Shown piece after piece: positions 1 through 64,000 of a DNA stretch of 64,000 bases. Every line of letters starts with the position of its first letter. The stretch's first letter is position 1. Origin of the DNA: Anaeramoeba ignava BMAN (taxonomy: Eukaryota; Protista; Anaeramoebae). Position numbers and translations under genes: made by a program. The stretch covers positions 124,001-188,000 of the forward strand of contig JAPDFW010000136.1 in NCBI GenBank assembly GCA_028826165.1, read 5' to 3'. The notes under the pieces were generated by a model. The model saw only the letters and a list, made by a program, of their open reading frames with translations. It was not told the origin of the DNA and did no database searches.

Positions 1-3000
1 GATCCTTTACCACCAAAACCAGAAGGTAGAGATCCTAGTGTTCCTCATGCACCAAAAAGGGCTGCAAATTTAACCACCAAAGAATCGATTGTATTTTATT
101 TAATTTTTATTTAATAATTTATTAATTTATTATTAATTTATTAATAATTTATTAATAATTTATTAATAATTTATTAATAATTTATTACTAATTTATTATT
201 AATTTATTAATAGATGGCAGTAAAAAATGCATTAAGATATTTTCCTTCAGATATTCATTCTATTCTTGCACCAAAATTTTTAAATTGAATTTTTAAATTG
301 AAATTTTAAATTGAAATTTTAAATTGAATTTTTGAATTGAATTTTTAAATTGGAATTTTTAAATTGAATTTTTAAATTGATTTTTTAAATTGAAATTTTG
401 AATTGAAATTTTAAATTGAATTTTTTAGATTTATATGTATCGTTTTAGACCTAGTTATCCAATGTATGCTCGTCCTTTTAAAGAATACAAAACTAAATGT
501 AAACAAGCAGCTGCAATGATGGTTATGATTCAAAATAATTTAGATCCTAAAGTTGCTCAATTTCCTCATGAACTTATAACATATGGAGGAAATGGAACAG
601 TTTTTTCAGTTAAATATCAACAATTTAATTTAGAATTTATATTTAGAATTTATATTTATATTTATATTTATATTTATATTTATATTTATATTTATATTTA
701 TATTTATATTTATATTTATTTTTGATTTAGAATTGGGCACAATATCAATTAACAATGAAATATTTATCTGAATTAACAGAAGAACAAACTTTAATGATGT
801 ATTCAGGAAATCCAATGGGGTATTTTTGATACATTTATTTTTAATTTAATTTGATGAATTGTTTTTTAAGAAATTAATTTATTTTATTTATAAAAAAGAT
901 TATTTCCAAGTAACAAAGAAAATCCTCGAGTTGTTATATCAAATGGAATGGTGATTCCTAATTATTCTTCTAAACAAGATTATGAGAAAATGAATGCAAT
1001 GGGAGTTACTATTTATGTATATTTTATTTTAAATATTTTATTTTAATATTTATTTTAATATTTTATTTTATTTATTTTAAATATTTTATTTTAAATATTT
1101 TATATTAGGGACAAATGACAGCAGGAAGTTGTAAGTTTTCTTTTTATTTGTTTTTAATATTTTCAATTAATTTATTTTTTAATTTAAAATTTATTCCAAA
1201 ATTAAAATAGGGGCTTATATTGGACCACAAGGAATTGGTATATAAAAAATATTTTAATTTTAAATCGAATTTTAAAATGAATTTTAATTCAAAATTCAAA
1301 AGTTCATGGAACTACATTAACATTAATGAATGCTGGAAGAAAATATTTAAATACAGATGATTTAACAGGAAAAGTATTTGTTTCATCAGGATTAGGTAAT
1401 TTAATAATTCATTTCCAAAAAAAAAAAACAATCAATTAAATCTTTATTAATCTAAAAATTTTTTTCTTTTCTTTTATTAAATGATTTTTATTGATATTTC
1501 TTTTTAAAAAGGTGGAATGTCAGGTAAATTTTTCAATTAAATTTTTAAAAAAAAAAAACTTTTCAATTTTAATTTTTCTCTCTATTTAAAATTAATAGGA
1601 GCTCAAGGAAAAGCTGTTGTAATTGCAGGAGCTATTGGAGTTATTGCTGAAGTTGATGGTAATTTTAAAAATTAAAATCGGAAAAAAAAATTTTAAAAAT
1701 TAAAATCGGAAAAAAAAAATATTAAAAATTAAAATATTGAAAATTATAGAAAAAGCATTGAATAAAAGATTCCAACAAGGATGGATTATGGAAGTTGCTA
1801 AAACTGTTGATGAAGTTTGGGAAAAAGTAAAAAAAGCAAAAGAAGAAAAAAGATCAACATCAATTGCATTTTTAGGTATTTTTTTTTATTGATTAATTAA
1901 AACTCAAAAAAAAAATTGTGAAATTATTTAAATGAAAAAAAATCAATACAAAAAAAAATAATTAGGAAATGTTGTAACACTTTGGGAAGAATTAGCAAAA
2001 AATCCAGAAGTTGAAATTGATCTTGGATCGTAAATTACAAAATAAAACAAAAGAAAAAAAAAATGGAAAGAAATTTTTTTATTTAATCAAATATTTTATT
2101 ATTTAATTCAACTTTTAGTGATCAAACATCTCTTCATAATCCTTATAATGGAGGTAGATTCCTTCTTTATTTTCAAATTATTCTTTGATTATTTTAATCA
2201 TTTCAAAGAAACAAATTAAAAATCAAATTAAAAACCAAATTAAAATAAAATTAAAATCAAATCAAAACCAAAATTAAAATCAAAATTAAAATCAAAATTA
2301 AAATCAAATTAAAATCAAATCAAATTTAAAATCAAATTTAAATCAAATTTAAAACCAAATTAAAATAAAATTAAAATAAAATTAAAAATCAAATTAAAAA
2401 TCAAATTAAAACCAAATTAAAATCAAATTAAAAATCAAATTAAAATCAAATTAAAAATCAAATTTAAAATCAATTTAAAATAAAATTAAAATCAAAATAA
2501 AAATCAAATTAAAAATCAAATTAAAATCAAATTAAAACCAAATTAAAATCAAATTAAAACCAAATTAAAATCAAATTAAAAATCAATTTAAAAATCAAAT
2601 CAAAATCAAATTAAAATTAAATTAAAATCAAATTCAAAATTAAAATCAAATTCAAATTAAAAATCAAATCAAAATCAAATTAAAAAAAAAGGATATTATC
2701 CTAGATTTAAAAATGAATTTATAAATAGATTTGAAGAATAAAAAAATGGAATTTAAAAATGATAAAATAGATTTAAAAATTAAAAAGAAATTGTTGATGA
2801 AAATCTTGATTTAAATATAATGAATTTAAAAATGGAATTTAAAAATGAATTTAAAAAAATAAATTTTTGATTTAAAAATAGGAAATGCATTTTAAAAATG
2901 AATTTATAAATGGAATTTAAAAATGAATTTAAAAATGGAATTTAAAAATAGATTTAAAAATAAATTTAAAAATAGATTTAAAAATAAATTTATAAATAGA

Positions 3001-5860
3001 TTTAAAAATAAATTTAAAAATGAATTTAAAATGGAATTTAAAAATGAATTTAAAAATAGATTTATAAATGGAATTTAAAAATGAATTTAAAAATGGAATT
3101 TAAAAATAGATTTAAAAATGAATTTAAAAATAGATTTATAAATGGAATTTAAAAATGAATTTATAAATAGATTTAAAAATGAATTTAAAAATAAATTTAA
3201 AAATAGATTTAAAAATGAATTTAAAAATAAATTTATAAATGAATTTATAAATAGATTTAAAAATAAATTTAAAAATAAATTTAAAAATAGATTTAAAATG
3301 GAATTTATAAATAGATTTAAAAATGAATTTATAAATAGATTTAGAAATGGAATTTAAAAATGGAATTTAAAAATGGAATTTAAAAATGGAATTTATAAAT
3401 GGAATTTAAAAATAGATTTATAAATGGAATTTAAAAATAGATTTAAAAATAAATTTAAAAATAGATTTAAAAATGGAATTTAAAAATAGATTTATAAATG
3501 AATTTAAAAATGAATTTAAAATAAATTTAAATATGTATTTATCAATTTAATGTATATTTTTTCTTGAATTTATTTGAATAGAAAAGCAAAAGCTGATATT
3601 TTAACTGATCCAAATGATTTCACTTCATTTAAATATCCATCGTAAATGAAAAAATTTTTTTCCAAAAAGAAAAATTAGATTGAAAGAAAATAATATTTAA
3701 TTATAATTTGAATAGATATGTTCAAGATATTATGGGACCAATGATTTTTGATTATGGATTTGGACCATTTAGATGGGTTTGCACTTCTGGTCTTCCAGAA
3801 GATTTACAAAAAACAGATGATATTGCAGCTGAAGTTTGTTCTCAACTTTCAAAAGAAGCTCCAAAAGAAATTGCTCAACAATATAATGATAATTATAAAT
3901 GGATTAAACAAGCAAAAGAGAATAAATTAGTTGTTGGATCTCAAGCTCGAATTCTTTATTCAGATGAAAGTATTTACAAAATTTAAAATCAAAATCAAAA
4001 TTAAAATCAAAATTCAAATTCAAAATCAAATTCAAAATCAAATTCAAAATCAAATTCAAAATTAAAATCAAATCAAAATTAAATTCAAAATTAAAATTTA
4101 AAACAAAATCAAAATTAAATTCAAAATTAAAATATAAAACAAAATCAAAATCAAATCAAAATTAAATTCAAAATTAAAATTTAAAAATCAAAATTAAAAT
4201 CAAATTCAAAATTAAAATCAAATTCAATTCAAATTCAAAATCAAATTCAAAATCAAAAATTTTGATAAAATAAAGTTGGTCGTATCAAAATTGCTTTAGC
4301 TTTTAATCAAGCAATAAAAGAAGGAAAAGTAACTGCTCCTGTTGTTATTTCAAGAGATCATCATGATGTTTCAGGAACAGGTTTTTTTGATTAAATTTTA
4401 TTTTAGATAAAATAATGAAAATTGAAAAAAATATTTAATTATGAAAAAATCATCAATTTATTTTTTCTTTTGATTTATTCAAGATTCTCCATTTAGAGAA
4501 ACAAGTAATATTGAGGATGGATCTAAATTTACTGCAGATATGGCAATTCATAATGTTATTGGAGATAGTTTCCGTGGAGCAACATGGGTATTAAATATTT
4601 ATTTTATATTTTATTTATTAAATATTTTATTTATTTATTATTCATTTTATTTATTCAAATATTTTATTTATTTATTATTTCATTTTTAGGTTAATTTTAA
4701 TTTGGATTCAATTTGATTTAATTTGATTTAATTTGATTTAATTTAATTTGATTTAATTTGATTTGGATTTAATTTAATTTAATTTGGATTTAATTTGATT
4801 TGATTTGGATTTAATTTGGATTTAATTTAATTTGATTTGGATTTAATTAATTTGATTTAATTTGATTTAATTTGGATTTAATTTGGATTTAATTTGGTTT
4901 AATTTAATTTAATTTAATTTGGATTTAATTTAATTTGATTTGGATTTAATTTAATTTAATTCAATTTAATTTAATTTGATTTAATTTAATTTGATTTAAT
5001 TCAATTTAATTTAATTTGATTTATTTTGTATTTGATTTAATTTAATTTAATTTGATTTAATTTAATTTAATTTAATTTGGATTTAATTTAATTTAATTTA
5101 ATTTAATTTAATTTGGATTCAATTCAATTTGATTTAATTCATTTGATTTAATTTAATTGGATTTAATTTTGATTTGATTTGATTTAATTTTAATTTAATT
5201 TGATTTAATTTAATTTGGATTTAATTTAATTTAATTTAATTTGATTTGATTTAATTTGATTTAATTTAATTTAATTTAATTTAATTTAATTTGGATTTAA
5301 TTTGGATTTAATTTGATTTAATTTAATTTGGATTTAATTTAATTTGATTTAATTTGGATTTAATTTGATTTAATTTAATTTAATTTAATTTGGATTTAAT
5401 TTGGATTTAATTTGATTTAATTTAATTTAATTTAATTTAATTTGGATTTGATTTAATTTGGATTTAATTTGATTTGGATTTAATTTAATTTAATTTAATT
5501 TGATTTAATTTGATTTAATTTGATTTAATTTGATTTAATTTGATTTAATTTAATTCAATTTAATTTAATTTTAGGGTGGATTTGGAATTGTTATTGATGG
5601 AACAGAAGAATGTGCAAAGAGAATTCAATCTATGTTAATGTTTGATGTGAATAATGGGATTGCAAGAAGAGCATGGGCAGGAAATCAAGGAGCAATTTTT
5701 GCAATTAAGGTTAAATTTTTAATTTGAATTTTAATTTTTAATTTCAAATTTAATTTTAATTTTAAAATTTTATTAGAGAGCAATGAATAATCATTCAAAA
5801 CTTCAAGTAACTCTTCCAAATGAAGTTGATTCAAAAATTTTAGATGATCTTAAATTTTAA
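1..5860 (+). CDS. UROC1: Urocanate hydratase (long UROC1-type urocanase), 5'-partial, about 21 exons
   Basis: Spliced by hand at GT-AG: exons 1-90, 214-~273, 429-608, 731-819, 899-1016, 1109-1130, 1211-1237, 1303-1395, 1512-1523, 1599-1658, 1750-1875, 1966-2029, 2119-2153, 2692-~2895 (garbled), 3582-3641, 3716-3969, 4276-4380, 4484-4587, (4690- missing), 5575-5709, 5777-5860. Motifs: VPHAPKR, NALRYFP, NNLDPKVAQFPHELITYGGNG, GQMTAGSWAYIGPQGIVHGT, GLGGMSGAQ, SDQTSLHNP, YGFGPFRWVC, SQARILY, SRDHHDVSGTDSPFRET, GGFG, FDVNNGIARRAW. Confidence 0.95.
2215..2682 (+). repeat. Intronic aaaatcaaatt-type repeat
   Basis: Urocanase intron 2154-2691. Confidence 0.9.
2895..3530 (+). repeat. Intronic 12/13-bp repeat aaaaat(gg/g/ag/a)aattt
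   Basis: Urocanase intron ending at 3581. Confidence 0.9.
4691..5570 (+). repeat. Intronic ttaat/ttgat/ttggat repeat
   Basis: Urocanase intron ending at 5574. Confidence 0.9.
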
Positions 5861-6058
5861 AAGAAATATCCAAAAAAAATTTTCCACAATTTTACTTTCT
5901 TTTACTTTCTTTTACTTTCTTTTGGTTTTTTTTCACTTTCTTTCTCCTTTTTCACTTTCTTTCTCCTTTTTCGAAAAATCAAAATAAAAAAAGCAAAAAA
6001 GATTTCATTTTTTTTCAATTTATTTTTTTTTAATTTATTTTTTACTTATCCAAATCAA

Positions 6059-8871
6059 ATGAAATTAATTTTATTCATTTTGTTTTTAATTATTTTCAAA
6101 TCAACAGAATCAGAAGGATGTTATAGATATTCAAATTGTAAGGATTGTTTTGAGTATGGATGTGGATTATGGTGTGAATATATTTTTGATGTTGGAATAT
6201 GTCTTGAATCAAGTGAAGAAAGTTGTACAGGAAGGAAAGTAAATATATCAAGTGGATGTCGAGATGATGAATTAACTTGTTATATGTGGGGATGTGAGGA
6301 TTGCCAAAGTTCAACTAATCAAAGATGTCGTTGGTGTGATTGGGGAAACGGTTTCGGTTTATGTTTTGATGAAGATCAAAATATTGATGGGAAAATTTGT
6401 CCCTTTTCAAAAATTGTTGATAGAGATGTCAATTTTGATTGTAGTTATGGTTGCTCAAATTTTTTGGGTTGTGGTGAATGTAATAATAATATGGGTTGTG
6501 TTTGGTGTGAAGGAAATGCATCAGTAGGATGTCTTTCACAAGAAAGTTGTTCAAATCCTCTTTCTTGTATTAACTGTATCTTATTTTTTAAAATTGAATT
6601 AAAATTGATATAAAATTGATTTAAAATTAATATAAAATTAATATAAAATTGATTTAAAATTGATTTAAAATTGATTTAAAATTGATTTAAAATTGATTTA
6701 AAATTGATTTAAAATTGATTTAATATTGATTTAAAATTGATTTAAAATTGATATAAAATTGATTTAAAATTGATTTAAAATTAATTTAAAATTGATTTAA
6801 AATTGATTTAAAATTGATATAAAATTAATATAAAATTAATATAAAATTAATTTAAAATTGATATAAAATTGATTTAAAATTAATATAAAATTGATTTAAA
6901 ATTAAATTAAAATTGATTTAAAATTGATATAAAATTGATTTAAAATTGATTTAAAATTGATTTAAAATTGATATAAAATTGATTTAAAATTAATATAAAA
7001 TTGATTTAAAATTGATTTAAAATTAATTTAAAATTAATATAAAATTGATTTAAAATTGATATAAAATTGATTTAAAATTAATATAAAATTGATTTAAAAT
7101 TAATATAAAATTAATATAAAATTAATTTAAAATTGATATAAAATTGATTTAAAATTAATTTTAAAATTGATTTAAAATTAATATAAAATTGATTTAAAAT
7201 TGATATAAAATTGATTTAAAATTGATATAAAATTGATTTAAAATTAATATAAAATTGATTTAAAATTAATATAAAATTAATATAAAATTAATTTAAAATT
7301 GATATAAAATTGATTTAAAATTAATATAAAATTGATTTAAAATTAAATTAAAATTGATTTAAAAATTGATATAAAATTGATTTAAAATTGATTTTAAAAT
7401 TGATTTAAAATTGATATAAAATTGATTTAAAAATTAATATAAAATTGATATAAAATTGATTTAAAATTGATATAAAATTGATATAAAATTGATTTAAAAT
7501 TGATATAAAATTGATTTAAAATTAATATAAAATTGATTTAAAATTAATATAAAATTAATATAAAATTAATTTAAAATTGATATAAAATTGATTTAAAATT
7601 AATATAAAATTGATATAAAATTAAATTAAAATTAATTTAAAATTGATATAAAATTGATTTAAAATTGATTTAAAATTGATATAAAATTGATATAAAATTG
7701 ATATAAAATTGATTTAAAATTGATATAAAATTGATTTAAAATTGATTTAAAATTGATTTAAAATTGATTTAAAATTGATTTAAAAATTAATATAAAATTG
7801 ATTTAAAATTGATTTAAAATTGATTTAAAATTGATATGAAATTGATTTAAAATTGATTTAAAATTGATTTAAAATTAATATAAAATTAATTTAAAATTGA
7901 TATAAAATTGATTTAAAATTAATTTAAAATTGATTTAAAATTGATATAAAATTGAATTAAAATTAATTTAAAATTGATTTAAAATTGATTTAAAATTGAT
8001 TTAAAATTGATTTAAAATTAATATAAAATTAATATAAAATTGATTTAAAATTGATTTAAAATTGATTTAAAATTGATTTAAAATTGATTTAAAATTGATA
8101 TAAAATTAATATAAAATTGATATAAAATTGATATAAAATTAATATAAAATTAATATAAAATTGATTTAAAATTGATTTAAAATTGAATTAAAATTGATAT
8201 AAAATTGATATAAAATTGATATAAAATTGATATAAAATTGATATAAAATTGATATAAAATTAATATAAAATTAATATAAAATTGATTTAAAATTGAATTA
8301 AAATTGATATAAAATTGATATAAAATTAATATAAAATTGATATAAAATTGATATAAAATTGATTTAAAATTGATTTAAAATTAATTTAAAATTAATTTAA
8401 AATTGATTTAAAATTGATTTAAAATTGATTTTGATTTAAAAAGGTTCAACTCTATCGGAATGTGGAAATTGTTTATCACAAACATGTGACTATTACCAAA
8501 ATATGTCAGGAATTTGGACAACTAATGGAATTATTTATGAAGGAGTTTGCCAATCGATAACAGAAGATCCACCAAATGGTTTAGTTAAAATCAATGATTC
8601 ATCACAATGTATATTCCAAGATGAATGTTCAAAAATTTCAAATTGTACTAAATGTTTGAATTCTCAAAATTGTGGTTGGTGTTTAAATTCTGGAGAAAGT
8701 GATGTTGAAAATGGATTTTGTGAAAATCAACTTAATATTATAAATACTCCACCTATTTGCCCAATTATTTGTGATTCTTGTGATGAAAATAATGATGATT
8801 CTTTTGGTTTCATTTTAATTCCAAAATTATCCATAATTTCTTCTTTTCTTTTCATTTTTATTTTCTTTTAA
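6059..8871 (+). CDS. Cys-rich surface protein (signal peptide, PSI-like C..C..C.WC repeats, hydrophobic C-terminus, likely GPI-anchored); paralog 1
   Basis: Exon 1 6059-6575, phase-1 intron 6576-8443, exon 2 8444-8871 in frame with the 8503 ORF. Hydrophobic N-terminus, repeated CxxC...CxWC units, C-terminal hydrophobic stretch with no cytoplasmic tail. Confidence 0.85.
6590..8438 (+). repeat. Intronic 11-bp minisatellite aaaatt(g/a)at(t/a)t
   Basis: Fills the 1.87-kb intron of Cys-rich paralog 1. Confidence 0.95.
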
Positions 8872-8929
8872 TTTATTCCAAAATTAAAATTCCAAAAAAT
8901 TATTTTTTCATTTTTTTTCTTTTTCAAAA

Positions 8930-10707
8930 ATGAATGATTGTTTATTTTTTGGTTCAAATCAAAAACCAAAACTTATCAAAAATGAACCAGAAAAAATAAC
9001 AAAACCAATTCAATTTAAATTTGAAAATGAAAATGAAAATGAAAATGAAAAACAAATTAAACAAATTTCAACAGGTTATAATTCAACAATTTTCCTTTTT
9101 GAAAATGGAAAAGCAATAGAATATTTAAATAAAAATGATTCAAATCAAAATCCTTCAAAAATCCAAATTGAAGAAAATATTCAAAAAGTAACTGTTGGTG
9201 TTCAAAATGAAGCTATTTTAACAATAGAAGGAAATGTATTTGCTAAAGGAAAAGATATTAATCCAAAAATCCAAATGAATTTATCAATATTTCATCATTA
9301 ATTGAAGATAAAAATGATAGAATAATTCAAGATATTGTTTCTGGAGGTTTTTCAATTTATTTATTAACTTCAAATCAAAATGCTTATGGAATTGGTTCAA
9401 ATTATTTTGGTCAACTTGGTTTTGATTTTAAAACACTTGAAGAAACAGAAAAACCAATTTTAATGATGAAAAATGTTTCTAAAATATTTTCAGGAAATTC
9501 TTCAAATCATGTTTTTCTTTTAAATTCAAATCAAGAATTATTTGGATGTGGTGATAATGAATTTGGTCAACTTGGATTAGGAGAATCAAGAAAAGAAACT
9601 AAAATCCAAAAATTAACCAAAATCCAAAATATTCCAAAAGGCAAAATAATTGATATTAAATGTGGTTATTCTCATTCAATAATGTTAATTGAAAATGAAA
9701 ATGAAAATGAAAATCCAAAAAGAAAACTTTATTCAACTGGAGATTATTCATGTAATGGACTTTACAAAAATAAAGATACTTATGAATTTACTGAAATCAA
9801 AACATCTTTATTTGAAAATGATGATGATATTCTTGATTTTTCTATTGGAAGATATCATACTTTGATTTTAACTTCTAATTCAAAATTAATAGGATTTGGA
9901 GATAATGAATTTGGTCAATTAGGAACTGGAAATACAGAAACGAAATCAATTCTAATTCAAATTGAACTTCCTAAATTAAGATTTAATGAAAATATTTCCA
10001 ATTATCATCTTTATTGTGGAAATAATAATTCATTTCTTTATTATTCTCCTCCTTCTTTTTCCAATCTTGAAGAAGATTTGATAAAATTATTTGAAAGAAA
10101 AGAATTTTGTAATATTTCATTTAAAACAAAAAATGGAGAAATAATCAAAGCTCATAAATTAATATTGAAATATAGATTAAATCAAAACCAAAATGAAATT
10201 GAAAAACTTCAAGAAATTATTTCAAATAAATCAATTAAAGAATCAAATCAAATATTTGAAATGATTTATTCAAACAATTCCAAAATAAATCCAAAATTAT
10301 ATTCAGAAATTAAAGAAATTATAAATTCCAATGAAAAAATAGAAGAAACAATGAAAAGAATTTATTTAAATGAAAATGAAAATGAAAATGAAAAAGATTT
10401 TATAATTGAAAGAAAAGAAAAACAATATAAATTTCCTAAATTAATATTAATAATGAGAAGTGAACTATATCGAGGAATGTTTTTATCTGTAACTGAAGAT
10501 AAATCTAATAAAGTTACAGATTATAGTGAATTAAGTGATAAATCATTTCAAATATTTGAATATTGGATTTATTCAAATCAAATTAAAGAAGAAATTCAAA
10601 TTACACAAGAAATAATTAATGAAATTGAAATTGGAATTGATTATTTTCAATTAAATCAAACAAATCCAAATTTATTTGATTTAATAATTAACAAATTTAA
10701 AAATTAA
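8930..10707 (+). CDS. RCC1-repeat + tandem BTB protein (intronless; one apparent frameshift near 9265)
   Basis: RCC1 motifs GCGDNEFGQLGLG, IDIKCGYSHS, GFGDNEFGQLGTG; BTB motifs IKAHKLIL and KFPKLILIMRSELYRGMF. ORFs 8930-9301 and 9463-10707 join via a frameshift in an A-run; the intervening frame reads IQDIVSGGFSIYLL...GIGSNYFGQLG. Confidence 0.85.
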
Positions 10708-10799
10708 AATAAAAATTAAAATTAAAATAAAAAATCATTTTTCATTTTACATTTTTAATTTTTTTAATTTTTTTAATTTAAAAACAAAAGAAAAGAAGA

Positions 10800-12655
10800 A
10801 TGCAAATAATAATAATAATAACAATAATAATAATTACACTATTATTTGGAGAAGTATTAAACCAATGTTTTATATATAGCGATTGTACGAGTTGTTTAGA
10901 AAACGAATGTTCACTGTGGTGTGAGTATACATTTGGAGTTGGGATATGTATTGAAGGAGAAGGGAGTTGTTATGGAAGAGAAGTAAACTACGTAGAAGAA
11001 TGTCACAATGAAACGAATTGCGGTTCATATGATTGCTATTCGTGTATTAACGCTGATGAAAGTGAGAGATGCAATTGGTGTGATTGGTCTTCAGGTTTTG
11101 GATTGTGTTTTGATTCCGCTCAAAATGCTAATTATTATCTTTGTCCTTATGAAAATGTTATCGATCCAAATCTTCAGTCTTTTGATTGCTCTTATGGTTG
11201 CTCTTCTAATTCTGTTTGTAGTGAATGCCAAGCAGATACTTCTTGTAGTTGGTGTGATTTGGATGGAATTGCTTCTTGTGTTGCTAAAGAATCTTGTGTC
11301 TCTCCTCTTTCTTGTCTTGGTTGTATGTTTTTTATTTATTAAATTATTTATTAATTTATTTATTAAATTATTTACAAATTTATTTACAAATTTATTTATT
11401 AATTTATTTATTAATTTATTTATTAATTTATTTATTAATTTATTTATTAATTTATTTATTAATTTATTTATTAATTTATTTACTAATTTATTTATTAATT
11501 TATTTACAAATTTATTTATTAATTTATTTACTAATTTATTTATTAATTTATTTATTAATTTATTTATTAATTTATTTCAAAAATTATTTACAAATTTATT
11601 TATAAATTTATTTACAAAATCGGATAAAAATTATTTACAAATTTATTTATTAATTTATTTCAAAATCGGATAAAAATTTATTTACAAATTTATTTATTAA
11701 TTTATTTATTAAATTATTTATTAATTTATTTATTAATTTATTTATTAATTTATTTATTAATTTATTTATTAATTTATTTATTAATTTATTTACAAATTTA
11801 TTTATTAATTTATTTACAAATTTATTTATTAATTTATTTACAAATTTATTTATTAATTTATTTATTAATTTATTTACAAATTTATTTACTAATTTATTTA
11901 TTAATTTATTTACAAATTTATTTACTAATTTATTTATTAATTTATTTACAAATTTATTTATTAATTTATTTACAAATCGGATAAAAATTATTTACAAATT
12001 TATTTACAAATTTATTTATTAATTTATTTATTAAATTATTTACAAATTTATTTATTAATTTATTTACAAATTTATTTACAAATTTATTTACAAATTTATT
12101 TACAAATTTATTTACAAATTTATTTACAAATTTATTTACAAATTTATTTATTAATTTTATTTCAAAATCGGATAAAAATTTATTTATTAATTAATTTCAA
12201 AATCGGATAAAAATTTATTAAAAAAATTAAAAGGCGCTTCAATTTCAGGATGTGGAAATTGTTTATTGGAAAATTGCTTCTATTTCCAAAACACAACACC
12301 AAGTTGGATTGATGGAGAAATCGCATATAACGGAATCTGTCAATCATCAACACAAAATCCACCATCAGGAACAATTCTCATCAACAACACAGAAGAATGT
12401 CAAGAATTCATTGACGAATGTTCACCTGAAGAAACATGCACAGGTTGTTTAAATACTGAAAATTGTGGTTGGTGTTTGGATTCTGAAGAAAGTCCTATTG
12501 AAAACGGTCGATGTAAACATGCTTTGGAAATTATTAATAAAGAAGATATTTGTCCTTATCTTCGTGTGTCTTGTTTTGATGGATCTTTCGCTTCATTTCT
12601 TTCTCTCAGTTTATTCACCTTTTGTTTTTCTCTTTCCGTTTTATTTTTCTTTTGA
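10800..12655 (+). CDS. Cys-rich PSI-like surface protein, paralog 2
   Basis: Exon 1 10800-11322, intron 11323-12233, exon 2 12234-12655. Same architecture and same intron position as 6059-8871. Confidence 0.85.
11333..12195 (+). repeat. Intronic 12-bp repeat aatttattt(att/aca)
   Basis: Fills intron 11323-12233; same unit in 19413-20646. Confidence 0.95.
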
Positions 12656-12849
12656 AAATTCTTTATTCTTCTTTTAAAAAAAAAAGAAAATTGTTTCGTC
12701 AAGTTTTATTCAATTATTTTTATTTTTAATCAATTAATTTTAATCATTTTTAATTTTCTTTTTTTATTTTTTTCATTTTTTTCTTTTAAATTTAACAACT
12801 CATCATAAAAAAGCAAAAAAAAAGCAACAAAAAAAAAGAAAAAAAAAAA

Positions 12850-14997
12850 ATGGAAAACGATAAAGAAGAAAAAAAAACAAAATCTCAAGCAGAACCAACT
12901 CTTCCAGAAGAGGAAAGAAAAGTTGGAAACACCGAAACAACTGAAAAAAGCAAACCCAAAGCGGATAGAAACGAAGATCAAGAAAAAATTGAGTTTGAAG
13001 CTGATTTACTTGACAAAGCATTTAAACCGATAAAAAAAGCAAATGTGATTCTTTTTGACAATCAATTAACAATTCAATTTGAAGATGAAAAACACACGTC
13101 AAACCTTGAAGAAGTTAAAATAGCTATCAATCCAAAAAAACCGACAGCTTTACGTTTATCAATTGAAAACGAAGTTTATTTCTTGAGTTTCTCAAACGAA
13201 TCTCAAGTGATTGCAATACGTGAAAGATTACAAGTCTCACAAACACCAAAAGAAATGGAAAATCCAGAAATTGCGGATAGAAACGAAGATCAAGAAAAAA
13301 TTGAGTTTGAAGCTGATTTACTTGACAAAGCATTTAAACCGATAAAAAAAGCAAATGTGATTCTTTTTGACAATCAATTAACAATTCAATTTGAAGATGA
13401 AAAACACACGTCAAATTTTGAAGAAGTTAAAATAGCTATCAATCCAAAAAAACCGACAGCTTTACGTTTATCAATTGAAAACGAAGTTTATTTCTTGAGT
13501 TTCTCAAACAAATCTCAAGTGATTGCAATACGTGAAAGATTACAAGTCTCACAAACACCAAAAGAAATGGAAAATCCAGAAATTGAAGAACATAACGGAA
13601 ACAAAAATGACAGTTTTTTTTCCAGTGAATATACAGCTAAAAAATATCCAGTAACTGTTTTTAATGAGACAACAAACGACTCTGAAAAAGGCGAGGCAGT
13701 TCTTAGTAAACTTGCTTTCCAACTCAAATTTGGCGAGACAATTTTTCCCAATTTAATGAAAAATAACGTCAGTTTTAAGCCGGAAAACGATCCAAAAAAA
13801 ATTCGACTTTTTTTCACTGAGCAAAAAAAAGGATTTTCCAGCATCGAAAAAAAAAACGATCTTGTCCTCGAATTTTTAAGCGAACATGCTTGTTCTGATT
13901 TCCAGGAAACCTTCCGCAACCGCAATTTTGAAAGAGAATACTCGTTTACTGTTGATCTTCTCAATGAAAAATATGAAAAGATTTCGCAAGCAAAATTGGT
14001 TCTTTTATCGCGAGTTATCAAAATTGTTATCGATGATACAACAACGCAAACGCCAATTTTTTCTGTCAAAGCCTCTTATAAAGAAAGACTTATTCGCCTT
14101 CAAATTTCCGATTCCAAATTTTATTATTTTTCTTTTTCTAGCACAAAAGCTCAAAGTCAATTTTTTCGCCTTTTTAAAGATGCTTATCAGGCATTGAAGT
14201 TAAAGCAAAAAGAAGCAGATAAAATTTCAACGGAATCCAAATTTTACGCTCAAATGGTCAGCAAATCAAAGCAAAATCTCGGAAAAGTTGACATCTCTTT
14301 GAGTTCTCTTCATTTCTTAATCAATTCGGAAAATCAAAATGATCCGCCAGAAAACTTGTTCAAAAAAAATTTAACTGTCAAAGAGCATCCAAATGACAAA
14401 ACAATTTTGATAGTTCTTACTGTAAAACAAAAGAAAAACATTTCGGATTGTTCAACTTCACTGTCAACTTATATTAAATTTGAAACGGAAGAAATTCGCG
14501 ATAATTTCAAATTCAAACTCACAAAATGTTTGGAAGAGTTTGAAAAAAGAGAAAAACTTCTTGGCGAAACAAAACAAGAGCAAACGACAATTCAAGAGCA
14601 AAAACACGAAACACCAAAAACAACTGACACAAACCAAGAGCAAAAACAAGAAGAGCAAAAACAAGATGAGCAAAAACATGATGAGCAAAAACATGATGAT
14701 CAAATTAAAGTTTTTCAAGTTGATCTAATGGATCGAAACATGACAATGATTGAAAAAACTCAACTTGAAATTCATGAAGACGAATTAATTGTTAAAACAA
14801 GTTATTCTTCTTATTCTTCAAAAAAAACTCCAATTATTGGCTTAAAAACTCATCCAACTCGTGTTGATTTATTAATGATCCAATTTTCCGACACAAATCG
14901 ATTCATTTATAAATTTTCAGATCCTTCTTTAAGAGCAGAATTTATTGAACTTTATAAATCAAAATTTTCAGAAGATATTGAGAAAAAAAACAATTAA
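12850..14997 (+). CDS. Intronless protein of about 6 tandem ~100-aa PH-like repeats, copy A (715 aa)
   Basis: Long ORF. The repeats begin F.VDLL(D/N)...K..L and end F.F.S....R..F. PH-like fold is inferred from the beta-rich pattern with a terminal helix. Confidence 0.75.
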   Translation: MENDKEEKKTKSQAEPTLPEEERKVGNTETTEKSKPKADRNEDQEKIEFEADLLDKAFKPIKKANVILFDNQLTIQFEDEKHTSNLEEVKIAINPKKPTALRLSIENEVYFLSFSNESQVIAIRERLQVSQTPKEMENPEIADRNEDQEKIEFEADLLDKAFKPIKKANVILFDNQLTIQFEDEKHTSNFEEVKIAINPKKPTALRLSIENEVYFLSFSNKSQVIAIRERLQVSQTPKEMENPEIEEHNGNKNDSFFSSEYTAKKYPVTVFNETTNDSEKGEAVLSKLAFQLKFGETIFPNLMKNNVSFKPENDPKKIRLFFTEQKKGFSSIEKKNDLVLEFLSEHACSDFQETFRNRNFEREYSFTVDLLNEKYEKISQAKLVLLSRVIKIVIDDTTTQTPIFSVKASYKERLIRLQISDSKFYYFSFSSTKAQSQFFRLFKDAYQALKLKQKEADKISTESKFYAQMVSKSKQNLGKVDISLSSLHFLINSENQNDPPENLFKKNLTVKEHPNDKTILIVLTVKQKKNISDCSTSLSTYIKFETEEIRDNFKFKLTKCLEEFEKREKLLGETKQEQTTIQEQKHETPKTTDTNQEQKQEEQKQDEQKHDEQKHDDQIKVFQVDLMDRNMTMIEKTQLEIHEDELIVKTSYSSYSSKKTPIIGLKTHPTRVDLLMIQFSDTNRFIYKFSDPSLRAEFIELYKSKFSEDIEKKNN
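12961..13584 (+). repeat. 312-bp in-frame tandem duplication (one domain)
   Basis: gcggatagaaacgaagatcaag occurs at 12961 and 13273; 715-611 = 104 aa. Confidence 0.95.
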
Positions 14998-15254
14998 TTT
15001 TTTCTTTCTTCTTTTTTTTTTTTCCTTTTCTTCATCTTTAATTTTTTTTTTTCTTTCTTTTTCAAATAACAACAACAAAACAAAAATAAAATTAATTATT
15101 AATTTAAATTTATTCTTATTTTTTATATTTTTATTTATTTTCAAAATCCACTTTTTTTATTCATTTTTTTTTTTTAAATTTTTTTTTTTCATTTTTTTCC
15201 TTTTTTTTAAAAACAAAAACAACAAAAAACAAAAAACAAAAAACAAAAAACAAA

Positions 15255-16805
15255 ATGGATAATAATAATAATAACCAAATTCAAAATGCAAATCAAAATC
15301 AAAATCAAAATGAAATGAAAAATTTAGAAAAAAAAGTAACAAAAAATTTAATTAAAGATTATTCAAACCTTTTAAATGGAAATTCATTTAAAGACTTTTC
15401 AATTTTTGTTGAGAATAAATCAAATCCTTTTGAAATTAAAGTTCATAAATCAATTTTATCTTCAAGATCTCCTTTTTTTAATGAATCATTAAGGCAAGAA
15501 TCTCTTTCTATTTCTTTAAATCAATTTAATAAAAAAGAAATGGAATCAATTTTGAGTTATATTTATTATGGAAATATTTCTTTTGAGAATCAAGAAAATC
15601 TTATTCAATTATTAGAAATTTCAATTTATTTTAAATTAAATTTATTGAAAGAAATTATTCAAAAAAAAATTTTAAATTCAATTAATTATTCAAATTTTTT
15701 CCAATTTTTATTCCAAAATTGAAATTTAAATTCAAATGAAATTGAAATAAAATGTTTTGAATTAATAAATCAAAATTTTTCCCAAATTCAAAATAATGAG
15801 AATTTATTCAATTTAACTAAAGAAGAAATTATCAAATTTATTCAATTTAAACAAGAAAAAAAAGAAATTTTTCAATTTGATTTCTTTCAATTTTTAAATA
15901 ATTGGATTAAAAAAAGAGTTAAATCATTAAAATTAAAGAAATCTAAGCACAAAATGAATGAAAAGAAAAGATTATTTCATTCTTTTTTTTCATTATTTGA
16001 TAAAGATTCAATTTCAAAACAAGATTTTGATAAATTAAAACAATTTGATTTTTTTCCTAAATCTTTTTTAGTTGATATTCAAAACAAAGTTATTCAAGAT
16101 AATCAAAAAGAAATTGAAAACAAAGAGAAGGAAATTGAAGATAAATGGAAGAAAGAAGTTGAGAAAATGAAACCTGTTTTTGATGAATATGAAAAAGAAT
16201 TTAAAGAAATCCAAAAGAAATTGGAACCAATCAGAAAGAATTTTCCTCAATTTTCAGAAACAAGAATTATTACAGAAGAAGAATATGTTAAAAAATTACA
16301 AGAATGGATAAATGATAATGATTTTTTTTCTAAAATGAAAAAAGGATTTTCAGCAAAAAGAGATGGATTTAATTCTCAAAATTGGCATAAAGCAGTTGAT
16401 GGGAAAAGAGAAACATTAGTTATTATCAAAACAAAACAAAATTTTATTTTTGGAGGTTTTACTCAAGTTGGATTTAAACATTCACAAAGTGGAGGATGCA
16501 TTAATGATTCAAATGCATTTATTTTTTCATTAAGAAATGATAAAGGGGATAGAATACCTGCAAAGTTTACATATAAAAATGATGGTTATGCAATTCATTC
16601 TGGTTTAAGTTATGGTCCAACATTTGGTTATGAAGGAAATCCTGATTTCGGTTTTAATTCTAATTTAAAAGTTGGTTATTCAAATTTTGGTAATAGTTAT
16701 AATCTACCTAATGGAATTACTTATGAATCAAATGAAGCTAAAAGTTATTTAGCTGGTTCTTATAAATCATGGGTTGTTGATGAACTTGAAACTTATTTCA
16801 TTTAA
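15255..16805 (+). pseudogene. BTB-BACK-coiled coil-TLDc protein interrupted by a single in-frame TGA (15720-15722)
   Basis: BTB (KDFSIFV...IKVHKSILSSRSPFF) and TLDc (FSAKRDGF...VIIKT..FIFGGFT...AFIFSL...GPTFG). 15723-15953 is open and in frame with both flanking ORFs. Intronless. Confidence 0.75.
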
Positions 16806-17274
16806 AAAATTAATTAATAATAAGAAAATCAAACTTTTTTTTTTTAATTTTTTTTTTCAAAATTTAATTCAATTTTAATTTACTTTTAATCAAATTAATT
16901 TCTTTAAAATAATAAATAAGAAACAAATTTAATTTTAAATAATTTAATTTTAATTTAAAATATTTATTAAAAATTTAATTAATAAAAAATAATCCAAAAA
17001 AAAAAATAATAAATTTTAAAAAATTGAATATTTTTAATATAATAAATAAAAATAAAAATTGAAAATAGAAATTAATAATAATTAAATTTAAATTCATTAA
17101 TTAAAATATTAAAATAAAAATCAAATAAAATTTATTATTAATTAATATTTAAATATTAATAAATTATAATCAAAATCAAAAAATAGAATAATTAGTAAAT
17201 TATTTTTTTAGAAAGTTTATCTTATTCAATCATGTTAAATTCAATTTATTTAAAATTTTTTAATTTTTTAATTT

Positions 17275-17605
17275 TATTTTTTAATATATTTTATTATAAT
17301 TAAAATTGGAATAATAAATAAATAAAAATATTAAGTTAATAAATAATAACATTATATTAAATTAAAATAGAATAAATTTAAATTAAATTATTATTAAATA
17401 TTATTAAAATTAAATACTTATCTTTATTAAAATATTTATTCCACTTTTTAATATATTTTATTATAATTAAAATTGAAATAATAAATAATCAAAAATATTA
17501 ATATAATAAATAAAAATATTATATCAAATTAAAATAAAATAAATTTAAATTAAATTATTATTAAATATTATTAAAATTAAATATATATCTTTATTAAAAT
17601 ATTTC
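17275..17605. repeat. 167-bp tandem doublet, intergenic
   Basis: Anchors attg(g/a)a at 17305 and 17472; tctttattaaaatattt at 17421 and 17588. Confidence 0.85.
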
Positions 17606-17617
17606 AATTTTCTTTTC

Positions 17618-18482
17618 AATTTTATTAAATTATTGAGAATAATTTTATATTATTTTAAATAAAGAAATATTAATAAAATATATAAAATATAATTAATTTC
17701 AAATTTAATTATTTAATATTCTTAATTCCATTTTTGAAATAAATTAATAAAAATATTTTATTAATTTTATTTAATTATTGGGAATAATTTTATATTATTT
17801 TTAAATAAAGAAATATTAATAAAATATATAAAATATAATTAATTTTGAAATTTAGTTATTTAATATTCTTTATTCCATTTTTGAAATAAAATTAATTAAA
17901 ATATTTTATTAATTTTATTAAATTATTGGGAATTATTTTATATTATTTTTAAATAAAGAAATATTAATAAATATATAAAATATAATTAATTTGAAATTTA
18001 GTTATTTAATATTCTTTATTCCATTTTTGAAATAAATTAATTAAAATATTTTATTTATTTTATTAAATTATTGGGAATTATTTTATATTATTTTAAATAA
18101 AAGAAATATTAATAAATATATAAAATATAATTAATTTGAAATTTAGTTATTTAATATTCTTTTATTCCATTTTTGAAATAAATTAATTAAAATATTTTAT
18201 TAATTTTATTAAATTATTGGGAATTATTTTTATATTATTTTAAATAAAGAAATATTAATAAAAATATATAAAATAGAATTAATTTCAAATTTAATTATTT
18301 AATATTCCTTATTTCATTTTTGAAATAAATTAATTAAAACATTTTATTAATTTTATTAAATTATTTAGAATAAGTTTATATTATTTTAAATAAAGAAATA
18401 TTAATAAAATATATAAAATATAATTAATTTCAAATTTAATTATTTAATATTCTTAATTCCATTTTTGAAATAAATTAATTAA
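17618..18482. repeat. Intergenic tandem array, about 146-bp unit x6
   Basis: g(g/a)gaat-type anchor at 17635, 17780, 17928, 18073, 18219, 18366 (steps 145-148). Confidence 0.93.
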
Positions 18483-18809
18483 AAAGATTTTATAATTGAA
18501 AGAAAAGAAAAACAATATAAATTTCCTAAATTAATATTAATAATGAGAAGTGAATTATATCGAGGAATGTTTTTATCTGTAAATGAATATACTTCTAATA
18601 AAGTTACAGATTATAGTGAATTAAGTGATAAATCATTTCAAATATTTGAATATTGGATTTATTCAAATCAAATTAAAGAAGAAATTGAAATTACACAAAA
18701 AATAATTGAAGAAATTAAAACTGGAATTGATTATTTTCAATTAAATCAAACAAATCCAAATTTATTTGATTTAATAATTAACAAAATTAAAATTAAAATT
18801 AAAATTTAA
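18481..18809 (+). pseudogene. 5'-truncated duplicate of the RCC1-BTB gene (last BTB domain only)
   Basis: Sequence from 18481 matches 10391 onward (aaaaagattttataattgaaagaaaagaaaaacaatat...). It directly abuts the 146-bp array and has no upstream coding sequence. Confidence 0.85.
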
Positions 18810-18892
18810 ATTAAAATTAAAATAAAAATCATTTTTCATTTTACATTTTTAATTTTTTTAATTTTTTAATTTAAAAACAAAAGAAAAGAAGA

Positions 18893-21068
18893 ATGCAAAT
18901 AATAATAATAACAATAATAATAATTACACTATTATTTGGAGAAGTATTAAACCAATGTTTTATATATAGCGATTGTACGAGTTGTTTAGAAAACGAATGT
19001 TCACTATGGTGTGAGTATACATTTGGAGTTGGGATATGTATTGAAGGAGAAGGGAGTTGTTATGGAAGAGAAGTAAACTACGTAGAAGAATGTCACAATG
19101 AAACGAATTGCGGTTCATATGATTGCTATTCGTGTATTAACGCTGATGAAAGTGAGAGATGCAATTGGTGTGATTGGTCTTCAGGTTTTGGATTGTGTTT
19201 TGATTCCGCTCAAAATGCTAATTATTATCTTTGTCCTTATGAAAATGTTATCGATCCAAATCTTCAGTCTTTTGATTGCTCTTATGGTTGCTCTTCTAAT
19301 TCTGCTTGTAGTGAATGCCAAGCAGATACTTCTTGTAGTTGGTGTGATTTGGATGGAATTGCTTCTTGTGTTGCTAAAGAATCTTGTGTCTCTCCTCTTT
19401 CTTGTCTTGGTTGTATGTTTTTTATTTATTAATTTATTTATTAATTTATTTATAAATTTATTTACAAATTTATTTACAAATTTATTTACTAATTTATTTA
19501 TTAATTTATTTACAAATTTATTTACAAATTTATTTATTAATTTATTTATTAATTTATTTATTAATTTATTTATTAATTTATTTATTAATTTATTTATTAA
19601 TTTATTTATTAATTTATTTATTAAATTTATTTATAAATTTATTTATTAATTTATTTACAAATTTATTTATTAATTTTATTTATTAAATTATTTATTAAAT
19701 TATTTATTAATTTATTTATTAATTTATTTACAAATTTATTTATTAATTTTATTTATTAAATTATTTATTAAATTTATTTATAAATTAATTTCAAAATCGG
19801 ATAAAAATTTATTTATTAATTTATTTATCAATTTATTTATTAATTTATTTTAATTTATTTATTAATTTATTTATTAATTTATTTATTAATTTATTTATCA
19901 ATTTTATTTATAAATTTATTTTTATTAATTTATTTATTAATTTATTTATTAATTTTATTTTTATTAAATTATTTTTATTAAATTTATTTATAATTTATTT
20001 ATTAATTTATTTACAAATTTATTTTACAAATTTATTTACAAATCGGATAAAAATTTATTTATTAATTTATTTATTAATTTATTTATTAATATATTTACAA
20101 ATTTATTTATTAATTTATTTATAAATTTATTTACAAATTTATTTATTAATTTATTTATAAATTTATTTATTAATTTATTTATTAATTTATTTACTAAATT
20201 TATTTACAAATTTATTTCAAAATCGGATAAAAATTTATTTATTAATTTATTTATTAATTTATTTACAAATTTATTTATTAATTTATTTACAAATTTATTT
20301 ATAAATTTATTTATTAATTTATTTACAAAATTTATTTATTAATTTATTTATTAATTTATTTCAAAATCGGATAAAAATTTATTTATTAATTTATTTATTA
20401 ATTTATTTATTAATTTATTTACAAATCGGATAAAAATTTATTTACAAAATTATTTATTAATTTATTTATTAATATATTTACAAATTTATTTATTAATTTA
20501 TTTATTAATATATTTACAAATTTATTTATTAATTTATTTACAAATTTATTTACAAATTTATTTACAAATTTATTTATTAATTTATTTATTAATTTATTTA
20601 TTAATTAATTTCAAAATCGGATAAAAATTTATTAAAAAATTAAAAGGCGCTTCAATTTCAGGATGTGGAAATTGTTTATTGGAAAATTGCTTCTATTTCC
20701 AAAACATAACACCAAGTTGGATTGATGGAGAAATCGCATATAACGGAATCTGTCAATCATCAACACAAAATCCACCATCAGGAACAATTCTCATCAACAA
20801 CACAGAAGAATGCCAAGAATTCATTGACGAATGTTCACCTGAAGAAACATGCACAGGTTGTTTAAATACTGAAAATTGTGGTTGGTGTTTGGATTCTGAA
20901 GAAAGCCCTATTGAAAACGGTCGATGTAAACATGCTTTGGAAATTATTAATAAAGAAGATATTTGTCCTTATCTTCGTGTGTCTTGTTTTGATGGATCTT
21001 TCGCTTCATTTCTTTCTCTCAGTTTATTCACCTTTTGTTTTTCTCTTTCCGTTTTATTTTTCTTTTGA
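18893..21068 (+). CDS. Cys-rich PSI-like surface protein, paralog 3 (near-identical duplicate of paralog 2)
   Basis: Exon 1 18893-19412, intron 19413-20646, exon 2 20647-21068. Confidence 0.85.
19423..20610 (+). repeat. Intronic 12-bp repeat aatttattt(att/aca)
   Basis: Fills intron 19413-20646. Confidence 0.95.
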
Positions 21069-21311
21069 AAATTCTTTATTCTTCTTTTAAAAAAAAAAGA
21101 AAATTGTTTCGTCAAGTTTTATTCAATTATTTTTATTTTTAATCATTTTTAATTTTAATCATTTTTAATTTTAATTTTTTTATTTAAAAAAAGAAGAAAA
21201 AAAAATTTTTTTCAAATTTTCATTTTTTCATTTTTTTCATTTTTTTCTTTTAAATTTAACAACTCATCATAAAAAAGCAAAAAAAAAACAACAAAAAAAA
21301 AGAAAAAAAAA

Positions 21312-23147
21312 ATGGAAAACGATAAAGAAGAAAAAAAAACAAAATCTCAAGCAGAACCAAGTCTTCCAGAAGAGGAAAGAAAAGTTGGAAACACCGAAAC
21401 AACTGAAAAAAGCAAACCCAAAGCGGATAGAAACGAAGATCAAGAAAAAATTGAGTTTGAAGCTGATTTACTTGACAAAGCATTTAAACCGATAAAAAAA
21501 GCAAATGTGATTCTTTTTGACAATCAATTAACAATTCAATTTGAAGATGAAAAACACACGTCAAATTTTGAAGAAGTTAAAATAGCTATCAATCCAAAAA
21601 AACCGACAGCTTTACGTTTATCAATTGAAAACGAAGTTTATTTCTTGAGTTTCTCAAAAGAATCTCAAGTGATTGCAATACGTGAAAGATTACAAGTCTC
21701 ACAAACACCAAAAGAAATGGAAAATCCAGAAATTGAAGAACATAACGGAAACAAAAATGACAGTTTTTTTTCCAGTGAATCTGCAGCTAAAAAATATCCA
21801 GTAACTGTTTTTAATGAGACAACAAATGACACTGAAAAAGGCGAGGCAGTTCTTAGTAAACTTGCTTTCCAACTCAAATTTGGCGAGACAATTTTTCCCA
21901 ATTTAATGAAAAATAACGTCAGTTTTAAGCCGGAAAACGATCCAAAAAAAATTCGACTTTTTTTCACTGAGCAAAAAAAAGGATTTTGCAGCATCAAAAA
22001 AAAAAACGATCTTGTCCTCGAATTTTTAAGCGAACATGCTTGTTCTGATTTCCAGGAAACCTTCCGCAACCGCAATTTTGAGAGAGAATACTCGTTTACT
22101 GTTGATCTTCTCAATGAAAAATATGAAAAGATTTCGCAAGCAAAATTGGTTCTTTTATCGCGAGTTATCAAAATTGTTATCGATGATACAACAACGCAAA
22201 CGTCAATTGTTTCTGTCAAAGCCACTTCTAAAGGAAGAATTATTCGCCTTCAAATTTCCGATTCCAAAATTTATTATTTTTCTTTTTCTGATGCAAAATC
22301 CCAAAATCAATTTTTTCGCCTTTTTAAAGATGCCTATCAGGCATTGAAGTTAAAGCAAAAAGAAGCAGATAAAATTTCAACGGAATCCAAATTTTACGCT
22401 CAAATGGTCAACAAATCAAAGCAAAACCTCGGAAAAGTTGACATCTCTTTGAGTTCTCTTCATTTCTTAATCAATTCGGAAAATCAAAATGATCCGCCAG
22501 AAAACTTGTTCAAAAAAAATTTAACTGTCAAAGAGCATCCAAATGACAAAACAATTTTGATAGTTCTTACTGCAAAACAAAAGAAAAACATTTGGGATTG
22601 TTCAACTTCACTGTCAACTTATATTAAATTTGAAACGGAAGAAATTCGTGATAATTTCAAATTCAAACTCACAAAATGTTTGGAAGAGTTTGAAAAAAGA
22701 GAAAAACTTCTTGGCGAAACAAAACAAGAGCAAACGACAATTCAAGAGCAAAAATACGAAACACCAAAAACAAATGACACAAACCAAGAGCAAAAACAAG
22801 ATGAGCAAAAACATGATGATCAAAAACATGATGATCAAAAACATGATGAGCAAATTAAAGTTTTTCAAGTTGATCTAATGGATCAAAACACGACAATGAT
22901 TGAAAAAACTCAACTTGAAATTCATGAAGACGAATTAATTGTTAAAACAAGTTATTCTTCTTATTCTTCAAAAAAAACTCCAATTATTGGTTTCAAAATT
23001 CATCCAACTCATGATGATTTATTAATGATCCAATTTTCCGGCACAAGTCGATTCATTTATAAATTTTCAGATCCTTCTTTAAGAGCAGAATTTATTGAAC
23101 TTTATAAATCAAAATTTTCGGAAGATATTGAGAAAAAAAACAATTAA
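21312..23147 (+). CDS. PH-like repeat protein, copy B (611 aa)
   Basis: Near-identical to 12850-14997 but lacks the 104-aa internal duplication. Confidence 0.75.
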   Translation: MENDKEEKKTKSQAEPSLPEEERKVGNTETTEKSKPKADRNEDQEKIEFEADLLDKAFKPIKKANVILFDNQLTIQFEDEKHTSNFEEVKIAINPKKPTALRLSIENEVYFLSFSKESQVIAIRERLQVSQTPKEMENPEIEEHNGNKNDSFFSSESAAKKYPVTVFNETTNDTEKGEAVLSKLAFQLKFGETIFPNLMKNNVSFKPENDPKKIRLFFTEQKKGFCSIKKKNDLVLEFLSEHACSDFQETFRNRNFEREYSFTVDLLNEKYEKISQAKLVLLSRVIKIVIDDTTTQTSIVSVKATSKGRIIRLQISDSKIYYFSFSDAKSQNQFFRLFKDAYQALKLKQKEADKISTESKFYAQMVNKSKQNLGKVDISLSSLHFLINSENQNDPPENLFKKNLTVKEHPNDKTILIVLTAKQKKNIWDCSTSLSTYIKFETEEIRDNFKFKLTKCLEEFEKREKLLGETKQEQTTIQEQKYETPKTNDTNQEQKQDEQKHDDQKHDDQKHDEQIKVFQVDLMDQNTTMIEKTQLEIHEDELIVKTSYSSYSSKKTPIIGFKIHPTHDDLLMIQFSGTSRFIYKFSDPSLRAEFIELYKSKFSEDIEKKNN

Positions 23148-23535
23148 TTTTTTCTTTCTTTTTTTTTTCCTTTTCTTCATCTTTAATTTTTTTTTTCTTT
23201 CTTTTTCAAATAACAACAACAAAACAACAATAAAAAAAAAAATTAAACAAAAAAAAATTAGTAATTTTTTTATTTGTGACGTTTTTCATATTTTATTTTA
23301 TTTTAAAAGAAAACAAAAAGAAAAAATTATTTAAAATCAATCAAAAAAAAAGTTTTTTTTTTCATTTTTCATTTTTCATTTTTTTATTTCCTTTTTTTTT
23401 TTATAAAACTTTTTACTTCTTATTCTTTTTTTTTTTTTGCTTTTTACTCTTTGACTTTTTCTCTGTTAATTCCTTTTAATTTCTTAAAAACCAAAAAAAA
23501 AAATTTATATTAAAAAACAAAAAAAAAAATTTTCA

Positions 23536-26500
23536 ATGGGAAATTGTGCTAAAAATTCTGATTCAAAAAAAACACAAAGTATTGATGATCAACTTGCAAA
23601 AGAAACAATTGTTAAAGAAAACCAATTAAAATTATTACTTCTTGGTAAAAAAAACTAAAACCATTTCGAAATGAGAAAAAAAATAACGTTTTTTTTCTCA
23701 TTTTTTTTTTCTTAATTTTTATTTTTATTTTAATTATAATTTCTATTTTGGATTATTAGGTTCTGGTGATTCTGGAAAGTCTACAATTTTAAGACAAATC
23801 CAAATTTCTCATGTTCATGATTTTACTGACCAAGAAAGAAGAGAATTTCAACAACCTATTTATCTTACAATTCTTGAAGGAATTCAAGCAATTATTAATG
23901 CTGCAGATCTTTTAAATATTCCTTTAAATCAAGAACTTCAGGTTAATAAATTAATAAATAAATTAATAAATAAATTAATAAATAAATTAATAAATAAATT
24001 AATAAATAAATTAAATAATTTAATAAATAAATAAATAAATAATTTGATAAATAAATTAATAAATAAATTAATAAATAAATTAATAAATAAATTAATAAAT
24101 AAATTAATAAATAAATTAATAAATAATTTAATAAATAATTTAATAAATAAATTAATAAATAATTTAATAAATAAATTAATAAATAATTTAATAAATAATT
24201 TAATAAATAATTTAATAAATAATTTAATAAATAAATTAATAAATAATTTAATAAATAATTTAATAAATAATTTAATAAATAAATTAATAAATAATTTAAT
24301 AAATAATTTAATAAATAATTTAATAAATAAATTAATAAATAAATTAATAAATAATTTAATAAATAAATTAATAAATAAATTAATAAATAATTTAATAAAT
24401 AATTTAATAAATAATTTAATAAATAAATTAATAAATAAATTAATAAATAATTTAATAAATAATTTAATAAATAAATTAATAAATAAATTAATAAATAATT
24501 TAATAAATAAATTAATAAATAATTTAATAAATAAATTAATAAATAAATTAATAAATAAATTAATAAATAAATTAATAAATAATTTAATAAATAATTTAAT
24601 AAATAAATTAATAAATAATTTAATAAATAAATTAATAAATAAATTAATAAATAATTTAATAAATAAATTAATAAATAATTTGATAAATAAATTAATAAAT
24701 AAATTAATAAATAAATTAATAAATAAATTAATAAATAAATTAATAAATAATTAATAAATAATTTAATAAATAATTTAATAAATAAATTAATAAATAAATT
24801 AATAAATTAATTAATAAATAATTTAATAAATAAATTAATAAATAAATTTATAAATAAATTAATAAATAAATTAATAAATAAAATAAATTAATAAATAAAT
24901 TAATAAATAAATAAATAAATTAATAAATAATTAAATAATTTAATAAATAAATTAATAAATAAATTAATAAATAATTTAATAAATAATTTAATAAATAAAT
25001 TAATAAATAAATTAATAAATTAATAAATAAATTAATAAATAAATTAATAAATAATTTAATAAATAATTTAATAAATAAATTAATAAATAAATTAATAAAT
25101 AAATTAATAAATAAATTAATAAATAAATTAATAAATAAATTAATAAATAAATTAATAAATAAATTAATAAATAAATTAATAAATAAATTAATAAATAAAT
25201 TAATAAATAAATAATAATTTAATAAATAAATTAATAAATAATTTAATAAATAAATTAATAAATAATTTGATAAATAAAAATTAATAAATAAATTAATAAA
25301 TAAATTAATAAATAATTTAATAAAAATAAATTAATAAATAAATTAAAAATAAATAAATTAATAAATAATTTGATAAATAATTTAATAAATATATTAATAA
25401 ATATATTAATAAATAATTTAATAAATAAAAAATAAATAAATAAATAAATTAATAAATAAATTAATAAATAATTTGATAAATAAATTAATAAATAAATTAA
25501 TAAATAATTTAATAAATATATTAATAAATATATTAATAAACAAATTAATAAATAAATTAATAAATAAATAAATAAATAATTTGATAAATAATTTAATAAA
25601 TAAATTAATAAATATAATAAATAATTTAATAAATAATTTAATAAATAATTTAATAAATAAATTAATAAATAAATTAATAAATAATTTTAAATAAATTAAT
25701 AAATTAATTTAATAAATAAATTAATAAATAAATTAATAAATAAATTAATAAATAATTTAATAAATAAATTAATAAATAAATTAATAAATAATAAATATAT
25801 TAATAAATAAATAAATAAATTAATAAATAAATTTGTAAATAATTTAATAAATAAATTAATAAATTAATAAATATATTAATAAATAATTTAATAAATAAAT
25901 TAATAAATAATTTAATAATAAATTAATAAATAAATTAATAAATAATTTAATAAATAAATTAATAAATAAAATTAATAAATAAATTTTAAATAAATTAATA
26001 AATAAATTAATAAATAAATTAATAAATAAATTAATAAATAAATTTATAAATAAATTTATAAATAAATAAATAAATTAATAAATAAATTAAATAATTTATT
26101 AAATAAATTAATAAATAAATTAATAAATTAATTAATAAATAAATTAATAAATAATTTAATAAATAAATTAATAAATATATATTAATAAATAAATTAATAA
26201 ACAAATTAATAAACAAATTAATAAATAAATTAATAAATAAATAAATAAATAATTTAATAAATAATTTAATAAATAAATTAATAAATAAATAAATTAAATA
26301 ATTTAATAAATAAATTAATAAATAAATTAATAAATAATTAAATAAATTAATAAATTAATTAATAAATAAATTAATAAATAATTTAATAAATAAATTAATA
26401 AATATATTAATAAATAATTAAATAAATTAATAAATTAATTAATAAATAAATTGTAAATAATTTAATAAATAAATTAATAAATATATTAATAAATAATTTA

Positions 26501-29121
26501 ATAAATAATTTAATAAATAAATTAATAAATAAATTAATAAATTAATAAATAATTTAATAAATAATTTAATAAATAATTTAATAAATAATTTAATAAATAA
26601 ATTAATAAATAAATTAATAAATAATTTAATAAATTAATAAATAAATTAATAAATAAAATAAATAAATTAATAAATAAATTAATAAATAAAATAAATAAAT
26701 TAATAAATAAATTAATAAATTAATAAATAATTTAATAAATAATTTAATAAATAATTTAATAAATAATTTAATAAAAATAAATTAATAAATTAATTAATAA
26801 ATAAATTAATAAATAAATTAATAAATAAATTAATAAATTAATAAATAAATTAATAAATAAATTAATAAATAAATTAATAAATAATTTAATTAATAAATTA
26901 ATAAATAATTTAATAAATAATTTAATTAATAAATTAATAAATAATTTAATAAATAAATTAATAAATAAATTAATAAATAAATAATTTAATAAATAATTTA
27001 ATAAATAATTTAATAAATAAATTAATAAATAATTTAATAAATAATTTAATAAATAATTTAATAAATAAATTTAATAAATAAATTTAATAAATAAATTAAT
27101 AAATGAATTAATAAATAAATAAATAAATAAATAATTTAATAAATAATTTAATAAATAATTTAATAAAATCTAGCCACATATTGAAAAAGTTATGGAAGCA
27201 ACTGATTTATCACCTGATCTTTATCAAGATTTCCAACAATTATGGAATGATGATTCAATTCAACAAATTATTGGAAGAGCAAATGAATTTCAACTTCATG
27301 ATTCAACTCAATAGTAGATAATTTAAAAACTCAAAAAGAAAAAATCAATTCAAATTTAAATTTAAATTTTTTATTTCATTTTGAAGTTATTTTGGAAATT
27401 TAGATAGACTTTTTGCAGATGATTATTTACCTACTAACGAAGATATTTTAAGAGCAAGAATAAGAACAACAGGAATTATTGAATTGAGTTTTGAAATTGA
27501 AGGAACAAAATTTTTGTAAAAATTAATTCAAATTAATTATCAAACAAAACAACAATTAATTTTTTATTTTTTTTTGGATTAAAATTGAAAAGATTATTTG
27601 ATGTTGGAGGACAAAGAAACGAAAGAAAAAAATGGATTCATTGCTTTTCTGTAATTAAAGCAATTCAATTTAATTTAAAAACAATTTAAATCAAAAACAA
27701 TTTAATTCAAAAATAATTTAATTCAAAAATAATTTAATTCAAAAATAATTTAATTCAAAAATAATTTAATTCAAAAATAATTCAAAAACAATTTAATTTA
27801 AAAATAATTTAATTTAAAAATAATTTAATTCAAAAATAATTTAATTCAAAAACAATTTAATTCAAAAACAATTTAATTCAAAAATAATTTAATTCAAAAA
27901 CAATTTAATTTAAAAATAATTTAATTTAAAAATAATTTAATTCAAAAATAATTTAATTCAAAAATAATTTAATTCAAAAATAATTTAAATTTAATTCAAA
28001 AACAATTTAATTCAAAAATAATTTAATTCAAAAATAATTTAATTCAAAAACAATTTAATTTAAAAACAATTTAATTCAAAAATAATTCAAAAACAATTTA
28101 ATTTAAAAATAATTTAATTCAAAAATAATTTAATTCAAAAATAATTTAATTTAAAAATAATTTAATTCAAAAACAATTTAATTTAAAAACAATTTAATTC
28201 AAAAATAATTCAAAAACAATTTAATTCAAAAACAATTTAATTCAAAAACAATTTAATTCAAAAACAATTTAAATCAAAAACAATTTAATTCAAAAATAAT
28301 TTAATTCAAAAATAATTTAATTCAAAAATAATTTAATTCAAAAATAATTTAATTCAAAAACAATTTAATTCAAAAACAATTTAATTTAAAAACAATTTAA
28401 TTCAAAAATAATTCAAAAACAATTTAATTTAAAAATAATTTAATTCAAAAATAATTTAATTCAAAAACAATTTAATTCAAATTTAAAAATATATATTTTA
28501 GAGTGTAAATGCAATTATCTTCTGTGTTTCTTTAAGTGAATATGATCAAACTCTTTTTGAAGATAATCAAAAAAAAAGAATGGAAGAATCTTTAATGCTT
28601 TTTTCAGAAATTTGCAATAGTCGTTGGTTTCAAAAAACCACAATGATTTTATTCTTTAATAAAAAAGATTTATTTCAAAAAAAGATACAAAATAAAGATT
28701 TAAAAGTAGTATTTGATGATTATGAAGGTAAATATTAAATATTAAATATTAAATTATTAAATTATTAAATTATTAAATTAAATTATTAAATTATTAAATT
28801 ATTAAATTAAATATTAAATAATTAAATTAAATTATTAAATTATTAAATTATTAAAATATTAAATTATTAAATTATTAAAATATTAAATTATTAAATATTA
28901 ATTAAATTATTAAATTGTTAAATTATTTTTCTTTCAAAAAAAAAGGTGGTCGCGATTATGAAAATGCAACTAAATTTATAGCAGATAAATTTAAATCATT
29001 AAATGAAACTCATTCAGAAATTTTTAGTTATTTTACTTGTGCAACAGATTCATCAAATTTTTCACAAGTTTTTGTTCAAGTTAAAAACACAATTCTTTCA
29101 GAAATAGCAAAACAAATGTGA
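23536..29121 (+). CDS. Heterotrimeric G-protein alpha subunit, 7 exons
   Basis: Exons 23536-23644, 23760-23941, 27174-27313, 27387-27515, 27593-27650, 28502-28727, 28946-29121. MGNC lipidation start, [54 protein letters not shown]. Confidence 0.97.
23944..27168 (+). repeat. Intronic 12-bp repeat aataaataa(a/t)tt, 3.2 kb
   Basis: Fills G-alpha intron 2; reverse complement of the unit in the Cys-rich gene introns. Confidence 0.95.
27670..28480 (+). repeat. Intronic 16-bp repeat aatt(c/t)aaaaa(t/c)aattt
   Basis: G-alpha intron 5. Confidence 0.9.
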
Positions 29122-29365
29122 TTAATTCAAATTTGTTTAACTTTCTCTTTTCTTTTTTTTTTTCTTTTCTTTTCTAAAAGTTGGATTTTTTAAGAACAAA
29201 AAAAAAACGAAAAAAAAATTTGAGTTTTTTTTTTAAACATTTTTTTTTAATGAATTTGATTTTTCTTTAATTTCTTTTGTTTTCAGAATTTGATTTTTTT
29301 CTTTTTTTTTTGGAATGGAAGAGAATAAAAAAAATTCGTTTTAAAAATTTTTTAATTTTTTTAAT

Positions 29366-29710
29366 TTAATTTTTATTTGAATCTGTTTTTAATTTTTTTG
29401 TTTGTTGTTCTTCTAAAAGTTTTTCAAATTCTTTATCAATTAATTTTTTATTTTCCATTAATTTTTTGAATTGATCTCCATTTAAATTAACTCCTTTTCT
29501 AGTTCTTTTCCATTCATTTCCACTTTTATAAAATTCTCTAATTTCAATTTGAACTTTTCCACGAAATTTAGAAACAACAATTTTTTTATTTCCTCCAAGC
29601 TAATTTTATTTTTAAAATTAAAATTAAAATTAAACTTAAAATTAAAACTAAATTTTTTAAGTTTGTTGTTTTACATCAAAAGTTTCTTCTAAATTAATTC
29701 CAGAACTCAT
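29366..29710 (-). CDS. SUB1: Transcriptional coactivator PC4/Sub1 (ssDNA-binding), 2 exons; absent from the ORF track
   Basis: Exon 1 29710-29675, exon 2 29599-29366: MSSGINLEETFD-LGGNKKIVVSKFRGKVQIEIREFYKSGNEWKRTRKGVNLNGDQF..., matching the PC4 domain pattern. Confidence 0.88.
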
Positions 29711-30004
29711 TTAAATAATAAAAATGAAAATGAAAAAAATGAAAAAAAAATGAAAATTTTTTTTTTTGAAAGTTTAAATATTTTTTGGTTTTTTTTTTTT
29801 AATCAATTATTTTTAATTAAATTTAATTAAATTCCCTTTTTTGGTTTTTTTTTTTTTGAGTTGATGAAATTTTTTGAAAAGAATTCATTTCTTTTTTTTA
29901 GATTTTTGAGAACATTTTTAGTTTTGGAATTTTTAATCCACATTTTTTATTTATTTCCAAATTTAATTTTTCAACAATAGAATTTTATTATTTCTTGCAT
30001 AAAA

Positions 30005-31765
30005 TATTTAATTAAATATATATTCAATAAAATTAGACATTTTATTAATTATTAAAAAGTTATTTATTTATTAAAATATAAAAAGGGAAAAAATTTAATT
30101 TAATTATAATAAAATTAAGAATAGAAATTAATTAATATTTATAATTATTTTTAATTTAAATATAATTCAATAAAATTAGTCATGTTTATTTATTATTAAA
30201 AGTTATTTATTTATTAAAATATAAAAAGGGAAAAAATTTAATTTAATTATAATAAAATTAAGAATAGAAATTAATTAATATTTATAATTATTTTTAATTT
30301 AAATATAATTTAATATTAATATTTATGTTTATTTAGTTATTAAAAAGTTATTTATTTATTGAAATATAAAAAGAGAAAAAATTTAATTTAATTATAATAA
30401 AATTAAGAATAGAAATGAATTAATATTTATAATTATTTTTAATTTAAATATAATTTAATATTAATATTTATGTTTATTTAATTATTAAAAATTATTTATT
30501 TATTAAAATATGAAAAGAGAAAAATTTAATTTAAAAATAATAAAATTAAGAATAGAAATGAATTAATATTTATAATTATTTTTAATTTAAATATAATTTA
30601 ATATTGATATTTATGTTTATTAATTATTAAAAATTATTTATTTATTGAAATATAAAAGAGAAAATATTTAATTTAATTATAATAAAATTAAGAATAGAAA
30701 TTAATTAATATTTATAATTATTTTTAATTTAAATATAATTTAATATTATTTATGTTTATTTATTATTAAAAAGTTATTTATTTATTAAAATATAAAAAGG
30801 AAAATATTTAATTTAATTATAACAAAATTAAGAATAGAAATGAATTAATATTTATAATTATTTTTAATTTAAATATAATTTAATATTAATATTTATGTTT
30901 ATTTATTATTAAAAATTATTTATTTATTGAAATATAAAAGGAAAAATTTAATTTAAAAATAATAAAATTAAGAATAGAAATTAATTAATATTTATAATTA
31001 TTTTTAATTTAAATAGATATTTAATATTAATATTTATGTTTATTTATTATTAAAAATTATTTATTTATTAAAATATAAAAAGGGAAAATATTTAATTTAA
31101 AAATAATAAAATTAAGAATAGAAATTAATTAATATTTATAATTATTTTTAATTTAAATATAATTTAATATTAATATTTATGTTTATTTAATTATTAAAAA
31201 GTTATTTATTTATTAAAATATAAAAGGGAAAAATTTAATTTAAAAATAATAAAATTAAAAATAGAAATTAATTAATATTTATAATTATTTTTAATTTAAA
31301 TAGATATTTTAATATTAATATTTATGTTTATTTAATTATTAAAAGTTATTTATTTATTAAAATATGAAAAGGGAAAAAATTTAATTTAAAAATAATAAAA
31401 TTAAGAATAGGAATTAATTAATATTTATAATTATTTTTAATTTAAATATAATTTAACATTAATATTTATGTTTATTAATTATTAAAAGTTATTTATTTAT
31501 TGAAATATAAAAAGAGAAAAAATTTAATTTAAAAATAACAAAATTAAGAATAGAAATTAATTAATATTTATAATTATTTTTAATTTAAATAGATATTTAA
31601 TATTAATATTTATGTCTATTAATTATTAAAAATTATTTATTTATTAAAATATAAAAAGAGAAAAAATTTAATTTAAAAATAACAAAATTAAGAATAGAAT
31701 TTAATTAATATTTATAATTATTTTTAATTTAAATAGATATTTAATAAAATTGGACATTTTATTTT
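30005..31765. repeat. Intergenic tandem array, about 143-bp unit x12
   Basis: aagaatag anchor at 30117, 30260, 30405, 30548, 30690, 30830, 30970, 31114, 31257, 31403, 31546, 31690. Confidence 0.95.
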
Positions 31766-31933
31766 ATTTTAAAAAATTTTTTTTTGTAATTAAAAAGAAA
31801 AAAAAAGAATAAAACTGTCCAATTATTTTTTTCATTTTTACTTTTTGTTTTTCTTTTATTTTTTGAATTGATTTTTTTTTGAACTTTCCAAAAACTATTT
31901 TAAAACAAAACAAAAAAACAAAACAAGAATTAA

Positions 31934-34900
31934 ATGGCAATTAATTTGAAAGATCTTTTTTTAAGTTTAGAAGGAACAAAAATAAGAAAGACAGTCATCA
32001 AAACAGGAGAAGTTCGTTATTGTCAACATGTTCCTAATAATTACAGTCGTTCTTTTCATGGAAGTGCAGTTGTTTGTAAACCACCATTTGATCCAGTTTC
32101 GATTGAATTTTGGTACAAAAATTGGAGAATTGGTTCGTTTTTTTCTTTCATTTTTTTTTATTATTTTAAATTTACAATTAATTTTCCTTTTTCCTTTTTA
32201 ATTTTTAATTTTTACTTTTTTTCTTCTTTTTTTTTTAAATTTATTTTAGCTTCTGTTCCTTGTAATTTCCATGCAAAAATTACTGAAAATGTAAGTTAAA
32301 TATCATTTTATTTTTCTTCTTTTTATTTTTCTTTTTAAAATCTAAAAATATCCAAAAAAAAAATAGACTATTGATTTTATTCGATTAAATGGAACTTTAA
32401 AAAAAGAAGGAGGAAGAAGAAAAAATGTCAAGAAAAGATGGTTTGTTTTAAATGATTATAAACTTTCTTATTTTCAAGATGAAAAAGTAATTTTAAAAAC
32501 CAAAAATAAATCAATCAATAAATAAATCAATAAATCAATAAATAAATCAATAAATAAATCAATAAATCAATAAATAAATAAATCAATAAATAAATCAATA
32601 AATCAATAAATCAATAAATAAATCAAATCAATAAATAAATCAATCAATAAATCAATAAATCAATCAATAAATCAATAAATAAATCAATAAATAAATAAAT
32701 CAATAAATAAATCAATAAATAAAATAAATAAATCAATAAATAAATAAATAAATAAAAATAAAATAATCCAAAATAAATAAATCAATAAATAAATCAATAA
32801 ATAAATCAATAAATAAATCAATCAATAAATAAATAAATCAATAAATAAATAAATCAATCAATAAATAAATCAATCAATAAATAAATCAATAAATAAATCA
32901 ATCAATAAATCAATAAATCAATAAATAAATAAATCAATAAATCAATAAATAAAAATAAATCATCAATAAATAAATAAATCAAATCAATAAATCAAAAATC
33001 AATAAATAAATAAATAAATCAATAAATCAATAAATAAATCAATAAATCAATAAATAAATCAATCAATAAATAAATCAATAAATAAATCAATCAATAAATC
33101 AATAAATCAATAAATAAATCAATAAATAAATCAATAAATCAATTAATCAATCAAAACAAAAGCATGCAACAAATCCAATTCGAGAAATTTTAGTTTCAGA
33201 CATTAAAAATTGTGCAAATACTGCAGATTTAATGAAAATTCAAGTGTTTACACCTTCAAGAACTTTTGTTGTGACAGCTGAAGATCCTAAAACAAGTTTT
33301 ATTTGGCTTAAAATGATAACAGCAACCCAAAAACTTCATGAAATGGTTCAAACCAATATGAATATTGTTGAGGTATTTAATTTGAATATTTTATATTTAA
33401 TTTTAATATTTTATTTGAATATTTATTATTTAATTTGAATATTTATTATTTAATTTGAATATTTTATATTTAATTTGAATATTTTATATTTATTTTGAAT
33501 ATTTATTATTTAATTTGATTATTTATTATTTAATTTGAATATTTTATATTTAATTTTAATATTTAATTCGATTATTTATTATTTAATTTGAATATTTGAT
33601 ATTTATTATTTTATATTTAATTTGAATATTTATTATTTAATTTGAATATTTTATTATTTAATTTGAATATTTTATATTTAATATTTAATTTGGATATTTA
33701 ATATTTATTTAATTTGAATATTTAATATTATTTAATTTGAATATTTATTATTTAATTTGAATATTTTTATATTTAATTTGAATATTTAATTTGAATATTT
33801 AATTTGGATATTTATTATTTTATTTATTAATATTTTAAATTTGATTATTTATTATTTAATTTGAATATTTTATATTTAATATTAATATTTATTATTTAAT
33901 TTGAATATTTAATTTGAATATTTAATTTTAATATTTTATATTTAATTTGAATATTTAATTTGAATATTTATTTGAATATTTTATATTTAATCTAAAATTT
34001 AGAAAGCACTCGCTGAACCAGAAAATTTAACAAGATATCTTCATTCAGATAACTACTTTATCTTCCAATACTTGGAAGATAAAAGCTTTTTCCAATACTT
34101 CATTGGCAAAAATAACAACATTGTTTTAGATTTAATCCAAAATGAATTATTATCACCAACTGATTTTGAACAAATTGGAGATTACCAAAAAGAAGCAAGA
34201 GAATGGGATCCAGAATTATGTATTGCGTTGATGAATCTAGCACAAAAAAAATCACAAGAATTGCCTATCAATTTGGTCCGATTTTGGAAAACAAAAATTG
34301 AAGAATCAGATCTTTTTAGTATCAATTTACCTCAATTCATTGTCAAAGATGATCGCCTTATGATTGAGAAACTCAAGGAACTTGAACAGCTGAAAACAGA
34401 TAAAGAAAAAACACAGCTCATTAACCAAGAACTTGTTGGCAAAATTCGCACCTATGAAACAAAGATACAAAAAAAACAAAAGAAAATTACCGAAATTGAA
34501 ATTCAAAACCAACAAAGACAAAATCTCAGCTCAACCGAAAATAACGAGTTGCAAGGAATCAGTAAGGAAGATCAGTTGAATACAATCAAAATCCAAATCG
34601 AAGAAATCGAGGAAGAAAACAAGAAATCAAAAGAAGAAAAAAATCAATTGAATCAAGAAATCAAGGAAAAAAACCAGAAAATAAACAAATTGGAAAGTGA
34701 TATTTCAAAGTTGAAAAAGGAATTGAGCCAAAAAAAGTCAGAGTCTGAACAAATACAAAAGAATCTCAACGAAAAAAACCTGAATAGCACAAGTATAATT
34801 CATGAAGCGAATTTTTTTGATTCCAAAATATCAAGTCTTGAAACCGAATTGAAAAGTGTGGAAAAAACAATTTCCAAGGAGAAAAAAGAACAACTTGAGA

Positions 34901-36417
34901 AGAAAAAAAGCCAAATCACAAGCACAACCCTGCAAAACACGGAAACACTTCGACTGGTTGAAGAAAATAAGAAATTACTTGATGAATTGGATCAACTTCA
35001 ATCAAAAGTTTTGGAAATGTATTCTTCTTTCATGCAGAAAAACACAACTTCCCAGCGCAAAACAAGTTCTATCAGCGAAGAGAAAAGACTTCCCACGCAG
35101 TATCTTTTCCCCAGAAACACCAAGTTCTCAAAAGCAATGCTTTCGTTTGAAAATGCACTTGATATTATCCAAAAACAAATCCAGAAAATGAAACAAAAAG
35201 CACAGACAATTAAGTCACACAAAATGATGCGAATAATAGAGAATTTATCCAAAATCACAAAGCGGAATCAAATCGACAAAAAAGAGGACGAGATTCTCAA
35301 GCACGATTTTGTGTCTGAAGTTCTGGAATATCTCAAACAAGTGAATGATTTCGCGACCCAAACTCGAATGTTTTCCTCCAACTTATGGAATCAGGAAACA
35401 AGAAAAAACATCGATCGGAGTTTGGAAGAGATTTTGGCGCCACTCAACGAGATACTTTCCCTGTCTAGATTGTACGTATCTTCCCTCACAAAGGATACAA
35501 TCCCAGATGACTCCAAAAACCCAAAAATCAAAAACAATTTTGATCAGATCTTTTCTTTGTGTCAAAAAATCATTTCCAAAATCAAAGAATCAAGAGAAAC
35601 TGAGAAAGTCCAAGAGGAGTCAAAAGACATTGCGGTTCAAGAACTTGTCACCGCTGAAAAATCACTTACTAAGGCATCACATAAAATATCAGAATTCAAA
35701 GTGAAAGCTGAACAACTTTCAAAAATTAAATTAGGAAATTATTTTGGAGAAGATTTACTTGATTTGGCAAATCTACTAATTGAGCACACTTCGGCTCTTG
35801 TTTCCGATGCAAGAAGCACACAAATAAAAGTGTCTGAGACCGCGAATCAGAATTCACGACGCTCACAAGAATCAGAAAAACAGACAAAAGAAGCACTAAT
35901 CAAAGGTGCTCGATCAATCACTCAATCAACAAATTTATTTCTCGAAATTTTGAAAACGGCTGTCAACGAAAAAAAATCCTCAAACAAGACACGTGCACGA
36001 ATAATCTCAGGGGCAAAAGAGGTATCTGCAGCTGCAACCCAATTGAGTATTGCTGCTAATGTTTTTCTTCCTTTTGGATCAAATGAAGCTGCGATTTTGG
36101 AATCTGATGCTAAAAAAGTCAGAAATACTACAAATGAATTGACTAAGTTTGCTGAGAATTTGGATCACAACGAAATTTTTCAATCAAATATTATTATTCC
36201 AACTTTCCAAAATCCAAATTTAGTTAAAAATGGAAAAACTCCTGATAATTTGCAAAAAAGTGAAGCTTCTAATGTTTTTGCTCGTGTTGAAGCTCAAACT
36301 AGAGTTAATGAGATTGAAAAGAAGCTACAAGCAGCAAGAGCTAATTTATTTGCTATTAGGAAAAAGAAATATGCGAAAATGCATACAACTCAAGTTAAAA
36401 CGAATCGATATTATTAA
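31934..36417 (+). CDS. PH domain + long coiled coil + C-terminal I/LWEQ (THATCH) actin-binding protein (Hip1R/Sla2/talin-like C-terminus), 5 exons
   Basis: Exons 31934-32132, 32250-32290, 32367-32486, 33163-33372, 34003-36417. PH: GTLKKEGGRRKNVKKRWFVL...RTFVVTAED....IWLK. I/LWEQ: IISGAKEVSAAATQL...EAQTRVNEIEKKLQAARANLFAIRKKKY. Confidence 0.85.
32505..33155 (+). repeat. Intronic aat(a/c)-type repeat
   Basis: Intron 32487-33162. Confidence 0.9.
33375..33990 (+). repeat. Intronic ~20-bp repeat ttaatttgaatattt(t)atat
   Basis: Intron 33373-34002. Confidence 0.85.
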
Positions 36418-36421
36418 ATAA

Positions 36422-37595
36422 AAAAATCAAAATCAAAATCAAAATTAAAATTAAAATAAAAATAAAATCAAAATCAAAATCAAAATCAAAATCAAAATTA
36501 AAATTAAAATCAAAATCAAAATCAAAATCAAAATCAAAATCAAAATCAAAATTAAAAATCAAAATCAAAATCAAAATCAAAATTAAAATTAAAATAAAAA
36601 TCAAAATCAAAATCGAAATCAAAATCAAAATTAAAATCAAAAATCAAAATCAAAATCAAAATCAAAATCAAAATTAAAAATCAAAATCAAAATCAAAATC
36701 AAAATCAAATTAAAATCAAAAATCAAAATCAAAATTAAAATCAAAATCAAAATCAAAATCAAAATCAAAATCAAAATCAAAATCAAAATCAAAATCAAAA
36801 TCAAATTAAAATAAAAAATCTAAATCAAAATCAAAATCAAAATCAAAATAAAAATCAAAATCAAAATCAAAATGAAAATTAAAATTAGAATTAAAATCAA
36901 AATCAAAATCAAAATAAAAATCAAAATCAAAATCAAATAAAAAATCAAAATCAAAATCAAAATCAAAATAAAAATAAAAATCAAAATCAATTTAAAATCA
37001 AAATCAAAATTAAAATTAAAATTAAAATCAAAATCAAAATAAAAATCAAAATTCAAATCAAAATTAAAATTAAAATCAAAATTAAAATCAAAATAAAAAT
37101 CAAAATAAAAATCAAAATCAAAATAAAAATCAAAATCAAAATAAAAATCAAAATCAAAATCGAAATCAAAATCAAAATTAAAATTAAAATTCAAAATAAA
37201 AATCTAAATCAAATTAATTCAAATCAAAATAAAAATCAAAATTAAAATAAATTTAAAAATCAAAATCAAAATCAAAATTAAAATCAAAATCAAAATCAAA
37301 ATCAAAATCAAAATTAAAATCAAAATCAAAATCAAAATCAAATAAAAAATCAAAATCAAAATCAAAATCAAAATAAAAATCAAAATTAAAATCAAAATCA
37401 AAATCAAAATAAAAATAATCAAAATCAAAATCAAATTAAAATTAAAATTAAATTTCATTCAAAATCAAAATCAAAATGAAAATTAAAATCAAAATTAAAA
37501 TCAAAATAATAAAAATCTAAATCAAAATCAATTTAAAAATAAAAATCAAAATCAAAATAAAAATCAAAATTAAAATCAAAATCAAAATTAAATAA
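36422..37595. repeat. (aaaatc/aaaatt)n hexamer tract between convergent genes
   Basis: Lies between the I/LWEQ gene stop and the eIF5A 3' end. Confidence 0.95.
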
Positions 37596-37831
37596 AAAAG
37601 TTAAAATTTGAAAGTGTTTTTGTTCTTTGAATTCCTTTTTGAATGATTTTTTCCTTTTTTTCTTTTTTGGAATTCTAAAGTTTTAAATTCTTGCTTTATA
37701 AAGAAATGAAGAAAGAATGAAAAAAAAAGAAGAAGAGAAAAAAAAAGAAGAAAGAAGAGAGGAAAAAAAGAAGAAAAGCAAGAAAAGAAAAGAAATTGAA
37801 TGAAAGGTAAAAAAAAATTAAACAACAATCC

Positions 37832-39060
37832 TCATTTATCTTCCTTAAAATCTGTAATTTGTTCTTCACCCATTGAGCTTGTAACAACAGCAAGCAATTC
37901 TTTACCTTCATCAATAGCTGCTTTGATTTTTTCTCCAAGTTCATTAGCTGGAAGTTTTAAATCTTCCTTTGTTTCACCAGCATCAGAAATAAGAGAAATA
38001 AATCCATCATCATTGATAGAAAGAAGCTAATTATATAATAAAATTATTTTAATATAAAATTATTTTAATATAAAATTATTTTAATATAAAATTATTTTAA
38101 TATAAAATTATTTTAATATAAAATTATTTTAATAATCAAATTATTTTAATAATATAAAATTATTTTAATAATCAAATTATTTTAATAATATAAAATTATT
38201 TTAATAATCAAATTATTTTAATAATCAATTATTTTAATAATATCAAATTATTTTAATAATATAAAATTATTTTAATAATAAATTATTTTAATAATATCAA
38301 ATTATTTTAATAATAAATTATTTTAATAATAAATTATTTTAATAATATAAAATTATTTTAATAATATCAAATTATTTTAATAATATAAAATTATTTTAAT
38401 AATCAAATTATTTTAATAATAAAATTATTTTAATAATAAAATTATTTTAATAATCAATTATTTTAATAATATAAAATTATTTTAATATCAAATAATTATT
38501 TTAATAATATAAAATTATTTTAATAATATAAAATTATTTTAATAATATCAAATTATTTTAATAATCAAATTATTTTAATAATCAAATTATTTTAATATTA
38601 AATAATTATTTTAATAATATCAAATTATTTTAATATCAAATTATTTTAATAATATTTACTGCATATTCGTTTCTGTTAACGTATGGTTCTTCTAAATTGT
38701 GAGTTGAAGAAATTGCTTCTTCAATTTTGTTTCCAGTAAAAATGTCAATTCCTGTAAAAGTAACTTTTGCATGACCATGCTATAATTAATTTATAAATGA
38801 ATTTTAATTTTAATTTTAATATTAATTTTAATTTTAATTTTAATTTTAATTTTAATTTTAATTTTAATTTTAATTTTAATTTTAATTTTAATTTTAATTT
38901 TAATTTTAATTTTAATTTTAATTTTAATTTTAATATTTGAAAACGTTACTTTTCCTGTTTTGTGAGTACTCATTCCAACAATTTTGCATGGTCTTCCTTT
39001 TAAAACAATAAATCCTCCTTTACGGAATGCTGATGCTTGTTTTGGAATTGATAAAGACAT
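37832..39060 (-). CDS. EIF5A: Translation factor eIF5A, 3 exons, 141 aa
   Basis: Exons 39060-38950, 38779-38660, 38026-37832. RKGGFIVLKGRPCKIV..STHKTGK|HGHAKV..TGIDIFTG...STHN...EDLKLP...SMGEEQI. Confidence 0.97.
38035..38655 (-). repeat. Intronic 16-21-bp repeat containing aaattattttaata
   Basis: eIF5A intron 2. Confidence 0.9.
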
Positions 39061-39240
39061 TTTTTTTTCTATTTAAATTTAAATATAATTTTAAATATAA
39101 ATTTATATTTTGTTTTTGTATTTAAAAAAATTTTTTTTTTACTTTAATTTTAATAAAAAAATAGTTTTTTTTTAAATTGAAAAATGAAAAATAAAAAATA
39201 AATAAAAAAATTTTTTTTGTTTATTTTTTATTTATTTTTT

Positions 39241-39270
39241 TGAGTGACGTATTTAGTTTTGCCCATTTGA
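39241..39270 (-). promoter_or_regulatory. GC-containing island upstream of eIF5A (GTGACGT, GCCCA)
   Basis: tgagtgacgtatttagttttgcccatttga lies about 185 bp upstream of the eIF5A ATG in otherwise almost pure A/T DNA. Confidence 0.4.
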
Positions 39271-39397
39271 ATAAAAAAAGTTTTAATAAAATTTTCTTAT
39301 TGAAAAAAATTTCATGATCACATCATCCAAAATTTTTTAATTAAAAATAAATAAAAAAAAATAAAAAACAATTCAAATAAAATTTTTTCTTTTTTTT

Positions 39398-40372
39398 TAA
39401 TAAGTTTAATTTAATATTTAATTTATAAATTAATTTAAAAATATAATTTAGTATTTAATTTTATTATTAAAATAATAATTTAATGTTTTAGATTTAAATA
39501 TTTTATTATTTAAATATTTAACATATAAATATAAAAAATAAGAATAGATTTAATTTAATATTTAATTTATAAATTAATTTGAAAATATAATTTAATATTT
39601 AATTCTATGTTTAAAATAATAATTTAATGTTTTAGATTTAAATATTTTATTATTAAAATATTTAGCATAAAAATATAAAAATAAGAATAGGTTTAATTTA
39701 ATATTTAATTTATAAATTAATTTAAAAATATAATTTATTATTTAATTTTATTTTTAAAATAATAATTTATTGTTTTAGATTTAAATATTTTATTATTTAA
39801 ATATTAAACATAAAAATATAAAAAAATAAGAATAAGTTTAATTTAATATTTAATTTATAAATCAATTTAAAAATATAATTTAATATTTAATTCTATTATT
39901 AAAATAATAATTTAATGTTTTTAAATTTAAATATTTTATTATTTAAATATTTAGCATAAAAATATAAAAAATGAGAATAGATTTAATTTAATATTTAATT
40001 TATAAATTAATTTAAAAATATAATTTAATATTTAATTTATGTTTAAAATAATAATTTATTTTTTTAGATTTAAATATTTTATTATTTAAATATTTAACAA
40101 ATAAAATATAAAAATAAGAATAGATTTAATTTAATATCCAATTTATAAATTAATTTAAAAATATAATTTAATATTTAATTCTATGTTTAAAATAATAATT
40201 TATTGTTTTAGATTTAAATATTTTATTATTTAAATATTTAACATATAAATATAAAAAATGAGAATAGATTTAATTTAATATTTAATTTATAAATTAATTT
40301 AAAAATATAATTTAATATTTAATTTTATGTTTAAAATAATAATTTATTGTTTTAAATTTAAATATTTTATTA
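39398..40372. repeat. Intergenic tandem array, about 144-bp unit x6.7
   Basis: (a/g)agaata(g) anchor at 39540, 39683, 39828, 39973, 40116, 40260. Confidence 0.93.
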
Positions 40373-40381
40373 AAAAAAAAA

Positions 40382-40415
40382 TTTTTTTTCATTTTTTTCA
40401 TTTTTTTCACTTTAT
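40382..40415 (+). promoter_or_regulatory. Putative initiator-like TTTCA(T/C)TT repeats just upstream of ATG
   Basis: ttttcattt/ttttcact runs lie shortly before many ATGs (also about 8905, 12770, 21220, 45950, 47394, 52222, and on the minus strand at 29722-29756). They resemble the TCAY Inr of metamonads; function is inferred. Confidence 0.45.
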
Positions 40416-40435
40416 CAAAAAATCAAAAAATAAAA

Positions 40436-43400
40436 ATGAATTTAATTTTAAAATGCATTGAAGAAAACAAAATTGAATATTTAAAACAAATTGAAACCTT
40501 TCCAGAAAATCAAATAATTAAAATTGGAAATGAAAATCAAACCATTTTAAATTTTTCAATTAAAAAACAAGTTTCAAAAGAAATAATTGAAAATTTAATT
40601 TCAAAAGGTGCAAATCCAAATTTAACAGATATTTTAGGAAAGAATTCTTTACATTTTGCTTGTGAAAATCCAAATATTTCAATTGGAATTATCAAATTAT
40701 TAATTTCAAAAGGAATTAATATTAATTCAAAAACAAATGAAAATGAAACTGCTTTACATTTTGCTTGCCAAAATCCAAATATTTCTATTGAAATTATTCA
40801 ATTATTAATTTCAAATGGAATTAATATTAATGTTAATGCAAAACCATTATTCTCTCTTACTTCACTTTTCAGTACTGAAAGAAATTCAATAAATGCTTTA
40901 CATTTTGCTTGTAAAAATCCAAATATTTCAATTGAAATTATCAAATTATTAATTTCAAATGGAATTAATATTAATTCAAAAACAAATGATAATGAAACTG
41001 CTTTACATTTTGCTTGCCAAAATCCAAATATTTCAATTGAAATTATTCAATCATTAATTTCAAATGGAATTGATATTAATTCAGAAACAAAAAATAATGA
41101 AACTGCTTTACATTTTGCTTGCAAAAATCAAAATCCAAATATTTCAATGGAAATTATCCAATTATTAATTTCAAATGGAATTGATATTAATTCAAAAACA
41201 AAATATAATAAAACTGCTTTACATTTTGCTTGCCAAAATCCAAATATTTCAATTGAAATTATCAAATTATTAATTTCAAAAGGAATTAATATTAATTCAA
41301 AAACAAATTATAATGAAACTGCTTTACATTTTGCTTGTGAAAATCCAAATATTTCAATTGAAATTATCAAATCATTAATTTCAAATGGAATTGATATTAA
41401 TGCTAATGCAAAATCATTATTCTCTCATACTTCACTTTTCAATACTAGAAAAAATTCAATAAATGCTTTACATTTTGCTTGCAAAAATCCAAATATTTCA
41501 ATTGAAATTATTCAATTATTAATTTCAAATGGAATTAATATTAATTCAAAAACAAATAATAATGAAACTGCTTTACATTTTGCTTGTCAAAACACAAACC
41601 CAAACATTTCAATTGAAATTATCAAATCATTAATTTCCAAAGGAATTAATATTAATTCAAAAACAAATGAAAACAAAACTGCTTTACATCTTTGCTTGCC
41701 AAAATCCAAATATTTCAATTGAAATTATCCAATTATTAATTTCAAATGGAATTGATATTAATTCAAAAACAAATGATAATGAAACTGCTTTACATTTTGC
41801 TTGTAAAAACCTAAATATTTCACTTGAAATTATTCAATTATTAATTTCAAATGGAATTGATATTAATGTTCATGCTAATACACCATTAATCTCCCATACT
41901 TCACTTTTCAACATCAGAAAAAATTCAATAAATGCATTAAATCTTGCTTGTCAAAACCCAAATATTTCAATTGAAATTATCCAATTATTAATTTCAAATG
42001 GAATTGATATTAATTCAAAAACAGATGATAATGAAACTGCTTTACATTTTGCTTGCCAAAATCAAAATCCAAATATTTCAATTGAAATTATACAATTATT
42101 AATTTCAAATGGAATTAATATTAATTCAAAAACAAATGATAACAAAACTGCTTTACATCTTGCTTGTGAAAATCCAAATCTTTCACTTGAAATTATCAAA
42201 TTACTAATTTCAAATGGAATTAATATTAATTCAAAAACGAATGATAATAAAACTACTTTACATTTTGCTTGTGAAAATCCAAATATTTCATTTGAAATTA
42301 TTCAATTATTAATTTCAAATGGAATTGATATTAATTCAAAAACGAATGATAATGAAACTGCTTTACATCTTGCTTGTAAAAATCCAAATATTTCAATTGA
42401 AATTATCCAATTATTAATTTCAAATGGAATTGATATTAATTCAAAAACAAAATATAATGAAACTGCTTTACATTTTGCTTGCCAAAATCGAAATATTTCA
42501 CTTGAAATTATTCAATTATTAATTTCAAATGGAATTGATATTAATTCAAAAACAGATATGATAATGAAACTGCTTTACATTTTGCTTGTCAAAATACAAA
42601 TCCAAATATTTCAATTAAAATTATCCAATTATTAATTTCAAAAGGAATCGATATTGATGTAACAATCAATTTATCAATGAATCCATTTTTCATAAGAAGA
42701 AAAAAAAAGAAAAGAGATAATTCACGTTCGATATCATCCTTATTTGAACAAGATAATCCAAAAAAAAATACACAAAATCTCACTTTATTACATTTTGCTT
42801 GCTTGAATCCACACTCAAATATTTCAATTGAAATTATCAAGTTATTAGTTTCAAAAGGAATTAATATTAATTCAAAAACAGATGATAATGAAAATGCTTT
42901 GCATCTTGTTTGTCAAAATCCAAATATTTCAATTGAAATTATTCAATTATTAATTTCAAATGGAATTAATATTAATTCAAAAACAAATGATAATAAAACT
43001 GCATTACATCTTGCTTGTCAAAATCAAAATCCAAATATTTCTATTGAAATTATCAAATTATTAATTTCAAATGGAATTGATATTAATTCAAAAACAGATG
43101 ATAATGAAAATGCTTTGCATCTTGCTTGTCAAAATCCAAATATTTCATTTGAAATTATCCAATTATTAATTTCAAATGGAATTGATATTAATGCAAAAAC
43201 AAATGATAACAAAACTGCTTTGCATCTTGCTTGTCAAAATACAAATATTTCACTTGAAATTATCAAATTATTAATTTCAAATGGAATTGAACTTAATGAT
43301 ACTTCTCTTGCTTTTAATGATTCAAATACCCAAAGATTAAATGATTTTGATTTAGGAATGCCAATATTTAGTCAATCAATTCCTAAACCAAAAAATACAT

Positions 43401-45808
43401 TAAATGCTTTACATTTTGCTTGCCAAAATAAAAATTCAAAATCTCTTAAAATTATCCAATTATTAATTTCAAAAGGAATTGATATTAATTCAAAAACGAA
43501 TGATAATAAAACTGCTTTACATTTTGCTTGTGATAATAAAAATCTTTCACTTGAAATTATCAAATTATTAATTTCAAAAGGAATTGATATTAATTCAAAA
43601 ACAAAATATAATGAAACTGCTTTACATTTTGCCTGTCAAAATCAAAATACAAATACTTCATTTAAAATTATCAAATTATTAATTTCAAAAGGAATTGATA
43701 TTAATTCAAAAACAAATAATAATAAAACTGCTTTACATTTTGCTTGTGAAAATCCAAATCTTTCACTTGAAATTATCAAATTATTAATTTCAAATGGAAT
43801 TGAACTTAATGATACTTCTCTTGCTTTTAATGATTCAAATACCCAAAGATTAAATGATTTTCGATTCAGGAATTTCAATATTTGGTCAATCAATTCCTAA
43901 ACCAAAAAATACATTAAATGCTTTACATTTTGCTTGCCAAAATAAAAATTCAAAATCTCTTGAAATTATTCAATTATTAATTTCAAAAGGAATTGATATT
44001 AATTCAAAAACAAATGATAATGAAACTGCTTTACATCTTGTTTGTCAAAATCAAAATTCAAATATTTCTATTAAAATTATCAAATTATTAATTTCAAAAG
44101 GAATTGATATTAATTCAAAAACAAATGATAATGAAACTGCTTTACATCTTGTTTGTCAAAATCAAAATTCAAAATCTCTTGAAATTATTCAATTATTAAT
44201 TTCAAAAGGAATTGATATTAATTCAAAAACAAATGATAATGAAACTGCTTTACATCTTGTTTGTCAAAATCAAAATCCAAATATTTCTATTAAAATTATC
44301 AAATTATTAATTTCAAATGGAATTGATATTAATTCAAAAACAAATGATAATGAAACTGCTTTACATCTTGTTTGTCAAAATCAAAACCCAAATATTTCTA
44401 TTGAAATTATCAAATTATTAATTTCAAAAGGAATTGATATTAATTCAAAAACAATTTATAATGAAACTGCTTTACATTTTGCTTGTCAAAATACAAATAC
44501 ATCTATTGAAATTATTCAATTATTAATTTCAAATGGAATTAATATTAATTCAAAAACAAATAATAATGAAACTGCTTTACATTTTGCTTGTGAAAATTCA
44601 AATCCATCATTTGAAATTATTCAATTATTAATTTCAAAATGGAATTGATATAAATGTTAGTGCAAAATCATTAAAATCTCGTTTTTTATTTTCTACTACA
44701 AGAAAAAATTTAATGAGTGCTTTACATCTTGCTTGTCAAAATCCAAATATTTCTCTTGAAATTATTCAATTATTAATTTCAAATGGAATTGATATTAATG
44801 CAAAAACAGATGATAATGAAACTGCTCTTTCAATAGTAATTAATCAAAATAGAAAAGATTTAATTCAATTATTATTGATGAATGATGCAAATTTTTTTGA
44901 TTTATCAGAAAAAGAACTTACAAATCAATTTATTCAATTATTTTATCAAATTTATTCAATTAATCAAGATATGAATCAATTATTAAACTCAAATAATAAT
45001 GATAATGAAGATAATTTTTCAGATTTACAAATTCAATCAAATGATTCTTCAAAATTTAATATTCATAAATTAATTTTATTAACAAGATTTGATAATAATG
45101 AATTAATTTTACAAAAATTTATTAATATTTGTTTTCAAAAACCAAAAGAAGATGTTGAACTTATTCTCAATTTTCTTTATACAGGATTTATTGATTTCAA
45201 TAATTTTATTCAAAAATTAAATGAAAAAAAAGAAAATACAATTTCAAATAATAATAATCATAATATTAATTTCAAACAAAGTCTTTTTTAGTTTTTCTAG
45301 ATTATCCACCAATAAATCAGAAATAACAAAAGAAAATTTAACAGAAAAATTCAAAATAAAAGAAAAAGAAAATAAATTAATTGAATTATTTAAAGAAATT
45401 GGAATTGATTCAAAATTGATTGAAATTAAAAAAGGAAGAAAAGGAATAATAAAAGATTTATCAAAATTATATAAAAATGAAACAACAAAAGATTTTAAAA
45501 TAATAATTTCAAATGAAAAAGAAATTAAAGTTCATAAATTAATATTAATAATCAGAAGTGAATTATATAAAGGAATGTTTTTAAATGTTAAAGATTCATC
45601 AAATCAAGTTCATGATTACTCAGAAAAATCAAATGAAACAATTCAACAATTCATTTATTTTCTTTATCATGATAAATTTGAAAAAGAAACAAAAGAATTT
45701 TCAAATGAAATTCAAAAAGAATTTTCAGATTTAAAAGATTATTTTCAATTAAATCAAAATTCAATAATTGATTTAATTTTATCAAATTATTTTCCAAATC
45801 AAAATTAA
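40436..45808 (+). CDS. Giant ankyrin-repeat (roughly 38-40 repeats) + tandem BTB protein; intronless, about 5 frameshifts in this sequence
   Basis: Consecutive overlapping ORFs with ETALHFACQNPNISIEIIQLLISNGIDIN repeats and C-terminal BTBs (NIHKLILLTR; IKVHKLILIIRSELYKGMF). Frame changes near 41690, 42558, 43860, 44637 and 45285. Confidence 0.85.
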
Positions 45809-45986
45809 AATTAAAATTAAAATTAAAATTAAAATTAAAATTTAAATTTCAAATCAAATTTAAAATTTTTCATTTTTTTCATTTTTTTTATCTAATTTTT
45901 CATTTTTCAAAATTAAAATTAAAATTAAAATTAAAATTTTCAAATTTTCATTTTTCATTTTTCATTTTTCATTTTTCATTTTTTTT

Positions 45987-47346
45987 ATGACAGTTAGTAT
46001 TTATTTTAAAAAAATTTCATTTAATTCAAATTAATTCAAATTAACGTTCATTTCAAAAATAATAAAAATAAAAATAAAAATAAAAATAAAAAGGGAATTG
46101 ATGAAACTTATAGAAGAAAATGGAATAAAGAAGAATATCTTAAGAAAATTGAAGAAAGAGATCAAAATAAGAAACAGCAATTAATAGATAAAATTATGGG
46201 AAAAAAGAATAAAAAAAGGAAATCAACAGGAAGTAATAAAGAAGTTGTTGATATAAATGAAGAAACAACAAGAAAAGAAAGAGAAAAAGAATTTCAAAAT
46301 CTCGATGAAAGAATCGGTCAAAAAATAACAACAGGAATTAATGATTTAACTCAAGGAGCTTTTTGTTGTACAATTTGTAATAGAAGATTTACTGATTCAC
46401 AGAGTTATTATGATCATATGAACAGTCGAGAACGTAATTAAAATTAAAATTAAAATTCATTTATAAAATTAAAATTAAAACTAAAATTTGATATTAAAAT
46501 TAAAATTAAAATTAAAATTAAAAATTAAAATTCAAATTTAAATTAATATTAAAATTTGAATTAAAATTAAAATTAAAATTAAAATTAAAATTAAAATTAA
46601 AATTAAAATTAAAATTAAAATTAAAATTAAAAATTAAATTTAAAATTAAAATTAAAATTAAAATTAAAATTAAAATTAAAATTAAAATTAAAATTAAAAT
46701 TAAAATTAAAATTAAAATTAAAATTAAAATTAAAATTAAAATTAAAATTAAAATTTAAAAATTAAAATTAAAAATTTAAAAAAAAAATTAAAATTAAAAT
46801 TAAAATTAAAATTAAAATTTAAAATTATAAAATTTAAAATTAAAATTAAAATTAAAATTAAAATTAAAATTAAATTTAAAATTAAAATTAAAATTAAAAT
46901 TTAAATTTAAATCAAAATTAAAATTAAAATTAAAATTAAAATTAAAATTTGAATTAAAAACTTTTTTTCCGATTTCTTATTCTTTTTAATTTATTTAGAT
47001 TTAAGAAAAGCTGGTATTAAAGTTAATAAAAAAAAAACTACAAAAAATGAAATTCAAGAACTTTTTAAAAAAAAAAAAGAAGAAATTATTGAAAATAAAA
47101 CAAAAAAAGAAAAGAAAAATGAAGAAAAAGAAATTGAAATTGAAGAAAAATTAACAGGAAAAAAACAATTAGAAAAACAAAAACAATTAGAAAAACAATT
47201 AGAAAAAGAAAATAAAAATAAAAATAAAAAGAAAAAGAAACAAAAATAAAAACAATCAAGAAAAAATTGAAGAAAATCCTTTTATTAATTCAGAAATTGC
47301 AAATTTAATGGGTTTTGGGACATTTGGTTCATCAATAAAAAAATAA
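45987..47346 (+). CDS. ZMAT2: ZMAT2/Snu23-like U1-type zinc-finger spliceosomal protein, 3 exons
   Basis: Exons 45987-45992 (MT), 46094-46433 (YRRKWNKEEY...GAFCCTICNRRFTDSQSYYDHMNSREH), 46999-47346 ending IANLMGFGTFGSSIKK*. Exon 3 needs a 1-nt correction in a poly-A run. Confidence 0.85.
46436..46958 (+). repeat. Intronic (aaaatt)n
   Basis: ZMAT2 intron 2. Confidence 0.9.
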
Positions 47347-47432
47347 AATAAAATAAAACAAAATTATAAAAAAAAAAAGCAAAAAAATTTTTTTTTCATT
47401 TTTTTTTTCATTTTTTTTTTAATAATTAAAAA

Positions 47433-50400
47433 ATGTTAAATCAAAAAAAAAGTCAAATTATTCAACATAAAAAATTAAAGGAAATGATAATTTCAATTGA
47501 AAATAATTTTTTAATAAATCAAAACTATGAAATTAAAAAGACAAGTTTTGTTCTTCGTGTTCAAGATTGTGATCAAGAAACTCGTTCATTTTTTGATTCT
47601 CAACCTTTTTATAAAATTAAATTTGAAGTTGATATTTCTCTTTATCTTTGTCAAAATATTGCAGCTGATTTTTTAGTTTTAATAAATGATTTTTTAAATT
47701 TTAAATCTCAAAAAACAATTGATGCTATTTCTCAAATTTTAGATGATTTGAAAAAGAGAATTGATTTATTTATTCAATTTATTAAAAAAAATCAAAATTT
47801 ACAAAAATCTGAAAAAAAGAATTTATCAAATTTTAAATCAATGAAGTTACCAATTTCTTTAAAGCAAAATAAAATTGAAAATAAAATTGAAAATAAAATT
47901 GAAAATAAAATTAAAAACAAAATTGAAAATAAAATTGAAAATCAAAATCAAAATCAAATTGAAAATCAAAATCAAAATAAAATTCAAAATAAAATTGAAA
48001 ACAAAATTGAAAACAAAATTGAAAACAAAATTGAAAATCAAAATAAAATTGAAAATCAAAATCAAATTCAAATTCAAAATCAAAATCAAATTCAAAATCA
48101 AAATCAAAATCAAAATCAAATTCAAAATCAAATTCAAAATAAAATTGAAAACAAAATTGAAAACAAAATTGAAAATCAAAATCAAAATCAAAATCAAAAT
48201 CAAAATCAAAATCAAAATCAAAATCAAATTAAAATTGAAAATCAAAATCAAAATCAAAATCAAATTCAAAATCAAATTCAAAATCAAATTCAAAATCAAA
48301 TTCAAAATCAAAATCAAAATGAAAATCAAAATCAAATTCAAATTGAAATTGAAAATCAAAATCAAAATCAAATTCAAATTGAAAATAATGAAAATCAAAA
48401 TCAAAATCAAAATCAAAATCAAATTCAAAATCGAAATCAAATTCAAAATCAAAATCAAATTGAAAATCAAAATCAAATTCAAATTGAAAATAATGAAAAT
48501 CAAAATGAAAATCAAAATCAAAATCAAAATGAAATCCCAAAAATTATCAAACATCATATTTTTAATGCTAAGAAAAAATTTCAAAAACAAATACTTAATT
48601 CAATTATTTTCCCAAAACCTAAAAAAGAAATATCAGCAAAAATAAAACAAAATGAAAATAAAAATTTGAATAAAAACTCAAGTAATTCTGAAACAAATGA
48701 AGAAATCAAGGAAAAAAAAGAACCAAACATAAACTTAACAGAAAATATAAGAAAAGAAAATGATAATAAAATTGTTAAGGATAATGAAAAAAAGGAAAAT
48801 ATTCAAAATATTGAAAATTCACCATTAAAACAAATTCCAAAAATTGAAACACTTCCTCCACCACCAAAACTTATAAAAAAAGCAAATTCACAAATATTTA
48901 AAGATATAAAAGAAAATGAAAATAAAAATGAAAATGAAAAAGAATTGGAAGATTTTGTCAAAGTTTTTCTTCCTGATGGAACATACCGCACTTTTAAAAT
49001 TACAGACAAAACAACCATTCAAGAACTTAATGATATTGTTCATGGAAAACTACAACTTATTGGAGAATTTATTGATTTCATTTTAATTGAACAAAAGGGA
49101 AAAGAAGAAAGAATTCTCCAACCAAAACTCAAAGTAAATTATATTCGTTCTAAATGGACTGATGATAATATTGATGATTTTGAACGATTGGTATACAAAA
49201 AAAAATCGGAAATTATTACCAAAAACATACTCAAAACAGAAGATAAAATGATAACAAGAATTTATTTTGAAGATGGATCATTTAAAACAGTCCAAATTAC
49301 AAACAGAACAAAATGCATGGATCTTGTTAAGGCAATTAGTAAGAAAATTCGATTGGATCATTTTGGTGGATTTGAAATTTTTGAAAAAATTTTTGTTTCC
49401 GATTTGGATTCAGTCCAAGGAAATCAAGCCAAAGAAACAAATATTGAGAAATCAAATATTCAACAAAATTCAAGTGTTATAAATGATTCAATGAAACTCA
49501 GACAATCAAGATATTCAAAAATGAATGTTCAATTTGGAAGAGGAAAATTTCGATATCGACTTTGTGAAAATGATGAAAAACCTTTTGAAATTATTCGTGA
49601 TTGGGAAAATAACTCAATTTATGGATTTCTTGTTTTTAGAGACAGTGGGTTTTCAGTTCCCACAAGAAGAAGTGCAATGTATAAAGGATTTTATTTATCT
49701 GAAGAAAAGATTAAGATTATTAAGAAAGAGGAAGAAGAAGAAGAAAGAAGAAAAATGAATCAATTTAAACAAAAAACTTCAATTTTGAATTTACTTGAAA
49801 ATGAAAAAGAAAATCAAAATCAAAATCAAAATCAAAATCAAAATCAAAACGAAAATAAAATTGAAAATCAAAATCAAAATCAAAATCAAAATCAAAATCA
49901 AAATCAAAATCAAAATCAAAACGAAAATGAAAATGAAAATAAAATTGAAAATCAAAATCAAAATCAAAATCAAAATCAAAATCAAAATCAAAATCAAAAT
50001 CAAATTAAAATTGAAAATCAAATTAAAATTGAAAATCAAAATTTAAAAGAAAATCAAAATCAAATTAAGTTGAATATAAATAATCCAAATTTAAACCCAA
50101 AAAGTATTGTATTTTCTATTGAAGGAGACTATACTGGTGTTGTTCAATATCTTTCAGATGAAAAAGAAAATAAATGGATTAATACATTTTTATCTTTACA
50201 AGGAAATCGAATTTATTTGTTTTTAAATTTCGATTCATTAACTCCAACTGAAACTATTTCATTAATTAATGCACAACTTAATGCAAATAGAGATAAATTA
50301 TTTTCATATAATAAGAAATATGTATTTTCAGTAACAACAATTGAAGGAGAAGTTTATTGTTTTTCCTGTTCTTCATTAAAACAAGTTCTTGGTTGGAAAA

Positions 50401-52034
50401 GGTTTAAAAAATAATTTAATTCAATTCAAAATTAATTCAATTCAAAATTAATTCAATTCAAAATTAAATAAAATTAATTCAATTTAAAATTAAATAAAAT
50501 TAATTCAATTTAAAATTAATTCAATTCAAAATTAATTCAATTCAAAAATAATTCAATTCAAAATTAATTCAATTCAAAATTAATTCAATTCAAAATTAAT
50601 TCAATTCAAAATTAATTCAATTTAAAATTAATTCAATTCAAAATTAATTCAATTCAAAAATAATTCAATTCAAAATTAATTCAATTTAAAATTAATTCAA
50701 TTCAAAATTAATTCAATTCAAAATTAATTCAATTTAAAATTAATTCAATTCAAAATTAATTCAATTCAAAAATATTTCAATTTAAAATTAATTCAATTTA
50801 AAATTAATTCAATTTAAAATTAATTCAATTTAAAATTAATTCAATTTAAAATTAATTCAATTCAAAATTAATTCAATTCAATTCAAAAATATTTCAATTT
50901 AAAATTAATTCAATTTAAAATTAATTCAATTCAAAATTAATTCAATTCAAAATTAATTCAATTTAAAATTAATTTAATTTAAAATTAATTCAATTCAAAA
51001 TTAAATAAAATCAATTTAATTCAAAATTAATTCAATTTAAAATTAATTCAATTCAAAATTAGTTCAATTTAAAATAATTCAATTTAAAATTAATTCAATT
51101 TAAAATTAATTCAAAATTAATTTAATTCAAAATTAATTCAATTCAAAATTAATTCAATTTAAAATTAATTCAATTTAAAATTAATTCAATTTAAAATTAA
51201 TTTAATTTAAAAATTAATTCAATTTAAAATTAATTTAATTTAAAAATATATTTTAATTGCAAAAATAGAAACGTCCAAAATAAAATAAGAAAAATTGGAA
51301 CAGGATCAATTACATTATCACAAACAAATATTCGAAATCAAATCAAAAGAGAAACATATGTACGAGAAAAACTACAACAAAAAGTATTTCGAAATTGGAT
51401 CAATCATCAGTTAAAAAAAGGAGGATACGAAGATCTACTAGTAACTAATATTTGCAAAGATTTAAGCGATGGAATTGTATTATGTAGACTAGCAGAAATA
51501 ATAACACAAAAAACATTAAGAATTCATTTAAATCCAACAACAATATTGAAAAAATTAGACAATTTATCAACTTTTATAAACTTTATTCAACAAGAAGAAG
51601 TCAAACTAATGTTTGTTTCTCCAGAAGATATTCTTGATGGAAAAAAACAAAATATTATGTCTTTAATTTGGGCTCTTATTTATCAACTTGAAAATAAAAG
51701 TGAATCAAGAAGTGATTTGTTAAAGTGGGTCAGAGAATCATTGAAAAAAGTTAATATCGGTTCTCAAAGAATAGATAATTTTGATACTTGTTTTCAATCA
51801 GGAATTATTTTTAATGCTTTACTTTATTCAAAAAATCAAAACTTAATTGATCCTAAAAATTTAAGTCGAAATCAAAAAGATTTTTTTGACAACTTGAAAA
51901 TTGCTTTTGAAAATGCAAAAAATTTTTTTGGAATTGAGAATATTTTGGAACCTATTGATTTGATTGATTCTCCTGATGAACATTCAATTATGACTTTCTG
52001 CTTTTTATTGAAAAAGGCTTTTCAAAATTTGTAG
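47433..52034 (+). CDS. N/Q-rich protein with two RA/ubiquitin-like domains, a PH domain and C-terminal tandem calponin-homology domains, 2 exons
   Basis: Exon 1 47433-50401, intron 50402-51268, exon 2 51269-52034. RA-like VKVFLPDGTYRTFKI and RIYFEDGSFKTVQI; PH KWINTFLSLQGNRIYLF...YCFSCSS....GWK; CH1 QQKVFRNWINHQL...DLSDGIVLCRLAEI; CH2 LLKWVR...NFDTCFQSGIIFNALL...PDEHSIMT. Confidence 0.85.
50415..51245 (+). repeat. Intronic 16-bp repeat aattcaatt(c/t)aaaatt
   Basis: Intron 50402-51268. Confidence 0.9.
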
Positions 52035-52250
52035 TTTTTGGATTTCATTCAAAACTTAATATTTCATTTTCATTTTCTTTTTCTATTTCTTTTTTCTTTT
52101 TCTATTTTCTTTTTCTTTTTCTTTTTGGTAAAGTTTGTGAATTATTTTTGATTCAAATTTTAAAAAAAAAATCGGAAAAAAAATTCTTTTATTTTATTTC
52201 TTTTTTTTTTTCCTTTTTTTTTTTCATTTTTTTCATTTCTTTTATTTAAA

Positions 52251-55200
52251 ATGTCTTCAAAAGAAACTGAATATTATGATATTTTAGGAATTTTACCAAA
52301 TGCTTCTGAAGTAAAATTTAAAATTCTAATTGAAATATTTTATTAATTTATTTTATTTTTTATTTTTATTTTTTTATTTGAAGGATGAAATTAAAAAAGC
52401 TTTTAGATTATTAGCTTTAAAATATCATCCAGATAGAAATCCAAATGGAGGAGAAAAAGTAATTTACAAAAAAAAAGTGGAATAAAATTATATTAAATAT
52501 TAATTTAAATATTATATTAAATATTAATTTAAATATTATATTAAATATTAATTTAAATATTAATTTAAATATTAATTTAAATATTAATTTAAATATTAAT
52601 TTAAATATTAATTTAAATATTAATTTAAATATTAATTTAAATATTAATTTAAATATAAATTTAAATATTAATTTAAATATTAATTCTAAAAAAAAGTGGA
52701 TCATGTTAAATATTTTTTTTTGTTTATTCTTTTCAATTTAGTTTACACAAATATCTGAAGCTTATCAAATTTTAAGTGATCCAATAAAAAGAAAAGAATA
52801 TGATAATTATGGAAAACAAGGAAAACCACCTATTTTCACTTTTTTTGGTTTGTTTTTCTTTTTTTTTTTTTGATTGTTAATTTAGATTTTTAAATTTGAT
52901 TTTTATTAGAAAAAGAAAAAGAAAATCAAGAAAGAGGAGAAGATAATATTCAACAAATTGAAGTTTCTTTAGAAAATCTTTATAATGGAAAAAAAACAGA
53001 ATTTAAAATTAAAAAAGAAATTATTTGTCCAGAATGTAATGGGTAAATTAAAATTAAAATTAAAATTAAAATTAAAATTAAAATTAAAAATAAAATTAAA
53101 TTTAAAATTAAAATCAAAATTCAAATTAAAATTAAAATCAAAATTATAATTAAAATTAAAATTAAAATTAAAATTAAAATTAAAATTAAAATTAAAATTA
53201 AAATTAAAATTTAAAATTCGGAAAAAAATTTTATAAATCGGAAAAATATTTTATGTTAAAAAATAAATTAGAAAAGGTTCAACTTCTTCTGTAATTACTC
53301 AAAAATGTCTTGAATGTAGAGGAACTGGTTATTATATTTTTATGAGAGAAATTGGATTTGGACTCATTCAACAAGATAAAGCACAATGTCCTTTTTGTTT
53401 GGGAACTGGTGAAATTATTCCTGAAAAATTTAGATGCAAAAAATGTCAAGGAACAAAAATTGTTAAAGAAAAAAAGAAACTAGAAGTTTTTATTGATAAA
53501 GGAATGAAAGAAGGAGATAAAATTGTTTTTTATGGAGAAGGAAATCAACAAGTACTTTTTTTCCAATTAAAATCAAAATCAAAATCAAAATCAAAATTAA
53601 AATCAAAATCAAAATCAAAATTAAAATCAAAATTAAAATCAAAATCAAAATTAAAATTAAAATCAAAATTAAAATTAAAATCAAAATCAAAATCAAAATC
53701 AAAATCAAAATCAAAATTAAAATCAAAATAAAAATCAAAATCAAAATCAAAATTAAAATAAATCAAAATTAAAATCAAAATCAAAATTAAAATCAAAATC
53801 AAAAACAAATTCAAAATTAAAATTAAAATTAAAATCAAAATTAAAATTAAAATTAAAATTAAAATTAAAATTAAAATTAAAATTAAAATTAAAATTAAAA
53901 TTAAAATTAAAATCAAAATCAAAATCAAAATCAAAATTATAATCAAAATCAAAAATCAAAATCAAAATCAAAATCAAAATCAAAATCAAAATCAAAATCA
54001 AAATAAAATTGAAAATAAAATTGAAAATCAAAATTAAAATTATTATAATTAAAACCAAAATCAAAATCAAAATTAAAATAAATCAAAACCAAAATCAAAA
54101 TTAAAATCAAAATTAAAATTAAAATTTAAATTAAAATCAAAATTAAAATCAAAATCAAAATCAAAATCAAAATCAAAATCAAAATCAAAATTAAAATCAA
54201 AATCAAAATCAAAATCAAAATCAAAATCAAAATTGAAATCAAAATTGAAATTAAAATTAAAATCAAAATCAAAATCAAAATTAAAATCAAAATCAAAATC
54301 AAAATTATAATTATAATTAAAGGTTGGAATTTATCCAGGTGATGTTATTCTTATTATTAAAGAACAAAAGCATCCAATTTTTCAAAGAAGAGGAGTAGAT
54401 TTATATATGAAACATAAAATGAATTTAACAGATGCACTTTGTGGATTTGAATTTAAAGTTAAACATCTCGATGATTCAATTTTTGTAGTAAAATCAAAAG
54501 AAGGACAAATTATTAAACCAGGAGAAATTCTTGGAATTGAAGGAAAAGGAATGCCTTATAAAGAAAGACCTTATAAATTTGGAAATTTATTTATCAAGTT
54601 TCATGTCAAATTTCCTAATAAAGGATTTTTGAATCAAGAAAGAAAAGAAGTAATTTCCTTTTACAAATCTTTTGAGAAAACTTCATTTTTATTTTCTTCT
54701 TTTATTTTTTCTTCTAAATTCAAAATTTAGTTCCTCCAAAAACTTATGAATTTGGATAAATTTATTGGCAATATAAGTTTAAAGAAAATGAAAAAAGATA
54801 TTAAAAAAATGAACAAAGAGAGCAAATCAAAATCAAAATCAAAATCAAAAAATGAAAAGAAATTCAAATTGAAAAAAAAGGATGAAACTTCAAATAGTGA
54901 ATCAAATAATGAATCAAATAGTAAATCAAATAATGAATCAAATAATGAATCAAATAGTAAATCAAATAATGAATCAGATAGTGAATTAGATAGTGAATTA
55001 GATAGTGAATCAAATAATGAATCAAATAATGAATCAAATAATGAATCAAAAAGTGAATCAAAAAGTGAAACACAATCAGAAACTTATTCAGATTCTGAAT
55101 CAAAAAGTCAATCAAAAAGTCAATCAAATAGTAAATCAAAAAGTAAATCAAAAAGTAAATCAGATAATGAATTAGATAATGAATCAAAAAGTCAATCAAA

Positions 55201-55969
55201 AAGTAAATCAAAAAGTAAATCAAAAAGTAAATCAAAAAGTAAATCAAAAAGTCAATCAAAAAGTCAATCAAAAAGTAAATCAAAAAGTAAATCAAAAAGT
55301 CAATCAAAAAGTCAATCAAAAAGTCAATCAAAAAGTCAATCGAAAAGTAAATCAAAAAGTCAATCAAAAAGTAAATCAAAAAGTCAATCAAAAAGTCAAT
55401 CAAAAAGTAAATCAGATAATGAATTAGATAATGAATCAAAAAGTCAATCAAAAAGTCAATCAAAAAGTCAATCAAAAAGTCAATCAAAAAGTCAATCAAA
55501 AAGTAAATCAAAAAGTAAATCAGATAATGAATTAGATAATGAATCAAATAATGAATCAAATAGTGAATCAAATAATGAATCACATAGTGAATCAAATAGT
55601 GAATTAGATAGTGAATCAAATAGTGAATCAAATAATGAATCAAATAATGAATCAAATAGTGAATTAGATAATGAATTAGATAGTGAATCAGATAATGAAT
55701 TGAAAAGTGAATCAAACTCTGAATCTGAATCTGAATCTGAATCTGAAAAAGAAAAAGAAAAAGAAAAAGAAAAAAAATTGGATAATCGATCAATTTTTGA
55801 TGAAATTCTTGATTCTTATCATTATGAATATGAAGAAAATGATGATGGAGTACATTTTTTTACAGCAACTAAAATTAAACAAGATTCAAGAAATCAAAAT
55901 GATAGAAGAAATTATTTTGAAGAAAATTATAATGAGAGAATTCCAACAATGGGATGCGAACAAATGTGA
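52251..55969 (+). CDS. DNAJA: Class A J-domain co-chaperone (DnaJA/Ydj1-like) with a long Ser/Lys/Glu insertion and C-terminal CaaX, 7 exons
   Basis: Exons 52251-52310, 52384-52458, 52742-52847, 52910-53042, 53272-53551, 54323-54649, 54731-55969. YYDILG, KYHPDRN, four CxxCxGxG-type motifs, [24 protein letters not shown]; ends MGCEQM*. Confidence 0.93.
53565..54310 (+). repeat. Intronic (aaaatc/aaaatt)n
   Basis: DnaJA intron 5. Confidence 0.9.
54890..55745 (+). repeat. Coding 12-bp repeats ([16 protein letters not shown])
   Basis: In frame within the last DnaJA exon. Confidence 0.9.
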
Positions 55970-56310
55970 AAAAATATATTCCAAATTATTAAAAATATTC
56001 CAAAAATATATTCCAAAAATATATCCCAAATTATTAAATATATTCCAAAAATATATTCCAAAAATATATTCCAAAAATATATTCCAAATTATTAAATATA
56101 TTCCAAAAATATATTCCAAATTATTAAATATATTCCAAATTAAAAATATTCCAAATTAATAATAAAGAATAATTTTAAATCTTTCTTGTTTTAAATTGTT
56201 TTAAATTGTTTTTAAATTGTTTTAAATTGTTTTAAATTGTTTTTAAAAATTGTTTTAAATTGTTTTAAATTGTTTTAAATTGTTTTAAATTGTTTTAAAA
56301 ATTGGTTTTA
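55970..56310. repeat. 3' intergenic repeats (atatattccaaaa, then ttttaaattg)
   Basis: Two short arrays between convergent stop codons. Confidence 0.8.
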
Positions 56311-56376
56311 AATTTTAAGTTGTAAGTTTTAAATTGTAATTTTTAATTATAAATTGTAATTGTAAATTGAAAAAAT

Positions 56377-59300
56377 TTAAATATCATTCTTATGATCTCC
56401 ACTCATTTCAAAACGTTCTTTTTGAATAATTTTTCTTCCAATTCTTGATCTCAAACCTGGTTTTGGTTTTTCATCATTTTCTGAATCAACATCCAAATGA
56501 TCAGAATCATTTTCTTGTCCTGAATCACCACTTTCCAAATCTTCGAAAATAAGTTCCAAATTTTCAAGATTATTTTTCATTTCCAAAATATGTTGAAAAA
56601 ACATTTCGGGAAATAATTGAAGATCACCAAAATAAAAAACAAAAACAGAAGCATCAGAAAGAGAGTTATCAGTTGAATCCTCATCAGACTCATTGTCCGA
56701 ATCAGGAAAATAATACAATTCGATAAGTTTGTTTGAATTCAACTTCAAATTAATTGAAGAATAAGAAACAAGATTTCTGGAAGTTTGAGTGGAAATTTCA
56801 AGTTTGTTATTGTCCATCAAAATGGAAACAGGCTGGATCGGGGATCCATCAATAGAACAGTCTGCCTGTATGAAGTCGACAGAAAGAATGTCTTGGATCA
56901 CTGAAAGACCAAGAAGAACATGATAAAGTTGGATCAAATTACGCTCATCAAAATCGAACCGAGTTTTTTGGAAATTATTTTCGATTATCAAGTGATTTTT
57001 GGATTTTGTGAATTGAAACCCATTCTGGAGATTGATCCTGTTTTGTTTCTTCGTGGTTTCATTTGTGATTTCAATGCTTGTATTGATTATTCTCATGACA
57101 ACTGGAGTGACAGTGTTCATTTCCGAATTTACAAGTATTACATTGAAATTTCCAAGTGAATTAATAAGAAGAAGTTTTGATTCAATTGATTCGGGTTGAG
57201 TGATTTGTTTGGACAAAGTGTGCTGCTCAAAAATGGGGTATGTTGACAGTCTGATTGACTGAATAAAAGCGGATAAATCCTCAACGGAAAGAAATTTTAT
57301 AATGAAATCTGTGTTGAAATCAAAATTGATTTTCAAGGTTTGCGAGTGATTTGAAGGAATATAAAGGATTTCTGTGAATTTTGCAAAGTACGTTTTGAAA
57401 ATTTTTCTCTCCTTTTGCTTAATTGAAATGCCGTTGGGATGGATTTTCAGAAATCCGTTGCGAAAAGCGCCGATTGCATTTGAAAAGATGATTTTCATCT
57501 CCTTTTTTTCAATTGATTCATGTTTAAAGAAATCTTGACGTGAATTAAATCTCACAAGTTTGTCGATTAAATCTCTTGCTTTTTCTTGCGAATCAACTTG
57601 GAATTCCAGTTGCACAATTTGGTTCTCAATTCCAAATTCTTTTGTTTTGAATGAAATGGTGAATTTTTCATATGTTTCTTTTTCAAAAGAAAAATTAGTT
57701 CGATTTGGAATCAAATATTCTGTTGTTTGATCTGTATATGATTCTGTAACTAGCATTTTTCCAAAATAAAAGGAAATCTCACATTCGCCAAGATTTTCGT
57801 CGTTTTTCATCATGTTATTAACAGTTGCTTCGTTTTCTTTGTTCTTTTCAATTTGCAGAAGAGTTTGTGGATTCGAAAGAAAAATTTGGTAAATATTTTG
57901 AGTTCGAATGAATATTTTCTTAAAAGTCATCAAATCAATGATATTATAAAATTGGAGGGTGATAAATCTTTGGAATCCAAGAAGAAGTTGCAATTTTGTT
58001 TGGATAATTTTTTGGATTGGATTTTTGTTTTTAGAATTTTTGTTTTTAGAATTTTTGTCTTTAAAACTTTTCTCTTTAAAACTTTTCTCTTTAAAACTTT
58101 TCTCTTTAAAACTTTTCTCTTTAAAACTTTTCTCTTTAAAACTTTTCTCTTTAAAACTTTTCTCTTTAAAATTTTTCTCTTTAAAATCATTCTCAATAAA
58201 ATCAGTCACAATATTCAATTGAACAATCGATGAGAAATCAAGTGATAGTGAAAGTTCTTGATTATCACTTTGCAAAACACGATAATTTTCAAATTCATCA
58301 AGTTCATCCAAAATTTCACTTGAATCATCGTCTTGTGAAAATGCTTGAAATGTTGTGATTGTAAAAGTATCTGATTCAATAGTAACTTGAGCAGGGGTGT
58401 TTTCATGAGAAGATTGCATTATACATTCAAAGGTATATTTTTTCATTGAACTCCACCAAGATTGAATAAGTGGAGACACTTGCTTTCTTAAATTGTGGAA
58501 TTCAAGAAGAAATCCAGTATAAGCTTCATAAGAAGGGAATTTGACCAAAATAAACACGAATTCATCGAGCAAAAACTGATATTCAGTACATCTTCCAAAA
58601 GATTCAGCAAATAACTTGGAAAAAGCAGTGTAATTTCGTGATATTCTTTTGGATCCAAAAATAACTTCGAAATGATCTTGAAAAAGCGCAATTCTCGCGT
58701 CGGAAAAATATCTGCGAAAAGAATCAAGAACGGATACGTGATAGACACTTGCGTCTTCTGAAGTCAATTTCGTCATTTTTTCTCCATCAAGAATTTCTTC
58801 GATCACATACTCGTTTTTTTTATTCAAAGAAATATTTTTTGTTTCTTGGGTTTGAGATGGTGTGATCAGAAAATAATCGTGGAATTCAGCTTCAATTCTT
58901 TGTGTTAATATGTGCTCCTTTTCGGTTTTCATTTGCCGAATCAAAGAAATGATGTTCACAAACAAATCTCTTTCAAATGAATTTTTCATCAAGAAAACAA
59001 TTTTTTTGAATGAAGTTGCTTGAAATATAAGGTGATTTGGTTTGTATTCATGAATATAAATGATTTGGTCGTTGTTATTTAAAGAGAAACTAAAATTTGT
59101 TGGTTGAATTTTGATTTGATTTCTTAATCGATTTTGATATTGATTTTGATTTTGATTTTTATTTTGATTTTGATTTTGATTTTGATTTTGATATTGATTT
59201 TGATATTGATTTTGATATTGATTTTGATTTTGATTTTGATTTTCATTTTCATTTTCATTTTCATTTTCATTTGCATTTTTGATCCGAATTGTATTCAAAC

Positions 59301-60883
59301 TAATGTCCATTTTTACTGCTTCTTCTCCATTTTCTGTCGATATTACAAGTTCAAAATATTCATGTTGATTCACAAGAAATTTTTTCAACCGATTTTGCAT
59401 CTCTTCAATTGAAGAAGATACAACTTGCAAATAGGGATATTGCAAACGGAAATCATTGATGATTGGCGAATGAAGCTGTTTTTGAATTACTTTGGGATTG
59501 CCTTTTTTGTTAAACTGAGAAAAAAAGTAACTTTTCATTGAAAATTTTTGATCCAATTTTTTAAGTGATTCCTCGACATAACTTGTCCTTGTTTCAAATG
59601 AAGTCAAATCATTAGCAGTTGCTAATGGGTCGTGTGTTAATGAAGACGAGATTGGTTTTTTATTGTACAAAATTTGGTAATCTTCATTCATAAACTCAGT
59701 AACACATCTCAATATCAAATCACACTGTGTTTTTGATTTGCATAAAATTTCGATTCTTTTTGTGATTTTCTTTCTGAGAATCAAATACAACGTTGATTCA
59801 TTGATCGAATTTGCCAGCTTGATTTCGACAAGATCCTTTTTATAGCCAAAATGGATCACTTTCTTTTGGGATGTGGATGATATTAGTCCATATTTTCTTG
59901 AAACTGATAAAAATCCAGGTTCAATTTTTTCCGAATTGTGAATTTTAGTCACAATTTCAATTTGGAAATATGCATGTCCTTGGAAACAAATGCGCGAGAA
60001 AAGCGCGTCGAATTCTGTCTCTTCTCCAAGTATTTGTGAGTGAATCGGATAGTTCTCGACTTTGTCGCCTGTGTACCATTGAAACATCTGAAAAATCTTA
60101 ATAATTTCAAAACATTCATTTTTATTGTTTGATTTGATGTCAAAACTGAGTGAATCATCCGTTTGCAGATGAATTATACACTCTTGATTCTCGTTTTCCG
60201 AGTCCGAATCACTTAGTTCATTTTCGGACGTGTTTTTCCTTATGATTCTTGATATTGGTTCGGGTAAATAGACGAATTTATGAGATCCAAGATGAAAAAT
60301 GTCAATTTTATAATATGATCTTGTCAATTTGATTTTTGACGGAAATTCAAGTTTTCCTTCTTTGTCTAATACAGAGACTTGATATACTCCTTTTCCAAAT
60401 GCAAAATGGTTCATTATTTTTGATAGTGATTTTTCATTTGATTTTGTTGTTGTTGATATTAATGATTCAAGTGTTTTTTCTTTGTTTTTTGGTTCAAGAA
60501 TTTCTAAAAGTTGTTGCATAATTGGTATAAAATAATTGAGTTTGTTTTCTGTTGTAATTTTTGATGGATCTTGAAGTAGTTCTTGTTTGATTTGGAAAAA
60601 TTTTGAAATGTTATTAATACTTTCTATATTTGTTTGCCAATTATTTCTATTTTAAAAAAAAAAAAAAGAATTAAAAAAATAACGGAATTTTTAATTTGAT
60701 TTTTTGATTTAATTTTATTTACTTGTCAATTTGTATTGTTGGAATATTTGGTGATTTAAGTATATTTATAGTTTTGCACCAAATTATAGAAAGTTGTAAA
60801 ATTGATAAATATTCATTTACTTTTTCTTGTGTAATTTCTGAAACTTTTTGAAAAATATTTAAAGGTTGTGAATTAATTATCAT
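56377..60883 (-). CDS. Large (about 1475 aa) protein with a degenerate CH-like N-terminus and multiple PH-like repeats, 2 exons
   Basis: ATG at 60883, exon 1 60883-60723, intron 60722-60647, exon 2 60646-56377 in frame with the 1380-aa ORF. Repeats such as YQVSVLDKEGK...KIKL and YHVSVLDSFRR...ARIALFQDHF resemble those in the 12850 and 21312 proteins. Confidence 0.75.
58060..58186 (-). repeat. Coding 15-bp repeat (KEKSF) x~8
   Basis: tttaaaacttttctc repeats in frame in the large minus-strand ORF. Confidence 0.9.
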
Positions 60884-60955
60884 TTTTAATAAAAAAATTA
60901 AAATTAAAAAGAAAAAAATGATTTTTTTATTTTAAAAAAAAAAAAAGTTTATTTT

Positions 60956-63900
60956 TTAATCTTGTTTTGTTATTGAAATTAAATGTTGAAATGGATAATT
61001 AAATGAAAAAATTGAATGTAATTTTCTACTTGATTTTCTACTTGATTTTCTACTTTTTGGATTTGAAAGAATATGAAATTTAAATTGATTTAGATCATAA
61101 ACTCCATAATTAATAAACGAAGCTTCAACATTAAAAATAAATTCAGTTTTTGAAGGAATATTTTGAATAAAATGATCAAATCCTTTCCAAAAAAAATTAG
61201 GTGAAAAAATTTGCTTTTTTTCCAAATTCAATGATTTAATTGAAGGAGAAACAATTTCAATTTCAATATTCAAAGGAATTGATAAAACATTTTTCAATTT
61301 AATTTTAACTGGAATTTGAGAAATTGGATTTTTATCAAAATCATGAATTATTGATTTTTGACTTGAAATTTCAAACTTAATTGGTAATTGTTCTTCATCA
61401 CATTTTAATTTCTGTTTTCGATGTGATTTTTGGATAATATTTCTAAATAATCTTGTTTCTGGGAAAATTTGAAGATTTAGAATATTTTGTTGTCCAATAA
61501 AATCATCTTGTTTTGATTTCCAAAAAATCATTAATCCAATTTCATTTTCTTTCCATATTCTTTGTTTTAAAGGTGGTTTTTTTCTATAAAGTTGAATGTT
61601 TTGCATTTTTTTCACTTTTTGAGTATTTGGTGATTTATCCAAAATTTTTTGAATTCGATCTTGAATTATTTTTGTTTCCAAATTGTTTTGTTTTGTTTCA
61701 TTATTAATTGGAATTTGGTTCAATTTGATTTTTGATAAAATTGTATCTTTTTGTTCATTTTCTGTTTCTGTTTCGAATTCTGTTTCTGTTTTGGCTTGTG
61801 TTTCTGTTTCTGTTTCGAATTCTGTTTCTGTTTTGGCTTGATTTTCTGATTCGGAAATTGTTTTTGTTTGATTTTCATTTTCGTTATCAATATCACTTTC
61901 TGTATCACTTTCATTACTAGATTCAATTTCACTTTGAATTTCATTTTCATTTTCATTTTCACTTTCTTTTTCTTTTTCTATTTCTTTTTCTATTTCTATT
62001 TCTATTTTATTTTCTATTTCATTTTGATTTTGATTTTCTTTTTCTATTTCTTTTTTATTTTGATTTTCATTTTCATTTTGATTTTCATTTTCAATTTCAT
62101 TTTCATTTTGATTTTCAATTTGATTTTCATTTTCAATTTGATTTTTATTTTCATTTTCAATTTGATTTTGATTTTCATTTTCAATTTGATTTTCAATTTG
62201 ATTTTCATTTTCAATTTGATTTTGATTTTCATTTTCAATTTCATTTTCAATTTCATTTTCAATTTTATTTTCATTTTGATTTTCAATTTGATTTTCATTT
62301 TCAATTTGATTTTGATTTTCATTTTCATTTGTATTCTCTTTTCTATTTCTTCTTTTAACTTCTTCGGGTTTCTTTCCTTTTTGAATTAAAGATATTGTTG
62401 GAAATTGTGAATGGAAATCAATCTTATTTTCTTCATTCAATAAAATATTAGAAATTATCAATTCATCATCAAATTCATTTTCTTTATCACTTTTTTTTCT
62501 TTTTTCATTTTCCTTAATTTTAAAATATAATATTGTTGATTGACTTGGTTGAAGAATTGTATTTTGATTTTGATTTTCGAAATTAAATATTCTTTCAATT
62601 TCTAAATTTTTTGATACTGAAGAAATTTGTAATAATTCAATTGCACTTTTATGATAAAAATTTTTAATTTCAACCATTAAAATAATTTTATCAGCAAAAT
62701 TAGAATCAACTCTTAAATTTGTTTTGGTAAATAAAGATGAAGTTGAATCAATTTCGGCTCCAATTTTGGAAATACGATAATTTAAATCTATATTTCTTTC
62801 GCTGCTTTGATAACAAAATAAAAATGGAACAGAAAATTTTTCTGGAGTTGTTGGATTAATCCATAAAGGTACTTTAATTGATTCATTTGGTTTTAATTCA
62901 TCTATTTTCAACTTTGTTATTGAGAGATCCTGTTTTTTATCTTCATCTTTAATTCTTACAATTTGAAGATCTTCATTTTGTTGAATATTTTGAATATTTT
63001 CTGAATTTTCTGAATTTTCCTTTTCTCCAAATACAAAGTAATTGCTATTAGGAATTTTAACAAATAAATTTTTCAATCCACATTTCCCAATATTTTGAAT
63101 ATCAATTATTGTTTTTTTGATTGAATTATCAAGTAAGAAATTTGGGAAATCTCTAATTCTAACATGTAGTAATGGCATTTCCTTTGTAATTTTCAATGTA
63201 AGTTGATTATCTGGAAGATAAATAGGATCAAATCTTTGTTTTCTTGTTTGGTTTAATCTTTTTCCTTTTAAATTGAATTTGATGAACATATTTACTGAAT
63301 CATTAAGAATTAATCTAATCCCGGTTATTGAAAATGTATCAATTCTTTCTGGAATAATTCTTAAAGATATTTTTTTCTTTTCTTTTGCTTGAAGAAATAA
63401 ATTGATTGATTCAGTTTTAAGGAATTTTTCTTCAATCATAAAATTTTGATTTTGATTTTGATTTTGATTTTGATTTTGATTTTGATTTTGATTTTGATTT
63501 TGAGAAGATTTTTTCTTTTTTGTTTTAGTTTTCTTTTTAGGTTCTATATCAAGAAGAGGGTGATCAGTAACTTTTTCTTCTAAATTTTGAATTTTCAATT
63601 CTCTTTTTGAAGAAACATCACCTTGATTTTCTTTTTGGTTATTTGAGGTTGTTTGTTCTTGAATTTGAGGTTCAAATAAATTGATTTTTTGTTCTTCATT
63701 ACTTTTTAAATTTTCCTTTTGATTTTCTTGTTCTTGTTTTTGATTTTCTTGTTCTTGTTTTTGGTTTTCTTGTTCTTGTTTTTGGTTTTCGAATTCTCCA
63801 ACAATATGAAGATTTGTAATTTTCAAAACTGCTTTCATTGGATTTTCAATTACAAATTGAACAAAAATTGGTTCATATATTGGACTAACTCTTGTATCTA

Positions 63901-64000
63901 ATTTTTTGACAATTCTATGATAATTTTTAATATGAATTCTTTGTATAATTCGATCAGTATTTGTTTTAAAAGGGATGATATCAGGACAAATTGAAGATAG
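60956..64000 (-). CDS. TRAPPC8: TRAPPC8/Trs85-like TRAPPIII subunit, 3' portion (5' end lies beyond the window)
   Basis: Frame stays open to the window end: YEPIFVQFVIENPMKAVLKITNLHI, PNESIKVPLWI, LFCYQS....LNYR, HDF..NPISQIPVKIKLKN, FFWKG, FINYGVYDLNQF. These fit TRAPPC8 C-terminal Ig-like domains; contains N/Q/E inserts. Confidence 0.7.
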   Translation of the reverse strand, partial: LSSICPDIIPFKTNTDRIIQRIHIKNYHRIVKKLDTRVSPIYEPIFVQFVIENPMKAVLKITNLHIVGEFENQKQEQENQKQEQENQKQEQENQKENLKSNEEQKINLFEPQIQEQTTSNNQKENQGDVSSKRELKIQNLEEKVTDHPLLDIEPKKKTKTKKKKSSQNQNQNQNQNQNQNQNQNQNFMIEEKFLKTESINLFLQAKEKKKISLRIIPERIDTFSITGIRLILNDSVNMFIKFNLKGKRLNQTRKQRFDPIYLPDNQLTLKITKEMPLLHVRIRDFPNFLLDNSIKKTIIDIQNIGKCGLKNLFVKIPNSNYFVFGEKENSENSENIQNIQQNEDLQIVRIKDEDKKQDLSITKLKIDELKPNESIKVPLWINPTTPEKFSVPFLFCYQSSERNIDLNYRISKIGAEIDSTSSLFTKTNLRVDSNFADKIILMVEIKNFYHKSAIELLQISSVSKNLEIERIFNFENQNQNTILQPSQSTILYFKIKENEKRKKSDKENEFDDELIISNILLNEENKIDFHSQFPTISLIQKGKKPEEVKRRNRKENTNENENQNQIENENQIENQNENKIENEIENEIENENQNQIENENQIENQIENENQNQIENENKNQIENENQIENQNENEIENENQNENENQNKKEIEKENQNQNEIENKIEIEIEKEIEKEKESENENENEIQSEIESSNESDTESDIDNENENQTKTISESENQAKTETEFETETETQAKTETEFETETENEQKDTILSKIKLNQIPINNETKQNNLETKIIQDRIQKILDKSPNTQKVKKMQNIQLYRKKPPLKQRIWKENEIGLMIFWKSKQDDFIGQQNILNLQIFPETRLFRNIIQKSHRKQKLKCDEEQLPIKFEISSQKSIIHDFDKNPISQIPVKIKLKNVLSIPLNIEIEIVSPSIKSLNLEKKQIFSPNFFWKGFDHFIQNIPSKTEFIFNVEASFINYGVYDLNQFKFHILSNPKSRKSSRKSSRKLHSIFSFNYPFQHLISITKQD

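What the first reader, a model, noticed from the sequence alone, without database searches (positions are those of the whole stretch)
17275..40372. Three separate intergenic tandem arrays all have nucleosome-sized periods (146, 143, 144 bp), plus a 167-bp doublet
Seen: the three long complex intergenic spacers (17618-18482, 30005-31765, 39398-40372) are arrays of very AT-rich units with measured periods of 145-148, 140-146 and 143-145 bp, and a 167-bp doublet abuts the first. Intronic repeats have 4-21-bp units, so this is a distinct class. Copies differ by substitutions, so they are not simple read duplicates. Known: the nucleosome core wraps about 147 bp and the chromatosome about 167 bp. 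Inference: a dispersed genome-wide system of nucleosome-quantised spacer arrays. These could be insulators, replication origins or dispersed centromere-like units, or could arise by nucleosome-unit slippage or unequal exchange. This is my best candidate for an undescribed system in the window.
Basis: partly seen in the sequence, partly recalled or inferred. Interest (0 to 1): 0.85.

Follow-up and report, generated by a model that had tools for sequence, protein, structure and literature searches.

The report
Satellite-bordered mobile gene cassette
In the amoeba Anaeramoeba ignava, short A/T-rich repeats of about 144 bases share one small motif, and several of them border a gene cassette that has been copied, apparently by recombination, to about 60 places in the genome; a nucleosome role is untested.

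Summary
The arrays are real (periods 145-147, 140-146, 143-145, plus 167 x2), but they are not three independent inventions. The genome is Anaeramoeba ignava. The units share a G-containing motif, about one per unit, and some families align beyond it (A2 with A3). The 167-bp doublet and the 145-bp array are the right border of a cassette: 144-bp array, BTB-TLDc gene, conserved 3' flank, 167-bp array, 145-bp array, then a cut-off piece of an RCC1-BTB gene. Its right junction occurs exactly 59 times on 35 contigs. The 144-bp family has about 1,360 units, some outside the cassette. Outer ends are ragged, with no terminal inverted repeats, target duplication or transposase. Direct repeats and three permuted junctions point to spread by recombination (gene conversion, template switching or circles). 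The TLDc cargo is hypervariable. A nucleosome role is unproven: no 10-bp signal, histone H1 present, and the motif also occurs in 12-58-bp arrays. Dispersed 140-180-bp satellites are known from oyster and beetle. This scan already noted the array class and single cassettes on other DNA. No unbiased period histogram or read check was possible.

The parts
17278..17604 (-). A167: 167-bp doublet; inner right-border array of the cassette (1-3 copies at other loci, mean 168 bp); shared motif on the minus strand
17618..18497 (-). A1: 145-bp array x6; outer right border of the cassette; at least 40 loci at 94-97% identity; motif on the minus strand
18495..18800 (+). 5'-truncated last BTB domain of an RCC1-BTB gene, joined to A1 through about 20 bp of microhomology; this junction occurs exactly 59 times genome-wide
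16810..17277 (+). Conserved 470-bp non-coding 3' flank of the BTB-TLDc gene; most conserved part of the cassette (1.4% mean divergence; its first 300 bp at least 40 loci at 98-100%)
15255..16805 (+). BTB-TLDc cargo gene (split into two ORFs here, frameshift or assembly error); family of about 100 A. ignava paralogs; TLDc hypervariable
15088..15134 (-). Single inverted copy of the 47-bp A3 motif core in the cassette promoter (91% complementary to A3 at locus L011); the cassette's left junction in this window falls at its edge. Coordinates approximate.
10405..15091 (+). Left copy of a 4.7-kb host duplication (RCC1-BTB 3' end, Cys-rich gene, 715-aa gene) flanking the cassette
18495..23235 (+). 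Right copy of the same duplication (0.4-3% divergent in coding parts, 4% in the BTB piece)
8930..10707 (+). Resident RCC1-BTB gene whose 3' end is repeated after A1
30041..31746 (+). A2: 143-bp array x11.9, single-locus family, homologous to A3 over about 105 bp; between divergent PC4/Sub1 and a + strand gene
39405..40372 (+). A3: 144-bp array x6.7; a solo copy (not in the cassette) of the family that forms the cassette's left border elsewhere; about 1,360 units genome-wide; between divergent eIF5A and ankyrin-BTB genes

Best explanation
The arrays belong to one superfamily of short, dispersed, 93-98% A+T satellite-like arrays that carry a purine-rich motif (roughly AAAA, T or G, two purines, AATA, purine, A), about once per unit. 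SHOWN: A3, A167 and A1 bracket a 3.5-4.7-kb cassette (A3, promoter, BTB-TLDc gene, conserved flank, A167, A1, BTB piece) present at about 60 loci, with the motif pointing inward from both sides; A3 also occurs alone; A2 is a single-locus relative. INFERRED: the cassette encodes no mobility protein and spreads by host recombination. A break in or near a repeated sequence (the BTB piece of any RCC1-BTB gene, an A3 array, or short A/T microhomology) is repaired by copying a cassette-bearing paralog, or by integrating a circle excised between the direct repeats. This leaves direct repeats, ragged array ends and sometimes long flanking duplications, as in this window. The conserved borders act as homology arms around a hypervariable TLDc cargo. 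INFERRED, weaker (about 0.4): the 144-bp length was inherited from a common ancestral unit and is held by selection on the spacing of a protein-binding site in promoter-side chromatin. It need not mean one positioned nucleosome per unit.
For: A complete or partial cassette order recurs at most of the 20 fetched loci. A1-to-BTB junction 59 exact matches on 35 contigs, control 0. BTB-to-A3 junction 24 matches, of which 14 lie 3.5-4.7 kb upstream of an A1-BTB junction and 3 follow one directly (A1-BTB-A3, the permuted order). Left and right BTB pieces of one locus are no closer than pieces of different loci (4.4 vs 4.6%), so they are not fresh target duplications. RCC1-BTB genes next to A3 are as far from each other (4.2%) as from other paralogs (3.9%), while their cassettes differ by 1-2%, which fits independent entry into resident genes. 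A3 units are as alike between arrays as within (94.5 vs 94.6%). Outer A3 ends start at varied phases. Relatedness of units: A2-A3 z 7.5, reversed A1 to the L012 array z 9.1, reversed A167 to A2 z 6.5. A shuffled unit carries the strict motif with p 0.005-0.04. Cargo: mismatch to a reference copy 0.2-1.5% in the flank against 8-18% in the coiled-coil/TLDc half, pN/pS 1.2 in C-terminal TLDc. PMC10710043 suggests that homology-directed conversion and NHEJ may be unusually permissive in Anaeramoeba.
Against: The loci were chosen by similarity to the arrays, so the sample is biased, and no empty-site allele or circle was seen. A1 does not align to A2 or A3 beyond the motif (z 0.7), so common ancestry of all families rests on the motif and on chains of pairwise matches in very low-complexity DNA; L007 and L008 were found with an A2 query. 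The motif pattern was chosen after seeing the units, and its strict form catches only about 0.4-0.6 per unit. Nearest-neighbour units fall in the same array more often than chance (18 vs 4.7 of 98), so some local amplification also occurs. RCC1-BTB genes may simply evolve faster than the cassette. Nothing here tests binding or chromatin.
Confidence: 0.62

Rival explanations
1. Replication origins: each array is an A/T island with oriented initiator sites; origins at the cassette borders let it re-replicate or persist as a circle, which drives its spread.
For: Intergenic, 94-96% A+T, oriented motif plus an inverted single copy next to A3; three per 64 kb here; ORC2 encoded; permuted A1-BTB-A3 junctions. 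From own knowledge: fission-yeast origins are A/T islands and yeast Y' elements move as origin-bearing circles.
Against: No replication data; none in 62 kb of A. flamelloides; motif also in short-period repeats.
Confidence: 0.17
2. Neutral passengers: one ancestral 144-bp unit, possibly a higher-order repeat of 12- or 36-bp subunits, was amplified and carried about by recombination; its length is historical and has no chromatin meaning.
For: Shared ancestry; weak 12- and 37-bp sub-periods in A3; copy number varies from 2 to 20; the genome is full of other repeats; absent from the A. flamelloides sample.
Against: Units of one family at about 4% divergence already differ in length with SD 2.3 bp, yet five families at 26-35% divergence keep means within 142.7-146; the motif survives where the rest is unalignable; the inverted 47-bp core is kept in the promoter.
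Confidence: 0.3
3. One reading: nucleosome-quantised spacers, one positioned nucleosome per unit, acting as insulators, or units generated by nucleosome-sized slippage or circularised mononucleosomal DNA.
For: Sharp 143-146 mode; other periods seen (154, 168, 178, 188) step by roughly 10-12 bp; nucleosome-scale monomers are common in satellites (PMC4675708).
Against: 143-145 bp leaves no linker for a 147-bp core; H1 present; no 10-bp AA/TT signal (p 0.12-0.99); de novo generation at each locus would not give a shared motif; very few periods sampled.
Confidence: 0.2
4. Dispersed centromere units (repeat-based holocentromere like Tyba), a CENH3 nucleosome of about 120-130 bp plus short linker per unit.
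For: Dispersed through gene-rich DNA, sharp monomer length, mobile; Tyba has a sharp 172-bp peak and is carried by Helitrons (10.64898/2026.01.17.700053).
Against: Arrays are 0.3-3 kb against about 20 kb for Tyba; they sit in promoters and around a cargo gene; several divergent families; chromosome type unknown.
Confidence: 0.06
5. Non-autonomous transposon (Helentron HINE or Foldback type) with satellite-built termini.
For: Arrays at both ends with inward-pointing motifs; oyster HINEs carry 138-181-bp arrays (PMC7492417); DDE transposases exist in the genome.
Against: No fixed outer ends; A3 and reversed A1 do not align (z -0.7); no locus-specific duplication; no stable hairpin in the flank (z +3.2); no Helitron_like_N match, though the control was silent.
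Confidence: 0.07

Closest known systems
Short dispersed satellite-like arrays of Crassostrea gigas (PMC7492417) and Tribolium castaneum (PMC4675708)
   Same: Short euchromatic arrays, monomers of 140-180 bp, few copies per array, many families, spread as part of larger mobile units.
   Different: Here 93-98% A+T with a shared motif, mode at 144 rather than about 170, arrays form the outer borders of a gene cassette and no HINE modules were found.
Trypanosoma brucei VSG cassettes with 70-bp repeats (PMC4858185)
   Same: Works like: a conserved tandem repeat beside a variable gene provides homology for duplicative gene conversion among dispersed copies.
   Different: Free-living protist, intracellular BTB adaptor cargo, arrays on both sides, no known expression site or switching; not homologous.
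Duplication through circular intermediates or MMBIR template switching (PMC7450558)
   Same: Permuted order of blocks, microhomology junctions, no transposase.
   Different: Here a recurrent 4-kb unit at about 60 loci rather than single events; circles not shown.
Tyba holocentromere arrays of Rhynchospora (10.64898/2026.01.17.700053)
   Same: Dispersed arrays with a sharp monomer length among genes.
   Different: Tyba arrays are about 20 kb, one family, CENH3-bound, Helitron-associated.

Membership tests
Dispersed short satellite-like arrays | Head-to-tail monomers of about 140-180 bp in short arrays at many euchromatic loci | tested here: met
Helentron HINE | Fixed left and right modules with subterminal inverted repeats outside the array | tested here: not met
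   Outer flanks differ between loci and ends vary in phase
Helentron HINE | 3' palindrome or stem-loop | tested here: inconclusive
   First 290 bp of the conserved flank fold worse than shuffles; other segments not folded
Helentron HINE | Autonomous Rep-helicase partner in the genome | tested here: inconclusive
   No PF14214 match, control genomes also silent
Foldback / TIR DNA transposon | Long terminal inverted repeats | tested here: not met
   A3 vs reversed A1 z -0.7 and 0.7; only the short motif is inverted
Foldback / TIR DNA transposon | Target-site duplication at fixed ends | tested here: not met
   Ragged ends; flanking BTB repeats not locus-specific
LTR or DIRS retroelement | Reverse transcriptase, integrase or recombinase in the unit; near-identical terminal repeats | tested here: not met
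   Cargo is BTB and TLDc only; repeats 2-8% apart within a locus
Nucleosome-positioning satellite | About 10-bp AA/TT periodicity | tested here: not met
   p 0.12-0.99 for seven of eight units; only the 188-bp unit p 0.017
Nucleosome-positioning satellite | Phased nucleosomes on the units | not testable with these tools
   Needs MNase-seq
Repeat-based holocentromere | CENH3 co-localisation | not testable with these tools
   No ChIP data
Repeat-based holocentromere | Arrays of about 20 kb of one family | tested here: not met
   0.3-3.1 kb, several families
Replication origin | Initiation activity, ORC/MCM loading | not testable with these tools
   ORC2 is encoded; activity untested

The most novel reading that the evidence does not exclude
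The motif-bearing 144-bp arrays are sequence-defined replication origins or chromatin anchors of A. ignava, and they turn the BTB-TLDc cassette into a self-replicating circular gene shuttle that integrates by homology, expanding and diversifying a ubiquitin-ligase adaptor repertoire without any transposase.
Probability: 0.12. Interest if true: 0.85.

Novelty: new variant of a known kind. Interest (0 to 1): 0.5.

Why it matters
It links an undescribed satellite class (the genome paper PMC11550330 has no mention of 'satellite' or 'BTB') to the way a large gene family spreads in an early-diverging anaerobic eukaryote: by recombination between conserved borders around a variable domain, without a transposase. 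If the motif is a bound site at fixed spacing, the genome offers a natural series of periods (12-188 bp) to test why satellite monomers favour nucleosome-scale lengths, and candidates for origins or centromere units in a lineage where neither is known.

Tried and rejected
Unbiased genome-wide period histogram: not done. Motif-pair counts at 130-160 bp (1,167) and 90-120 bp (732; controls 28 and 26) are both swamped by short-period arrays and do not give a period spectrum. The cassette gene region is held by five runs of the organism in two studies, which says nothing about array copy number. Rejected: read-duplication artefact (copies differ 5-8% and recur on dozens of contigs); target-site duplication; TIR or Foldback element; hairpin in the flank; 10-bp periodicity. 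A remembered parallel with 144-145-bp repeats of the Entamoeba rDNA circle could not be verified and is not used. A. flamelloides (62 kb at Rac loci) showed no such arrays; a small sample.

Full report
Source. A protein from a fetched locus matches Anaeramoeba ignava M0811_11231 at 100% on a contig of the same length. The window is C126:124001-188000 of a 42.8-Mb, 147-contig assembly. The genome paper does not mention satellites.

Observation. All four arrays are present with the stated periods: A167 17278-17604, A1 17618-18497, A2 30041-31746, A3 39405-40372. Scores are 577-2841 against a threshold of 50. Other long non-coding arrays in the window have 4-23-bp units. A2 and A3 lie between divergent genes.

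Distribution. A2 is single-locus; its other matches are about 70%. A1 and A3 each match at least 40 loci at 94-97% (capped at 40). A 32-base A3 pattern has 723 exact hits; with a hit rate of 0.53 per unit this gives about 1,360 units, 0.46% of the genome.

The arrays are related. With a composition-aware score against dinucleotide shuffles, A2-A3 gives z 7.5, reversed A1 with a bystander array at L012 z 9.1, and reversed A167 with A2 z 6.5. The families examined carry a purine-rich word with a GAATA-like core, about once per unit; a shuffled unit has the strict form with p 0.005-0.04. Anchored on the motif, A1-L012 (z 4.4) and A2-A3 (z 3.2) still align but A1-A2 and A1-A3 do not. So the superfamily is held together by the motif and by chains of matches. 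The pattern was chosen after seeing the units, and the DNA is very low in complexity. The motif also occurs in arrays of about 12, 15, 29, 36, 50 and 58 bp.

The cassette. Twenty 10-kb loci show a recurring order: A3, promoter with one inverted 47-bp copy of the A3 core, BTB-TLDc gene, 470-bp flank, A167 x1-3, A1 x2-7, then the last BTB domain of an RCC1-BTB gene. The A1-BTB junction occurs 59 times on 35 contigs. The same BTB piece often precedes A3 as the end of a full RCC1-BTB gene: 24 such junctions, 14 of them 3.5-4.7 kb upstream of an A1-BTB junction and 3 directly after one. In this window the cassette lacks A3 and sits between two copies of a 4.7-kb host segment, joined at the inverted core by A/T microhomology. 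The window's A3 is a solo copy.

How it moves. There is no mobility gene in the unit, outer ends are ragged, the borders are not inverted repeats, and left and right BTB pieces are not locus-specific (4.4 vs 4.6%). RCC1-BTB genes next to A3 are no closer to each other than to other paralogs, while their cassettes differ by 1-2%. A3 units are equally alike within and between arrays, with some local amplification. I infer spread by host recombination: conversion or template switching from a cassette-bearing paralog, or integration of a circle. Sequence alone cannot separate these. The flank differs by 0.2-1.5% while the TLDc half differs by 8-18% with pN/pS near or above 1, so conserved arms surround a variable cargo, as 70-bp repeats do for VSG genes (PMC4858185; analogy only).

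The period. Family means are A3 143.8, A1 145.2, A2 142.7, L007 145.3 and L012 about 145-146; others are 154, 168, 178 and 188. Within A3, pairs at 4% divergence differ in length with SD 2.3 bp, so drift over 26-35% divergence should spread the means more than seen. This hints at constraint, but the sample is small and selected, and assembly errors inflate the within-family figure. Against a simple nucleosome code: no 10-bp AA/TT signal, H1 encoded, and no room for a linker in 143-145 bp (established core size 147 bp). ORC2 is encoded, so an origin role is possible. No such arrays were seen in 62 kb of A. flamelloides.

Comparison. Dispersed short arrays of 140-180-bp monomers are known in oyster, carried by HINEs (PMC7492417), and in Tribolium (PMC4675708). 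This case is a member of that broad kind but fails the HINE, Foldback and retroelement tests. It differs in the shared motif, the extreme A+T content and the recombination-type cassette.

Earlier scan notes. The array class was followed up twice on other DNA of this genome (s1-689397, s1-689393), and first readers noted single cassettes (s1-689718, s1-704479, s1-695305) and a shared core motif (s1-704556). I saw the cassette notes after my own analysis. My data contradict the phrase 'mutually unalignable' in s1-689397 for some pairs.

Verdict. Real, undescribed in the papers I could search, a new variant of a known kind. Interest 0.5.

Noticed in passing
window 10405-15091 and 18495-23235: 4.7-kb direct duplication of three host genes or gene ends around the cassette; Cys-rich gene copies 0.4-0.8% apart.
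   Followed up: yes
window 12961-13585: Exact-frame 312-bp internal duplication (99%) in the 715-aa gene, absent from its copy at 21312.
   Followed up: no
L014:4894-7382: A 2.5-kb insert with a 585-aa ORF lacking Pfam matches splits the conserved cassette flank; possibly an unclassified transposon.
   Followed up: partly
L029:7804-9999: Gene with a DDE_Tnp_4 (Harbinger/ISL2EU-type) domain directly abutting the end of an A3 array.
   Followed up: partly
L016:3171-6528: Cassette variant whose cargo is U-box, TPR and TLDc instead of BTB-TLDc, between the same borders.
   Followed up: partly
L019:2668-7080: An 843-aa ORF without a clear Pfam family lies between two direct A3 arrays.
   Followed up: partly
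window 40436-45808: Very long ankyrin-repeat gene ending in BTB domains, broken into several ORFs by frameshifts (real or assembly error), next to the solo A3 array.
   Followed up: partly
RCC1-BTB genes in L012-L028 and window 8930-10707: RCC1 propeller is hypervariable (12% DNA divergence, pN/pS 0.9) while BTB parts are conserved; genes are often flanked by a 6-bp microsatellite on both sides.
   Followed up: partly
G000 C9:87184-88243, C1:832652-833743, C2:241465-242387, C11:37354-39291: Arrays of about 29, 36, 58 and 12 bp that contain the same motif core.
   Followed up: no
window 11331-12162, 19421-20611, 23945-27167: The same 12-bp intron unit fills introns of the duplicated gene and, reversed, a 3.2-kb stretch in the G-alpha gene region.
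   Followed up: no
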